A stretch of DNA of 64,000 nucleotides, taken from the NCBI GenBank assembly GCA_002269645.1, contig NIVC01003661.1, forward strand, positions 20,440 through 84,439, in the 5' to 3' direction. Below the pieces are notes generated by a model. That model was given only the letters and a program-made list of their open reading frames with translations. It searched no databases and was not told the DNA's origin. The translations under genes were made by a program, and so were the position numbers. This document shows positions 1 to 64,000 of the stretch, piece after piece. Position 1 is the stretch's first letter, and every line of letters begins with the position of its first letter. The stretch comes from Macrostomum lignano. Lineage: Eukaryota.

Positions 1-110
1 AAATTTTACTCAGAACACAAATTTAGCCAAAAACGCCAAACCGACGCCCATTGAAAGTAGCAGATATAGCATATATTGATAGGCCAGGAATAAAAAAGTC
101 TGGCACCAAC

Positions 111-1337
111 CTCAGCAGAACTCCGCCATCTGCGCGGCAAAGGAGGACCGATTCACAGTCAACTCCAATTAATAGTTTTCGTCGCTGACAGTCTTTGACG
201 GGATGAAAGTGACAGCCGTAAGCGGCTCCGTTTGCCACCTGTTCTAGGGTTGTCGTGCGAGCAGCTTCGGTTGGGTGCTGGTGGCCAGCGCGCCTGAGAG
301 CCTCCAGGTGAAATAGCTGCCTGTGAGGACATTCAAAATGATTTTCTAAATCTTAAAATAACCTTGACCTCCCATAATGACCCCTGATAACCCTAAAAAC
401 CCAGAACGAATAGGCCTCCAGAATGACCTTGACCTGTGACCTGCTACCAGAGTGATCGTGACTTCCCTGAGTGACCTTGACAGGGTGACCTTGAACTCGC
501 TGCTGGGTGATCTTGGACTCCCTGCTGGGCGACCTTGGACTCGCGGCTTGGTGACCTTGGACTCCCAGAATTACTATATGAATTTCTTAGGCTAGGCCTT
601 GACCTCAACCTACGATGCCCACCCCAGAGACTGGCTCACCGAGTCGCCTCTTCCACCAGCATATGGGGCTGCACGAAGAACCTGACAGCCAGGCGCAACT
701 GGCAGCGGCCGGGCCGGGGCACCTGCTTGGCGAGCCGATTGCGGCTGTTGACCCAGAGCTCCTCGCCTCGGCTGCCTGGATAGGTCAAGCCGAAATAGTC
801 CGCCTCCTCGAATACGCCCTCACTGCGGCACAACTGCAAACATGTTGGGAGCGGGCGGGTTCAGCTAAATAGATTTAAATTCTCTAGTAATATGCCAACA
901 ATATGCTGGTAGTTAGTAGACATAAGCGAATTTTCAGACGGGCATAGCAAAATGGGTGTCTTTCATTGTTGCTCTTAGCTACAAGACCTCTTCTGTATGC
1001 CAGAAACTAAAATTAGACGTCGCACCCGAATATTCGAATGTTTATTTTTATCTAAGTCAGTGAGCATTGTGACATTGTCAGATTTTTTTACCGAAATCCC
1101 TGCTTAGCTGTGTATGTTTTCACTTTTTGCTAAGATTTTTGGTACTAACTGAATTTTTTGACTACTGCTTAACTCACAGAAAGCAAGAAACTCAGTCACT
1201 GCTCAGGTCGCCAAATCAAACTGCAAAATTTTGCTCACCAATTTAATGCAGTCGTATCCACTGGCACTTTTGTCGAACGAGACAACCCGAACTCGCCCGT
1301 CTGGCAGAGTCACTTCGTAGTGAACGAGGCAACTCAT
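111..1337 (-). CDS. MYLIP: FERM-domain protein, MYLIP/IDOL-like (E3 ligase family); first three coding exons, gene continues beyond the window start
   Basis: Phase-consistent GT-AG exons 1337-1239 (MSCLVHYEVTLPDGRVRVVSFDKSASGYDCIKL), 833-640 (LCRSEGVFEEADYFGLTYPGSRGEELWVNSRNRL...RLAVRFFVQPHMLVEEATR) and 320-111 (QLFHLEAL...YGCHFHPVKDCQRRKLLIGVDCESVLLC). From memory these match MYLIP motifs [30 protein letters not shown] and [20 protein letters not shown]. The RING domain is not in the window. Confidence 0.8.
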
Positions 1338-2467
1338 TTTATTTTGAAAAAAAATTCTTTAAAATAGTTAATTGTTAGGACAATTGCGATTGTTTCATGA
1401 AGGCAAATCAACACACTCACTGTTTGTTTGAACAGACGCTTTTGTATGGCGTATGCTGTGTGCGCAATCCTGTTTTATATAAGAGGAATTCCGGGGGTGA
1501 GAATCTGAAATCGCACACGCCACATGCGCATGGGGCTTCCTTTTCCATCCTCTCCTACTGTGGTAACCCGAAATTTGGCGAGTGAGGAATGGTTTCTTGT
1601 CAAGGTCAATTCGTGCAGGGCCACGCAGCATGCGCGTGGCGCACTCAAAGCCGGGAGAATGGGGTTGCCTCGATTCTATTTTTAGCACTATGCGCCATTT
1701 TCCATTCGCGTGTCGCGTGACCCTTAATAGCAGTGCCTGTAAGTACGCTATGGGCATGGAAATCCAAATGGACCAGATAGATACTACTGACTGCTACTCC
1801 ACATTCCAATGTTCCAAGTTCCAACCAAACAATCTCATTCAAGGAAAAACCTAGGCTTTCGAATCATCTTACATTATCTGTTTCTAACAGATAATTTCAT
1901 ATTCGTAAGCGCAACTCTAGATTGCATGCTCATAAATACTAGCTGAAGTACTAAAAATGTAGTTGCAATCGACTGGCTATGGGATTGATTAAAAAAAACG
2001 GCTCAACTGATTTTCACCAAAACTTGGTTAGAAAATAATTGTTATCTCTGAAATTCATTCCACGATTTGGTAAATCTTCTCTCTTAGAATCCACAGTTTA
2101 TTCAAAGTATACTTATAAGTAAAGCATAGCAATAGTACGAGAGATTAATGCATGAGGCAATAAGCCACAGCTTGGTCCACAATCGAACAGAACAACAAAT
2201 AAGAGTTGTAAGGCTGCTGACACTGTACAAATGATTGAAAGGCGGGAGTCCAGGCGGCGAACAAAAGCACACAATGCTATTTAATAGTTAACAGAAATAG
2301 ATTCAGCAAATATAGGCCGTGTACAGCAAAAGTAAAAACGAGAAAAACAAGAAAGAATGGCAGCTAGTCCAGCAATTTCTTTCAATTATGAAGTTGCTTT
2401 TACCAGTCACGCGGAAAAGTGCATTTCATAGAGAGGAAAGCATTGTACCATTTAATTCAGCTTAATT

Positions 2468-2880
2468 GCATCTGATTGGCTGGCGTATGACACTTGTTAA
2501 CCCAACCCCACTCCCTGCCTAGCTAAACAATCCCCGCCTCTACCCATCAGTTGTATCTGATTGGCTGGCGTATGACACTTGTTAACCCAACCCCACTCCC
2601 TGCCTAGCTAAACAATCCCCGCCTCTACCCATCAGTTGTATCTGATTGGCTGGCGTATGACACTTGTTAACCCACCCCACTTCCTGCCTAGCTAAACAAT
2701 CCCCGCCTCTACCCATCAGTTGTATCTGATTGGCTGGCGTATGACACTTGTTAACCCAACCCCACTCCCTGCCTAGCTAAACAATCCCCGCCTCTACCCA
2801 TCAGTTGTATCTGATTGGCTGGCGTATGACACTTGTTAACCCACCCCACTTCCTGCCTAGCTAAACAATCTCCGCCCGCC
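2468..2880. repeat. 84-85 bp minisatellite, about 5 copies
   Basis: The unit start TCTGATTGGCTGGCGTATGACAC recurs at 2471, 2556, 2641, 2725 and 2810. Confidence 0.95.
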
Positions 2881-2977
2881 TCTAGTCCCCTAATTCCGCT
2901 TGCGTACTATAGAAACTATTGATTAATTTCAACGTTGGTTAAGACTACGCCAAAAAAGAGCTCAAGAAATAATTAGT

Positions 2978-3649
2978 TCATATGACCAGCAGCTGAGTCA
3001 CGATCCAGCCCAGTAAATAGGCAGCCAGCAGCAGAAGCAGCAGAACTCCTTCGTTAAGGGTTAGTAATTTCATCCACAACCAAAGAGGGCCCCTACGCAG
3101 CAGACCCAACAATTGGGACAATCGCTGCCGATTGTACAGATGCGGCTGCTGTTGTTGTTTTCTGGTCAGCAACTTCGATAGAGTGTAGACAGTAAACATG
3201 GCGATGCAGGCCCACTTGTAAAACCAGCACTGGCCGCTGCTGCCGGGCTGAAATGAATGGATAGTAAGGTCTGCATAGTTTACCAATATCACTCGGGCTG
3301 CTTTGCTAGCATTATTGTTAGTGTCCGTGTAGAGATTTTGTCTATATGGTAGATCGCAGCTGCAAATAAGACGAAGCGTTGTCAGGGCGACTGCAAGCTC
3401 AGCTGTGCCCAATATAGATTATGAACTACTCAAACTTTTGAAAAGAATTGTCGAACACTTATGCAACTGTACAACCACACTACCGGCCGCTTTTATCGTA
3501 CAGTTCATTTAAATAAAACTAGTTACCTTGACTATTTTCTTCGAATCTGAGGTCTTCGAGAGGCCCTTGAAGGATATTCACAAAAATCTGTTCCTCCATT
3601 TTAGGTTTAGAAGGAAGAATCCTACTACACAGTGACAATGCAGAAGCAG
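2978..3649 (-). CDS. Unknown protein with C-terminal hydrophobic (tail-anchor-like) segment; last two exons
   Basis: Exon 3649-3527 has a CTAAC branch point, a pyrimidine tract acceptor and is phase 1-1. It joins in frame to exon 3402-2978, which ends ...GVLLLLLLAAYLLGWIVTQLLVI*. Possible upstream exons at 4482-4340, 4207-4134 and 4008-3932 are less certain. No family recognised. Confidence 0.5.
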
Positions 3650-4811
3650 CTGGGTTAGTGTTTAGGCAAAAAGAAGAAATGTTTGCACAAAAGTTCATTA
3701 ATTGTACAGCAGCAGCAGCAGCATGTACACAGCACGACAAAATGAATCCGTTTAAGTGTTACAGAAGTGAGTTCCAGCGCTTGAAAAATGTCCCTACTCG
3801 GGCTTGATGTCAGCCTCCTTTAAACGCTACTTTGACACTCGAGTTAAGCTATTTTAATCTTATAGAATTAATTAAGTTCGCAAAATGATTAGTCTATTTG
3901 TTTACAGCGCAGCCAAATCATCTGTATATACCGTTGGCATTTTCATTAACCAGTCTTGGCTCGGCGGCGAGGGCTGCAATATCGCGGCAATTTCTAGTAA
4001 GTTCCAATCTGACTACTCAAGTCTAATTTGACAGACAGGCATGCACAAACTAATGTACATTCTTATCTCTTCCCATTAAAATTTACGCTCTGACGAAAAT
4101 TTTTCTTTGCATATGCAAATTTTACTACTGTACCTTCAGTAGGCACACATATGGACACAGTTAAAGACACTGGTAGAGAGCAACTAATCCAGTCACATTT
4201 CATCTTTCTCTAAAGAGATTTAAACTAAAATAATTGGAATTTACCATGAGTAATCTATTAAGTGCTAAAGAACCGAGAATTCATATCCGCAAAATTATAA
4301 TTTCCAGCTTAATTCCACGGCAAGTTCATTGAAATTTACCTGAAATTGCAGGTGTACATGTTGAGCCTTCTACTTAACCTGTACATGGATGCAGCACGCA
4401 GATCTGCCATCAGCCGCTCGTTCAAAATACATGTTAAGCATTTGAATACTTTACTGATTTTACAACTTATTTGGCCCAAGGACTACTTAAGTAGAAAAAC
4501 GGAAAAGTATGTTTCTTGGACAAATTTTAGGGGGCATGTTTTACTAAAAATACATTACCGAGAATAGAGGTTTTCATTTTTCAGCACAAAACGTGCAATT
4601 GTTTTTGATAGAAGGCAGACCCAATGTTCATATTTTGGTATGACTTGCCTTTCTGATGGCTCTATTGATTTGGATTTTACGAGCTATGCTAATTTTATTA
4701 TCCTGCGTACATTTCCTGTGCCTAAAATGATTAAAGTGGCACATCTCCACTCATTGGTTCGATGAATGATTCCATTTTATCATTTCTGCTGCACATTTCG
4801 TTACACAGTCA

Positions 4812-4950
4812 GGGATTGCAGCTTAGTGGTTAGAGCGTTGGACCCACGACTGAAAGGTCGAGGGTTCGATTCTCGAATCTCGATCCACTGGAACAATGTG
4901 TCCTTGAGCAAGACACTTAACTCTGCACTGCTTCAGTTCAGTAGGAAAAA
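4812..4950 (+). mobile_element. tRNA-derived SINE (3'-truncated copy) with CORE-like central domain
   Basis: Pol III A box TAGTGGTTAGAGC and B box GGTTCGATTC, followed by GTGTCCTTGAGCAAGACACTTAACTCTG, which resembles the CORE/MIR-type domain. Homologous to the copy at 5265-5556. Confidence 0.8.
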
Positions 4951-5264
4951 ATATCAAAAGATGAGCATTTGTTCAGCGTGCTATTAAGATGTTCTAAACT
5001 TTGTGATAAAAGAATGAAGACCCCCATTCTCCGAGCGAGTGAATAGTAATTAACAAGGACTATTAATTACATTAGAGAATACTCTAATAGAACAGATTAG
5101 ACGGGTACAGATATACGATGACAGGCGTAAATGTTTAATTAGTCATGCTAAGGACTGCTGCAAATCAGTGAACATTATTGAGGCAGCGTATTTAATTGTT
5201 CAACATCAAGCTAAGAGCTTTTAATTGGTCAAATATCGGTCTACGAGTATATATATCGATGATT

Positions 5265-5556
5265 GTAATATAATTATTGATTACACCTGCCCTAATGCCC
5301 AGATATACAACCGACAGCTCAGCCGCAGCCATTGCGCGGCGCGTCTGAAGGCTGCGTACGGCCTTGGGGGGGGGGGTCGCCACACACCCTCAATGACCCC
5401 AGCTAATGCTGGCACCTATTTTACAGCTGGGTGAACTGAAGCACTGCAGAGTTAAGTGTCTTGCTCAAGGACACAAATTGTTCCAGTGGGACCGGGAATC
5501 GAACCCCCGACCTTTCAGTCGTGAGTTCGACGCTCTCACCACTGGGCTACAACCCT
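5265..5556 (-). mobile_element. tRNA-derived SINE (longer copy), inverted relative to 4812-4950
   Basis: Minus strand reads GGGTTGTAGCCCAGTGGTGAGAGC...GGTTCGATTCCC...GTGTCCTTGAGCAAGACACTTAACTCTGCAGTGCTTCAGTTC, then a GC-rich body and an AT-rich tail. Confidence 0.8.
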
Positions 5557-5557
5557 C

Positions 5558-19828
<14,271 letters not shown>

Positions 19829-19928
19829 CGCTAGAGGTGCCTTTTATGGTCCGCGAGGAATTTCTGAAATTAAAAGAAACTTACGGCGATAGGTTTAACA
19901 AGAATCTTCTAAAATCGTCAACTTTCTG

Positions 19929-20430
19929 TAGTCACGTGACTTCAAGCGTCAGATCGAATGCACGACCTTGATCAATTCACGTGACTTCAAGCGTCCGATT
20001 GAATACATGACCTTGAGAAATTCACGTGACTTTAAGCGTCAGATTGAATACACGACCTTGAGAAATTCATGTGATTATACGCTCGTAAGCGTCAGATTGA
20101 ATGCATGACCTTGAGAAATTCATGTGACTTCAAGCGTCAGATTGAATGTACATGACCTTGAGAAATTCACGTGACTTCAAGCGTCCGATTGAATAAATGA
20201 CCTTGAGAAATTCACGTGACTTCAAGCATCAGATTGAATACATGACCTTGAGAAATTCACGTGACTTCAAGCTCCTGGCTTAACTGGCTTTCAAATTACG
20301 AACGCAAGACAGCGTCACAAATAAATTTTAACACTCAGTTTTCAAGACAAAAAAGCTGGGTTAAATATATGAGCTTTGATAAATAAAAATCATGAGCTTC
20401 CTTATGACTTTAAGTAAAGCACGTGACTTC
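19929..20430. promoter_or_regulatory. Putative hexosaminidase promoter: 45-bp tandem repeat carrying CLEAR/E-box (TCACGTGAC) and TCAAGGTCA motifs
   Basis: Perfect GTCACGTGAC at 19931-19940, about 100 bp upstream of the ATG at 19828. TTCACGTGAC at 19976, 20021, 20166, 20211 and 20256; GCACGTGAC at 20419. TGACCTTGA at 20008, 20106, 20153, 20198 and 20243. Function is inferred. Confidence 0.6.
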
Positions 20431-20779
20431 CTCTGGGACTCGTAATATAACGGCAAAGCGTATTTGCAATGCCAATGAACGTGTAGATTAACTTCCACTG
20501 CCTAGCACTCAGTATTATTTGTTTCCAAGGAGAGACTGAAAGAAAAACTGAGCACCAACGCCCACGACACAAACCTCTCAGTAAAATACCGGAGCCGGAG
20601 TGACTTCCCGTGTCTGTTGACTTTTATGCACAGCCCTGCGACCCCGGCCTCGGTCGCTGACTGCACTAGCTAATCTTCACGGGCTAACCCATTGACTCGC
20701 AAAAAACCCAGTTCCAAGCCATTTCCACTCGGGTAGTGACCATACAGCATTCTCAGCACCTTGGCAATCTCATATGGGA

Positions 20780-22290
20780 GAATTTCCCCTCCTAAGAGTC
20801 GAATCCAAAGGAATCTTTCTTAAGAATCTCATGAGAATACAAAGCCAAAGTATCATTTCTAAGAATCTCATCAAGGGAAATCTCTCTAGTTTAGAATCTC
20901 ACCCAGGGGAATCCCTTCACTTGAGAAGCTCACCTAGGGGAATCTATCGAACTGGAGAATCTCACCCAGGGGAATCTCTTCACCTTGAGAATCTCACCCA
21001 GGTGAACCTCTTCATCTTGGGAATCTCACCTAGGGGAATCTATCGAACTGGAGAATCTCACCCAGGGGAATCTCTTCACCTTGAAAATCTCACCCAGGGG
21101 AATCTATCGACCTTGAGAATCTCACCTAGGGGAATCTATCGACCTTGAGAATCTCACCCAGGGGAATCCCTTCACCTTGAGAATCTCACCAGGGGATTCT
21201 CTTCACATTAAGAATCTCACCTAGGGGAATCTATCAACCTGGAGAATCTCACCCAGAGGAATCTCTTCACCTTGAGAATCTCACCCAGGTGAACCTCTTC
21301 ATCTTGGGAATCTCACCTAGGGGAATCTATCGAACTGGAGAATCTCACCCAGGGGAATCTCTTCACCTTGAAAATCTCACCCAGGGGAATCTATCGACCT
21401 TGAGAATCTCACCCAGGGGAATCCCTTCACCTTGAGAATCTCACCAGGGGATTCTCTTCACATTAAGAATCTCACCTAGGGGAATCTATCAACCTGGAGA
21501 ATCTCACCCAGAGGAATCTCTTCACCTTGAGAATCTCACCCAGGGGAACCTCTTCATCTTGGGAATCTCACCTAGGGGAATCTATCGAACTGGAGAATCT
21601 CACCCAGGGGAATCTCTTCACCTTGAGAATCTCATCCAGGGGAATCCCTTGACCTTAAGAATCTCAACTAGGGAAATATATCAAACTGGAGAATCTCACC
21701 CAGGGGAATCTCTTCACCTTGAAAATCTTACCCAGGGGAATCTCTTCACCTTGAGAATCTCACCCAGGGGAACCTCTTCATCTTGGGAATCTCACCTAGG
21801 GGAATCTATCGAACTGGAGAATCTCACCCAGGGGAATCTCTTCACCTTGAGAATCTCACTCAGGGGAATCTATCGACCTTGAGAATCTCACCCAGGGGAA
21901 TCCCTTCACTTTGAGAATCTCACCCAGGGGATTCTCTTCACCTTAAGAATCTCAGCTAGGGGAATCTATCAACCTGGAGAATCTCACCCAGAGGAATCTC
22001 TTCACCTTGAGAATCTCACCTAGGGGAATCTATCGACCTGGAGAATCTCACCCAGGGGATCAATCTCTTTACCTTGGGAATCTCACCTAGGTAAATCCCT
22101 TCACCTTGAGAATCTCACCCAGGGAAATCCTTCACCTTGAGAATCTCACTCAGGGGAATCTATTGACCTTGAGAATATCACCCAGGGAAATCCCTTCACC
22201 TTGAGAATCTCACTCAGGGGAATCTATCAACCTAGAGAATCTCACGAATCTCACTCAGGGGAATCTATTGACCTTGAGAATCTCTTACCT
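20780..22290. repeat. Degenerate minisatellite of about 32 bp with multi-unit higher-order structure
   Basis: GAGAATCTCACCCAGGGGAATCTCTTCACCTT-type units. Confidence 0.9.
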
Positions 22291-22620
22291 CAATCTTACC
22301 TGCTGTGCCTTCGGTGAAGGAAGTCCCTTATTCACTTGCGCAACATTGCCAGCTTTGTGCATGCGGCGTGCTTCATACTCTCAATTTTGCTCAATAGCTC
22401 TGCTACTCTTTATTACGAAAAATACAAAGATGCAGGGGAGAATTGCCATAGACAATGCTGGCAGCGAAATGATAGCATAAAGTGCATGCAACAATCACCC
22501 AGGGGAGTCTCTCTACCTTGAATTGAGGCACCGTGGCAATATTGGCACAGCAGTTGCGGTGTGCGCTAAATAACGCTCGTAATTTCACTCGGACTCTATC
22601 GAGAGCATGTGCTAGCTGGC

Positions 22621-22669
<49 letters not shown>

Positions 22670-23292
22670 CACTTACATGCTGATTGCTAGGGTAGCTGAG
22701 ATAAGCAGAATTTAACTGCCGAGTCGCGCGGGCCTGCTGTCTCTCTCAACTCGGGGCAGTAGTGCTTGCTGACAGGCATTCATTATTAGTAAGCTTAAGG
22801 TGGGCAGAAACACAATTGATCCCCAGTATGGCGTGGGGCTGGGCAGCAACAACAATGCAGGCAGTTCCCTCCACCTCACCTAGTCTCCCGCACTCCCGCC
22901 ATTCAAATCTGCCGCGATATCTGCTTTTTCCTCTGAAAGCAGACAGACTGGGAGAAGAGAGAGGAGAGCTTTGCTGGCAGCAGGAGGCTCTCAGCTCCCA
23001 ATTCTGCGGATGTGTCCAATGCCTGCAGAGGCTGTACGAGCAGCCTGAGTACAGGCAATGCGTGCTCAGGAAGCTGAACACCTCTCCATTGTCCTATGCT
23101 AGTTAGTGCTCTGCAGTCACCCAGTCTGCTTTCGGAGCTCTTCTTTAGGTAAGCTCAAGAATTTCCGAGCTGTATAAAAACCTTTTTGTTTGCTTTTCGG
23201 TTGGCAATTCTGTGTGCGGCCATTGCGCTTGCAGGATTGGCGTGAACTTTGGAACGGAACGTCATGCGATGTGTACTTAGGCTTACGTGTGT

Positions 23293-25308
23293 AGGATAGG
23301 ATAGGCAAGGATAGGATAGGATAGGATAGGATAGGATAGAATATGATAGAATAGGACAGGATAGGATAGGATAGGATAGAATATGATAGAATAGGATAGA
23401 ATAGGATAGAATAGGATAGAATAGGATAGAATAGGATAGAATAGGATAGAATAGGATAGAATAGGATAGAATAGGATAGAATAGGATAGAATAGGATAGG
23501 ATAGGATAGGGTAGAATAGGATAGGATAGGATAGGATAGGATAGGATAGGATAGAATAGGATAGGATAGGATAGGATAGAATAGGATAGGATAGGCAAGG
23601 ATAGGATAGGATAGGATAGGATAGGATAGGATAGGTTAGAATAGGACAGGATAGGATAGGATAGGATAGAATATGATAGAATAGGATAGAATAGGATAGA
23701 ATAGGATAGAATAGGATAGAATAGGATAGAATAGGATAGAATAGGATAGAATAGGATAGAATAGGATAGAATAGGATAGAATAGGATAGGATAGGATAGG
23801 ATAGGATAGGATAGGGTAGAATAGGATGGGATAGGATAGGATAGGATAGAATATAATAGGATAGGATAGAATAGGATAGAATAGGATAGAATAGGATAGA
23901 ATAGGATAAGATAGGATAGAATAGAATAGGATAGGCTAGGATAGAATAGCAAAGAATAGAATAGAATAGGACAAGATAGGATGGGATAGGATAGGATAGG
24001 ATAGAACATGATAGAATAGGATAGAATAGGATAGAATAGGATAGAATAGGATAGAATAGGATAGGATAGGATAGGATAGGATAGGGTAGAATAGGAAAGG
24101 ATAGGATAGAATAGGATAGAATAGGATAGAATAGGATAGGATAGGATAGGATAGGATAGAACATGATAGAATAGGATAGAATAGGATAGAATAGGATAGA
24201 ATATGATAGAATAGGATAGGATAGGATAGGATAGGATAGGATAGGGTAGAATAGGATAGGATAGGATACGGTAGAATAGGATAGGATAGGGTAGAATAGG
24301 ATAGGATAGGATAGGATAGGATAGGATAGGATAGGATAGGATAGGATAGGATAGGATAGGATAGGATAGGATAGGGTAGAATAGGATAGGATAGGATAGA
24401 ATAGGATAGGATAGGATAGGATAGGATAGGATAGGATAAAATAGGATAGGATAGGATTGGATAGGATAGAATAGGATAAGATAGGATGGGATAGGATAGG
24501 ATAGGATAGAATATGATAGAATAGGATAGAATAGGATAGGATAGGATAGGATAGGATAGGATAGGATAGGATAGGATAGGATAGGATACGGTAGAATAGG
24601 ATAGGATAGGGTAGAATAGGATAAGATAGGATAAGATAGGATGGGATAGGATAGGGTAGAATAGGATAGGATAGGGTAGAATAGGATAGGATAGGATAGG
24701 ATAGGATAGGATAGGATGGGATAGGATAGGATAGGATAGAATATGATAGGATAGGATAGAATAGGATAGAATAGGATAGGATAGGATAGGATATGGTAGA
24801 ATAGGATAAGATAGGATAGAATAGGATAGGATAGAAAAGGATAGAATAGGGTAGAATAGGATAGGATAGAATAGGATAGGATAGGACAGGACAGGATAGG
24901 ATAGGATAGGATACGATAGAATAGGATAGAATAGGATAGGATAGGATAGGATAGGATAGAATGGGATAGGATAGGATAGGATAGGATAGTATAGAATGGG
25001 ATAGAATAGGATAGGATAGGAAAGGATAGGATTGGATAGAACAGGATAGAATAGGATAGGATAGGAAAGGATAGGATAGGATAGAACAGGATAGAATAGG
25101 ATAGGAAAGGATAGGATTGGATAGAACAGGATAGAATAGGATAGGATAGGAAAGGATAGGATTGGATAGAACAGGATAGAATAGGATAGGATAGGAAAGG
25201 ATAGGATTGGATAGAGCAGGATAGAATAGGATAGGAAAGGATAGGATTGGATAGAACAGGATAGAATAGGATAGGAAAGGATAGGATTGGATAGAACAGG
25301 ATAGATAA
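23293..25308. repeat. (ATAGG/ATAGA)n pentanucleotide satellite
   Basis: Direct reading; this is the source of the long YPILS ORFs. Confidence 0.97.
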
Positions 25309-25954
25309 ATCCAAATTTCCTCACCATTGGCAAGGCCAGAAGCTGAATGAGAACTGAATGTCCGCCAGCAGAGCCGAGCGGACCGATCGAATGTATTGAG
25401 ATAGCAGACATCCGCCCTGGCTACCAAATCAGGACCAATGCCTCACTATGCTGTTTTACACGAGGTATGCATGCATATACCAGTATTAAGAATCACTATA
25501 CGCTGCGCAAGCTCGCAGTCGGGCAATCTTAGTAAAAATGCCGCCCTCTCCCACCTTCTGCCTCTCTCTCTCTGCCCCGTGTGGCTCAGCTCGGCAGGCA
25601 GTTTCGCCAACTGCATTTTCTTCCATTGGCTGTCGCGCGGTCCCACAGCAACAATGCGTCGTGCGCTATAGTGGAGTTCGAACAAATAGTAAGCACACAG
25701 CTGCCCTTGCAATTGTCCATTGTGCTGGAAGGCCAGTCTGGTGCTGACCCCTGAGTCAGTGTGCACGAAGTGCACAGTGCACACCTTCTGCCCCCAACTC
25801 CACAATGACGTTATGCTGTACTCAAAATTACTGCGCCAATTACAGTCAAAGGGTTGTCAGAATTTTCATTCAATCAGTTTTGACAAGCTGAAATAGATGC
25901 GTTTGTGAATTTTGAATTGCAGTTGCGCGTCTGAACTCGACTCCGTCTGAACGG

Positions 25955-26240
25955 GCGTATGTGTATGTAAGCGTATGTGTATGTAAGCGTATGTGTATGT
26001 AAGCGTATGTGTATGCAAGCGTATGTGTATGTAAGCGTATGTGTATGTAAGCGTATGTGTATGTAAGCGTATGTGTATGTAAGCGTATGTGTATGTAAGC
26101 GTATGTGTATGCAAGCGTATGTGTATGTAAGCGTATGTGTATGTAAGCGTATGTGTATGTAAGCGTATGTGTATGCAAGCGTATGTGTATGTAAGCGTAT
26201 GTGTATGCAAGCGTATGTGTATGTAAGCGTATGTGTATAC
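25955..26240. repeat. 16-bp minisatellite
   Basis: Unit GCGTATGTGTATGTAA. Confidence 0.95.
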
Positions 26241-26255
26241 AAGCGTACATGCATA

Positions 26256-26698
26256 CTCAGCGACATGGAAAGTCGCCATCACAGCAGATTCTGTGGTCGC
26301 CACTCTTGAGAGTGCAGGTGAAGTCTCTCCATCTTTGCGAGTGACGCAACTTAGCTACGCCGGTGGGCGACTTTTCAATGTTGCTGATTATAAATACATT
26401 GCATTCTGTGGTGGATTTTCTTTTCGAATGCTGCGTTTTAGGAAGTCCCAGACATGCTCGATGGGATTCATGTCTGGGGGACCTGGAAGGCCAGCGCAGA
26501 GTGCGCAGCTGTAGCTGTTCTTTCAGTTGACTAACAGCATCGGCTTGGTGTGGCGGCGCGTTGTCATCTTGGACCATTAAGCAGACCCAAGCCGCCCCCA
26601 AGTGGAATAAGCTTTGCGCTTGCCGTAAGTTGCGTCACTCGCAATAAGTGAAAAAAACTCATCTCGCTTGAAGGGTGGAACTTTTGACTGTTGCTGAG
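26256..26698 (-). mobile_element. Internally deleted Tc1/mariner DNA transposon with a frameshifted transposase C-terminal remnant
   Basis: TA on both sides. Imperfect TIRs CTCAGCGACATGGAAAGT / CTCAGCAACAGTCAAAAGT. Perfect 19-bp inner inverted repeat TTGCGAGTGACGCAACTTA at 26335-26353 and 26626-26644. Peptide QDDNAPPH...LRWPSRSP followed in a shifted frame by DMNPIEHVW matches the Tc1 DD34E second-Asp and SPDLNPIE motifs. Confidence 0.85.
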
Positions 26699-26762
26699 TA
26701 TACGCATTTATGCTTGCAGACTTTCATTCCAGAGGCGCATAATTTAGTGCTACATGTAGGGG

Positions 26763-27455
26763 AGCCACGAATCAAGAACTAAGGGCCCACGAATCAAGAA
26801 CTAAGGGCGCCACGAATCAAGAACTAAGGGCTCACGAACCAAGAACTAAGGGCGCCACGAATCAAGAACTAAGGGCTCACGAACCAAGAACTAAGGGCGC
26901 CACAAATCAAGAACTTAGGGCTCACGAACCAAGAACTAAGGGCGCCACGAATCAAGAACTAAGGGCTCACGAACCAAGAACTAAGGGCGCCACAAATCAA
27001 GAACTAAGGGCGCCATGAATCAAGAACTAAGGGCTCACGAACCAAGAACTAAGGGCTCACGAACCAAGAACTAAGGGCGCCACGAATCAAGAACTAAGGG
27101 CTCACGAACCAAGAACTAAGGGCGCCACAAATCAAGAACTAAGGGCGCCATGAATCAAGAACTAAGGGCTCACGAACCAAGAACTAAGGGCTCACGAACC
27201 AAGAACTAAGGGCGCCACGAATCAAGAACTAAGGGCGCCACGAATCAAGAACTAAGGGCGCCACGAATCAAGAACTAAGGGCGCCACGAATCAAGAACTA
27301 AGGGCGCCACAAATCAAGAACTAAGGGCGCCACGAATCAAGAACTAAGGGCGCCACGAATCAAGAACTAAGGGCGCCACGAATCAAGAACTAAGGGCGCC
27401 ACGAATCAAGAACTAAGGGCGCCACGAATCAAGAACTAAGGGCGCCACAAATCAA
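26763..27455. repeat. 22-23 bp minisatellite, about 30 copies
   Basis: Unit AAGGGCGCCACGAATCAAGAACT, flanked by the direct repeat GCTACATGTAG at 26749 and 27458. Confidence 0.95.
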
Positions 27456-27715
27456 AAGCTACATGTAGAGGCACCACAAGGCCAGAGCTCGGAGGGAGCA
27501 AAGTTTCAATAACCTGCATGCAGTTTTTTCTTTTATTCAAAAAAAAACACTGAAGATGTCTCAAGGGAATGCACTGGTGCGCCTGTCACCTGTTCAATCA
27601 CACAAAACATACTACTTTTGGAAAGTCAGTAGTGAATTGGAATTTTTATTTTGCAGCAATAAAATGAAATAAATAAAATGATGCGAAAAATGAAGATTAT
27701 AATATCTATCGCGTC

Positions 27716-30700
27716 TCAGCCAATCAGGAACTGGCTAGAGCAGTCGGCTCGTCTCAGCCAATCAGGAACGGGCTGGTCCAGACGGGCGATGGCTCTATAG
27801 ATGGGCTTCTTCCAGGCCGGCTGCTGATCTCGGCTGACCGACAGAGCTTGGTAAAACTCGACCAGAGCTGCTTGCACGACGGCCAGAAAGTGGGATGGAA
27901 CCTGTGAGGGAAGATAGAGGGTGTGAGAGGACTGTGAATGATCCCTACAGATGATTGTGAAGAGTGAGTGAGAGAGGGTGTGAATGATCCCTACAGATGA
28001 CTGTGAAGAGTGAGTGAGAGAGGGTGTGAATGATCCCTACAGATGACTGTGAAGAGTGAGTGAGAGAGGGTGTGAATGATCCCTACAGATGACTGTGAAG
28101 AGTGAGTGAGAGAGGGTGTGAATGATCCCTACAGATGACTGTGAAGAGTGAGTGAGAGAGGGTGTGAATGATCCCTACAGATGACTGTGAAGAGTGAGTG
28201 AGAGAGGGTGTGAATGATCCCTACAGATGACTGTGAAGAGTGAGTGAGAGAGGGTGTGAATGATCCCTACAGATGACTGTGAAGAGTGAGTATGAAAGAG
28301 AGTGTGAATGATTCCTATGGATGATTGTAAACAGTGAATGAGAGAGACTGTGAATGATCCCTACAGATGACTGTGAACAGTGAGTGAGAGAGAGACTGTG
28401 AATGATCCCTACAGATGACTGTGAACAGTGAGTGAGAGAGAGACTGTGAATGATCCCTACAGATGACTGTGAACAGTGAGTGAGAGAGAGACTGTGAATG
28501 ATCCCTACAGATGATTGTGAACAGAGAGTGAGAGTGAAGGACACCTATAGAGAACATCGCATGCAGTGACCCATGCTAACAGGTATTTAATACCCCAGTA
28601 ACCTGATTGCTCTCACCTGCAGTCGGTCAGACTTGTTGAAGTGGGTGCACAGAGCCAGCACGAGTTCATCGCCGCTGCTCACCTGAAGGCCCTCGCCGGT
28701 GGCCAGGCGCTCCCTGGCGAGCTTCTCCACTTGGATGTAGAAAAACTCGCTGAATGAAAAAATGAGTGGAAAATTGCAATAACCCGTATATTGCAGACAC
28801 CAGCGGCAATAAGCATCGAAATTTATTGGCCCTAAATTATTGCAGTTCAGAATTTCATTGAAACTTATATGCACATGATTTAGTTAGTTAAATAATTACT
28901 AATGATAATAATTGCAGGAGTGAGGCAACTCTGCCCAATCCGCTCACTCCTGAGCAAAATTCAAGCGCGGCAATTCTGTACGCAGTCAGTCAGTCAGTCA
29001 GTCAGTCAGTCAGTCAGTCAGTCAGTCAGTCAGTCAGTCAGTCAGTCAGTCAGTCAGTCAGTCATTCAGTCAGTCAGTCAGTCAGTCAGTCAGTCAGTCA
29101 GTCAGTCAGTCAGTCAGTCAGTCAGTCAGTCAGTCAGTCAGTCAGTCAGTCAGTCAGTCAGTCAGTCAGTCAGTCATTCAGTCAGTCAGTCAGTCAGTCA
29201 GTCAGTCAGTCAGTCAGTCAGTCAGTCAGTCAGTCAGTCAGTCAGTCAGTCAGTCAGTCAGTCAGTCAGTCAGTCAGTCAGTCAGTCAGTCAGTCAGTCA
29301 GTCAGTCAGTCAGTCAGTCAGTCAGTCAGTCAGTCAGTCAGTCAGTCAGTCAGTCAGTCAGTCAGTCAGTCAGTCAGTCAGTCAGTCAGTCAGTCAGTCA
29401 GTCAGTCAGTCAGTCAGTCAGTCAGTCAGTCAGTCAGTCAGTCAGTCAGTCAGTCAGTCAGTCAGTCAGTCAGTCAGTCAGTCAGTCAGTCAGTCAGTCA
29501 GTCAGTCAGTCAGTCAGTCAGTCAGTCAGTCAGTCAGTCAGTCAGTCAGTCAGTCAGTCAGTCAGTCAGTCAGTCAGTCAGTCAGTCAGTCAGTCAGTCA
29601 GTCAGTCAGTCAGTCAGTCAGTCAGTCAGTCAGTCAGTCAGTCAGTCAGTCAGTCAGTCAGTCAGTCAGTCAGTCAGTCAGTCAGTCAGTCAGTCAGTCA
29701 GTCAGTCAGTCAGTCAGTCAGTCAGTCATAGACAATGTCCCTTGACTCACCGAAAGTTCGAGAACCACTTCACCACCTGGGCGGTGTTGTTCTTGTCAAA
29801 CCGAATGTCCGGGAAGCAGGACTTCAGGGTGGCTGAGCTGGGGTAGCGGCTGTAGAAGAAGATCAGCTTGGCTTTGCGCAGGTGGCCGGCGGACAGCGGG
29901 TGGCCGACCGGGTCTCCGCGGCCGCACTGCGAAGGCTAAGGGCAAATTGGGTTGGGGTGAATGCGGGATGCTGGGGGATCAGAGTGGGTGCTGGAAGAGT
30001 GCAAGGAATCTGTGGGAAGCCATTTATTTGCTTTACAGAAGCAATTCACTAATCGTAAATCATAAATAAAAAATCTCAAACTGGAAGACAAACGGTTCCC
30101 GTGTTTGCCCAGCAATTACCGGCCGCCTCACCATCTCTGACTCACCGCAGGCTGACATGGCGTGGAGGCCCTGCTGCCGCCATCCGGGCATCCGCCCTGG
30201 CCATCCGCCCCGACCGGCGCGGGGTTCGCCTCTGGTTGGAGGGGCCGGCGGCCTCGACCAGTGTCGGCCTCGACCAGTGCCGCGACCTGCGGCATTGTTG
30301 TTTCCGGTTTGTATTGAGATGATTTGGTACTGTAAGGGAATCCGCCCCTCCTTCTGGGGAATCCGCCCCTCCTGCTGGGGAATCCACCCCTCCTGCTGGG
30401 AAATCCGCCCCTCCTGCTGGGGAATCCGCCCCTCCTGCTGGGGAATCCGCCCCTCCTGCTGGGGAATCCGCCCCTCCTGCTGGGGAATCCGCCCCTCCTG
30501 CTGGGGAATCTGCCCCTCCTGCTGGGGAATCCGCCCCTCCTGCTGGGGAATCCGCCCCTCCTGCTGGGGAATCCGCCCCTCTCCATTGACGAATCCGCCC
30601 TCTCCAAAAGCAATCCGCCCTCTCCAAAAGCAATCCGCCCTCTCCAAAAGCAATCCGCTCTCTCCAAAAGCAATCCGCCCGCTCCAAAAGCAATCCGCTC

Positions 30701-31187
30701 TCTCCAAAAGCAATCCACCCACCTTTGCTCTACGCCGCCCGGTCCAGTTCTCCACGCCGGTGCAGCTGGGAGCGGTCGACTCCGATGCTTCATCAGCCGC
30801 CGCCTTGGCCCCGCCGGAAGCTGCGGGAAACGTCGCGGATGCCGGATGCAGCGGCATCAGGGGCCAGGCAAATTGAGGATGGTGAAAGAATGGATGCGGC
30901 AGAGCAGGAGCCAAATGCTGCTGCTGCTGGTGCTGCATCAGCCTCTCCAGCTGCTGCTGGGCGCTGGCCCTCAGTTTCGCCACCAAGCTGTCAATCATCT
31001 GGCTGAAGTCGCTGCTCAGCTGACGCTTCAACGAGTCGCCGAGGCCGCGCAACAGCAGGGGCTCCGGGAGGCCAGCCGGCTGTTGCTGGGGAGACAGTCG
31101 CGCCCGCTTGGCTGCCGGCTGCCTGGCTGAGTCGCTTGAGGCGGGCTGGCGGGAGCTGAGCAGCCGGCTGATGCAGTACTCGGTCAT
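27716..31187 (-). CDS. pros: Prospero/PROX homeo-prospero domain transcription factor
   Basis: Phase-consistent exons 31187-30723, 30286-30146, 29926-29751, 28749-28617 and 27901-27716. Motifs seen: [96 protein letters not shown]. An acceptor (CCCACAG) 2 nt before the ATG means the true start may lie further upstream. Confidence 0.93.
27930..28535. repeat. 46-bp minisatellite in the last prospero intron
   Basis: Unit GTGAATGATCCCTACAGATGACTGTGAAGAGTGAGTGAGAGAGGGT. Confidence 0.95.
28984..29728. repeat. (GTCA)n microsatellite
   Basis: Direct reading of the sequence. Confidence 0.97.
30336..30720. repeat. Adjacent 21-bp and 20-bp minisatellites filling prospero intron 1
   Basis: Units GGGGAATCCGCCCCTCCTGCT and TCTCCAAAAGCAATCCGCCC share AATCCGCCC. 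Confidence 0.93.
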
Positions 31188-31477
31188 GGCTGTGGGATGC
31201 AGCTGTGCCTGGTTGGTGGGTAAAGACTGGACAGCTCTGGGGTCTGTCTGGCAGGCCACCCCTGTTAGCCTTCTTATTGTCTGGCTCGGGTTGAGGTGGT
31301 GGGGTGGGCTGCCCCCCTGCTTTCCCATTGGCTGGGAAGGGTTGTGGGACTGTGGAATCGAGGGGGGCACGTGCCCAGATCTGACCTCGATATGTCACCC
31401 CCTGCCCTGAGACCTGTCACTCTCAAGGCACAGATGGCATCACTGAGCATAAACCAGACAGCGTCCTGAAGATAGCA

Positions 31478-31770
31478 TCAAATCTCATTTAACTCTATTA
31501 AATCTCATCCAAGCTCCATCGAATCTCATTTAAGCGCTATCAAATCTCATTTAAGCGCTATCAAATCTCATTTAAGCTTTATCAAATCTCATTCAAGCTC
31601 TATCAAATCTAATTTAAGCTTTATCAAATCTCATTCAAGCTCTATCAAATCTCATTTAAGCGCTATCAAATCTAATTTAAGCTTTATCAAATCTCATTCA
31701 AGCTCTATCAAATCTCATTTAAGCGCTATCAAATCTCATTCAAACTCCATCAAATCTCATTCAAGCTCTC
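31478..31770. repeat. 21-bp minisatellite, same family as 37844-39270
   Basis: AAATCTCATTCAAGCTCTATC-type units. Confidence 0.9.
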
Positions 31771-32224
31771 CATTCATTTAGGCCATAAATCATTGGGTAA
31801 TGGCGCAATACTGACTTCAAATGACGATGCTATCTCGTGTCTAAGCGGCTTCTAGTGTTTGCCATAAGGGCGCCAGCTATTCGAATAAATATTGGACTGA
31901 ACGCTGTTGACCCGAGAGCAGCCCTTCTGTTTTATCTGATGGCTTGCTGGTTGCCAGGGCATCCAATTTAGGCTATCAAGGGAATTCCATTTGACGCAAT
32001 GCCTGGCTCAAAAACAGCGTAAAATGGAGTGTCGAAACTACGATCGAAAATTCAATATAAATTCCTGTAACGTTGCGCCAAGTCGTCCCGTGAACGGTTC
32101 GTGTCCCGAAGGTCGAATCCTTTGGACTTGAGGACTCAATGGCGAATTGAGGAAATCTTGACAAGCTGTCAAGCCGTTTTCACCAGCATTGACCTTCAGA
32201 AGTTACTTTTTATAGTTGGCAAGA

Positions 32225-33126
32225 GGTTTGGCGCCACCTCACAGCAGGTTTGGCGCCACCTCACAGCAGGTTTGGTGCTGGCGCCCTTGGTGCTGGCGCC
32301 GCTCTGGTGCTGGCGCCGCTTTGGTGCTGGCGCCCCTTGGTGCTGGCGCCCTTGGTGCTGGCGCCCCTTGGTGCTGGCGCCCCTTGGTGCTGGCGCCCCT
32401 TGGTGCTGGCGCCCCTTGGTGCTGGCGCCCCTTGGTGCTGGCGCCCCTTGGTGCTGGCGCCCCTTGGTGCTGGCGCCCCTTGGTGCTGGCGCCCCTTGGT
32501 GCTGGCGCCCCTTGGTGCTGGCGCCCCTTGGTGCTGGCGCCCCTTGGTGCTGGCGCCCCTTGGTGCTGGCGCCCCTTGGTGCTGGCGCCCCTTGGTGCTG
32601 GCACCCTTGGTGCTGGCGCCCCTTGGTGCTGGCGCCCCTTGGTGCTGGCGCCCCTTGGTGCTGGCGCCCCTTGGTGCTGGCGCCCCTTGGTGCTGGCGCC
32701 CCTTGGTGCTGGCGCCCCTTGGTGCTGGCGCCCCTTGGTGCTGGCGCCCCTTGGTGCTGGCGCCCCTTGGTGCTGGCGCCCCTTGGTGCTGGCGCCCCTT
32801 GGTGCTGGCGCCCCTTGGTGCTGGCGCCCCTTGGTGCTGGCGCCCCTTGGTGCTGGCGCCCCTTGGTGCTGGCGCCCTTGGTGCTGGCGCCCCTTGGTGC
32901 TGGCGCCCCTTGGTGCTGGCGCCCCTTGGTGCTGGCGCCCCTTGGTGCTGGCGCCCCTTGGTGCTGGCGCCCCTTGGTGCTGGCGCCCCTTGGTGCTGGC
33001 GCCCCTTGGTGCTGGCGCCCCTTGGTGCTGGCGCCCCTTGGTGCTGGCGCCCCTTGGTGCTGGCGCCCCTTGGTGCTGGCGCCCCTTGGTGCTGGCGCCC
33101 CTTGGTGCTGGCGCCCCTTGGTGCTA
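32225..33126. repeat. 16-bp GC-rich minisatellite, about 53 copies
   Basis: Unit GGTGCTGGCGCCCCTT. Confidence 0.95.
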
Positions 33127-33925
33127 GGGTCCCCAAAAGACGCACTCCCAATCAAGGATGCTGGCTAGACCCTGCTGTATCACAATTTTTCAGTGTGGCT
33201 TTTCAAAACACACAGCAACCGGCTAATCCAGGCACGGGGGCGGTGGGAACCCTGCCAAGCACAGCTGGAGGGCAACTCTTAGATGACTCAGTCAGGGGCC
33301 TCGCAGGTTTCCTCGTATCCAAGGCCCCTCTCCCACCGTCCGCTGTCTCTTAGCGGCGCCTTGGGAGAAATGTCCCGCTTTTTAACAAGTGCCGTCGCGT
33401 GATGCGGGCTTCGGTCTGAGCCTTGAAGAGGCGGCCGCGGAGACATGAGGGCCCGGGGACTTGAAAATAGGGGGACTCTTAAGAAAATGGATTGGATTGG
33501 AGTTTCAAGGCGCCAGCTTGGTTAGCGCCGATGCGGGCGGGCCTGGGAAACTCGGAGCTCGGAGGAGCTGTGAATGGAGTGATGGAATTAGTCAAGCGGG
33601 CCTGAGGCCTCACCACTTAGTTCGAATAGCTTGAATTATAATTCAGGAGGTGTCAAAAAAGCCATAGAATATGCCAGTTTCCTATCATGTCCTCCAGTCG
33701 GGCTGGAAGCAAAACTTTCATAAAGTTTTATGACGACCTTTTATGACGCTAATTGCGAGTATTTATCATGGCTGCATAGGCAAAACTTTTGGCAGCCACG
33801 CGCTGTCACACGCCAAAATGGACAGCCGTGTGTTTGTAAATGGAAGTGAAAGACAAAGAGAAGAGGCCAGGAGCATCCAAATTGACCGGCAACTTGCGTA
33901 CGCTCATAGCGACAGTGAAAACCGC

Positions 33926-34671
33926 AGAGGGAGAGAGGGAGAGAGGGAGAGAGAGAGGGGGAGAGGGAGAGATAGAGGGAAAGGGAGAGGGAGAGATAGA
34001 GGGAGAGGGAGAAGAAGAGGGAGAGAGAGGGGGGAGGGAGAGGGAGAGGGAGAGAGGGAGAGGGAGAGGGAGAGAGGGAGAGGGAGAGGGAGAGAGGGAG
34101 AGGGAAAGAGGGAGAGAGGGAGAGAGGGAGAGGGAGAGAGGGAGAGGGAGAGGGAGGAGAGAGAGAAGGAGAGGAGTGAGAGAGAGAGAGAGAGAGGGAG
34201 AGAGGGAGAGGGAGAGGGAGAGAGGGAGAGGGAAAGAGGGAGAGAGGGAGAGGGAAATAGGGAGAGAGGGAGAGAGGGAGAGGGAGAGAGGGAGAGGGAG
34301 AGGGAGAAGGAGAGAGAGAAGGAGAGGAGTGAGAGAGAGAGAGAGGGAGAGAGGGAGAGAGAGAGGGAGAGAGGGAGAGAGGGAGAGAAAGAGGGAGAGG
34401 GAGAGGGAGAGGGAGAGAGGGAGGGGGAGAGAAGGAGAGGAGTGAGAGGGAGAGAGAGAGAGGGAGAGAGGGAGAGAGGGGGGAGAGAGAGGGGGAGAGA
34501 GAGAGTGAGAGAAGGAGGGAGAGAGAGAGGGAGAGGAAGAGAGGGAGAGGGAGAGGGAGAGAGGGAGGGGGAGAGAAGGAGAGGAGTGAGAGGGAGAGAG
34601 AGGGAGAGAGAGGGAGAGAGGGAGAGAGGGAGAGAGGGAGAGAGGGAGAGGGAGAGAGGGAGAGGGAGAGG

Positions 34672-34737
<66 letters not shown>

Positions 34738-34775
34738 GAGAGAAGGGGAGAGAGAGAGAGAGAGAGAGGAAGCAG
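33926..34775. repeat. GA-rich purine tract ((GAGAGG)n/(GA)n)
   Basis: Direct reading of the sequence. Confidence 0.95.
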
Positions 34776-35874
34776 AGATAGTGGCAGGACGGGAGTTGTC
34801 AGAATTAGGAGGCGGACCTCTTACTAAGCGGGCAGCTTAAGAAAGGGCCACAGAAAAGCTCAGAAGCATACAAGAGAACAATTCAGTCGTCTATAATAAA
34901 CACCCTTTAAAATCTGCATTCACGACCGGGACATGCGCAGGCTACGGCAGTAATTAGGGTGGTGTTGCGCAACCCGAGCCAAGCGGCAGATACGAGCAGG
35001 GCCCGCATGAGCTCTGACAGTCGCACACAGTAAAATGAATGAATAATTTTGCCAGCGATGAAGGGGAGAGCCGGCCTGTGCAATATGATGACAGGGCACG
35101 GACTGATTGGGATCTGCTCGAGCGCGTGGCCAAACTGTGGATAAATGATAATAGTTGATGCATTGGGTCACGCCTGAGATCGGTTGAGCCAGACTCGTGG
35201 CGTGCTAATTCCTTATGCGGGTCGCACGCACAGACTGAAGCCTTGAGTCTCGTTCCATTGTTGACTGAGCTGAGTTTTAAAGAGTTTAAAGTTTGTAGAA
35301 TACAAGCCATTGTTCTACTTTTTAGCCACTTTTTAGCTACTTGTAAGCCACTATAAAAGTTCCAACTGCAACTGGAAGTCAATTTCATTTTCATGTCCTG
35401 TTCTCATAAAAGATCTTTGGTCTCGCGGTTTGCTAATCTAAACCACGGATAGATGGGCCACTGGGGCATGCTTTAGTAAAACAGCTTTTCTACTTTCAGT
35501 TCAGTAGCAAAGAAGAATACATAAGCTATTTTATAGAAATAAAGGCAGCTGAAATTACTTTAATAAGTTTAGAAGCTCAAGCTTGCAGTCGTAAACAGCT
35601 TGCTAATTGGTTCAGCAGTAATGTACATTAACCAGTAAACTGAAATGTACATGGCAGTTTTAGGCTGGAATTCCGAGAAAGCCAATAAAAATTGGGGCGG
35701 GACGAGGGTTAGTAGAAAGGCGCGATTGGAGAGTTTAGGTACGTAGAAGTTGGGGGCAAGAGCCAATAAATGAGCCTTGGCTTTGAAAATACATTGAAAT
35801 GCTTCTGTTTAACTTGCTACTGACCTGAAAGTAGCTTACACGCAAATGTGCTGAGTGGGCTATCTACCATCTAT

Positions 35875-36342
35875 TTAAGGTAGTTGTTCCAGTATCGGTG
35901 ATCTAAACTGCGACTTGAATTCTGGATTATTGGAAACTTCCAACCCAAAGCGTAAATAATAATTCAAGAGTAATATTTGTAATTTTTTCAAATATAATTT
36001 TAATCTGCGCGATAAATACACTACATAGCCAATTGAACTTTTATTTATCATCTTCTGTAGGAGTCTAAGTGCAGGTGCCAGGCTATCAGTGAAAACTATA
36101 ATAATATTTATCACTATCAGCAGAAGAACAAGTGAAAAATCACGCAGAATCCGGGGGACACGCGGGATTATAGAGTACAATAAATTATTCGGAAAGTTAT
36201 ACTCACTACAGCGGTCTACAGTAATTGATAAGGTAAGGCATGGTTGAATACAGCTGTGCCGAATCAGCCCGGAGCATGGGGGATCGGAACTGGAAAAAAA
36301 ACTTTTAAAAGAATCCGAAAAATGTTGCCAGACATTTTTCAC
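35875..36342 (-). CDS. Candidate exon with a hydrophobic segment (unknown gene, or alternative FHAD1 terminal exon)
   Basis: A 155-codon open frame begins exactly at a strong phase-0 acceptor TTTTTTCTGCGCTTTAAG|GTG and contains FSLVLLLIVINIIIVF. No family recognised. Confidence 0.35.
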   Translation of the reverse strand: MKNVWQHFSDSFKSFFSSSDPPCSGLIRHSCIQPCLTLSITVDRCSEYNFPNNLLYSIIPRVPRILRDFSLVLLLIVINIIIVFTDSLAPALRLLQKMINKSSIGYVVYLSRRLKLYLKKLQILLLNYYLRFGLEVSNNPEFKSQFRSPILEQLP

Positions 36343-36556
36343 CTTAAAGCGCAGAAAAAATTCACAAATTTATCAATCAAGCTACTCTACTGAGAGTAGA
36401 AATATGCGAAAATCATTGACGAAATGTATCAGGCGGAGAAAAAAGACGCACAACAAAAAGAATACCAATTATTAGAGGAGAAAAATATGCGAACAGCTGG
36501 ACAGAAAATTAGTCACGTGATGCTCCTCAATCTGGCTTTTGATAGGTCCATCGCTC

Positions 36557-39500
36557 TCAGGACTCCGCTGTGAGCTCTGATTCGTGCGGCAGGCCCTGGG
36601 CAAGATAAACAGGTGCTGAATGAATGCGCGAGCCAAATTAACTGTGCGATGATGATGCAACCGTGACAGAAAATAAAAGTGCAAATGCTGGTCGGCTCCA
36701 GTGCAGGATGCACCTCTAATACGCAGGAACTCAAGTATCTGTATTCTAACTGCCTAATCGGGTAATTTGTGAGCTCGGTATTCGACAGTAAAACAAGCTT
36801 TTAATTCTTGTAAAACGAACCAAAAACTTTCCAAGTGACGTGCTGTGAAAAATAAGAAAACAGCTAAGGGATGCTACTTTAAGTAGGCGATTCTCGGGCA
36901 TTCAACGCTTTATCTGGCTGAAATTACAAATATTTATGATATGCAATGATGTAGATAATGAGGATGGATCGAAGTGCTGAGAGGAGATGCATAAACCAAA
37001 AAAACTTGACTCACCAGGGTGCTTTCCAGATTCACGAGCCTGGATGAGGCACTTGACAGGTCCTTCTCGCGCGACATTAGCTCGGCTTTGAGAGTTCGAA
37101 TCTCGTAGTCTTTTCGCTTGATTTTCTCTCGGATCGCCCGCTTCTTGGCCTCCTCCTGGGTGACCGCAGTGTGAGCAGGGATTGGTCACTCACTCACTCA
37201 CTCACTCACTCACTCACTCACTCACTCACTCACTCACTCACTCACTCACTCACTCACTCACTCACTCACTCACTCACTCACTCACTCACTCACTCACTCA
37301 CTCACTCACTCACTCACTCACTCACTCACTCACTCACTCACTCACTCACTCACTCACTCACTCACTCACTCACTCACTCACTCACTCACTCACTCACTCA
37401 CTCACTCACTCACTCACTCACTCACTCACTCACTCACTCACTCACTCACTCACTCACTCACTCACTCACTCACTCAGCCAGCCAAAACTCACCTTGGCAT
37501 GCACATCCTCAGGCGGGCAGTGGGCGCCCCCGCTGGCGCCGGCCCCCAGGCTGCCCCTGGCCGTGGTGGCTGCCAGGTTCTGCCCGGAGTGCAGCGCCTT
37601 CTTCTGCTTGATGGCCGTGTTGAGTCGCTTCTCCTGGTTGAGCACGTCCTTTGTCCGGCTGAGGCTCTCGCGCAGCAGGTCGACCTCTTCGCCGCGAGAT
37701 CGCAGGTCCTGGGCCAGGCTGTCCACCTGGTTGAATGGGTAATATGTTAATTTCGGTACATATCGGTAGTGCATACCCTACCGATGCATACACAATGCAT
37801 ACACTAGACTAATATAGTTAATTTAGTGCTAAAACTTTAAAAATCAAATCTCATCCAAGCTCCATCAAATCTCATCCAAGCTCCATCAAATCTCATCCAA
37901 GCTCCATCAAATCTCATCCAAGCTCCAATAAAAATTCATTCAAGCTCCATCAAATCTCATTCAAGCTCCATTAAATCTCATTCAAGCTCCATCAAATCTC
38001 ATTCAAGCTCCATCATATCTCATTCAAGCTCTATAAAATCCCATTCAAGATCTATCTCAAATCTCATTCAAGCTCCATCAAATTTCATCCAAGCTCCATC
38101 AAATCTCATTCAAGCTCCATTAAATCTCATTCAAGCTCTATAAAATCCCATTCAAGATCTATCTCAAATCTCATTCAAGCTCCATCAAATCTCATCCAAG
38201 CTCCATCAAATCTCATCCAAGCTTCATCAAATCTCATTCAAGCTCTATAAAATCCCATTCAAGATCTATCTCAAATCTCATTCAAGCTCCATCAAATCTC
38301 ATCCAAGCTCCATCAAATCTCATCCAAGCTCCATCAAATCTCATCCAAGCTCCATCAAATCTCATCCAAGCTTCATCAAATCTCATTCAAGCTCTATAAA
38401 ATCCCATTCAAGATCTATCTCAAATCTCATTCAAGCTCCATCAAATCTCATCCAAGCTCCATCAAATCTCATCCAAGCTCCATCAAATCTCATCCAAGCT
38501 CCATCAAACCTCATCCAAGCTCCATCAAATCTCATTCAAGCTTCATCAAATCTCATTCAAGCTCTATAAAATCCCATTCAAGATCTATCTCAAATCTCAT
38601 TCAAGCTCCATCAAATCTCATCCAAGCTCCATCAAATCTCATCCAAGCTCCATCAAATCTCATCCAAGCTCCATCAAATCTCATCCAAGCTTCATCAAAT
38701 CTCATTCAAGCTCTATAAAATCCCATTCAAGATCTATCTCAAATCTCATTCAAGCTCCATCAAATCTCATCCAAGCTCCATCAAATCTCATCCAAGCTCC
38801 ATCAAATCTCATCCAAGCTCCATCAAACCTCATCCAAGCTCTATCAAATCTCATTCAAGCTCTATAAAATCCCATTCAAGATCTATCTCAAATCTCATTC
38901 AAGCTCCATCAAATCTCATCCAAGCTCTATAAAATCCCATTCAAGATCTATCTCAAATCTCATTCAAGCTCCATCAAATCTCATCCAAGCTCCATCAAAT
39001 CTCATCCAAGCTCCATCAAATCTCATTCAAGCTCCATCAAATCTCATCCAAGCTCCATCAAATCTCATCCAAGCTCCATCAAATCTCATTCAAGCTCCAT
39101 CAAATCTCATCCAAGCTCCATCAAATCTCATCCAAGCTCCATCAAATCTCATCCAAGCTCCATCAAATCTCATCCAAGCTCCATCAAATCTCATCCAAGC
39201 TCCATCAAATCTCATTCAAGCTCTATAAAATCCCATTCAAGATCTATCTCAAATCTCATTTATCTATCAAATTCTCTTACTCTTTCTCCACCTCACTCTA
39301 GCGGAACGGGTGTTAACACCTTCCTTCTGTATTCGGATGCCCGGAGCCCCCTGCAACGCCCCCCTCACTCCCTTACCCACCCCATTCCCTCACTCACCCC
39401 ATTCCCTCACCCACCCCACTCCATCAACCACCTCACTTCCTCATCAAATACATCGGTAGTGAGACTTGGCATCAGCAAGGGCTTTGCCGCATGGATTAAG

Positions 39501-42500
39501 TAAACTGAAGCCTGGAACTGCACCTGGATGGTAACTACACTACCAGTGCCGAAGGTTCGCTAAATCTTCTTTTCTCCACCTGCTTTCCGCAGGTTGACGA
39601 ACCGGAGTACGTGGTCGATGACCACAGGCCTTGTGATCACAAGCTTTTCCAGCAGTGCGCCACCCCCCAGCTACTCCAGCTGGCAGCAAATTCTTTTAAA
39701 CCGTATAAATCGTCTGGCCCTGACAATATCGCCCCCTGTATCCTGCAGGAGGCGCTAAAGCTGCAAAACTTTGCTGATTCTTTCTCTAAATTGCTTGTTG
39801 ACTGTTATACCACAGGTTACATTCCCACAATCTGGAGAATGTCCAGAGTCGTGTTCATCCCGAAACCTGCTAAGGGTGACTACACCAACGTGAAATCCTT
39901 CCGGCCCATCAGCCTCACTTCCTTTTGTGTTAAGCTGATGGAGAGGCTCATCCTGTGGAGGCTTCGAGAGTGCGACCTGCGCTCCGACCCTGTCAGTAAG
40001 TACCAGTACGCCTTCCAGCCTGGGAGGACGACTGAGCATGCTCTCCACGCCATTACCTCCAAAATTGAGAGTGCCATCCTTAGCAAACAACTCGCTTGCG
40101 GGTTGTTCGTTGACTTCGAAGGAGCATTTGACAATGTCCTCTTCCGCTCCTTCAGAAATTCTCTTTCCCGCAGGAATGTTAGACACAGCATTGTTCGCTG
40201 GATTTATTTTATGATCCGCAAAAGGTTTGTGACATCCACACTTATGGGCGTTACCCTCACCCGGGCGGTGATGAAAGGCGGCCCGCAAGGTGGCGTGCTA
40301 ACTCCACTTCTCTGGAATCTCGTCATGGACGAACTTCTAACCGCTGACATTCCCAGCAGTATCACCAGGGCGGGCTACGCCGATGACGTTGCCGCGGTCG
40401 TCAGCGGACCCGACCCCGCCACTCTGCGCAACCTGATGCAGCAATTCGCCGACAAGGCGGCCGACTGGGCTACACAGCATGGCCTAAAAATCAGCGTCAC
40501 TAAGACTGTCGCTGTCGTTTTCACCAAGCGCCGTAAGTGGGAGATGAAAAACCTCACTGTCTATGGCAGAAACATCCCCTTCAAGAAGGAGGTCAAATAC
40601 CTCGGTGTGACGCTAACGCATGACCTGCGCTGGACGAAGCACCTTGATAACGTCATCGGTCGGGCAAAACGCTGCTTTGCCCAGCTGCGCAGAGCCATCG
40701 GGCCGACTTGGGGCCTCTCGCCTAGAACGGTCCGTTGGATTTATACCGGCATCATCCGGCCCAGTATCACATACGCGAGTCTCATCTGGACTAGCGTGCT
40801 GGAGCAGAAGGCCGCCCGTCAGCGGCTGTACCAGCTTCAGGGCAGCATTTGCCGTGCCATCACAGGTGCGTACCCGTCCACCCCTTACGAGGGGCTGAAC
40901 ACTATCCTTAACCTACCTCCGCTTCACCTATTTATTAGGGCGGAGGCTATGAAGTCTGCCTCCCGGCTTATCAGAGATAAAACGTTAAATAACGCGCCCT
41001 CTGGCTTTATGCCAATGAAAACATTAATCCCGCATATGGACTTTGTCCGCCGCGACCTTAACAACATCCACATGGACCTGGGCAATGTGGATAGTCGACC
41101 TCCCGCCCTCAACATCAGGAGGGGCTTCAAGACCGCCATCCCTGGCCGAGACAACATTCCGCTGGATGTCGGTGTGAACCGGCGCAGCCAGGGCATTCAC
41201 TGCTTCACCGACGGCTCGCTGTTCAACGGCCGCGCTGGAGCGGGTATTGCCATTTTCCACGAGGGTAAGATGCTTCTCCAGGAAAGTCTGCACCTCGGTG
41301 AGAACACCTCAGTTTTCCAAGCTGAAATTTGCGCCATTGAGCAGTGTGCCCAGCAACTGTTTCAGGCGAACATTAATAATTTTGACATTAATTTCTACAC
41401 TGATAGCCAAGCTGCTATTAAGGCCTTAACCACTGAGAATATCTCCGCTGCTACAGTATCTCAATGCCACCGCAGTGTGCAATCTCTCTCAGTCCTTAAC
41501 AGGATTAGAATTATCTGGACACCTGGTCACAGCAACATCCTGGGCAACGAGCTCGCGGACTCTCTCGCCAAGGAGGGCAGCAACCCAGACGGCAACCACC
41601 GTCTGATGAGGCTACCCACCCCCAGGTCGCAAGTCACCCGCCATATCAACAGGTGGCTCCATCAGCAGCACCAGCTCCACTGGAACAGCTGCACCGAGTA
41701 CAGGCAGAGCCGCTCTGCCATGCCTAACCTGAACAGGAAAGTCTCTGATTATCTGATTTCGCTTAACAGAACCGACCTCAGGGAGATGTGCATGGTCCTA
41801 ACCGGCCACGGATTCTTCCAGAGACATATATCGTTGCAAACCGGTTGCCCTCCCACCTGTCCCTTCTGTGGCATAGGAGAGGAGACCGCGGAGCATCACG
41901 TCACCTTCTGCCCTTACTTCAACAAGGCGCGGCACAAATACCTCGGCCACCCCAGCGGATGGACGAGCTGACCACCGCGGACAATATCCGAGACCTCCGC
42001 GCCTTCGTCCGGGACTCCGGCCGGATGAGGGTCGCCGATGCCTCCACTGCGGACCTGCCGACTACTGGCGGGGACTGGGCGCACCCCCAAGGCTAATCCT
42101 TGTGCTCTTTTACCTTGGGGTTGCGATAGGGGCCTCGCGGCCTATTCGCGGCGCCTGCGCCCCCCGTCAGTAGTAAGTAAGTAAGTAAACTGAAGCCAAC
42201 CAATCACTAGGCTAATATAATGAGTTTAGTGCTGAAGCTCAGAAAACTCCCTGACTCGCCGGTGCATTTTCGCTGACAAACCGGCTTTCCAGCGAGATTC
42301 GCTCACCTGATGGCTCCTCTTGCCCGCCAGCTCCTCGGCCTGCCGCAGCTTGGCCAGGTCCCTCTCGTATCCCTGCAGGAGGTCCTCCTTGCGGCCCAGG
42401 CGCTCCTTGAACAGCCGCACCCGCTGGGTCAGCAGGCTGGCCGCCTCCTCCCGCTCCCGGGCCAGGCGGTCGCGCTCGTCACGGGGCAGGTGGGCCATCG

Positions 42501-45500
42501 AGCGGAGGCCCTGGGCGATGGCGAGGAGTGAACGGAATGAGTGAACTAGGCAGTGACGGAATGAGTGAACTAGGCAGTGACATAATGGATGAACTAGGCA
42601 GTGATAGAATGAGTGAACTAGGCAGTGACAGAATGAGTGAACTAGGCAGTGACGGAGTGAGTGAACTAGGCAGTGACAGAATGAGTGAACTAGGCAGTGA
42701 TGGAATGAGTGAACTAGGCAGTGACGGAATGAGTGAACTAGGCAGTGATGGAATGAGTGAACTAGGCAGTGATGGAATGAGTGAACTAGGCAGTGACGGA
42801 ATGAGTGAACTAGGCAGTGATAGAATGAGTGAACTAGGCAGTGACGGAATGAGTGAACTAGGCAGTGATAGAATGAGTGAACTAGGCAGTGACGGAATGA
42901 GTGAACTAGGCAGTGACGGAATGAGTGAACTAGGCAGTGAAGGAATGAGTGAACTAGGCAGTGATGGAATAAGTGAACTAGGCAGTGACGGAATGAGTGA
43001 ACTAGGCAGTGACGGAATGGGTGAACTAGGCAGTGATGGAATGAGTGAACTAGGCAGTGACAGAATGAGTGAGCTAGTCAGTGAAGGAATGAGTGAACTA
43101 GGCAGTGACGGAATGAGTGAACTAGGCAGTGACGGAATGGGTGAACTAGGCAGTGATGGAATGAGTGAACTAGGCAGTGACAGAATGAGTGAGCTAGTCA
43201 GTGAAGGAATGAGTGAACTAGGCAGTGATGGAATGGGTGAAATGTCTGAAAGCCTCTCACCTGCACAGACTCGAGCTCGAGCCCGCTGGCCAGGCCCCGC
43301 AGCAGGCTGAGGTAGGTGTGCTCAGACAGTTCCAGGCAGTCGCGAGTCTCTTTGTGCGCCGCCCGTTCGGCCTCCAAATCGGCCGCCGAGGAAGCTATTC
43401 GAGCCACGCCGGAGGCTCCCAGCTGCCTGGCGTCACCGGCGGAGGCGCCCCCGATGGCCGGGCGAGTCTCCGCCATGGCCTGCTTGGCTCGGAGCTCGGC
43501 CAGCTCCTTTTTGAGCAGCGTCACCTGCTGCTGCTGGGCTGCTTGGTCTTGCGAGGCAGCCGCTGAAGAGAAATTGAGAAATTGTCCAATCGGGGTGTAC
43601 ATTGTTAAAAGTGCACATTAAATTGACTTGAGATATACTGTATCAAGGAGTTTCGCGTGACAAATTTTGCTATCAATTAAACAAAGTACACGTCACGTTG
43701 TCAGCGTCGCGTACATTGCCCAGCTAAACCCCCGCACGCCAGAGGTCGGGCAATAAAATGGGGTAGAGATCCGACTGAGACAGGGCAGATAGTGTGCAAA
43801 TGTCCTGGGCCAAATCCTCCCCCACGCGAGAGGTTGGGCAATAAAATGGGGTAGAGATCCGACTGAGGCAAGGCAGATAGTGTGCAAATGTCCTGGGCCA
43901 AATTCTCCCCCACGCGAGAGGTTGGGCAGTAAAATGGGGTAGAGATCCGACTGAGGCAAGGCAGATAGTGTGTATGGTCCTGGGCCAAATCCTCCCCCAC
44001 GCGAGAGGTTGGGCAGTAAATGGGGTAGAGATCCGACTGAGGCAGGGCAGATAGTGTGTATGGTCCTGGGCCAAATCCTCCCCCACGCGAGAGGTTGGGC
44101 AGTAAAATGGGGTAGAGATCCGACTGAGGCAAGGCAGATAGTGTGTATGGTCCTGGGCCAAATCCTCCCCACGCGAGAGGTTGGGCAGTAAATGGGGTAG
44201 AGATCCGACTGAGGCAGGGCAGATAGTGTGAATTGTCTTTGGTCAAATCCTCCCCTCAATCAAGAGGTTGGGCAATAAAATGAGGTAGAGATGCGACTGA
44301 GGCAGGGCAGATAGTGTGAATTGTCTTTGGTCAAATCCTCCCCTCAATCAAGAGGTTGGGCAATAAAATGGGGTAGAGATGCGACTGAGACCAAGGCAGG
44401 TAGTGTGCATTGTCCTGGGCCAAATCCTCCCTCAGTCGAGAGGTTGGGCAATGAAATTGGGTAGGGAAGTAGGTTCTGATTCTGAGAAAAAAAATTGTGA
44501 ACTTCTAATAGAAGTGCACTAACAGAGGAAATACTGAGTAGGCTAGAGAGGAATAAGGAAACTGAACTCGCTCACCAGACGGCCGAGTCCGCTCCAGCTC
44601 TTTCAGCCGCTTTCGCAGCTCGCTGAGCGCCTCCTTCTGGTGAGCGATGACCTCGGCGTGGCGCTCGCCGCGGCACTGGTGACCCAGCGAGGACATCTCG
44701 GCAGCGATTCGCTCCTCCTCACAGGTGCGCGCCGCAGCCTCATCGGCCCGGCAACGCTCGGCTTCTAGACGGGCCTCGAGGTCCTTGGAGCCGACCTCGG
44801 TGCGATCCAGGGCCGACTGCATGCGGCCTAGGGCGGACCGGTGCTTCTCCTGCTGGGCTCGAGCTTCGGCCAGCTGAGCAGCCTGGGAGCGGATAGAGTG
44901 GATTGCTAGCCTAGCCAAATAGAGTGGATTGCTAGCCTAGCCAATAGAGTGGACTGCTAGCCTAGCCAAATAGAGTGGATTGCTAGCCTAGCCAATAGAG
45001 TGGATTGCTAGCCTAGCCAATAGAGTGGATTGCTAGCCTAGCCAATAGAGTGGATTGCTAGCCTAGCCAATAGAGTGGATTGCTAGCCTAGCCAATAGAG
45101 TGGATTGCTAGCCTAGCCAATAGAGTGGATTGCTAGCCTAGCCAATAGAGTGGATTGCTAGCCTAGCCAATAGAGTGGATTGCTAGCCTAGTTAATAGAG
45201 TGGATTGCTAGCCTGGCCAATAGAGTGGATTGCTAGCCTAGCCAATAGAGTGGATTGCTAGCCTAGTTAATAGAGTGGATTGCTAGCCTGGCCAATAGAG
45301 TGGATTGCTAGCCTAGCCAATAGAGTGGATTGCTAGCCTAGCCAATAGAGTGGATTGCTAGCCTGGCCAATAGAGTGGATTGCTAGCCTAGCCAAATAGA
45401 GTGGATTGCTAGCCTAGTTAATAGAGTGGATTGCTAGCCTGGCCAATAGAGTGGATTGCTAGCCTAGCCAATAGAGTGGATTGCTAGCCTAGCCAATAGA

Positions 45501-48500
45501 GTGGATTGCTAGCCTAGCCAATAGAGTGGATTGCTAGCCTAGTTAATAGAGTGGATTGCTAGCCTGGCCAATAGAGTGGATTGCTAGCCTAGCCAAATAG
45601 AGTGGATTGCTAGCCTAGCCAATAGAGTGGATTGCTAGCCTAGCCAATATGGTATATTGCTAGCCTCACCTGATTCTCAGCCACCTCAGTCAGCTTTGCC
45701 AGTTTTTCCTTCTTTTCGGCCAGCTCCGCCTCCACCTCCCGCAGGCGGTGCTTCGAGCCCTCGAGCTCCTCCTTCTGCTGATCTGTCAGCTCGCCGCGGA
45801 TGTCTGACAGCCGGGCTGACATCCCCTGCAGGTCGCGGCGCAGGCTCTCCATCTCCTGTCGTTGGCTCTGCACCGTCTCCTTCAGGTTGGAGTTCTCCTG
45901 CCGCAGCCCGACCACGGTGCGCTCCATCACTGCCAGCTCCGCTGTCGGCCGTTGCACAATCACCTTCGGCGTGGTGGCCGCCTCTCGGCGTCTGGCCGAG
46001 GCGGCCTCCTGCTGGCCTCGCAGCTCGCTGGCTTCCTGGCGGGCCTGGTTGAGCTCCTCCTGCAGCTGCTTGTTCTGCTTCACCACCTGGGCAGCGGGTG
46101 CGGGTTCGGGTCTTGCCACTGTGTGCTTCAGGTATGCTCGACCCACCTGAGATGCTCGACCCACCTGAGATGCTCGACCCACCTGAGATGCTCAACCCAC
46201 TTGAGATGCTTGACACACTTGAGATACTTGACCCACTTGAGATACTTGACCCACTTAAGATGCTTGACCCACTTGAGAAGCTTTTCCCCATATGAGATGC
46301 TTGACCCACTTGAGAAGCTTTTCCCCATCTGAGATGCTTGACCCACTTGAGAAGCTCGACCCACCTGAGATGCTTGACCCACTTGAAAAGCTTTTCCCCA
46401 TCTGAGATGCTTGATCCACTTGAGATGCTCGACCCACCTGAGATGCTTGACCAACTTGAGATGCTCGACCCACCTGAGATGCTTGACCCACTTGAGATGC
46501 TCGACCCACCTGAGATGCTTGACCCACTTGAGATGCTTGACCCACTTGAAAAGCTTTTCCCCATCTGAGATGCTTGATCCACTTGAGATGCTCGACCCAC
46601 CTGAGATGCTTGACTCACTTGAGAAGCTTTTCCCCATCTGAGATGCTTGACCTACTTGAGAAGCTTTTCCCCATCTGAGATGCTTGATCCACTTAAGATG
46701 CTCGACCCACTTGAGATGCTCGACCCACCTGAGATGATTGACCCATCTGAGATGCTTGACCCACTTGAGGTGCTCGACCCACTTGAGATACTTGACCCAC
46801 TTGAGATGCTGAACCCACTGACCCAAAGGCTTCCAGTGCACCGTCGTCACTCCCTGACTCGCACAGAGCAGCATCCCAGAAGAAGTGAAGAAGTTCTCAC
46901 CTTGGTCAGGCGCTCCTCCATATGGCAGATGGTGACGCTGTGCTGCTTCACCTGGTCCTTGAAGCCCTGTGCCTCCTTCTCGTGCCGCGCCTCCGCCGCC
47001 CTTACCAGCTCCTCCGCGCTGGCCAGAGCCTCCTCCTTCTCGACCATCAGCCTGGCGACGTCGCGACGCAGCTCGGCCTCGGTGGCCTCCTTCTCCGACA
47101 GGCGCTCCACCGCCGACTGCGCTTCGCTCAGATCATCGGCGCGCTCAGCCTCGCGCTCCTCAAGGGCGCGTTGCAGCGCAGCCAGACGGCCCTGCAGCTC
47201 CGCGATGGTGCCGCGCTCGTGAGCCACCGCCGCCTCGCGCCGCTCCGTCTCCGTTGCCACCACGTCGTCGATGACTCGCTGCTGCTCCCTGGCAGCCTCG
47301 GCCGCCGCCTTCTCCAGCGCCTCGGCCACGCGGGCTTCGGTCTCGCCAGCCAGCCGGGCCTCCAAGCTTTCGCGGTCAGCGGCCGCCTGCGACTCCAGCT
47401 CGGCGATGCGAGACCGGAGCCGCTCCCGCTCGTTCAAGGCGTCCTGCCAGCGCGAGTACAGCTGGGTCACGTGATGCGCCGGGGCTGCGGAATCCGCGGT
47501 TTGGGAAAAACAGTGCGAGTTGCTTCCACGCTAAACTGGAGCAGGCCAGGTGGGGTGGCTGTTTGAAGCCAAGTGTGCTCAACAGGATTGGCGCTGCAGC
47601 ACTCGAAATTTAACTTCGAGTTTGGTTGTCAGCAAAAAAATTAATGACGCTTTAGTGATCCGAAAATCAAAATCTGCTTTCATTTTTTCTCTCCCCTCCC
47701 CTCACCTCTCCTCTCCTCTCCTCTCCTCTCCTCTCCTCTCCTCTCCTCTCCTCTCCTCTCCTCTCCTCTCCACTCCTCACCTCTCCTCTCCTCTCCTCTC
47801 CTCTCCTCTCCTCTTCTCTCCTCTCCACTCCTCACCTCTCCTCTCCTCTCCTCTCCTCTCCTCTCCTCTCCACTCCTCACCTCTCCTCCCTCCCCTCACC
47901 TCTCCTCTCCTCTCCTCTCCTCTCCTCTCCTCTCCTCTCCACTCCTCACCTCTCCTCTCCTCTCATCTCCTCTCCTCTCCTCTCCTCTCCTCTCCTCTCC
48001 TCTCCTCTCCTCCCCTCACCTCTCCTCTCCTCTCCTCTCCTCTCCTCTCCTCTCCTCTCCTCTCCACTCCTCCCCTCTCCTCTCCTCTCCTCTCCTCTCC
48101 TCTCCTCTCCTCTCCTCTCCTCTCCTCTCCTCTCCTCTCCTCTCCTCTCCTCTCCTCTCCACTCCTCCTCTCCTCTCCTCTCCTCTCCTCTCCTCTCCTC
48201 TCCTCTCCTCTCCATTCCTTTCTCCTCTCCTCTCCTCTCCTCTCCTCTCCTCTCCTCTCCTCTCCTCTCCTCTCCTCTCCTCTCCTCTCCTCCTCTCCTC
48301 TCCTCTCCTCTCCTCTCCTCTCCTCTCCTCTCCTCTCCTCTCCTCTCCTCTCCATTCCTCTCCTCTCCTCTCCTCTCCTCTCCTCTCCTCTCCTCTCCTC
48401 TCCTCTCCTCTCCTTCCTCTCCTCTCCTTTCCTCTCCTCTCCTTCCTCTCCTCTCCTCTCCTCTCCTCTCCTCTCCTCTCCTCTCCTCTCTCCTCTCCTC

Positions 48501-51500
48501 TTCCTCTCCTCTCCTCTCCTCTCCTCTTCCTCTCCTCTCCTCTCCTCTCCTCTCCTCTCCTCTCCTCTCCTCTCTCCTCTCTCACCTCTCCTCTCCTCTC
48601 CTCTCCTCCTTCCTCTCCTCTCCTCTCCTCTCCTCTCTCCTCTCCTCTCCTCTCCTCTCCTCTCTTCTCTCCTCTCCTCTCTCTCTCCTCTCCTCTCCTC
48701 TCCTCTCCTCTCCTCTCCTCTCTCTCTCTCCTCTCCTCTCCTCTCCTCTCCTCTCCACTCCTCTCCACTCCTCTCCACTCCTCTCCACTCCTCTCCACTC
48801 CTCTCTTCTCCTCTCTTCTCCTCTCTACTCTCCTATCAGTTTTACCTCCAGTTGTCTCCGTCTGTTACTTACTGGCAAAATTGCAAAATTACAAGGAACC
48901 AAACAATGGATGCAAATTTGTGGCTAATTCACTACTGAATTAATCATGAAAAGTGACAGGTGCGAATTTTTAGGCAACAGGTAATAAGGTAAATTATTTG
49001 AGAAGAAAATTTGCTGATCAAAACTGTTTCATTGCCACCTTAACTTACTCTGCTGGACTTCGGTTGCATCCTCAGCTGCGAAAAAATTATTTGAATTTTG
49101 TTTATGATTTATTACGATGATTGCAAAATCTCATAGAAAGTCACAGAATCTGATCCCAGCTCCCAGACCCCAGCACCCTAATCTCAGCACCCAAATCCCA
49201 GCACCCAAATCCCAGCTCCCAGACCCCAGCACCCAAATCCCAGCACCCAAATCCCAGCACCCAAATCCCAGCACCCAAATCCCAGCACCCTGATCCCAGC
49301 ACCCTGATCCCAGCACCCAGACTCCAGCACCCAAATCCCAGCACCCTGATCCCAGCACCCAAATCCCAGCACCCAGACTCCAGTACCTAAATCCCAGCAC
49401 CCGGACCCCAGCACCCGGATCTCAGCCGCCGCACTCACATTCTGGTGACAGGCGCACGGGAGCCCCGCATCGCTCCACGGCGTCCTCGATCTCCTGCTGC
49501 CACTGCACCTGCGCCTGCAGGTCCAGCAGCACGGCGTCCCGCAGCGGCTGCAGCGCCTCCTCGGTCGACTCGGCAGTCAACCTGGCCAGCTCGTCCCGCA
49601 GGTTTCGCGCCAGACGGCCTTTCTCGGTCAGCCTGGCGAAGGCATCCTTCAGCTGGACTCGCCAGCGCTGAATGCCGGAGTCGGTTTTGGTCACCGAAGC
49701 CTCCGCCAACTTCAGCGACTCTTTCAGTTCGCCAACTCGACGCTGAAACTCGGTGCGTTCTTCGACTGAGCGCTTCAGAAGCTCGAGCAGCTGGTCGTCG
49801 GTGGCCTCCTGCTCGGGCACGCGTAGTCCGGGCGCCGAGTAGGCGACGGTGGCCACGCGGTTGCGGAATCGCTCCAGGCGCTGCGTGGCGTGCTGGGCGT
49901 CCGCCTGCATGCAGGTGGAGCGAGACAGTGAGAATGGCTAGGGGGCTGCTGTGGGGTGGTGGGTGTGCTGTGGGGTGGTGGGTGTGCTGTGGGGTGGTGG
50001 GTGTGCTGTGGGGTGGTGAGTGTGCTGTGGGGTGGTGGGTGTGCTGTGGGGTGGTGGGTGTGCTGTGGTGTGGTGGGTGTGCTGTGGGGTGGTGGGTGTG
50101 CTGTGGGGTAGTGGGTGTGCTGTGGGGTAGTGGGTGTGCTGTGGGGTGGTTGGTGTGCTGTGGGGTGGTGGGTGTGCTGTGGGGTGGTGGGTGTGCTGTG
50201 GGGTGGTGGGTGTGCTGAGGGCGGCAAGCAAACGAGGCTGCATGAACTGGATTCCATCCAAACCCACCTTGGCCAGTCGCTCAGTACGCTGGCCGTCGGC
50301 CACCTGGGCCTGCAGTTCGTCCAGCTCCTGTCGCAGCTTCTGCCTCGCTGATTCCTCGCGCAGCGCCACAGTCTTGGCGGCTTCCAATTCCTCTTTGGCC
50401 TGGCGGCAGGACTCCTGAAGACCGTTGGCCCGCGCCTCGGCGTCCTTGAACTTCGTGCGCAGCGCCATCAACTCTTTTTCTCGAGCTTCGCGTTCCTCCT
50501 CCTCCCGCTTGGTGTCCTTGATGCGGGCGAACTGATGGCGGTGGGGTGTTAGGTTCAATAGATAAAACTCAAATCGCGTACATTTAATAGCGCATGCTCT
50601 CTTTCATTGTATAATCGCTATGTACATTTCAATGAAAAATCTTGAGGCTAGTGAGTTATGAGCAGGTGTGACGTGTACATTCTTAAACCAACCAGAGGCA
50701 TGCGGTCTAGACTTGCTGTGAATGCATACTTTGCACTGGTCAATTCAACAAAGCTCGCGTTAATCCATGCTAGTGGCGAAGAAAAAGTGCTTCACGAAAA
50801 GCATTGTGAAGCCGTGACGACGACTGCAGTAGAGTGACGCTACGCTCGACTTTCTTAAAAATAAATTGGAGGCCCGTCAGGAACGTATCGATAGTGCATT
50901 TGGTATCGGTGCGTTGCTGAAGGGCCTACAGCTGATTTCTAAGAAATCGAGTTTAGCATCCTTCTACTTCAGCTGCGTGAAGGCGCCAAAGCGAACCGCA
51001 GCCAGGCCTAACATGCACATCCAGGTGGTAGCCGCCGCTCTCCTCTAGCGAGTCCCGCGAGATCGGGATGTACAGCGTGCCGCACAGCGGGTGCTGCACC
51101 GGCTCCGAGCTGCTCCGGCCCGCCGCGGCGCCGAACTCGGCCAGCAAGTCTTTGTTCCTGTCGGTGACGTAGCGCGACGTCAGCGACGCTGAGCCGCGTC
51201 GCCAGGCGTTTTTAAACCTCATCGGAGGCTGCACGCAGCTTTGAGGCGGCCGGCGCGTCCCAGTTCGCTCCTCGAATCGCACAAGCCTCGGGCATCGGAA
51301 ATCCTCCGGGTACTGCCGTTTTGTCCCCGGGTTTTTTCAGTTCATGGGTTTTACATTTCAGTCGATTTTCTATGCACAACTTTCAGGTTCAAGCTACTGA
51401 CAGTAGGATGATGCTGATAGATCTTAGAGCTTCATATTACATTGACGCAGGAACAATACTGTAGGCCCATATCCAGCTCACCTTTGCTTGCAGAGCGGAA

Positions 51501-53812
51501 ATTGTCAAGTCGCGGGATTTCACCTCCTCCTTCAGGGTCTCCAGCTCGCGGTTCAGCCGGCTGATTGTCGTGTCCTGGGTAGAGGGCGTGAGAGGACGGC
51601 GCTTGGCTAAATTTAAATACCTAATAGGTTTTGATTCGCTCTTATTTTGTAAGAGAAAATAGATCATCATCTTCACCCCAATACCCTCACCCCAATACCC
51701 TCCACCCTAATACCCTCACCCCAATACCCTCACCCCAATACTCTCCACCCAAATACCCTCACCCCAATACCCTCACCCGAATACCCTCACCCCAGTACCC
51801 TCACCACAATACCCCAATACTCTCGCCTGAATACCCCAATACCCTGGCCTGAACACCCCAATACCCTAATACCCTCCCCTAACCTCATTACTCCCAATAT
51901 CCTCACCCAACCCAATACCCTCACCCCAATACCCCAATACCACCTCAATACCCTCACCCCAATACCCCAATACCACCTCAATACCCTCAATCCAATACCC
52001 CAATACCCTCACCCCAATACCCTCACCTCAATATCCTCGCCCCAAAATCCAACACCCAGATAACCAGGCATGCAGAGCGAACCCAGCCTCACCTTGCCGG
52101 TCATGTCTCGCTGCAGCTGGGTGATGAGGCCCCCGGACACCTGGGCGTCGCGGCGCAGCTTGTCGGCCTCCAGCCGGGCCGCCGCCAGCTCGGCCGCCTT
52201 GGCCGCCACCTCGTCGCCGCCGGCGGCCCGCTCTCGGTCGGCCCTGGCCCGCTGCAGCTGCTCCTTGAGCAGCGCCACCTCCTGCTGCTTGGCCGCCACC
52301 TCGGTCTCCAGGTGGGACAGACGGCGGCGCAGCTCCGGGTCGTTGAGTGACGACAGCTGCCTCTGAAGCCCGGCCAGCTGGGCTCGCATCTCCTCTGTTC
52401 GACGGTCCTTCTCGCGGCTCTCAGCTTCCAGCGAGCGGAACCGCTGCAGTTCGAGCTGCAGCGACAGCAGCTGCTGGTCCTTCTCATCCAGGCACTGCTG
52501 CTGCTGCTGAGCCCTCGACCCGCGAGCGCTCTGCACGCGCAGCGTCGTGGCAGCGGTGGTTGTCGTAGCGGTTGAAATCACAGGCACGGTGAACCCGACG
52601 TGCTGGCCGAATTCCTGCTGCTGCTGCTGCCGCCGACCGCTGCTGCCGCTCATCAGCACCATCGGGCTGGCGCTGGTCGGCCGGCCCAGCCTGAAAGTGC
52701 TGCTTCCGGCCGTGGATCCGAAGCTGGCAAAGTTGCCTGCGCCGCCGCCGCTGCCGCCGCCGCGGATGAGACCGGGGGTGCCCGGCTGGAGGCTCGGCAG
52801 GGGGCGGCCGAGCTGCACCGGCTGCTGCTGCACAGCCAGCTGGTACACGGCCTGCCCTTGCCCGAATCGAAGCTGGTCGCCGGGGCTCAGCCGAACTGCC
52901 GCGTTCTGGACGAGGCAATCGTTGATGCGCGTGCCCTGGGGTGGCGAGTTCGGTGATAATTCAACTCAGTTATGGTCGTAACTTAGCATGGTTCGATTTT
53001 ACTTTAACTCTTGGTGGGGGACAGATGAGAGTTGTAGGGCTCACGAGGGAGTTGCCGAGATGTCAAGGCTCAAATGGGGGGATCACTGAAATGTATATGG
53101 CTCATGGAGGGCGGTTGCTGAGATGCCAAGGTTGTTGGTAGGCCAAGCCAAAGGTAGGTCAAAGGGAGAGTTAGGGTTGAGCCATGAGCCAAAGGCTTTC
53201 GGGAATGATGCTTTTTGCGTTAAACATCATTTTTCTTAAGAAACTGGCAATAGCGACTGTGCACGGTCAAAGCCTACATGTAGCTTATTCAAACAAATTT
53301 TATTCCTTTCTTTGTTGCCTCCCCAACAGGTGGGGGGCCAATGACCAACTGCTCCTGAAGCTTATTCTGAGTTCTTGGGGCCCATAACGGTCTCTCATGA
53401 TAAAGTTAAGTCTGTCTTTTTGCCACAACTTTGAGGCAGATGTTCATGACAGGCCTCTTGTGTCAAAGACTGGATGCCATTAGCTCTGAGCGCTAGGCTA
53501 GGCAAAACAGGCAGCATGGCAAGCTCACATATTCGGTATTCAAGTCTTTCAAAATGAAGCCGCCGTCCTCTTCGGAATACTCGATGATGGCGTGCTGACT
53601 TTCTGTGCCTTCAGCCTGAAAAAATGCAAGGATTACAAAGCCTTAGTAAAAGCTACAACCAAAAGCATTGAAGCATCTAAGCATTGAATGCTTAATGGTT
53701 TTCTGTAGATCACCTCAACAATGATGTCGCATCCGGTTGACCCAATTGTAGTTATTTTTGGACAGAGCTGGTACTCTTCATCGCGACATTTGAGAACACC
53801 TCTGGATTTCAT
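36557..53812 (-). CDS. FHAD1: FHA-domain long coiled-coil protein, FHAD1-like (about 1359 aa, 14 exons)
   Basis: Exons 53812-53714, 53615-53529, 52935-52093, 51574-51482, 50531-50268, 49904-49439, 47484-46901, 46086-45670, 44882-44576, 43562-43261, 42510-42307, 37726-37493, 37155-37015 and 36595-36557 are all GT-AG and phase-consistent, totalling 4080 nt. N-terminal FHA motifs ([51 protein letters not shown]) are followed by heptad-rich coiled coil. The last exon is the least certain. Confidence 0.85.
37184..37476. repeat. (CACT)n microsatellite
   Basis: Direct reading of the sequence. Confidence 0.97.
37844..39270. repeat. 21-bp minisatellite with periodic variant units
   Basis: Unit AAATCTCATCCAAGCTCCATC, with the recurring variant CTATAAAATCCCATTCAAGATCTATCTC. 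Confidence 0.95.
39513..42185 (+). mobile_element. 5'-truncated non-LTR retrotransposon (RT + RNase H + CCHC; I/LOA/R1 group), antisense in an FHAD1 intron
   Basis: The frame is open from the insertion boundary to 41971. RT motifs [32 protein letters not shown] and YLGVTL; RNase H motifs FTDGS, QAEI, YTDSQAA and WTPGH...[10 protein letters not shown]; zinc knuckle CPFC...HHVTFC. (TAAG)n tail at about 42170-42188. TSD TAAACTGAAGCC at 39501-39512 and 42186-42197. No endonuclease domain. Confidence 0.95.
42527..43240. repeat. 24-bp minisatellite, about 30 copies
   Basis: Unit GAGTGAACTAGGCAGTGACGGAAT. Confidence 0.95.
43735..44465. repeat. 86-88 bp minisatellite, about 8 copies
   Basis: AGAGG(T/C)TGGGCA-type anchors at 43741, 43829, 43917, 44004 and onward. 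Confidence 0.93.
44893..45660. repeat. 25-bp minisatellite occupying essentially a whole intron
   Basis: Unit CCAATAGAGTGGATTGCTAGCCTAG. Confidence 0.95.
46128..46820. repeat. 18-bp minisatellite with periodic AAGCTTTTCCCCATCT inserts
   Basis: Unit GACCCAC(C/T)TGAGATGCT(C/T). Confidence 0.95.
47695..48830. repeat. (CTCTC)n pyrimidine tract
   Basis: Direct reading of the sequence. Confidence 0.97.
49152..49425. repeat. 14-bp minisatellite
   Basis: Unit CCCAGCACCCAAAT. Confidence 0.9.
49945..50218. repeat. 19-bp minisatellite
   Basis: Unit GGTGTGCTGTGGGGTGGTG. Confidence 0.93.
51675..52040. repeat. About 14-bp minisatellite
   Basis: Unit CCCCAATACCCTCA. Confidence 0.9.
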
Positions 53813-55449
53813 GCTGGATTGGGCTGCAAGAAAAAGTGCACTGTTTCTAAGTTATTGCTATCAATAAATGAATTGTAGGAGTGAAACTTAAAATAGTAAC
53901 AATCATGCAGCTTAAGTCTGAAAAAAATATATTAAAATACTTTATCTTTGCTTATTTAATCAATTTCAAAATTTAATTTGATGGCTTTGCTTTGTCAATT
54001 TTTTTGGCAATGTTAGTTGTCAACCTATTTAAACTCAAAGGTTTTTTTACAACTATTTGGAATTATCAAAAAACGTCAGGTTTATGTACAAATTAAAAGT
54101 TTAATAATCCTTGTTAATGTTACATCTGCATGCTTTGCAGGTTTTTAGTTTTGTACGTTTATTTTAGAATAGAGACGTATAAAGCTAATCGAAATACCAA
54201 AAATATCCGGTATATTCTGTTAAAATTAAAAATTTATAGTTTTAAATATATTGATCAATACACGACAATACCTGAATTATGTTTTGAGCACTTGTGACCT
54301 AAGTCTAGCTTAAATGGTATACATGATCGATTAAATTATGAAATCGACAAATAATTTCGTAGTAAGCCTTTAGTAGTATATAAGCATTCTGAAAAACATC
54401 TAATACACTTGCAACAGTAGAAATGCTAAATAGCTGTTCGGCAAATTTGACAGACATTCAGTGAAATATTAAGTGAGAAGGAATTCAAAATGCCTTATTT
54501 ATACTGCTTACAGAAAATAGAATAATATTTTGCTTAATAAAAGAACAGTTATTAGAAATAACAATATCAAGAAATCAAATTTACTATTTTGATTATATGT
54601 ACGTGTTAAACAAAAACAATTAAAAATAATTTTGTTAAAACTGTATAATATTCTTCGCGGTGTAGCTTCTTGCACGAAACGCTTAATCCAAAGCATCGAC
54701 TGATTCCCTTGCCCAGAGCCTCGAATTAAAATCAAAAGCTTTTAGTCAGCATATGTTTATGTTTAGGAAATACACATGCAAGTCCGTGAAAGAATCTGCT
54801 GCTTTGCATAGCGTTAACTGACAACGTAGATTCATTTAGATCTTCTGCTGTATAAAGAAGATAAATATGTAAGCTTGGGGTTTGGATGCCTTCACCCAGG
54901 GGCGACATATTATGTACATAAAGTGTGTACATACATGTGCAATCAGTTTTATACTGTCACTGCATGTATATACACGTGCTGCAGAGAGTGCTAAATTAAC
55001 TTAAGTGAACCTAAGAAGATTCTACATGTGCTTTACTGCATACTAGCTCTCGATCTTTAGTGTTTTAGGGCCGATTCAGCGCCAATTAGCGTTGCGAAGA
55101 ATAGTTTCAATGAGAAAAACCAGGCAAACCTAAAAATGTATGCCCATTTTTCTAGCTGGATAATCTGCAATAGAATAGCTCGTAGTAAAAGTAATAGTAA
55201 AAGCAAGTGAATAGTAAAAAATACAGGAACACTCTGGGCCACCGCGAAAGTGTCATGGGGGCAGTTTACCCCTCAGTTTTTTCTCTCCAAGACGTCCCTC
55301 TAGATTAGAGGAAAGTTAGGAGGAGCAATTTGCTGTTACCAAATATGACTCATATTTCTGCAGTAACATAATAATCAAATAAAAAAATTAAACTAGGAGC
55401 TACAAACTTTTTCTAAAGACAGAGTCGAGAGAATTATGAATTATAGCTT

Positions 55450-55580
55450 GAAACACATCCATTTTCACTTAGCTTGAAACACAATCTCACTTAGCTTGAA
55501 ACACAATCTCACTTAGCTTGAAACACATAGATTCTCACTTAGCTTGAGACACAATCGCACTTAGCTTGAAGCACTTGAGT
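55450..55580. repeat. About 22-bp minisatellite, 5-6 copies
   Basis: Unit CACTTAGCTTGAAACACAATCT. Confidence 0.85.
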
Positions 55581-56007
55581 CCACTCTTCTGTAATACGTC
55601 ATTTAACTTTTTGGTCATTCAAAACACGGAAAATCCTCAAATGCCCCCATTGCCATTGCCGCCGCCCTGTCTTGATCATTCGTTAATCATGAACCCGCGG
55701 GGTATAGTCTTTCTGACAGCTGTAGACTCCGGTCTTGTATCGCTGTCTCATATATCTCTAGCCATGCTGCATGGCAACAGAGGCAATAAAACAATAAAGT
55801 CCTACAGACATGACAGTAGAATGACTGGCGCTCTCTGTCTGCTCAGAGCCCCCTGCGCCCTCACTTTGACAGCGTCATTAAAATTGAATCAATTGCAGCA
55901 GCGGAACAAAAGCCATGAAAAATCAATTTGCTTAATGAATTTCCTGAAGCCGTAAATTTAAAAAAATTTGTGACATTGATGATCATGGCCAGAAAAAAAA
56001 CACCTTA

Positions 56008-56275
56008 CAGCACAGAGTGCAGAGCAGCCACCATCAAGCACAGAGTGCAGAGCAGCCACCATCAAGCACAGAGTGCAGAGCAGCCACCATCAAGCACAGA
56101 GTGCAGAGCAGCCACCATCAAGCACAGAGTGCAGAGCAGCCACCATCAAGCACAGAGTGCAGAGCAGCCACCATCAAGCACAGAGTGCAGAGCAGCCACC
56201 ATCAAGCAGAGTGCAGAGCAGCCACCATCAAGCAGAGTGCAGAGCAGCCACCATCAAGCACAGAGTGCAGAGCAA
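56008..56275. repeat. 28-bp minisatellite, about 9 copies
   Basis: Unit CACAGAGTGCAGAGCAGCCACCATCAAG. Confidence 0.93.
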
Positions 56276-56716
56276 CACACCTATTGCAGTATCTCTGGCC
56301 AGAAATTCCCAGACCATCTGTGCACACGCTGACAGCAACCCCCCAGCAATATCCTCTCGTTAAACGCAGCCAACTTTTCATTAAATATTTATGACCTTGC
56401 CTTTGCAGAAGCAGTGTTTTCTCTATACTTGGACACAGATATCCGTAGAACTAACTGGCTCCGGCGGTGGGACCGGGTCTGCATAGTGCCAGATGCCTAA
56501 TGATCAGCTGTAGGGGTCGCCGGCGGACAAGCAATAATTGAAGTAGCCTATGAGACTTTTTTAATAATTTTGATGCAGTAAATTTTCCGTCCATTCAAAG
56601 CATTACCACACCGTTTCTGCCACCTGCCAGCCTATACAATCTCTTCCCCACCCAGTCTCCAACTCCCCTCGCCCACAATACGCAGCATGAATAAATGGCG
56701 ATAGAGTACAAAACAC

Positions 56717-59700
56717 TACATGTGGAGTCTGGAATTACAACTGATTGGATAACTCAAATTTGGTACGAAAAACAGTGGCCATCCTATCTTCCCGTTGGGA
56801 AGGCATAAAGTATAAGATAATAGCCATTGTCGGCTGATTTTCCATGCAAGAATGGCATTCCTGCACTCTTTTGCGTGCAGGAATGGATGTCTATGGTAAA
56901 ATCTCACTGAAAAAGCATTAGGCGCAGAAATGCATTCCTGCACGGTTTTGTGCATTCCTGCACGATGAATCATCCGACAATGGAATTCCTTCACGTTCAC
57001 TCGTGCGTGAAGGACATCGTGCACTCGTGCGCTAGCGCGCACTCGTGCAGATGTCATTCCCGCACTCGTGACCGTGCAGGAATATATCATTCTTATTTGA
57101 TCCAGCGTGCAAGAATGCTTTGGAAGTCGCCATATGCGTGCAGAAATGCAAGTGTCTATGGCAAAAGCACCTTGAATTTACATGTGCACTCCGTGCAAGA
57201 ATGTCAATCGTGCAAGAATGTAATGCGCAATGTTTCTATATTTAGCATAACAGCCATAGACTACAAGCATAATCTTCTTTCCATCGTGCAAGAATGTTCA
57301 GACTAGCTCGCGCATATTTTGTCTATGGTTCAAGTCTAACTCCACACCCCCAGCTTCACCCTTGTCTACTTTAGCCACACATGTTGGATCAAATAAGAAT
57401 GGGAATCAAGCACTTTGACTTGTGCGTCTATGGTAAAAACCCTCGTGCGCTACGCGCACTCGTGTTTCAGCCATTGACGCACTCGTCAGCGTGCTAGATT
57501 CCTCCATTATAACACGACGAAGTGTGCATTTAACAACATAGTCTATGGCGAAACCGTGGTAATCATTATGTATTTCAAAATATAATCAGCGTGCATTTAA
57601 CGCAGGCATTAATGGTAGTCTGAAACCATAGACTTAATCGCATTATCATATAGACTAGCGTTTTCGGTTGATCATTATGTAACGCCATTAAGCCACGCCA
57701 TTAAGTAACGCTGCAGTGTCTTCGTGCCATAGATATTGGCTCGGCAGTGAGCATGGACAAGGGGGCGCAGCTCCCTTGCGGGGGTGTGGGGGCAGAGCCC
57801 CCACTAATTGGACCATAGACAATTTTTTAGAATACAGTTCTCTAAAAGAAAAGCTCGACCATGAAGTCTGTTAGGAAGTTAAGAACTAGAAGCAAGAAGC
57901 GAGAGAAATCGAATTAAAAATGTCTCTTATCAACTGGAAAAACCTACCGGTCGACAGTTTAGATGGCGTCTCGTCTACTGAACTAGATTTTCTGAGTGAA
58001 CTGAGCGCCGTGAACCACAGTTCCGATGAAATTCTTGGAGATTTTATCGACTACCTGACTAAAATCGAGACGGCTGATGAGGCCGCTGCGGTTTCTAGTG
58101 TCGAGCTTCCAGAACTATCTGATTTACCCAGTGCGATGGATGTTGCCGAACTGGAATCACTGCCGAGCACTACACGAGAACACATGTTTCTGTATGGCAA
58201 AATGTTCGTGGAGTTTTTGAAGAAACATGGTGCTGTGGATGTAAGCGTGATCAGTGACAGTCGCTTGGCCGAATTTTTAAGGTTCTTTTACTTCTGTCTA
58301 AAAAAATCTGACGGCAGTTGCTATTCGCCAGCTACGTTGGTCTGCATTCGTGCTGGAGTGCAGAGGTACTTGACTCTCGTGCTGAAGCGTCGAACAAATA
58401 TTATTTCCAGTGACGAGTTCGCCACTGCCAACCGGATGCTGCGAGTAAAGGTGCGGCATTTTCATGCTGATGGAGGCACTGTCAATCAGCACGAGCCAAT
58501 AGAAAAAGGTGATTTACAGAAAATGCGTGCTTATTTTGACCGTTCTACAGCAGAACGGTTGCAAGATGAAGTACTATTTACGCTGCTGTATGTCCTGGGC
58601 GAGAGAGGTCAAGAACACCTGTCAAGTCTAAAGCAAGTTGGCACGCTCCAAGAAGAAGTCGACGCTGATGGGAATCCATATCTTGCGTTGCCGCCGTTAA
58701 AGACAAAAAACCAGACTAGCGATCCAACAAAATGCAAGGGAAATCAGCGCAAACAGAGTCGGATCTACGGCGCTCAGCGGGAGTTGATCCTGCATTATCA
58801 GAGTTTGTTACCGCAGAATTCGTCCTCGTTCTTTCCGCGCCCTCTGACTAACAATTCGGGAGGACAAATTCGATTCTCTGCTACGCAAGTGCGCGGTGTC
58901 AATTGGTTGGCTGCATTCATGAAGCACGTTAGTAGTGTGTGCAACCTCTCCAAGCAGTACACGAATCACTGCATACGCGTCACGCGTATTGCGGATCTTT
59001 TCGACAAAGGAATGCCTATGGGGGAGATAATGGCGGTAACGGGACAACGATCGGAGTCCACTGTTCGACGTTATCTCGCACGCAAGCGTGACAGAACCCT
59101 CAGGAAGGTTGCTACCGCTGTTAGTGACAATTTGGCCGCACCAACCGATGCGACTACGAGTGCAACCACTAGTGCAACAGTCATGCAGCAAGCTCAAGTT
59201 GACCTGCGAAGTGTGCAACAGCCGATGTTTGCCAACTGCCTCTTCGATGGGTGCACGTTCAAATTCTAACAAAGAATATATAGCTCGTACTTATAAGTCT
59301 TAACTGTCGAAAATCAAATACTTTGGTATTCGTTTGCTTTGCTATATCCTCGATCTGTTTCCTGTTAAAGTTCTTGTTGCTTAAATTAATAAAAACAGTG
59401 AATTTCTCGCTCATAATCTATGGCAATTTATCGTGACTTAACAGCTTCATTAAAAAATGCATTAAAAAACGATAGTCTATATGATAATGCATTATAGGCA
59501 CGCTAAAAACGGGAGCAGATATTAAGTACACAGAGATTGAAAGCAAGCATGCGGTCCTAAAATATAGTCTGCTCACGCGTAGTTCGATCTGATTCACTTC
59601 AAAAATGCAGTTGTGCAGTGTACCGTAGATGTTGTAGATCACTGTAGGCCTGCCATTGCCAGTAGTGTTGGTCAGCGTCGTTGCGGTGGTGATATCAGTT

Positions 59701-60301
59701 GTTCCACTGTGTTCAGAGACTGGCTCATCACTGCCAATGAATCGACCATCACAACATGTTGCTCTTGATTAGGCGGCTCAACAGTGGTGTTAGCAGGCTC
59801 TTGGGCTGTAGGAGTCACGTCACTACCACGATGCAGTGCACGTTACATTCTTACGTTCTTACACAAAGCAGGTTTCCAGTAGTTCCTGGACATTTTTTCC
59901 AGATATTCCATCTGTAGGCCTGTAGAGCTGTAGAAATCTTGGACTCAGGGAATGCGTCCTTGATCCTTGATAAATCCTTGAGGGAATGCGTCAATAAATT
60001 CTTGATTTGATCCGTGGACATTCCAAGAAATTATTTCATTTGGAAAGTGCAGCAGATCTATTAGTTTTCTTTTCTCGGTAGTTCCATTCTCTTTTTGAGT
60101 CAGTAAAGCTAGCTCTGCTTTATTCTTCTCTCTCTTCTCGTCTTCAACGTGCATCTAACGCAACTGCAACCTTTTGTCTATGGTAATTCGTAGTATTATA
60201 ATGTAACTAATACAGTATATAGCTTCTTTGTGCTTCAATGGTCTTTGGCTACGCGCACTCGTGACCAAAACCATTAAAGCACGCAGCAGCTATATACATG
60301 T
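56717..60301 (+). mobile_element. Putative Crypton-like tyrosine-recombinase DNA element (boundaries approximate)
   Basis: An intronless YR ORF is flanked on both sides by the same palindromic motifs (GCTACGCGCACTCGTG at about 57448 and 60248; GTCTATGG/CCATAGAC). No RT is present. The ends are inferred. Confidence 0.6.
57920..59269 (+). CDS. Tyrosine recombinase, Crypton/DUF3504-type, 449 aa
   Basis: Core-binding-like segment LRFFYFCLKKSDGSCYSPATLVCIRAGVQRYL. Catalytic motifs LGERGQEHL (R), KTKNQ (K), TNHCIR (HxxR), TGQRS (His replaced by Gln) and VRRY (Y). C-terminal FANCLFDGCTF. Confidence 0.88.
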   Translation: MSLINWKNLPVDSLDGVSSTELDFLSELSAVNHSSDEILGDFIDYLTKIETADEAAAVSSVELPELSDLPSAMDVAELESLPSTTREHMFLYGKMFVEFLKKHGAVDVSVISDSRLAEFLRFFYFCLKKSDGSCYSPATLVCIRAGVQRYLTLVLKRRTNIISSDEFATANRMLRVKVRHFHADGGTVNQHEPIEKGDLQKMRAYFDRSTAERLQDEVLFTLLYVLGERGQEHLSSLKQVGTLQEEVDADGNPYLALPPLKTKNQTSDPTKCKGNQRKQSRIYGAQRELILHYQSLLPQNSSSFFPRPLTNNSGGQIRFSATQVRGVNWLAAFMKHVSSVCNLSKQYTNHCIRVTRIADLFDKGMPMGEIMAVTGQRSESTVRRYLARKRDRTLRKVATAVSDNLAAPTDATTSATTSATVMQQAQVDLRSVQQPMFANCLFDGCTFKF

Positions 60302-60323
60302 ATTAATCCTACATTTAACAGTA

Positions 60324-60719
60324 CACCTTTTTCCATTCTATTTTGGCAAATGTGCAATCAAAGTCAAAATCTTTTCATTCAATTCAGACAGTTTATGGTA
60401 GTTCTTGGCCGGACGTGCATTCAATTCCGACAAATGTGCTTTCAAAAGCGACAATTTTCAAACAAAGCAAACAAGCTACCACGAGAAACCGACACTTTGC
60501 AATCAATTCAAACAATTTGCAATCAATTCCGACAGTTGGCTATGAATTGGCTTTTTCTGTCCTCCTATCTATGGCTCATACTGCGAAATTTCCTATCAAT
60601 TCCGACAAATTTCAATCTATTTAGACAAGCCGGCCAAGAACTACCATAAACTGTCTGAATTGAATGAAAAGATTTTGACTTTGATTGCACGTTTGCCAAA
60701 ATAGAATGGAAAAAAGGTG
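60324..60719. mobile_element. MITE with TIRs of about 90 bp and TA target duplication (Tc1/mariner-pogo type)
   Basis: TA|CACCTTTTTCCATTCTATTTTGGCAAA... to 60412 is mirrored by 60630-60719 ...TTTGCCAAAATAGAATGGAAAAAAGGTG|TA. The internal motif CAATTCCGACA is repeated. Confidence 0.9.
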
Positions 60720-60869
60720 TAGTGATCAACGAAACAGAGCTGATGCAAGCACATGTGGTCGACGTGCTGACGAAATTTGGAGGCTTGTCAAGGCTGCACT
60801 GAGGCGCAGTGCTGACTGGCGCACAGGGGTGTACTGAATACACTGGCGCTTATGGGAAAAATCCAACCT

Positions 60870-61705
60870 TCTGGCAGAATCGTCGACGGGTCTCGTTGCG
60901 AGACGAGGATTTCGTATTCGCTATCATGCCGTACTGGACCGCGTCACCAGCGGCGGAGGTACTGGGTGGGGTCTTTAAATAATTCTCTCCGACTAAGAAA
61001 CCGCTTTACTTGCTGGGCAGGATGAAGGGCAGGATTGAGTAAGCAATGACCGATAGCACATGACCGCACATGACCCTTCCCGCCATCAATGCATCCAGTC
61101 TGCAACAGCATGCCATGACCGCACATGACCCTTCCCGCCATCAATGCTTCCAGTCTGCAACAGCATGCCATGACCGCACATGACCCTTCCCGCCATCAAT
61201 GCTTCCAGTCTGCAACAGCATGCCATGACCGCACATGACCCTTCCCGCCATCAATGCTTCCAGTCTGCAACAGCATGCCATGACTGCACATGACCCTTCC
61301 CGCCATCAATGCTTCCAGTCTGCAACAGCAGCCAGCAGGTGGCTGTGAGTCCGTTCGACCCGCCCAGATCGCTCGTGAGCCATCCGGGATTCGAATCCGG
61401 ACGGTACTACTCGATCAACATGACCTGCTCCTGGATCCTGACGGTGCCGGAATCCTTTTTCATTGAGGTCTGGTTCGAATTCCTAGAATTGGAGACCCAG
61501 CTCGACAAGGTGCAGCTGCTCGATGCGAACTCGGTGCTCATGGCCGAGCTGTCGGACTACTACCCGAACTGCAGCGTCCTGCCGGTGTTCTCGACGTCCC
61601 GGAACAGCTCCGGCACCCGCATGTGCATCATCTTCAGCACTGACGGCTCGGTGCTGATGCGCGGGTTCCGCATTCGCTACCGAGCGGTGTCATCTGATAG
61701 AAATA
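60870..61705 (+). CDS. CUB-domain protein fragment (intact exon 61319-61705; degenerate upstream exon ending at 60958)
   Basis: The phase 1-1 exon encodes C...SHPGF...YSINMTCSWIL...IEVWFEFLELE...DKVQL...IFSTDGSVLMRGFRIRYRAV. An upstream fragment RGFRIRYHAV ends in a phase-1 donor at 60958, but its 5' half is frameshifted. A CUB-like CLDYLTL...LCG fragment lies at about 62480-62535. May be a pseudogene. Confidence 0.75.
61056..61330 (+). repeat. 55-bp minisatellite containing the CUB exon splice acceptor, 5 copies
   Basis: CCAG|TCTGCAACAGCA with AG ending at 61098, 61153, 61208, 61263 and 61318. Confidence 0.93.
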
Positions 61706-62372
61706 GTAAGTCTTTATGACCTGATGGAAACAGTAAGTCTTTGTGACCTGATGGAAACAGTAAGTCTTTATGACCTGATGGAAACAGTAAGTCTTTGTGA
61801 CCTGATGGAAACAGTAAGTCTTTATGACCTGATGGAAACAGTAAGTCTTTGTGACCTGATGGAAACAGTAAGTCTTTATGACCTGATGGAAACAGTAAGT
61901 CTTTGTGACCTGATGGAAACAGTAAGTCTTTATGACCTGATGGAAACAGTAAGTCTTTGTGACCTGATGGAAACAGTAAGTCTTTATGACCTGATGGAAA
62001 CAGTAAGTCTTTGTGACCTGATGGAAACAGTAAGTCTTTATGACCTGATGGAAACAGTAAGTCTTTGTGACCTGATGGAAACAGTAAGTCTTTATGACCT
62101 GATGGAAACAGTAAGTCTTTGTGACCTGATGGAAACAGTAAGTCTTTATGACCTGATGGAAACAGTAAGTCTTTGTGACCTGATGGAAACAGTAAGTCTT
62201 TATGACCTGATGGAAACAGTAAGTCTTTGTGACCTGATGGAAACAGTAAGTCTTTGTGACCTGATGGAAACAGTAAGTCTTTATGACCTGATGGAAACAG
62301 TAAGTCTTTGTGACCTGATAGAAACAGTAAGTCTTTATGACCTGATGGAAACAGTAAGTCTTTATGACCTGA
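61697..62372 (+). repeat. 27-bp minisatellite containing the CUB exon splice donor, 25 copies
   Basis: Unit GATGGAAACA|GTAAGTCTTT(A/G)TGACCT; the real junction GATAGAAATA|GTAAGT is at 61705/61706. A/G variants mostly alternate. Confidence 0.95.
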
Positions 62373-64000
62373 TGATAATAATAGAGCGCTGAAGGACTTC
62401 CAGGAGAGTCGGGACATGGTGCCGGCCGACATCGGTTTTCACAGGCTTCCTTAATTCGAGGGCTACAGGCACCCTATCGGCGTTGCCTTGACTACCTGAC
62501 ACTGGCTAACGCCGGCGTTCCGGATTCTCTTTGCGGCACTGCTGGCTCTCCTTTTTCCTATTTTCTTGTTTAATGTTGCAATGGATGAAGGACCAGAATG
62601 GCTTAGACATACCCGACGGTTGGAATGGTTCCTACCGCATGGACAGGGAAGGGCAGAGCGAGGTAAAACTGGTGCAAAAAACAAAAATGATAAATTTAAC
62701 TGCCCACGGTGGCATTGGCATGGGGCAGTCGTATTGGAATATTATCCAGTGAGAAATCTTTTTCAACCATTTGCGATGTCTCGCTGAAAAAAACCGACAG
62801 CTCTGGATCTGACCATGTAGTAGCCATTCCTACCTGTGTCCCATCTCTCTCCTTCCCTCTCCTTCTCTCCCTCCTTCTGCCTAACATATTTTCCTCTTAT
62901 TGCAACGCATGCTATGGTTGTATTAATGATCCTCAATGCATGGGAACAATTTAAATCCGCAGGTGTCCAGCGGACTTGGGGCACTACAGAGTCGGGGATT
63001 AGCGAAATGGGCGCCGTTTGCCTCCCAGCTGGGTCATCGCATCGCCCGGCAGCTAAGCGAAGGAGCAATAATAGATACTGAAAAACCTTGAATAGCTGAA
63101 TTTGATGGCGGTGAGCTGTCACATATGGCTTAGCAGTGCCAGGCTTGGGCTTGCAGCCGGTCAAAGAGAGGTTTTTTGGCCTCTCATTTTTTCAGCCCCT
63201 GATACATGAATTTTAATGGACCCGCAGCTGCCGTGGGCTGTGTTTGATTTTATAAATATCCATCCCGTCATCCTGCAGCTCAAGCAATTCCCAAACACAA
63301 GCTGGCGCTATTTCTGGAGGCAGAATGCGTAGCAGCATGCTAGAGAACTTCAAGGCGCTGTTGCTGATGTTGGCAATTCTTGCGACGGCCTGCGTGAAGT
63401 CCAGTGCGCAAGACAATGGTAAGAGATTGCTCTTTAGGTCTCCAGCAAACAGTGTACTTGGAGTTTGAGGTCTGAATGCTCGTGAAATTCATGCGCGACT
63501 TTAAAGCGAGACTTCTTGACCCAGAAATGTGAGAATTTGCTAACGTATCCTCACTTGGACTGGTAAATGAATTAAGACTAACATAAAAGCCATAAGTCTC
63601 CACCAGCGCAATCAAGGGGTATCACTGTTCTATGGTGTAAAGCCTCCTCATTCCTTGGTAGCTGCGCAGTCATTCCTCTGGGTGCAGCGATCGTCACGTA
63701 TGCGCTGTCCTGAAAACAGCGATAGCTTGATGCACTGCCGCAAGATCAGCCTCGACAGGTTGCAGACCCGGTTTATCCCGAATCCCCACGGTATTTATAC
63801 TGTTAAACAGTAATTAACAAAGAAAAATGACCAGTACGTTCGTTCACAAAAGATGCGATCAAGCATGAGACGTGACGCTCCCCTGCCCTAGTTTATAAAT
63901 TGTCCTTGGGTATAAAGATTGGAATTCGGTTGGGGGCTGTGTTCCATCCAGCAGCTTTGTTTTATTTTAATTGGCCTGTTGATCTGGATCTAGGGAGAGC

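What the first reader, a model, noticed from the sequence alone, without database searches (positions are those of the whole stretch)
19929..20430. Minisatellite-amplified CLEAR (TFEB/MITF) elements in the promoter of a lysosomal hydrolase
Seen: a perfect GTCACGTGAC about 100 bp upstream of the hexosaminidase ATG, then 45-bp tandem units. The array carries five more TCACGTGAC and five TCAAGGTCA-type sites; further copies lie at 20419 and in exon 1 (19555). Known: GTCACGTGAC is the CLEAR element bound by MiT/TFE factors (TFEB, HLH-30) near the TSS of lysosomal genes, including vertebrate HEXA. TCAAGGTCA is the ERR/NR5A monomer site. Inference: the motif fits the gene function, so chance is less likely than for other arrays. 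A VNTR that multiplies a composite TFEB + nuclear receptor module could act as a copy-number dial on lysosomal gene expression.
Basis: partly seen in the sequence, partly recalled or inferred. Interest (0 to 1): 0.8.

Follow-up and report, generated by a model that had tools for sequence, protein, structure and literature searches.

The report
E-box minisatellite upstream of flatworm hexosaminidase
A 45-bp tandem repeat just upstream of a flatworm (Macrostomum lignano) lysosomal-type hexosaminidase gene carries eight binding-site-like motifs for the TFEB/MITF family; it is real and unlikely to be chance, but it is one of about 50 such arrays in this stretch and its regulatory role is untested.

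Summary
A 45-bp minisatellite (7 full units plus a 19-nt eighth, 19929-20272) lies 103-445 bp upstream of the ATG (19828, minus strand) of a GH20 beta-hexosaminidase. It carries six TCACGTGA and two TCATGTGA sites, and five TCAAGGTCA sites. The window comes from Macrostomum lignano. It is 43% tandem repeat, with 49 arrays, and about a quarter of the minisatellites carry some textbook factor consensus, so an amplified motif is not special in itself. A 45-nt unit holding TCACGTGA next to the only lysosomal hydrolase here is still improbable by chance (about 5e-4). The best reading is an ordinary slippage-born minisatellite that multiplied a genuine promoter-proximal E-box of CLEAR type. The nuclear-receptor half of the claimed module looks incidental: it is shared with the neighbouring 32-bp array and varies by CpG/TpG changes. 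The copy at 20419 is a decayed orphan unit, not an independent site. The transcription start is unknown. A consensus splice or trans-splice acceptor lies 35 nt before the ATG, so the array could be promoter, outron or 5' intron. Copy-number polymorphism, MiT/TFE binding and any dial effect are untested. This is a new member of a known kind, the site-bearing promoter VNTR.

The parts
19929..20272 (.). 45-bp minisatellite with 7 full units and a 19-nt eighth unit. Each unit starts with a MiT/TFE-type E-box: 6 x TCACGTGA and 2 x TCATGTGA.
   Evidence: TRF, unit alignment, motif search.
19930..19941 (.). Gene-proximal E-box. It is the only copy with the full 10-bp CLEAR consensus GTCACGTGAC (12-bp palindrome AGTCACGTGACT). 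It lies 103 bp 5' of the ATG and 67 bp 5' of the acceptor AG.
   Evidence: Sequence.
20404..20430 (.). Degenerate orphan copy of the unit junction (ATGACTTTAAGTAAAGCACGTGACTTC). It accounts for the 'further copy at 20419'.
   Evidence: blastn of a unit dimer against the window: 81% over 27 nt, E=0.03.
20862..22284 (.). Neighbouring 32-bp minisatellite (43 copies). It shares the core GAAT..GACCTTGAGAAnnTCAC with the 45-bp unit and has no E-box.
   Evidence: TRF.
19864..19879 (-). Polypyrimidine tract plus acceptor TTTCTTTTAATTTCAG| (AG at 19865-19864), 35 nt 5' of the ATG. It fits the M. lignano trans-splice acceptor motif [T/C]TNCAG.
   Evidence: motif from PMC8629364. Use of this site is inferred, not shown.
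19543..19828 (-). Putative coding exon 1 of the hexosaminidase. It encodes a signal-peptide-like [19 protein letters not shown] followed by a Q/N/A/K/P-rich stretch from a 21-bp coding repeat (19617-19724). It ends at the donor G|GTAAGG in phase 1. It contains TTCACGTGACC at 19554-19564.
   Evidence: frame compatibility with the acceptor at 18512 worked out. No database protein contains this peptide.
18030..18512 (-). Exon 2. It encodes the start of the GH20 N-terminal domain (..[18 protein letters not shown]..). The acceptor is CCAG| and the donor is |GTGAGC.
6163..17004 (-). Remaining hexosaminidase coding segments, given as homology limits rather than splice-exact ends: about 16824-16690, 10557-10440, 10380-10246, 8935-8526 (1-nt frame break in a C-run near 8812), 7081-6983 and 6504-6163. 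The introns are filled with tandem arrays.
   Evidence: tblastn; Pfam.
27716..28883 (-). Last two coding exons of the upstream same-strand neighbour, a prospero/PROX homologue. The stop is at 27718-27716, with AATAAA about 70 and 185 nt downstream.
   Evidence: Pfam HPD E=4.7e-16 and 4.9e-7.

Best explanation
This is an ordinary minisatellite. It arose by replication slippage or unequal exchange in a genome that makes such arrays everywhere. It happened to multiply a 45-bp segment of the 5' flank of a lysosomal-type beta-hexosaminidase gene of Macrostomum lignano, and that segment contained a genuine promoter-proximal E-box of CLEAR type.

The result is a homotypic cluster of eight MiT/TFE-compatible sites (6 TCACGTGA, 2 TCATGTGA) spaced about 45 bp apart, 100-445 bp upstream of the start codon. 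If the flatworm MiT/TFE orthologue binds these sites as its relatives do, the cluster would work like a natural version of the synthetic multi-CLEAR reporters. It would couple hexosaminidase transcription to nutrient or lysosomal stress signals, with more sites giving higher occupancy.

Shown: the array, the motifs, the gene identity, the local repeat background, and the low chance probability.
Inferred: that exon 1 is real, that the array is in the promoter or outron rather than a long 5' intron, that MiT/TFE is the factor, and that the sites are used.

The TCAAGGTCA sites are most likely a by-product of the repeat family. A copy-number 'dial' is possible but has no evidence.
For: 1. Array anatomy and motif counts.
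2. Gene identity: GH20 catalytic and N-terminal domains, animal HEXB-type best hits, and the M. lignano hexosaminidase entry A0A1I8J7F9, which is 97% identical overall with exon matches of 77-100%.
3. Start of the gene: the exon at 19828 is the only signal-peptide-like start with a phase-compatible GTAAGG donor in the 9 kb upstream of exon 2.
4. Neighbouring gene: the upstream prospero gene ends at 27716 with poly(A) signals close by. There are 3.1 kb of non-repeat DNA between the genes, above the 1-kb repeat-adjusted operon threshold, so the hexosaminidase should have its own promoter (PMC8629364).
5. Chance: the probability of TCACGTGA in a 45-nt unit is about 4.6e-4, and the expected number of such arrays in the window is 0.009.
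6. Literature:
   - TCACGTGA is the CLEAR-box. TCATGTGA is bound by MITF with only moderately lower affinity. The 5' T disfavours MYC (PMC10539308).
   - CLEAR elements are typically clustered, mostly within 200 bp of the TSS (PMC11262230).
   - Human HEXA, HEXB and GLB1 promoters carry CLEAR elements and respond to TFEB (PMC6471159).
   - A MITF-like gene exists in planarians (PMC8698962).
   - In M. lignano, 2 kb or less upstream of the TSS suffices for faithful reporters (PMC5730564).
7. Neutral origin:
   - The window is 43% tandem repeat with 49 arrays.
   - The array has a partial terminal unit and internal indels.
   - A decayed orphan unit lies 130 bp away, and the core is shared with the adjacent 32-bp array.
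Against: - No transcript data are available, so the TSS is unknown. The consensus acceptor 35 nt 5' of the ATG means the mRNA may be trans-spliced or may have an upstream 5' exon.
- A public gene model splices an exon ending at 22300 to exon 2 and skips exon 1.
- No database protein contains the exon-1 peptide.
- Motif positions are not better conserved than the rest of the unit (2/56 against 13/194, p=0.53; the test has low power).
- Variants are CpG/TpG changes that both destroy E-boxes and create NR sites, as expected under neutrality.
- USF1 binds the same sites as MITF (PMC10539308), so the factor is not identified.
- About 10 of 34 minisatellites here carry 3 or more copies of some textbook consensus from an ad hoc panel.
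- The presence of MiT/TFE in M. lignano was not checked here.
- The hexosaminidase exon has a 1-nt frame break near 8812. This is probably an assembly indel in a C-run, but a pseudogene copy is not excluded.
Confidence: 0.5

Rival explanations
1. Neutral coincidence. The array is junk like its roughly 50 neighbours, the E-box in its unit arose by chance, and it has no effect on the gene.
For: - The window is 43% tandem repeat with 49 arrays.
- Amplified ETS, AP-1, NF-Y and TEAD consensus sites occur in other arrays, including arrays inside hexosaminidase introns.
- There is no excess conservation of the motif.
- CACGTG is at expectation in non-repeat DNA.
- The TCAC half of the E-box is shared with the 32-bp repeat family.
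Against: - The chance that this particular unit holds TCACGTGA is about 5e-4. Only about 0.009 such arrays are expected in the window.
- The motif matches the best-known regulator of exactly this gene class (PMC6471159).
- Six intact high-affinity sites within 350 bp would be hard for a resident bHLH-ZIP factor to ignore.
Confidence: 0.22
2. The sites are real promoter E-boxes, but they are read by another bHLH-ZIP factor (USF, or another CACGTG binder such as MAX-network, MLX/Mondo or CLOCK-type factors). The link to lysosomal regulation would then be illusory.
For: [quoted passage not shown]
- CACGTGAC-type E-boxes are common general promoter elements in animals (own knowledge).
Against: - The T and A flanks (TCACGTGA) and tolerance of TCATGTGA fit MiT/TFE best and disfavour MYC.
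- The gene class fits the CLEAR network.
Confidence: 0.15
3. The array is not in the promoter. Transcription starts far upstream, for example at or beyond the exon 22403-22300. The 32-bp and 45-bp arrays would then lie in a 2.4-kb 5' intron, so at best the array is an intronic enhancer.
For: - A consensus acceptor lies 35 nt 5' of the ATG.
- The candidate exon has a canonical acceptor and a CAG|GTAAGA donor at 22300.
- That exon is used in public gene model P0121.
Against: - P0121 is a chimera of the prospero C-terminal exon with hexosaminidase exon 2. Prospero has its own stop and poly(A) signals.
- The 22403-22300 segment has stops and frame breaks in this window, so its status as an exon rests on an automatic prediction.
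- The acceptor fits SL trans-splicing equally well, and 30% of genes are trans-spliced (PMC8629364). With trans-splicing the promoter would be nearby.
Confidence: 0.2
4. A selected composite TFEB + ERR/NR5A module whose VNTR copy number acts as an evolvable dial on lysosomal gene expression.
For: - Five exact TCAAGGTCA sites sit at a fixed distance from the E-boxes.
- Promoter VNTRs are known to modulate nearby genes (PMC8024321).
Against: - The NR-like core is inherited from the repeat family shared with the 32-bp array.
- The completing base varies as CpG/TpG.
- There are no data on polymorphism.
- There is no conservation signal.
Confidence: 0.08

Closest known systems
CLEAR elements of the TFEB/TFE3/MITF (HLH-30, Mitf) lysosomal-autophagy network
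   Same: - The same sequence: GTCACGTGAC once and TCACGTGA six times.
- Sites clustered close to the gene start.
- The target is a hexosaminidase, as with human HEXA and HEXB (PMC9562866, PMC11262230, PMC6471159).
   Different: - The cluster here is made by a perfect-period 45-bp tandem duplication, not by independently placed sites.
- Binding, TSS distance and the presence of the factor in this species are untested.
Synthetic multimerised CLEAR reporters (4XCLEAR-luciferase)
   Same: Head-to-tail copies of a CLEAR site placed upstream of a gene.
   Different: - This one is natural, with longer spacers (45 bp) and 6-8 sites, two of them weakened to TCATGTGA.
- No activity data exist.
Promoter minisatellites (VNTRs) that carry factor sites and act as expression modifiers, such as human eVNTRs and yeast promoter repeats
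   Same: Unit size, position near a gene start and site-bearing units. The proposed mechanism is that copy number changes factor occupancy (PMC8024321; Vinces et al. 2009, own knowledge).
   Different: Polymorphism and any expression effect are not shown. The genomic background is extreme (43% tandem repeat locally, 15% genome-wide, PMC5730564), which makes a neutral origin the default.
ERR/NR5A (SF-1/FTZ-F1) extended half-site TCAAGGTCA
   Same: An exact 9-mer in 5 of 7 units.
   Different: The core comes from the local repeat family, and the last base is a CpG/TpG variant. Nothing suggests it is more than a look-alike.

Membership tests
CLEAR element / CLEAR-network gene | Sequence GTCACGTGAC, or the core TCACGTGA with its T and A flanks | tested here: met
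   One full decamer at 19931-19940, six TCACGTGA and two TCATGTGA.
CLEAR element / CLEAR-network gene | Location close to the TSS, mostly within 200 bp, often in multiple copies | tested here: inconclusive
   Multiple copies are present. They lie 103-445 bp from the ATG and 67 bp or more from a candidate (trans-)splice acceptor. The TSS itself cannot be read from sequence.
CLEAR element / CLEAR-network gene | Target gene encodes a lysosomal or autophagy protein | tested here: met
   GH20 HEXA/B-type hexosaminidase by Pfam and homology, with a signal-peptide-like N-terminus. Lysosomal localisation itself is inferred.
CLEAR element / CLEAR-network gene | Bound by, and responsive to, a MiT/TFE factor present in the organism | not testable with these tools
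   A planarian MITF-like gene is reported (PMC8698962). The M. lignano orthologue was not looked up, and there are no binding or expression data.
Minisatellite / VNTR | Head-to-tail copies of a 10-100 bp unit | tested here: met
   45-bp period, 7.4 copies, 86% matches.
Minisatellite / VNTR | Copy number varies between alleles or individuals | not testable with these tools
   No second copy of the locus could be fetched.
ERR/NR5A monomer response element | TCAAGGTCA present and maintained as a site in its own right | tested here: not met
   The 9-mer is present in 5 of 7 units. However, the core is shared with the adjacent 32-bp array, and the final base alternates A/G through CpG/TpG change.
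GH20 beta-hexosaminidase | Glyco_hydro_20 catalytic domain with the D-E pair, plus the N-terminal 20b2 domain | tested here: met
   PF00728 E=9e-77 covering 1-347 of 348, and PF14845. HLGMDE retains the D-E pair. There is one frame break in a C-run near 8812.
SL trans-spliced gene of M. lignano | [quoted passage not shown] | tested here: inconclusive
   The motif TTTCAG is present at 19869-19864 (PMC8629364). Read evidence is not available.

The most novel reading that the evidence does not exclude
A naturally occurring n x CLEAR tandem enhancer. The array would be length-polymorphic among M. lignano lines and homeologous chromosomes, would be bound by the flatworm TFEB/MITF orthologue, and would set hexosaminidase inducibility in proportion to unit number. 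That would be a minisatellite-driven route by which a repeat-rich genome tunes its lysosomal and digestive programme.
Probability: 0.1. Interest if true: 0.6.

Novelty: new member of a known kind. Interest (0 to 1): 0.35.

Why it matters
If the sites are used, this would be a clean natural example of homotypic site multiplication by a minisatellite in a well-understood regulatory network (MiT/TFE and lysosomal hydrolases). It would also be evidence that CLEAR logic extends to flatworms.

M. lignano has transgenesis, so reporters with defined unit numbers are feasible. The organism's very high minisatellite load makes it a good place to ask how often such arrays capture and amplify real cis-elements.

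As it stands, this is one locus with no expression, binding or polymorphism data.

Tried and rejected
- Fetching a second copy of the locus (homeologue, other assembly or transcript). The two M. lignano proteins found, P0001 and P0121, are UniRef-only and have no contig on record.
- A protein search with exons 1+2. It returned only P0121 and no protein containing the exon-1 peptide.
- A scan of metagenome contigs for the unit. It found no match.
- Rfam and tRNA scans of the window. They found nothing.
- A within-array conservation test of motif against non-motif positions. It gave no signal and has low power.
- Treating P0121 as evidence for a far-upstream start. Rejected, because its N-terminal part is the C-terminus of a prospero homologue that has its own stop and poly(A) signals.
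- An operon with prospero. Unlikely, because 3.1 kb of non-repeat DNA separates the genes, against a 1-kb threshold (PMC8629364).
- The TATA-like CATAAAAG at 16-23 nt 5' of the ATG. Rejected, because it is too close to the ATG to serve this ORF.
- The sites at 36513 and 47467 as further CLEAR candidates. 47467 lies in a coding ORF and 36513 is isolated. They share only a 12-mer.
- Checking for MiT/TFE in M. lignano by protein search. I ran no further search on this, because vertebrate hits would swamp the list of 120 rows.

Full report
**What is there.** TRF reports a 45-bp array at 19932-20272 with 7.4 copies, 86% matches and 6% indels. Splitting on the E-box gives seven full units (45, 45, 45, 53, 47, 45, 45 nt) and a truncated 19-nt eighth unit. 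The consensus is AATTCACGTGACTTCAAGCGTCAGATTGAATACATGACCTTGAGA.

- Six units carry TCACGTGA, at 19932, 19977, 20022, 20167, 20212 and 20257. Units 4 and 5 carry TCATGTGA.
- Only the gene-proximal copy has the full decamer GTCACGTGAC (19931-19940), inside the 12-bp palindrome AGTCACGTGACT.
- Five units carry TCAAGGTCA on the minus strand. Units 1 and 3 have TCAAGGTCG.
- Most of the single-base differences between units are CpG/TpG alternations: CACGTG/CATGTG, CACGACC/CATGACC and AGCGTC/AGCATC. Such changes destroy two E-boxes and complete the nuclear-receptor-like sites.

**Source and background.** The coding segments downstream match the Macrostomum lignano beta-N-acetylhexosaminidase entry A0A1I8J7F9 (P0001). 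The best BLASTP local alignment is 97% identical, and the exon-by-exon matches range from 77 to 100%. The window is therefore from this flatworm.

The window is extraordinarily repeat-rich. There are 49 merged tandem arrays covering 43% of the 64 kb. The published genome-wide figure for simple plus tandem repeats is 15% (PMC5730564). I scanned the 34 minisatellites with an ad hoc panel of 30 textbook factor motifs. About ten carry three or more copies of some consensus, for example:
- ETS CCGGAAGT, 10 copies, at 6537-6936.
- AP-1 TGASTCA, about one per unit, at 14212-14949.
- NF-Y CCAAT, 5 copies, at 2466-2876.

The first two of these lie inside hexosaminidase introns. A consensus amplified in an array is therefore commonplace here and says nothing on its own.

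**The gene and its 5' end.** A conceptual protein assembled from the minus-strand segments gives Glyco_hydro_20 (E=9e-77, 1-347 of 348) and Glycohydro_20b2. The best hits outside Macrostomum are animal HEXB-type enzymes.

- Exon 2 (18512-18030) encodes ..[18 protein letters not shown].. and has no start codon.
- The ATG at 19828 opens [19 protein letters not shown], a textbook signal peptide by eye. It is followed by a Q/N/A/K/P-rich stretch encoded by a 21-bp coding repeat.
- That exon ends at the donor G|GTAAGG (exon end 19543, phase 1). This phase is compatible with the CCAG| acceptor at 18512.
- In the 9 kb upstream of exon 2, this is the only ATG with a hydrophobic start and a consensus donor in the right phase.
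- Against it, no protein in the large database contains this peptide.
- Thirty-five nucleotides 5' of the ATG lies TTTCTTTTAATTTCAG| (AG at 19865-19864). This fits the M. lignano trans-splice acceptor motif [T/C]TNCAG. [quoted passage not shown]

The mRNA therefore probably either receives the spliced leader here or has an upstream 5' exon. In neither case can the TSS be read from sequence.

**The far-upstream exon.** The second protein search found only A0A1I8FKC0 (P0121). This is an automatic model that joins segments at 27898-27779 and 22403-22300 to hexosaminidase exon 2.

- The first segment is the C-terminus of a Homeo-prospero domain (Pfam E=4.7e-16). In this window it runs on to its own stop at 27718-27716, with AATAAA signals about 70 and 185 nt further on. 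A preceding prospero exon lies at 28883-28590. P0121 is therefore a chimera of two genes.
- The 22403-22300 segment has a good acceptor and a CAG|GTAAGA donor, but it contains stops and frame breaks in this window. It may be a real 5' UTR exon or a predictor's invention.
- Between the prospero stop and the hexosaminidase ATG there are 7.9 kb, of which 3.1 kb is non-repeat. That exceeds the 1-kb repeat-adjusted threshold used to call operons in this species, so the hexosaminidase should have its own promoter somewhere in this interval.

My estimates, which overlap:
- About 55% that the TSS or trans-splice site puts the array in the promoter or outron.
- About 20-25% that the array lies in a long 5' intron.
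- About 10-15% that exon 1 is not real.

**Are the other copies independent?** A unit dimer aligned to the window shows three things.

- 20404-20430 (ATGACTTTAAGTAAAGCACGTGACTTC) is a decayed copy of the unit junction (81% over 27 nt, E=0.03). The 'further copy at 20419' therefore belongs to the same repeat history.
- The adjacent 32-bp minisatellite (20862-22284, 43 copies) shares the core GAAT..GACCTTGAGAAnnTCAC with the 45-bp unit. The nuclear-receptor-like TGACCTTGA, and the TCAC half of the E-box, therefore come from a local repeat family that otherwise has no E-box.
- 19554-19582 resembles the unit only weakly (72% over 29 nt, E=1.6).

**Chance.**
- The raw count (9 TCACGTGA against 0.66 expected) is inflated by tandem duplication.
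- In non-repeat DNA, CACGTG is at expectation (7 against 6-9), although three of the seven lie in 18505-20420.
- With the window's dinucleotide frequencies, a 45-nt cyclic unit contains TCACGTGA with probability 4.6e-4, and CACGTG with probability 5.4e-3.
- The summed unit length of all the minisatellites here predicts 0.009 arrays with the octamer.
- A rough genome-wide extrapolation, which is my own inference, still gives well under one such array immediately upstream of a lysosomal gene.

Pure coincidence is therefore unlikely. That does not show the array was selected. The simplest account is that a real single E-box in the 5' flank was caught up in a duplication.

**Does the array show constraint?** No. 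There are 2 mismatches in 56 E-box positions against 13 in 194 other positions (Fisher p=0.53). With seven units the test has little power.

**Known biology.**
- GTCACGTGAC is the CLEAR motif (PMC9562866).
- TCACGTGA is the CLEAR-box bound by MITF, TFEB and TFE3. The 5' T favours MITF and excludes MYC. TCATGTGA is bound with only moderately lower affinity. USF1 can bind the same sites (PMC10539308).
- CLEAR elements are typically clustered, mostly within 200 bp of the TSS (PMC11262230).
- Human HEXB, HEXA and GLB1 carry CLEAR elements and rise with TFEB activation (PMC6471159).
- A MITF-like gene is described in planarians (PMC8698962). I did not verify one in M. lignano.
- Promoter VNTRs that modify the expression of nearby genes are well documented (PMC8024321).

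**Verdict.**
- The array is real, and the E-boxes are of the right type and in a plausible place for MiT/TFE control of a lysosomal-type hydrolase.
- The array is best seen as one more product of this genome's minisatellite machinery, one that multiplied a likely genuine site.
- The nuclear-receptor component is probably incidental.
- The TSS, factor identity, polymorphism and dosage effect are all open.

It is a new member of a known kind, the site-bearing promoter minisatellite or homotypic CLEAR cluster, and is of moderate interest.

Noticed in passing
window 1-64000: The window comes from Macrostomum lignano (97% identical to UniProt hexosaminidase A0A1I8J7F9). It is 43% tandem repeat, with 49 merged arrays of period 2-273. 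That is about three times the published genome average of 15%.
   Followed up: yes
window 8805-8815 (minus strand): There is a one-base frame break in a hexosaminidase exon, between EFDTP and DHTHSWG. It falls in a C-run (ACCCCGATCAC where ACCCCCGATCAC would keep the frame). It looks like a homopolymer assembly indel, but a pseudogenised homeologue is not excluded.
   Followed up: partly
window 27716-28883 (minus strand): These are the C-terminal exons of a prospero/PROX homologue (Homeo-prospero domain, E=4.7e-16 and 4.9e-7). UniProt entry A0A1I8FKC0, named 'HMG box domain-containing protein', is a chimeric model that fuses this gene's C-terminus to hexosaminidase exons.
   Followed up: yes
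window 18516-18723 and 20862-22284: The array in intron 1 (GATTCRGGGTGA; reverse complement TCACCCYGAATC) and the 32-bp array upstream of the gene (..GAATCTCACCCAGGGGAATC..) share GAATCTCACCC in inverted orientation. They flank the 2.1-kb segment that holds exon 1 and the 45-bp array. This may be the trace of an old inversion or insertion.
   Followed up: no
window 6537-6936, 14212-14949, 2466-2876, 42527-43241: Other minisatellites carry amplified textbook factor consensus sites: ETS CCGGAAGT (10 copies), AP-1 TGASTCA (about one per 23-bp unit), NF-Y CCAAT (5 copies) and TEAD GGAATG (9 copies). The first two arrays lie in hexosaminidase introns.
   Followed up: partly
window 19617-19724 (minus strand): A 21-bp minisatellite lies inside putative coding exon 1. 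It encodes QANQAKP-type heptad repeats just after the signal peptide, and it produces a spurious Pfam 'Alanine_zipper' hit.
   Followed up: partly
window 31477-31769 and 37843-39259: The same 21-bp unit (ATCAAATCTCATYYAAGCTCY) forms two separate arrays 6 kb apart. Minisatellite families in this genome can therefore be dispersed. The 45-bp unit was not found elsewhere in the window.
   Followed up: no
window 10662-13854: A 3.2-kb G-rich 27-bp array (TGGGGTTGGGGCCTCGCTAGACTGGGG, 117 copies) fills a hexosaminidase intron. It is full of TTGGGG/TGGGGT runs and appears to contain an internal duplication of about 1.5 kb.
   Followed up: no
window 39509-41968 (+): An uninterrupted 820-codon ORF has reverse transcriptase (RVT_1, E=1e-30) and RNase H domains. 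It is a retroelement that may be intact.
   Followed up: partly
window 57890-59266 (+) and 61294-61716 (+): A 459-codon ORF has a weak, sub-threshold tyrosine-recombinase (Phage_integrase) match, possibly Crypton-like or a domesticated relative. An exon encoding a CUB domain (E=4e-8) lies nearby.
   Followed up: no
window 36513 and 47467: The two other TCACGTGA sites share a 12-mer, GTCACGTGATGC, but nothing beyond it. The site at 47467 lies inside a long minus-strand ORF with a coiled-coil-like sequence.
   Followed up: partly
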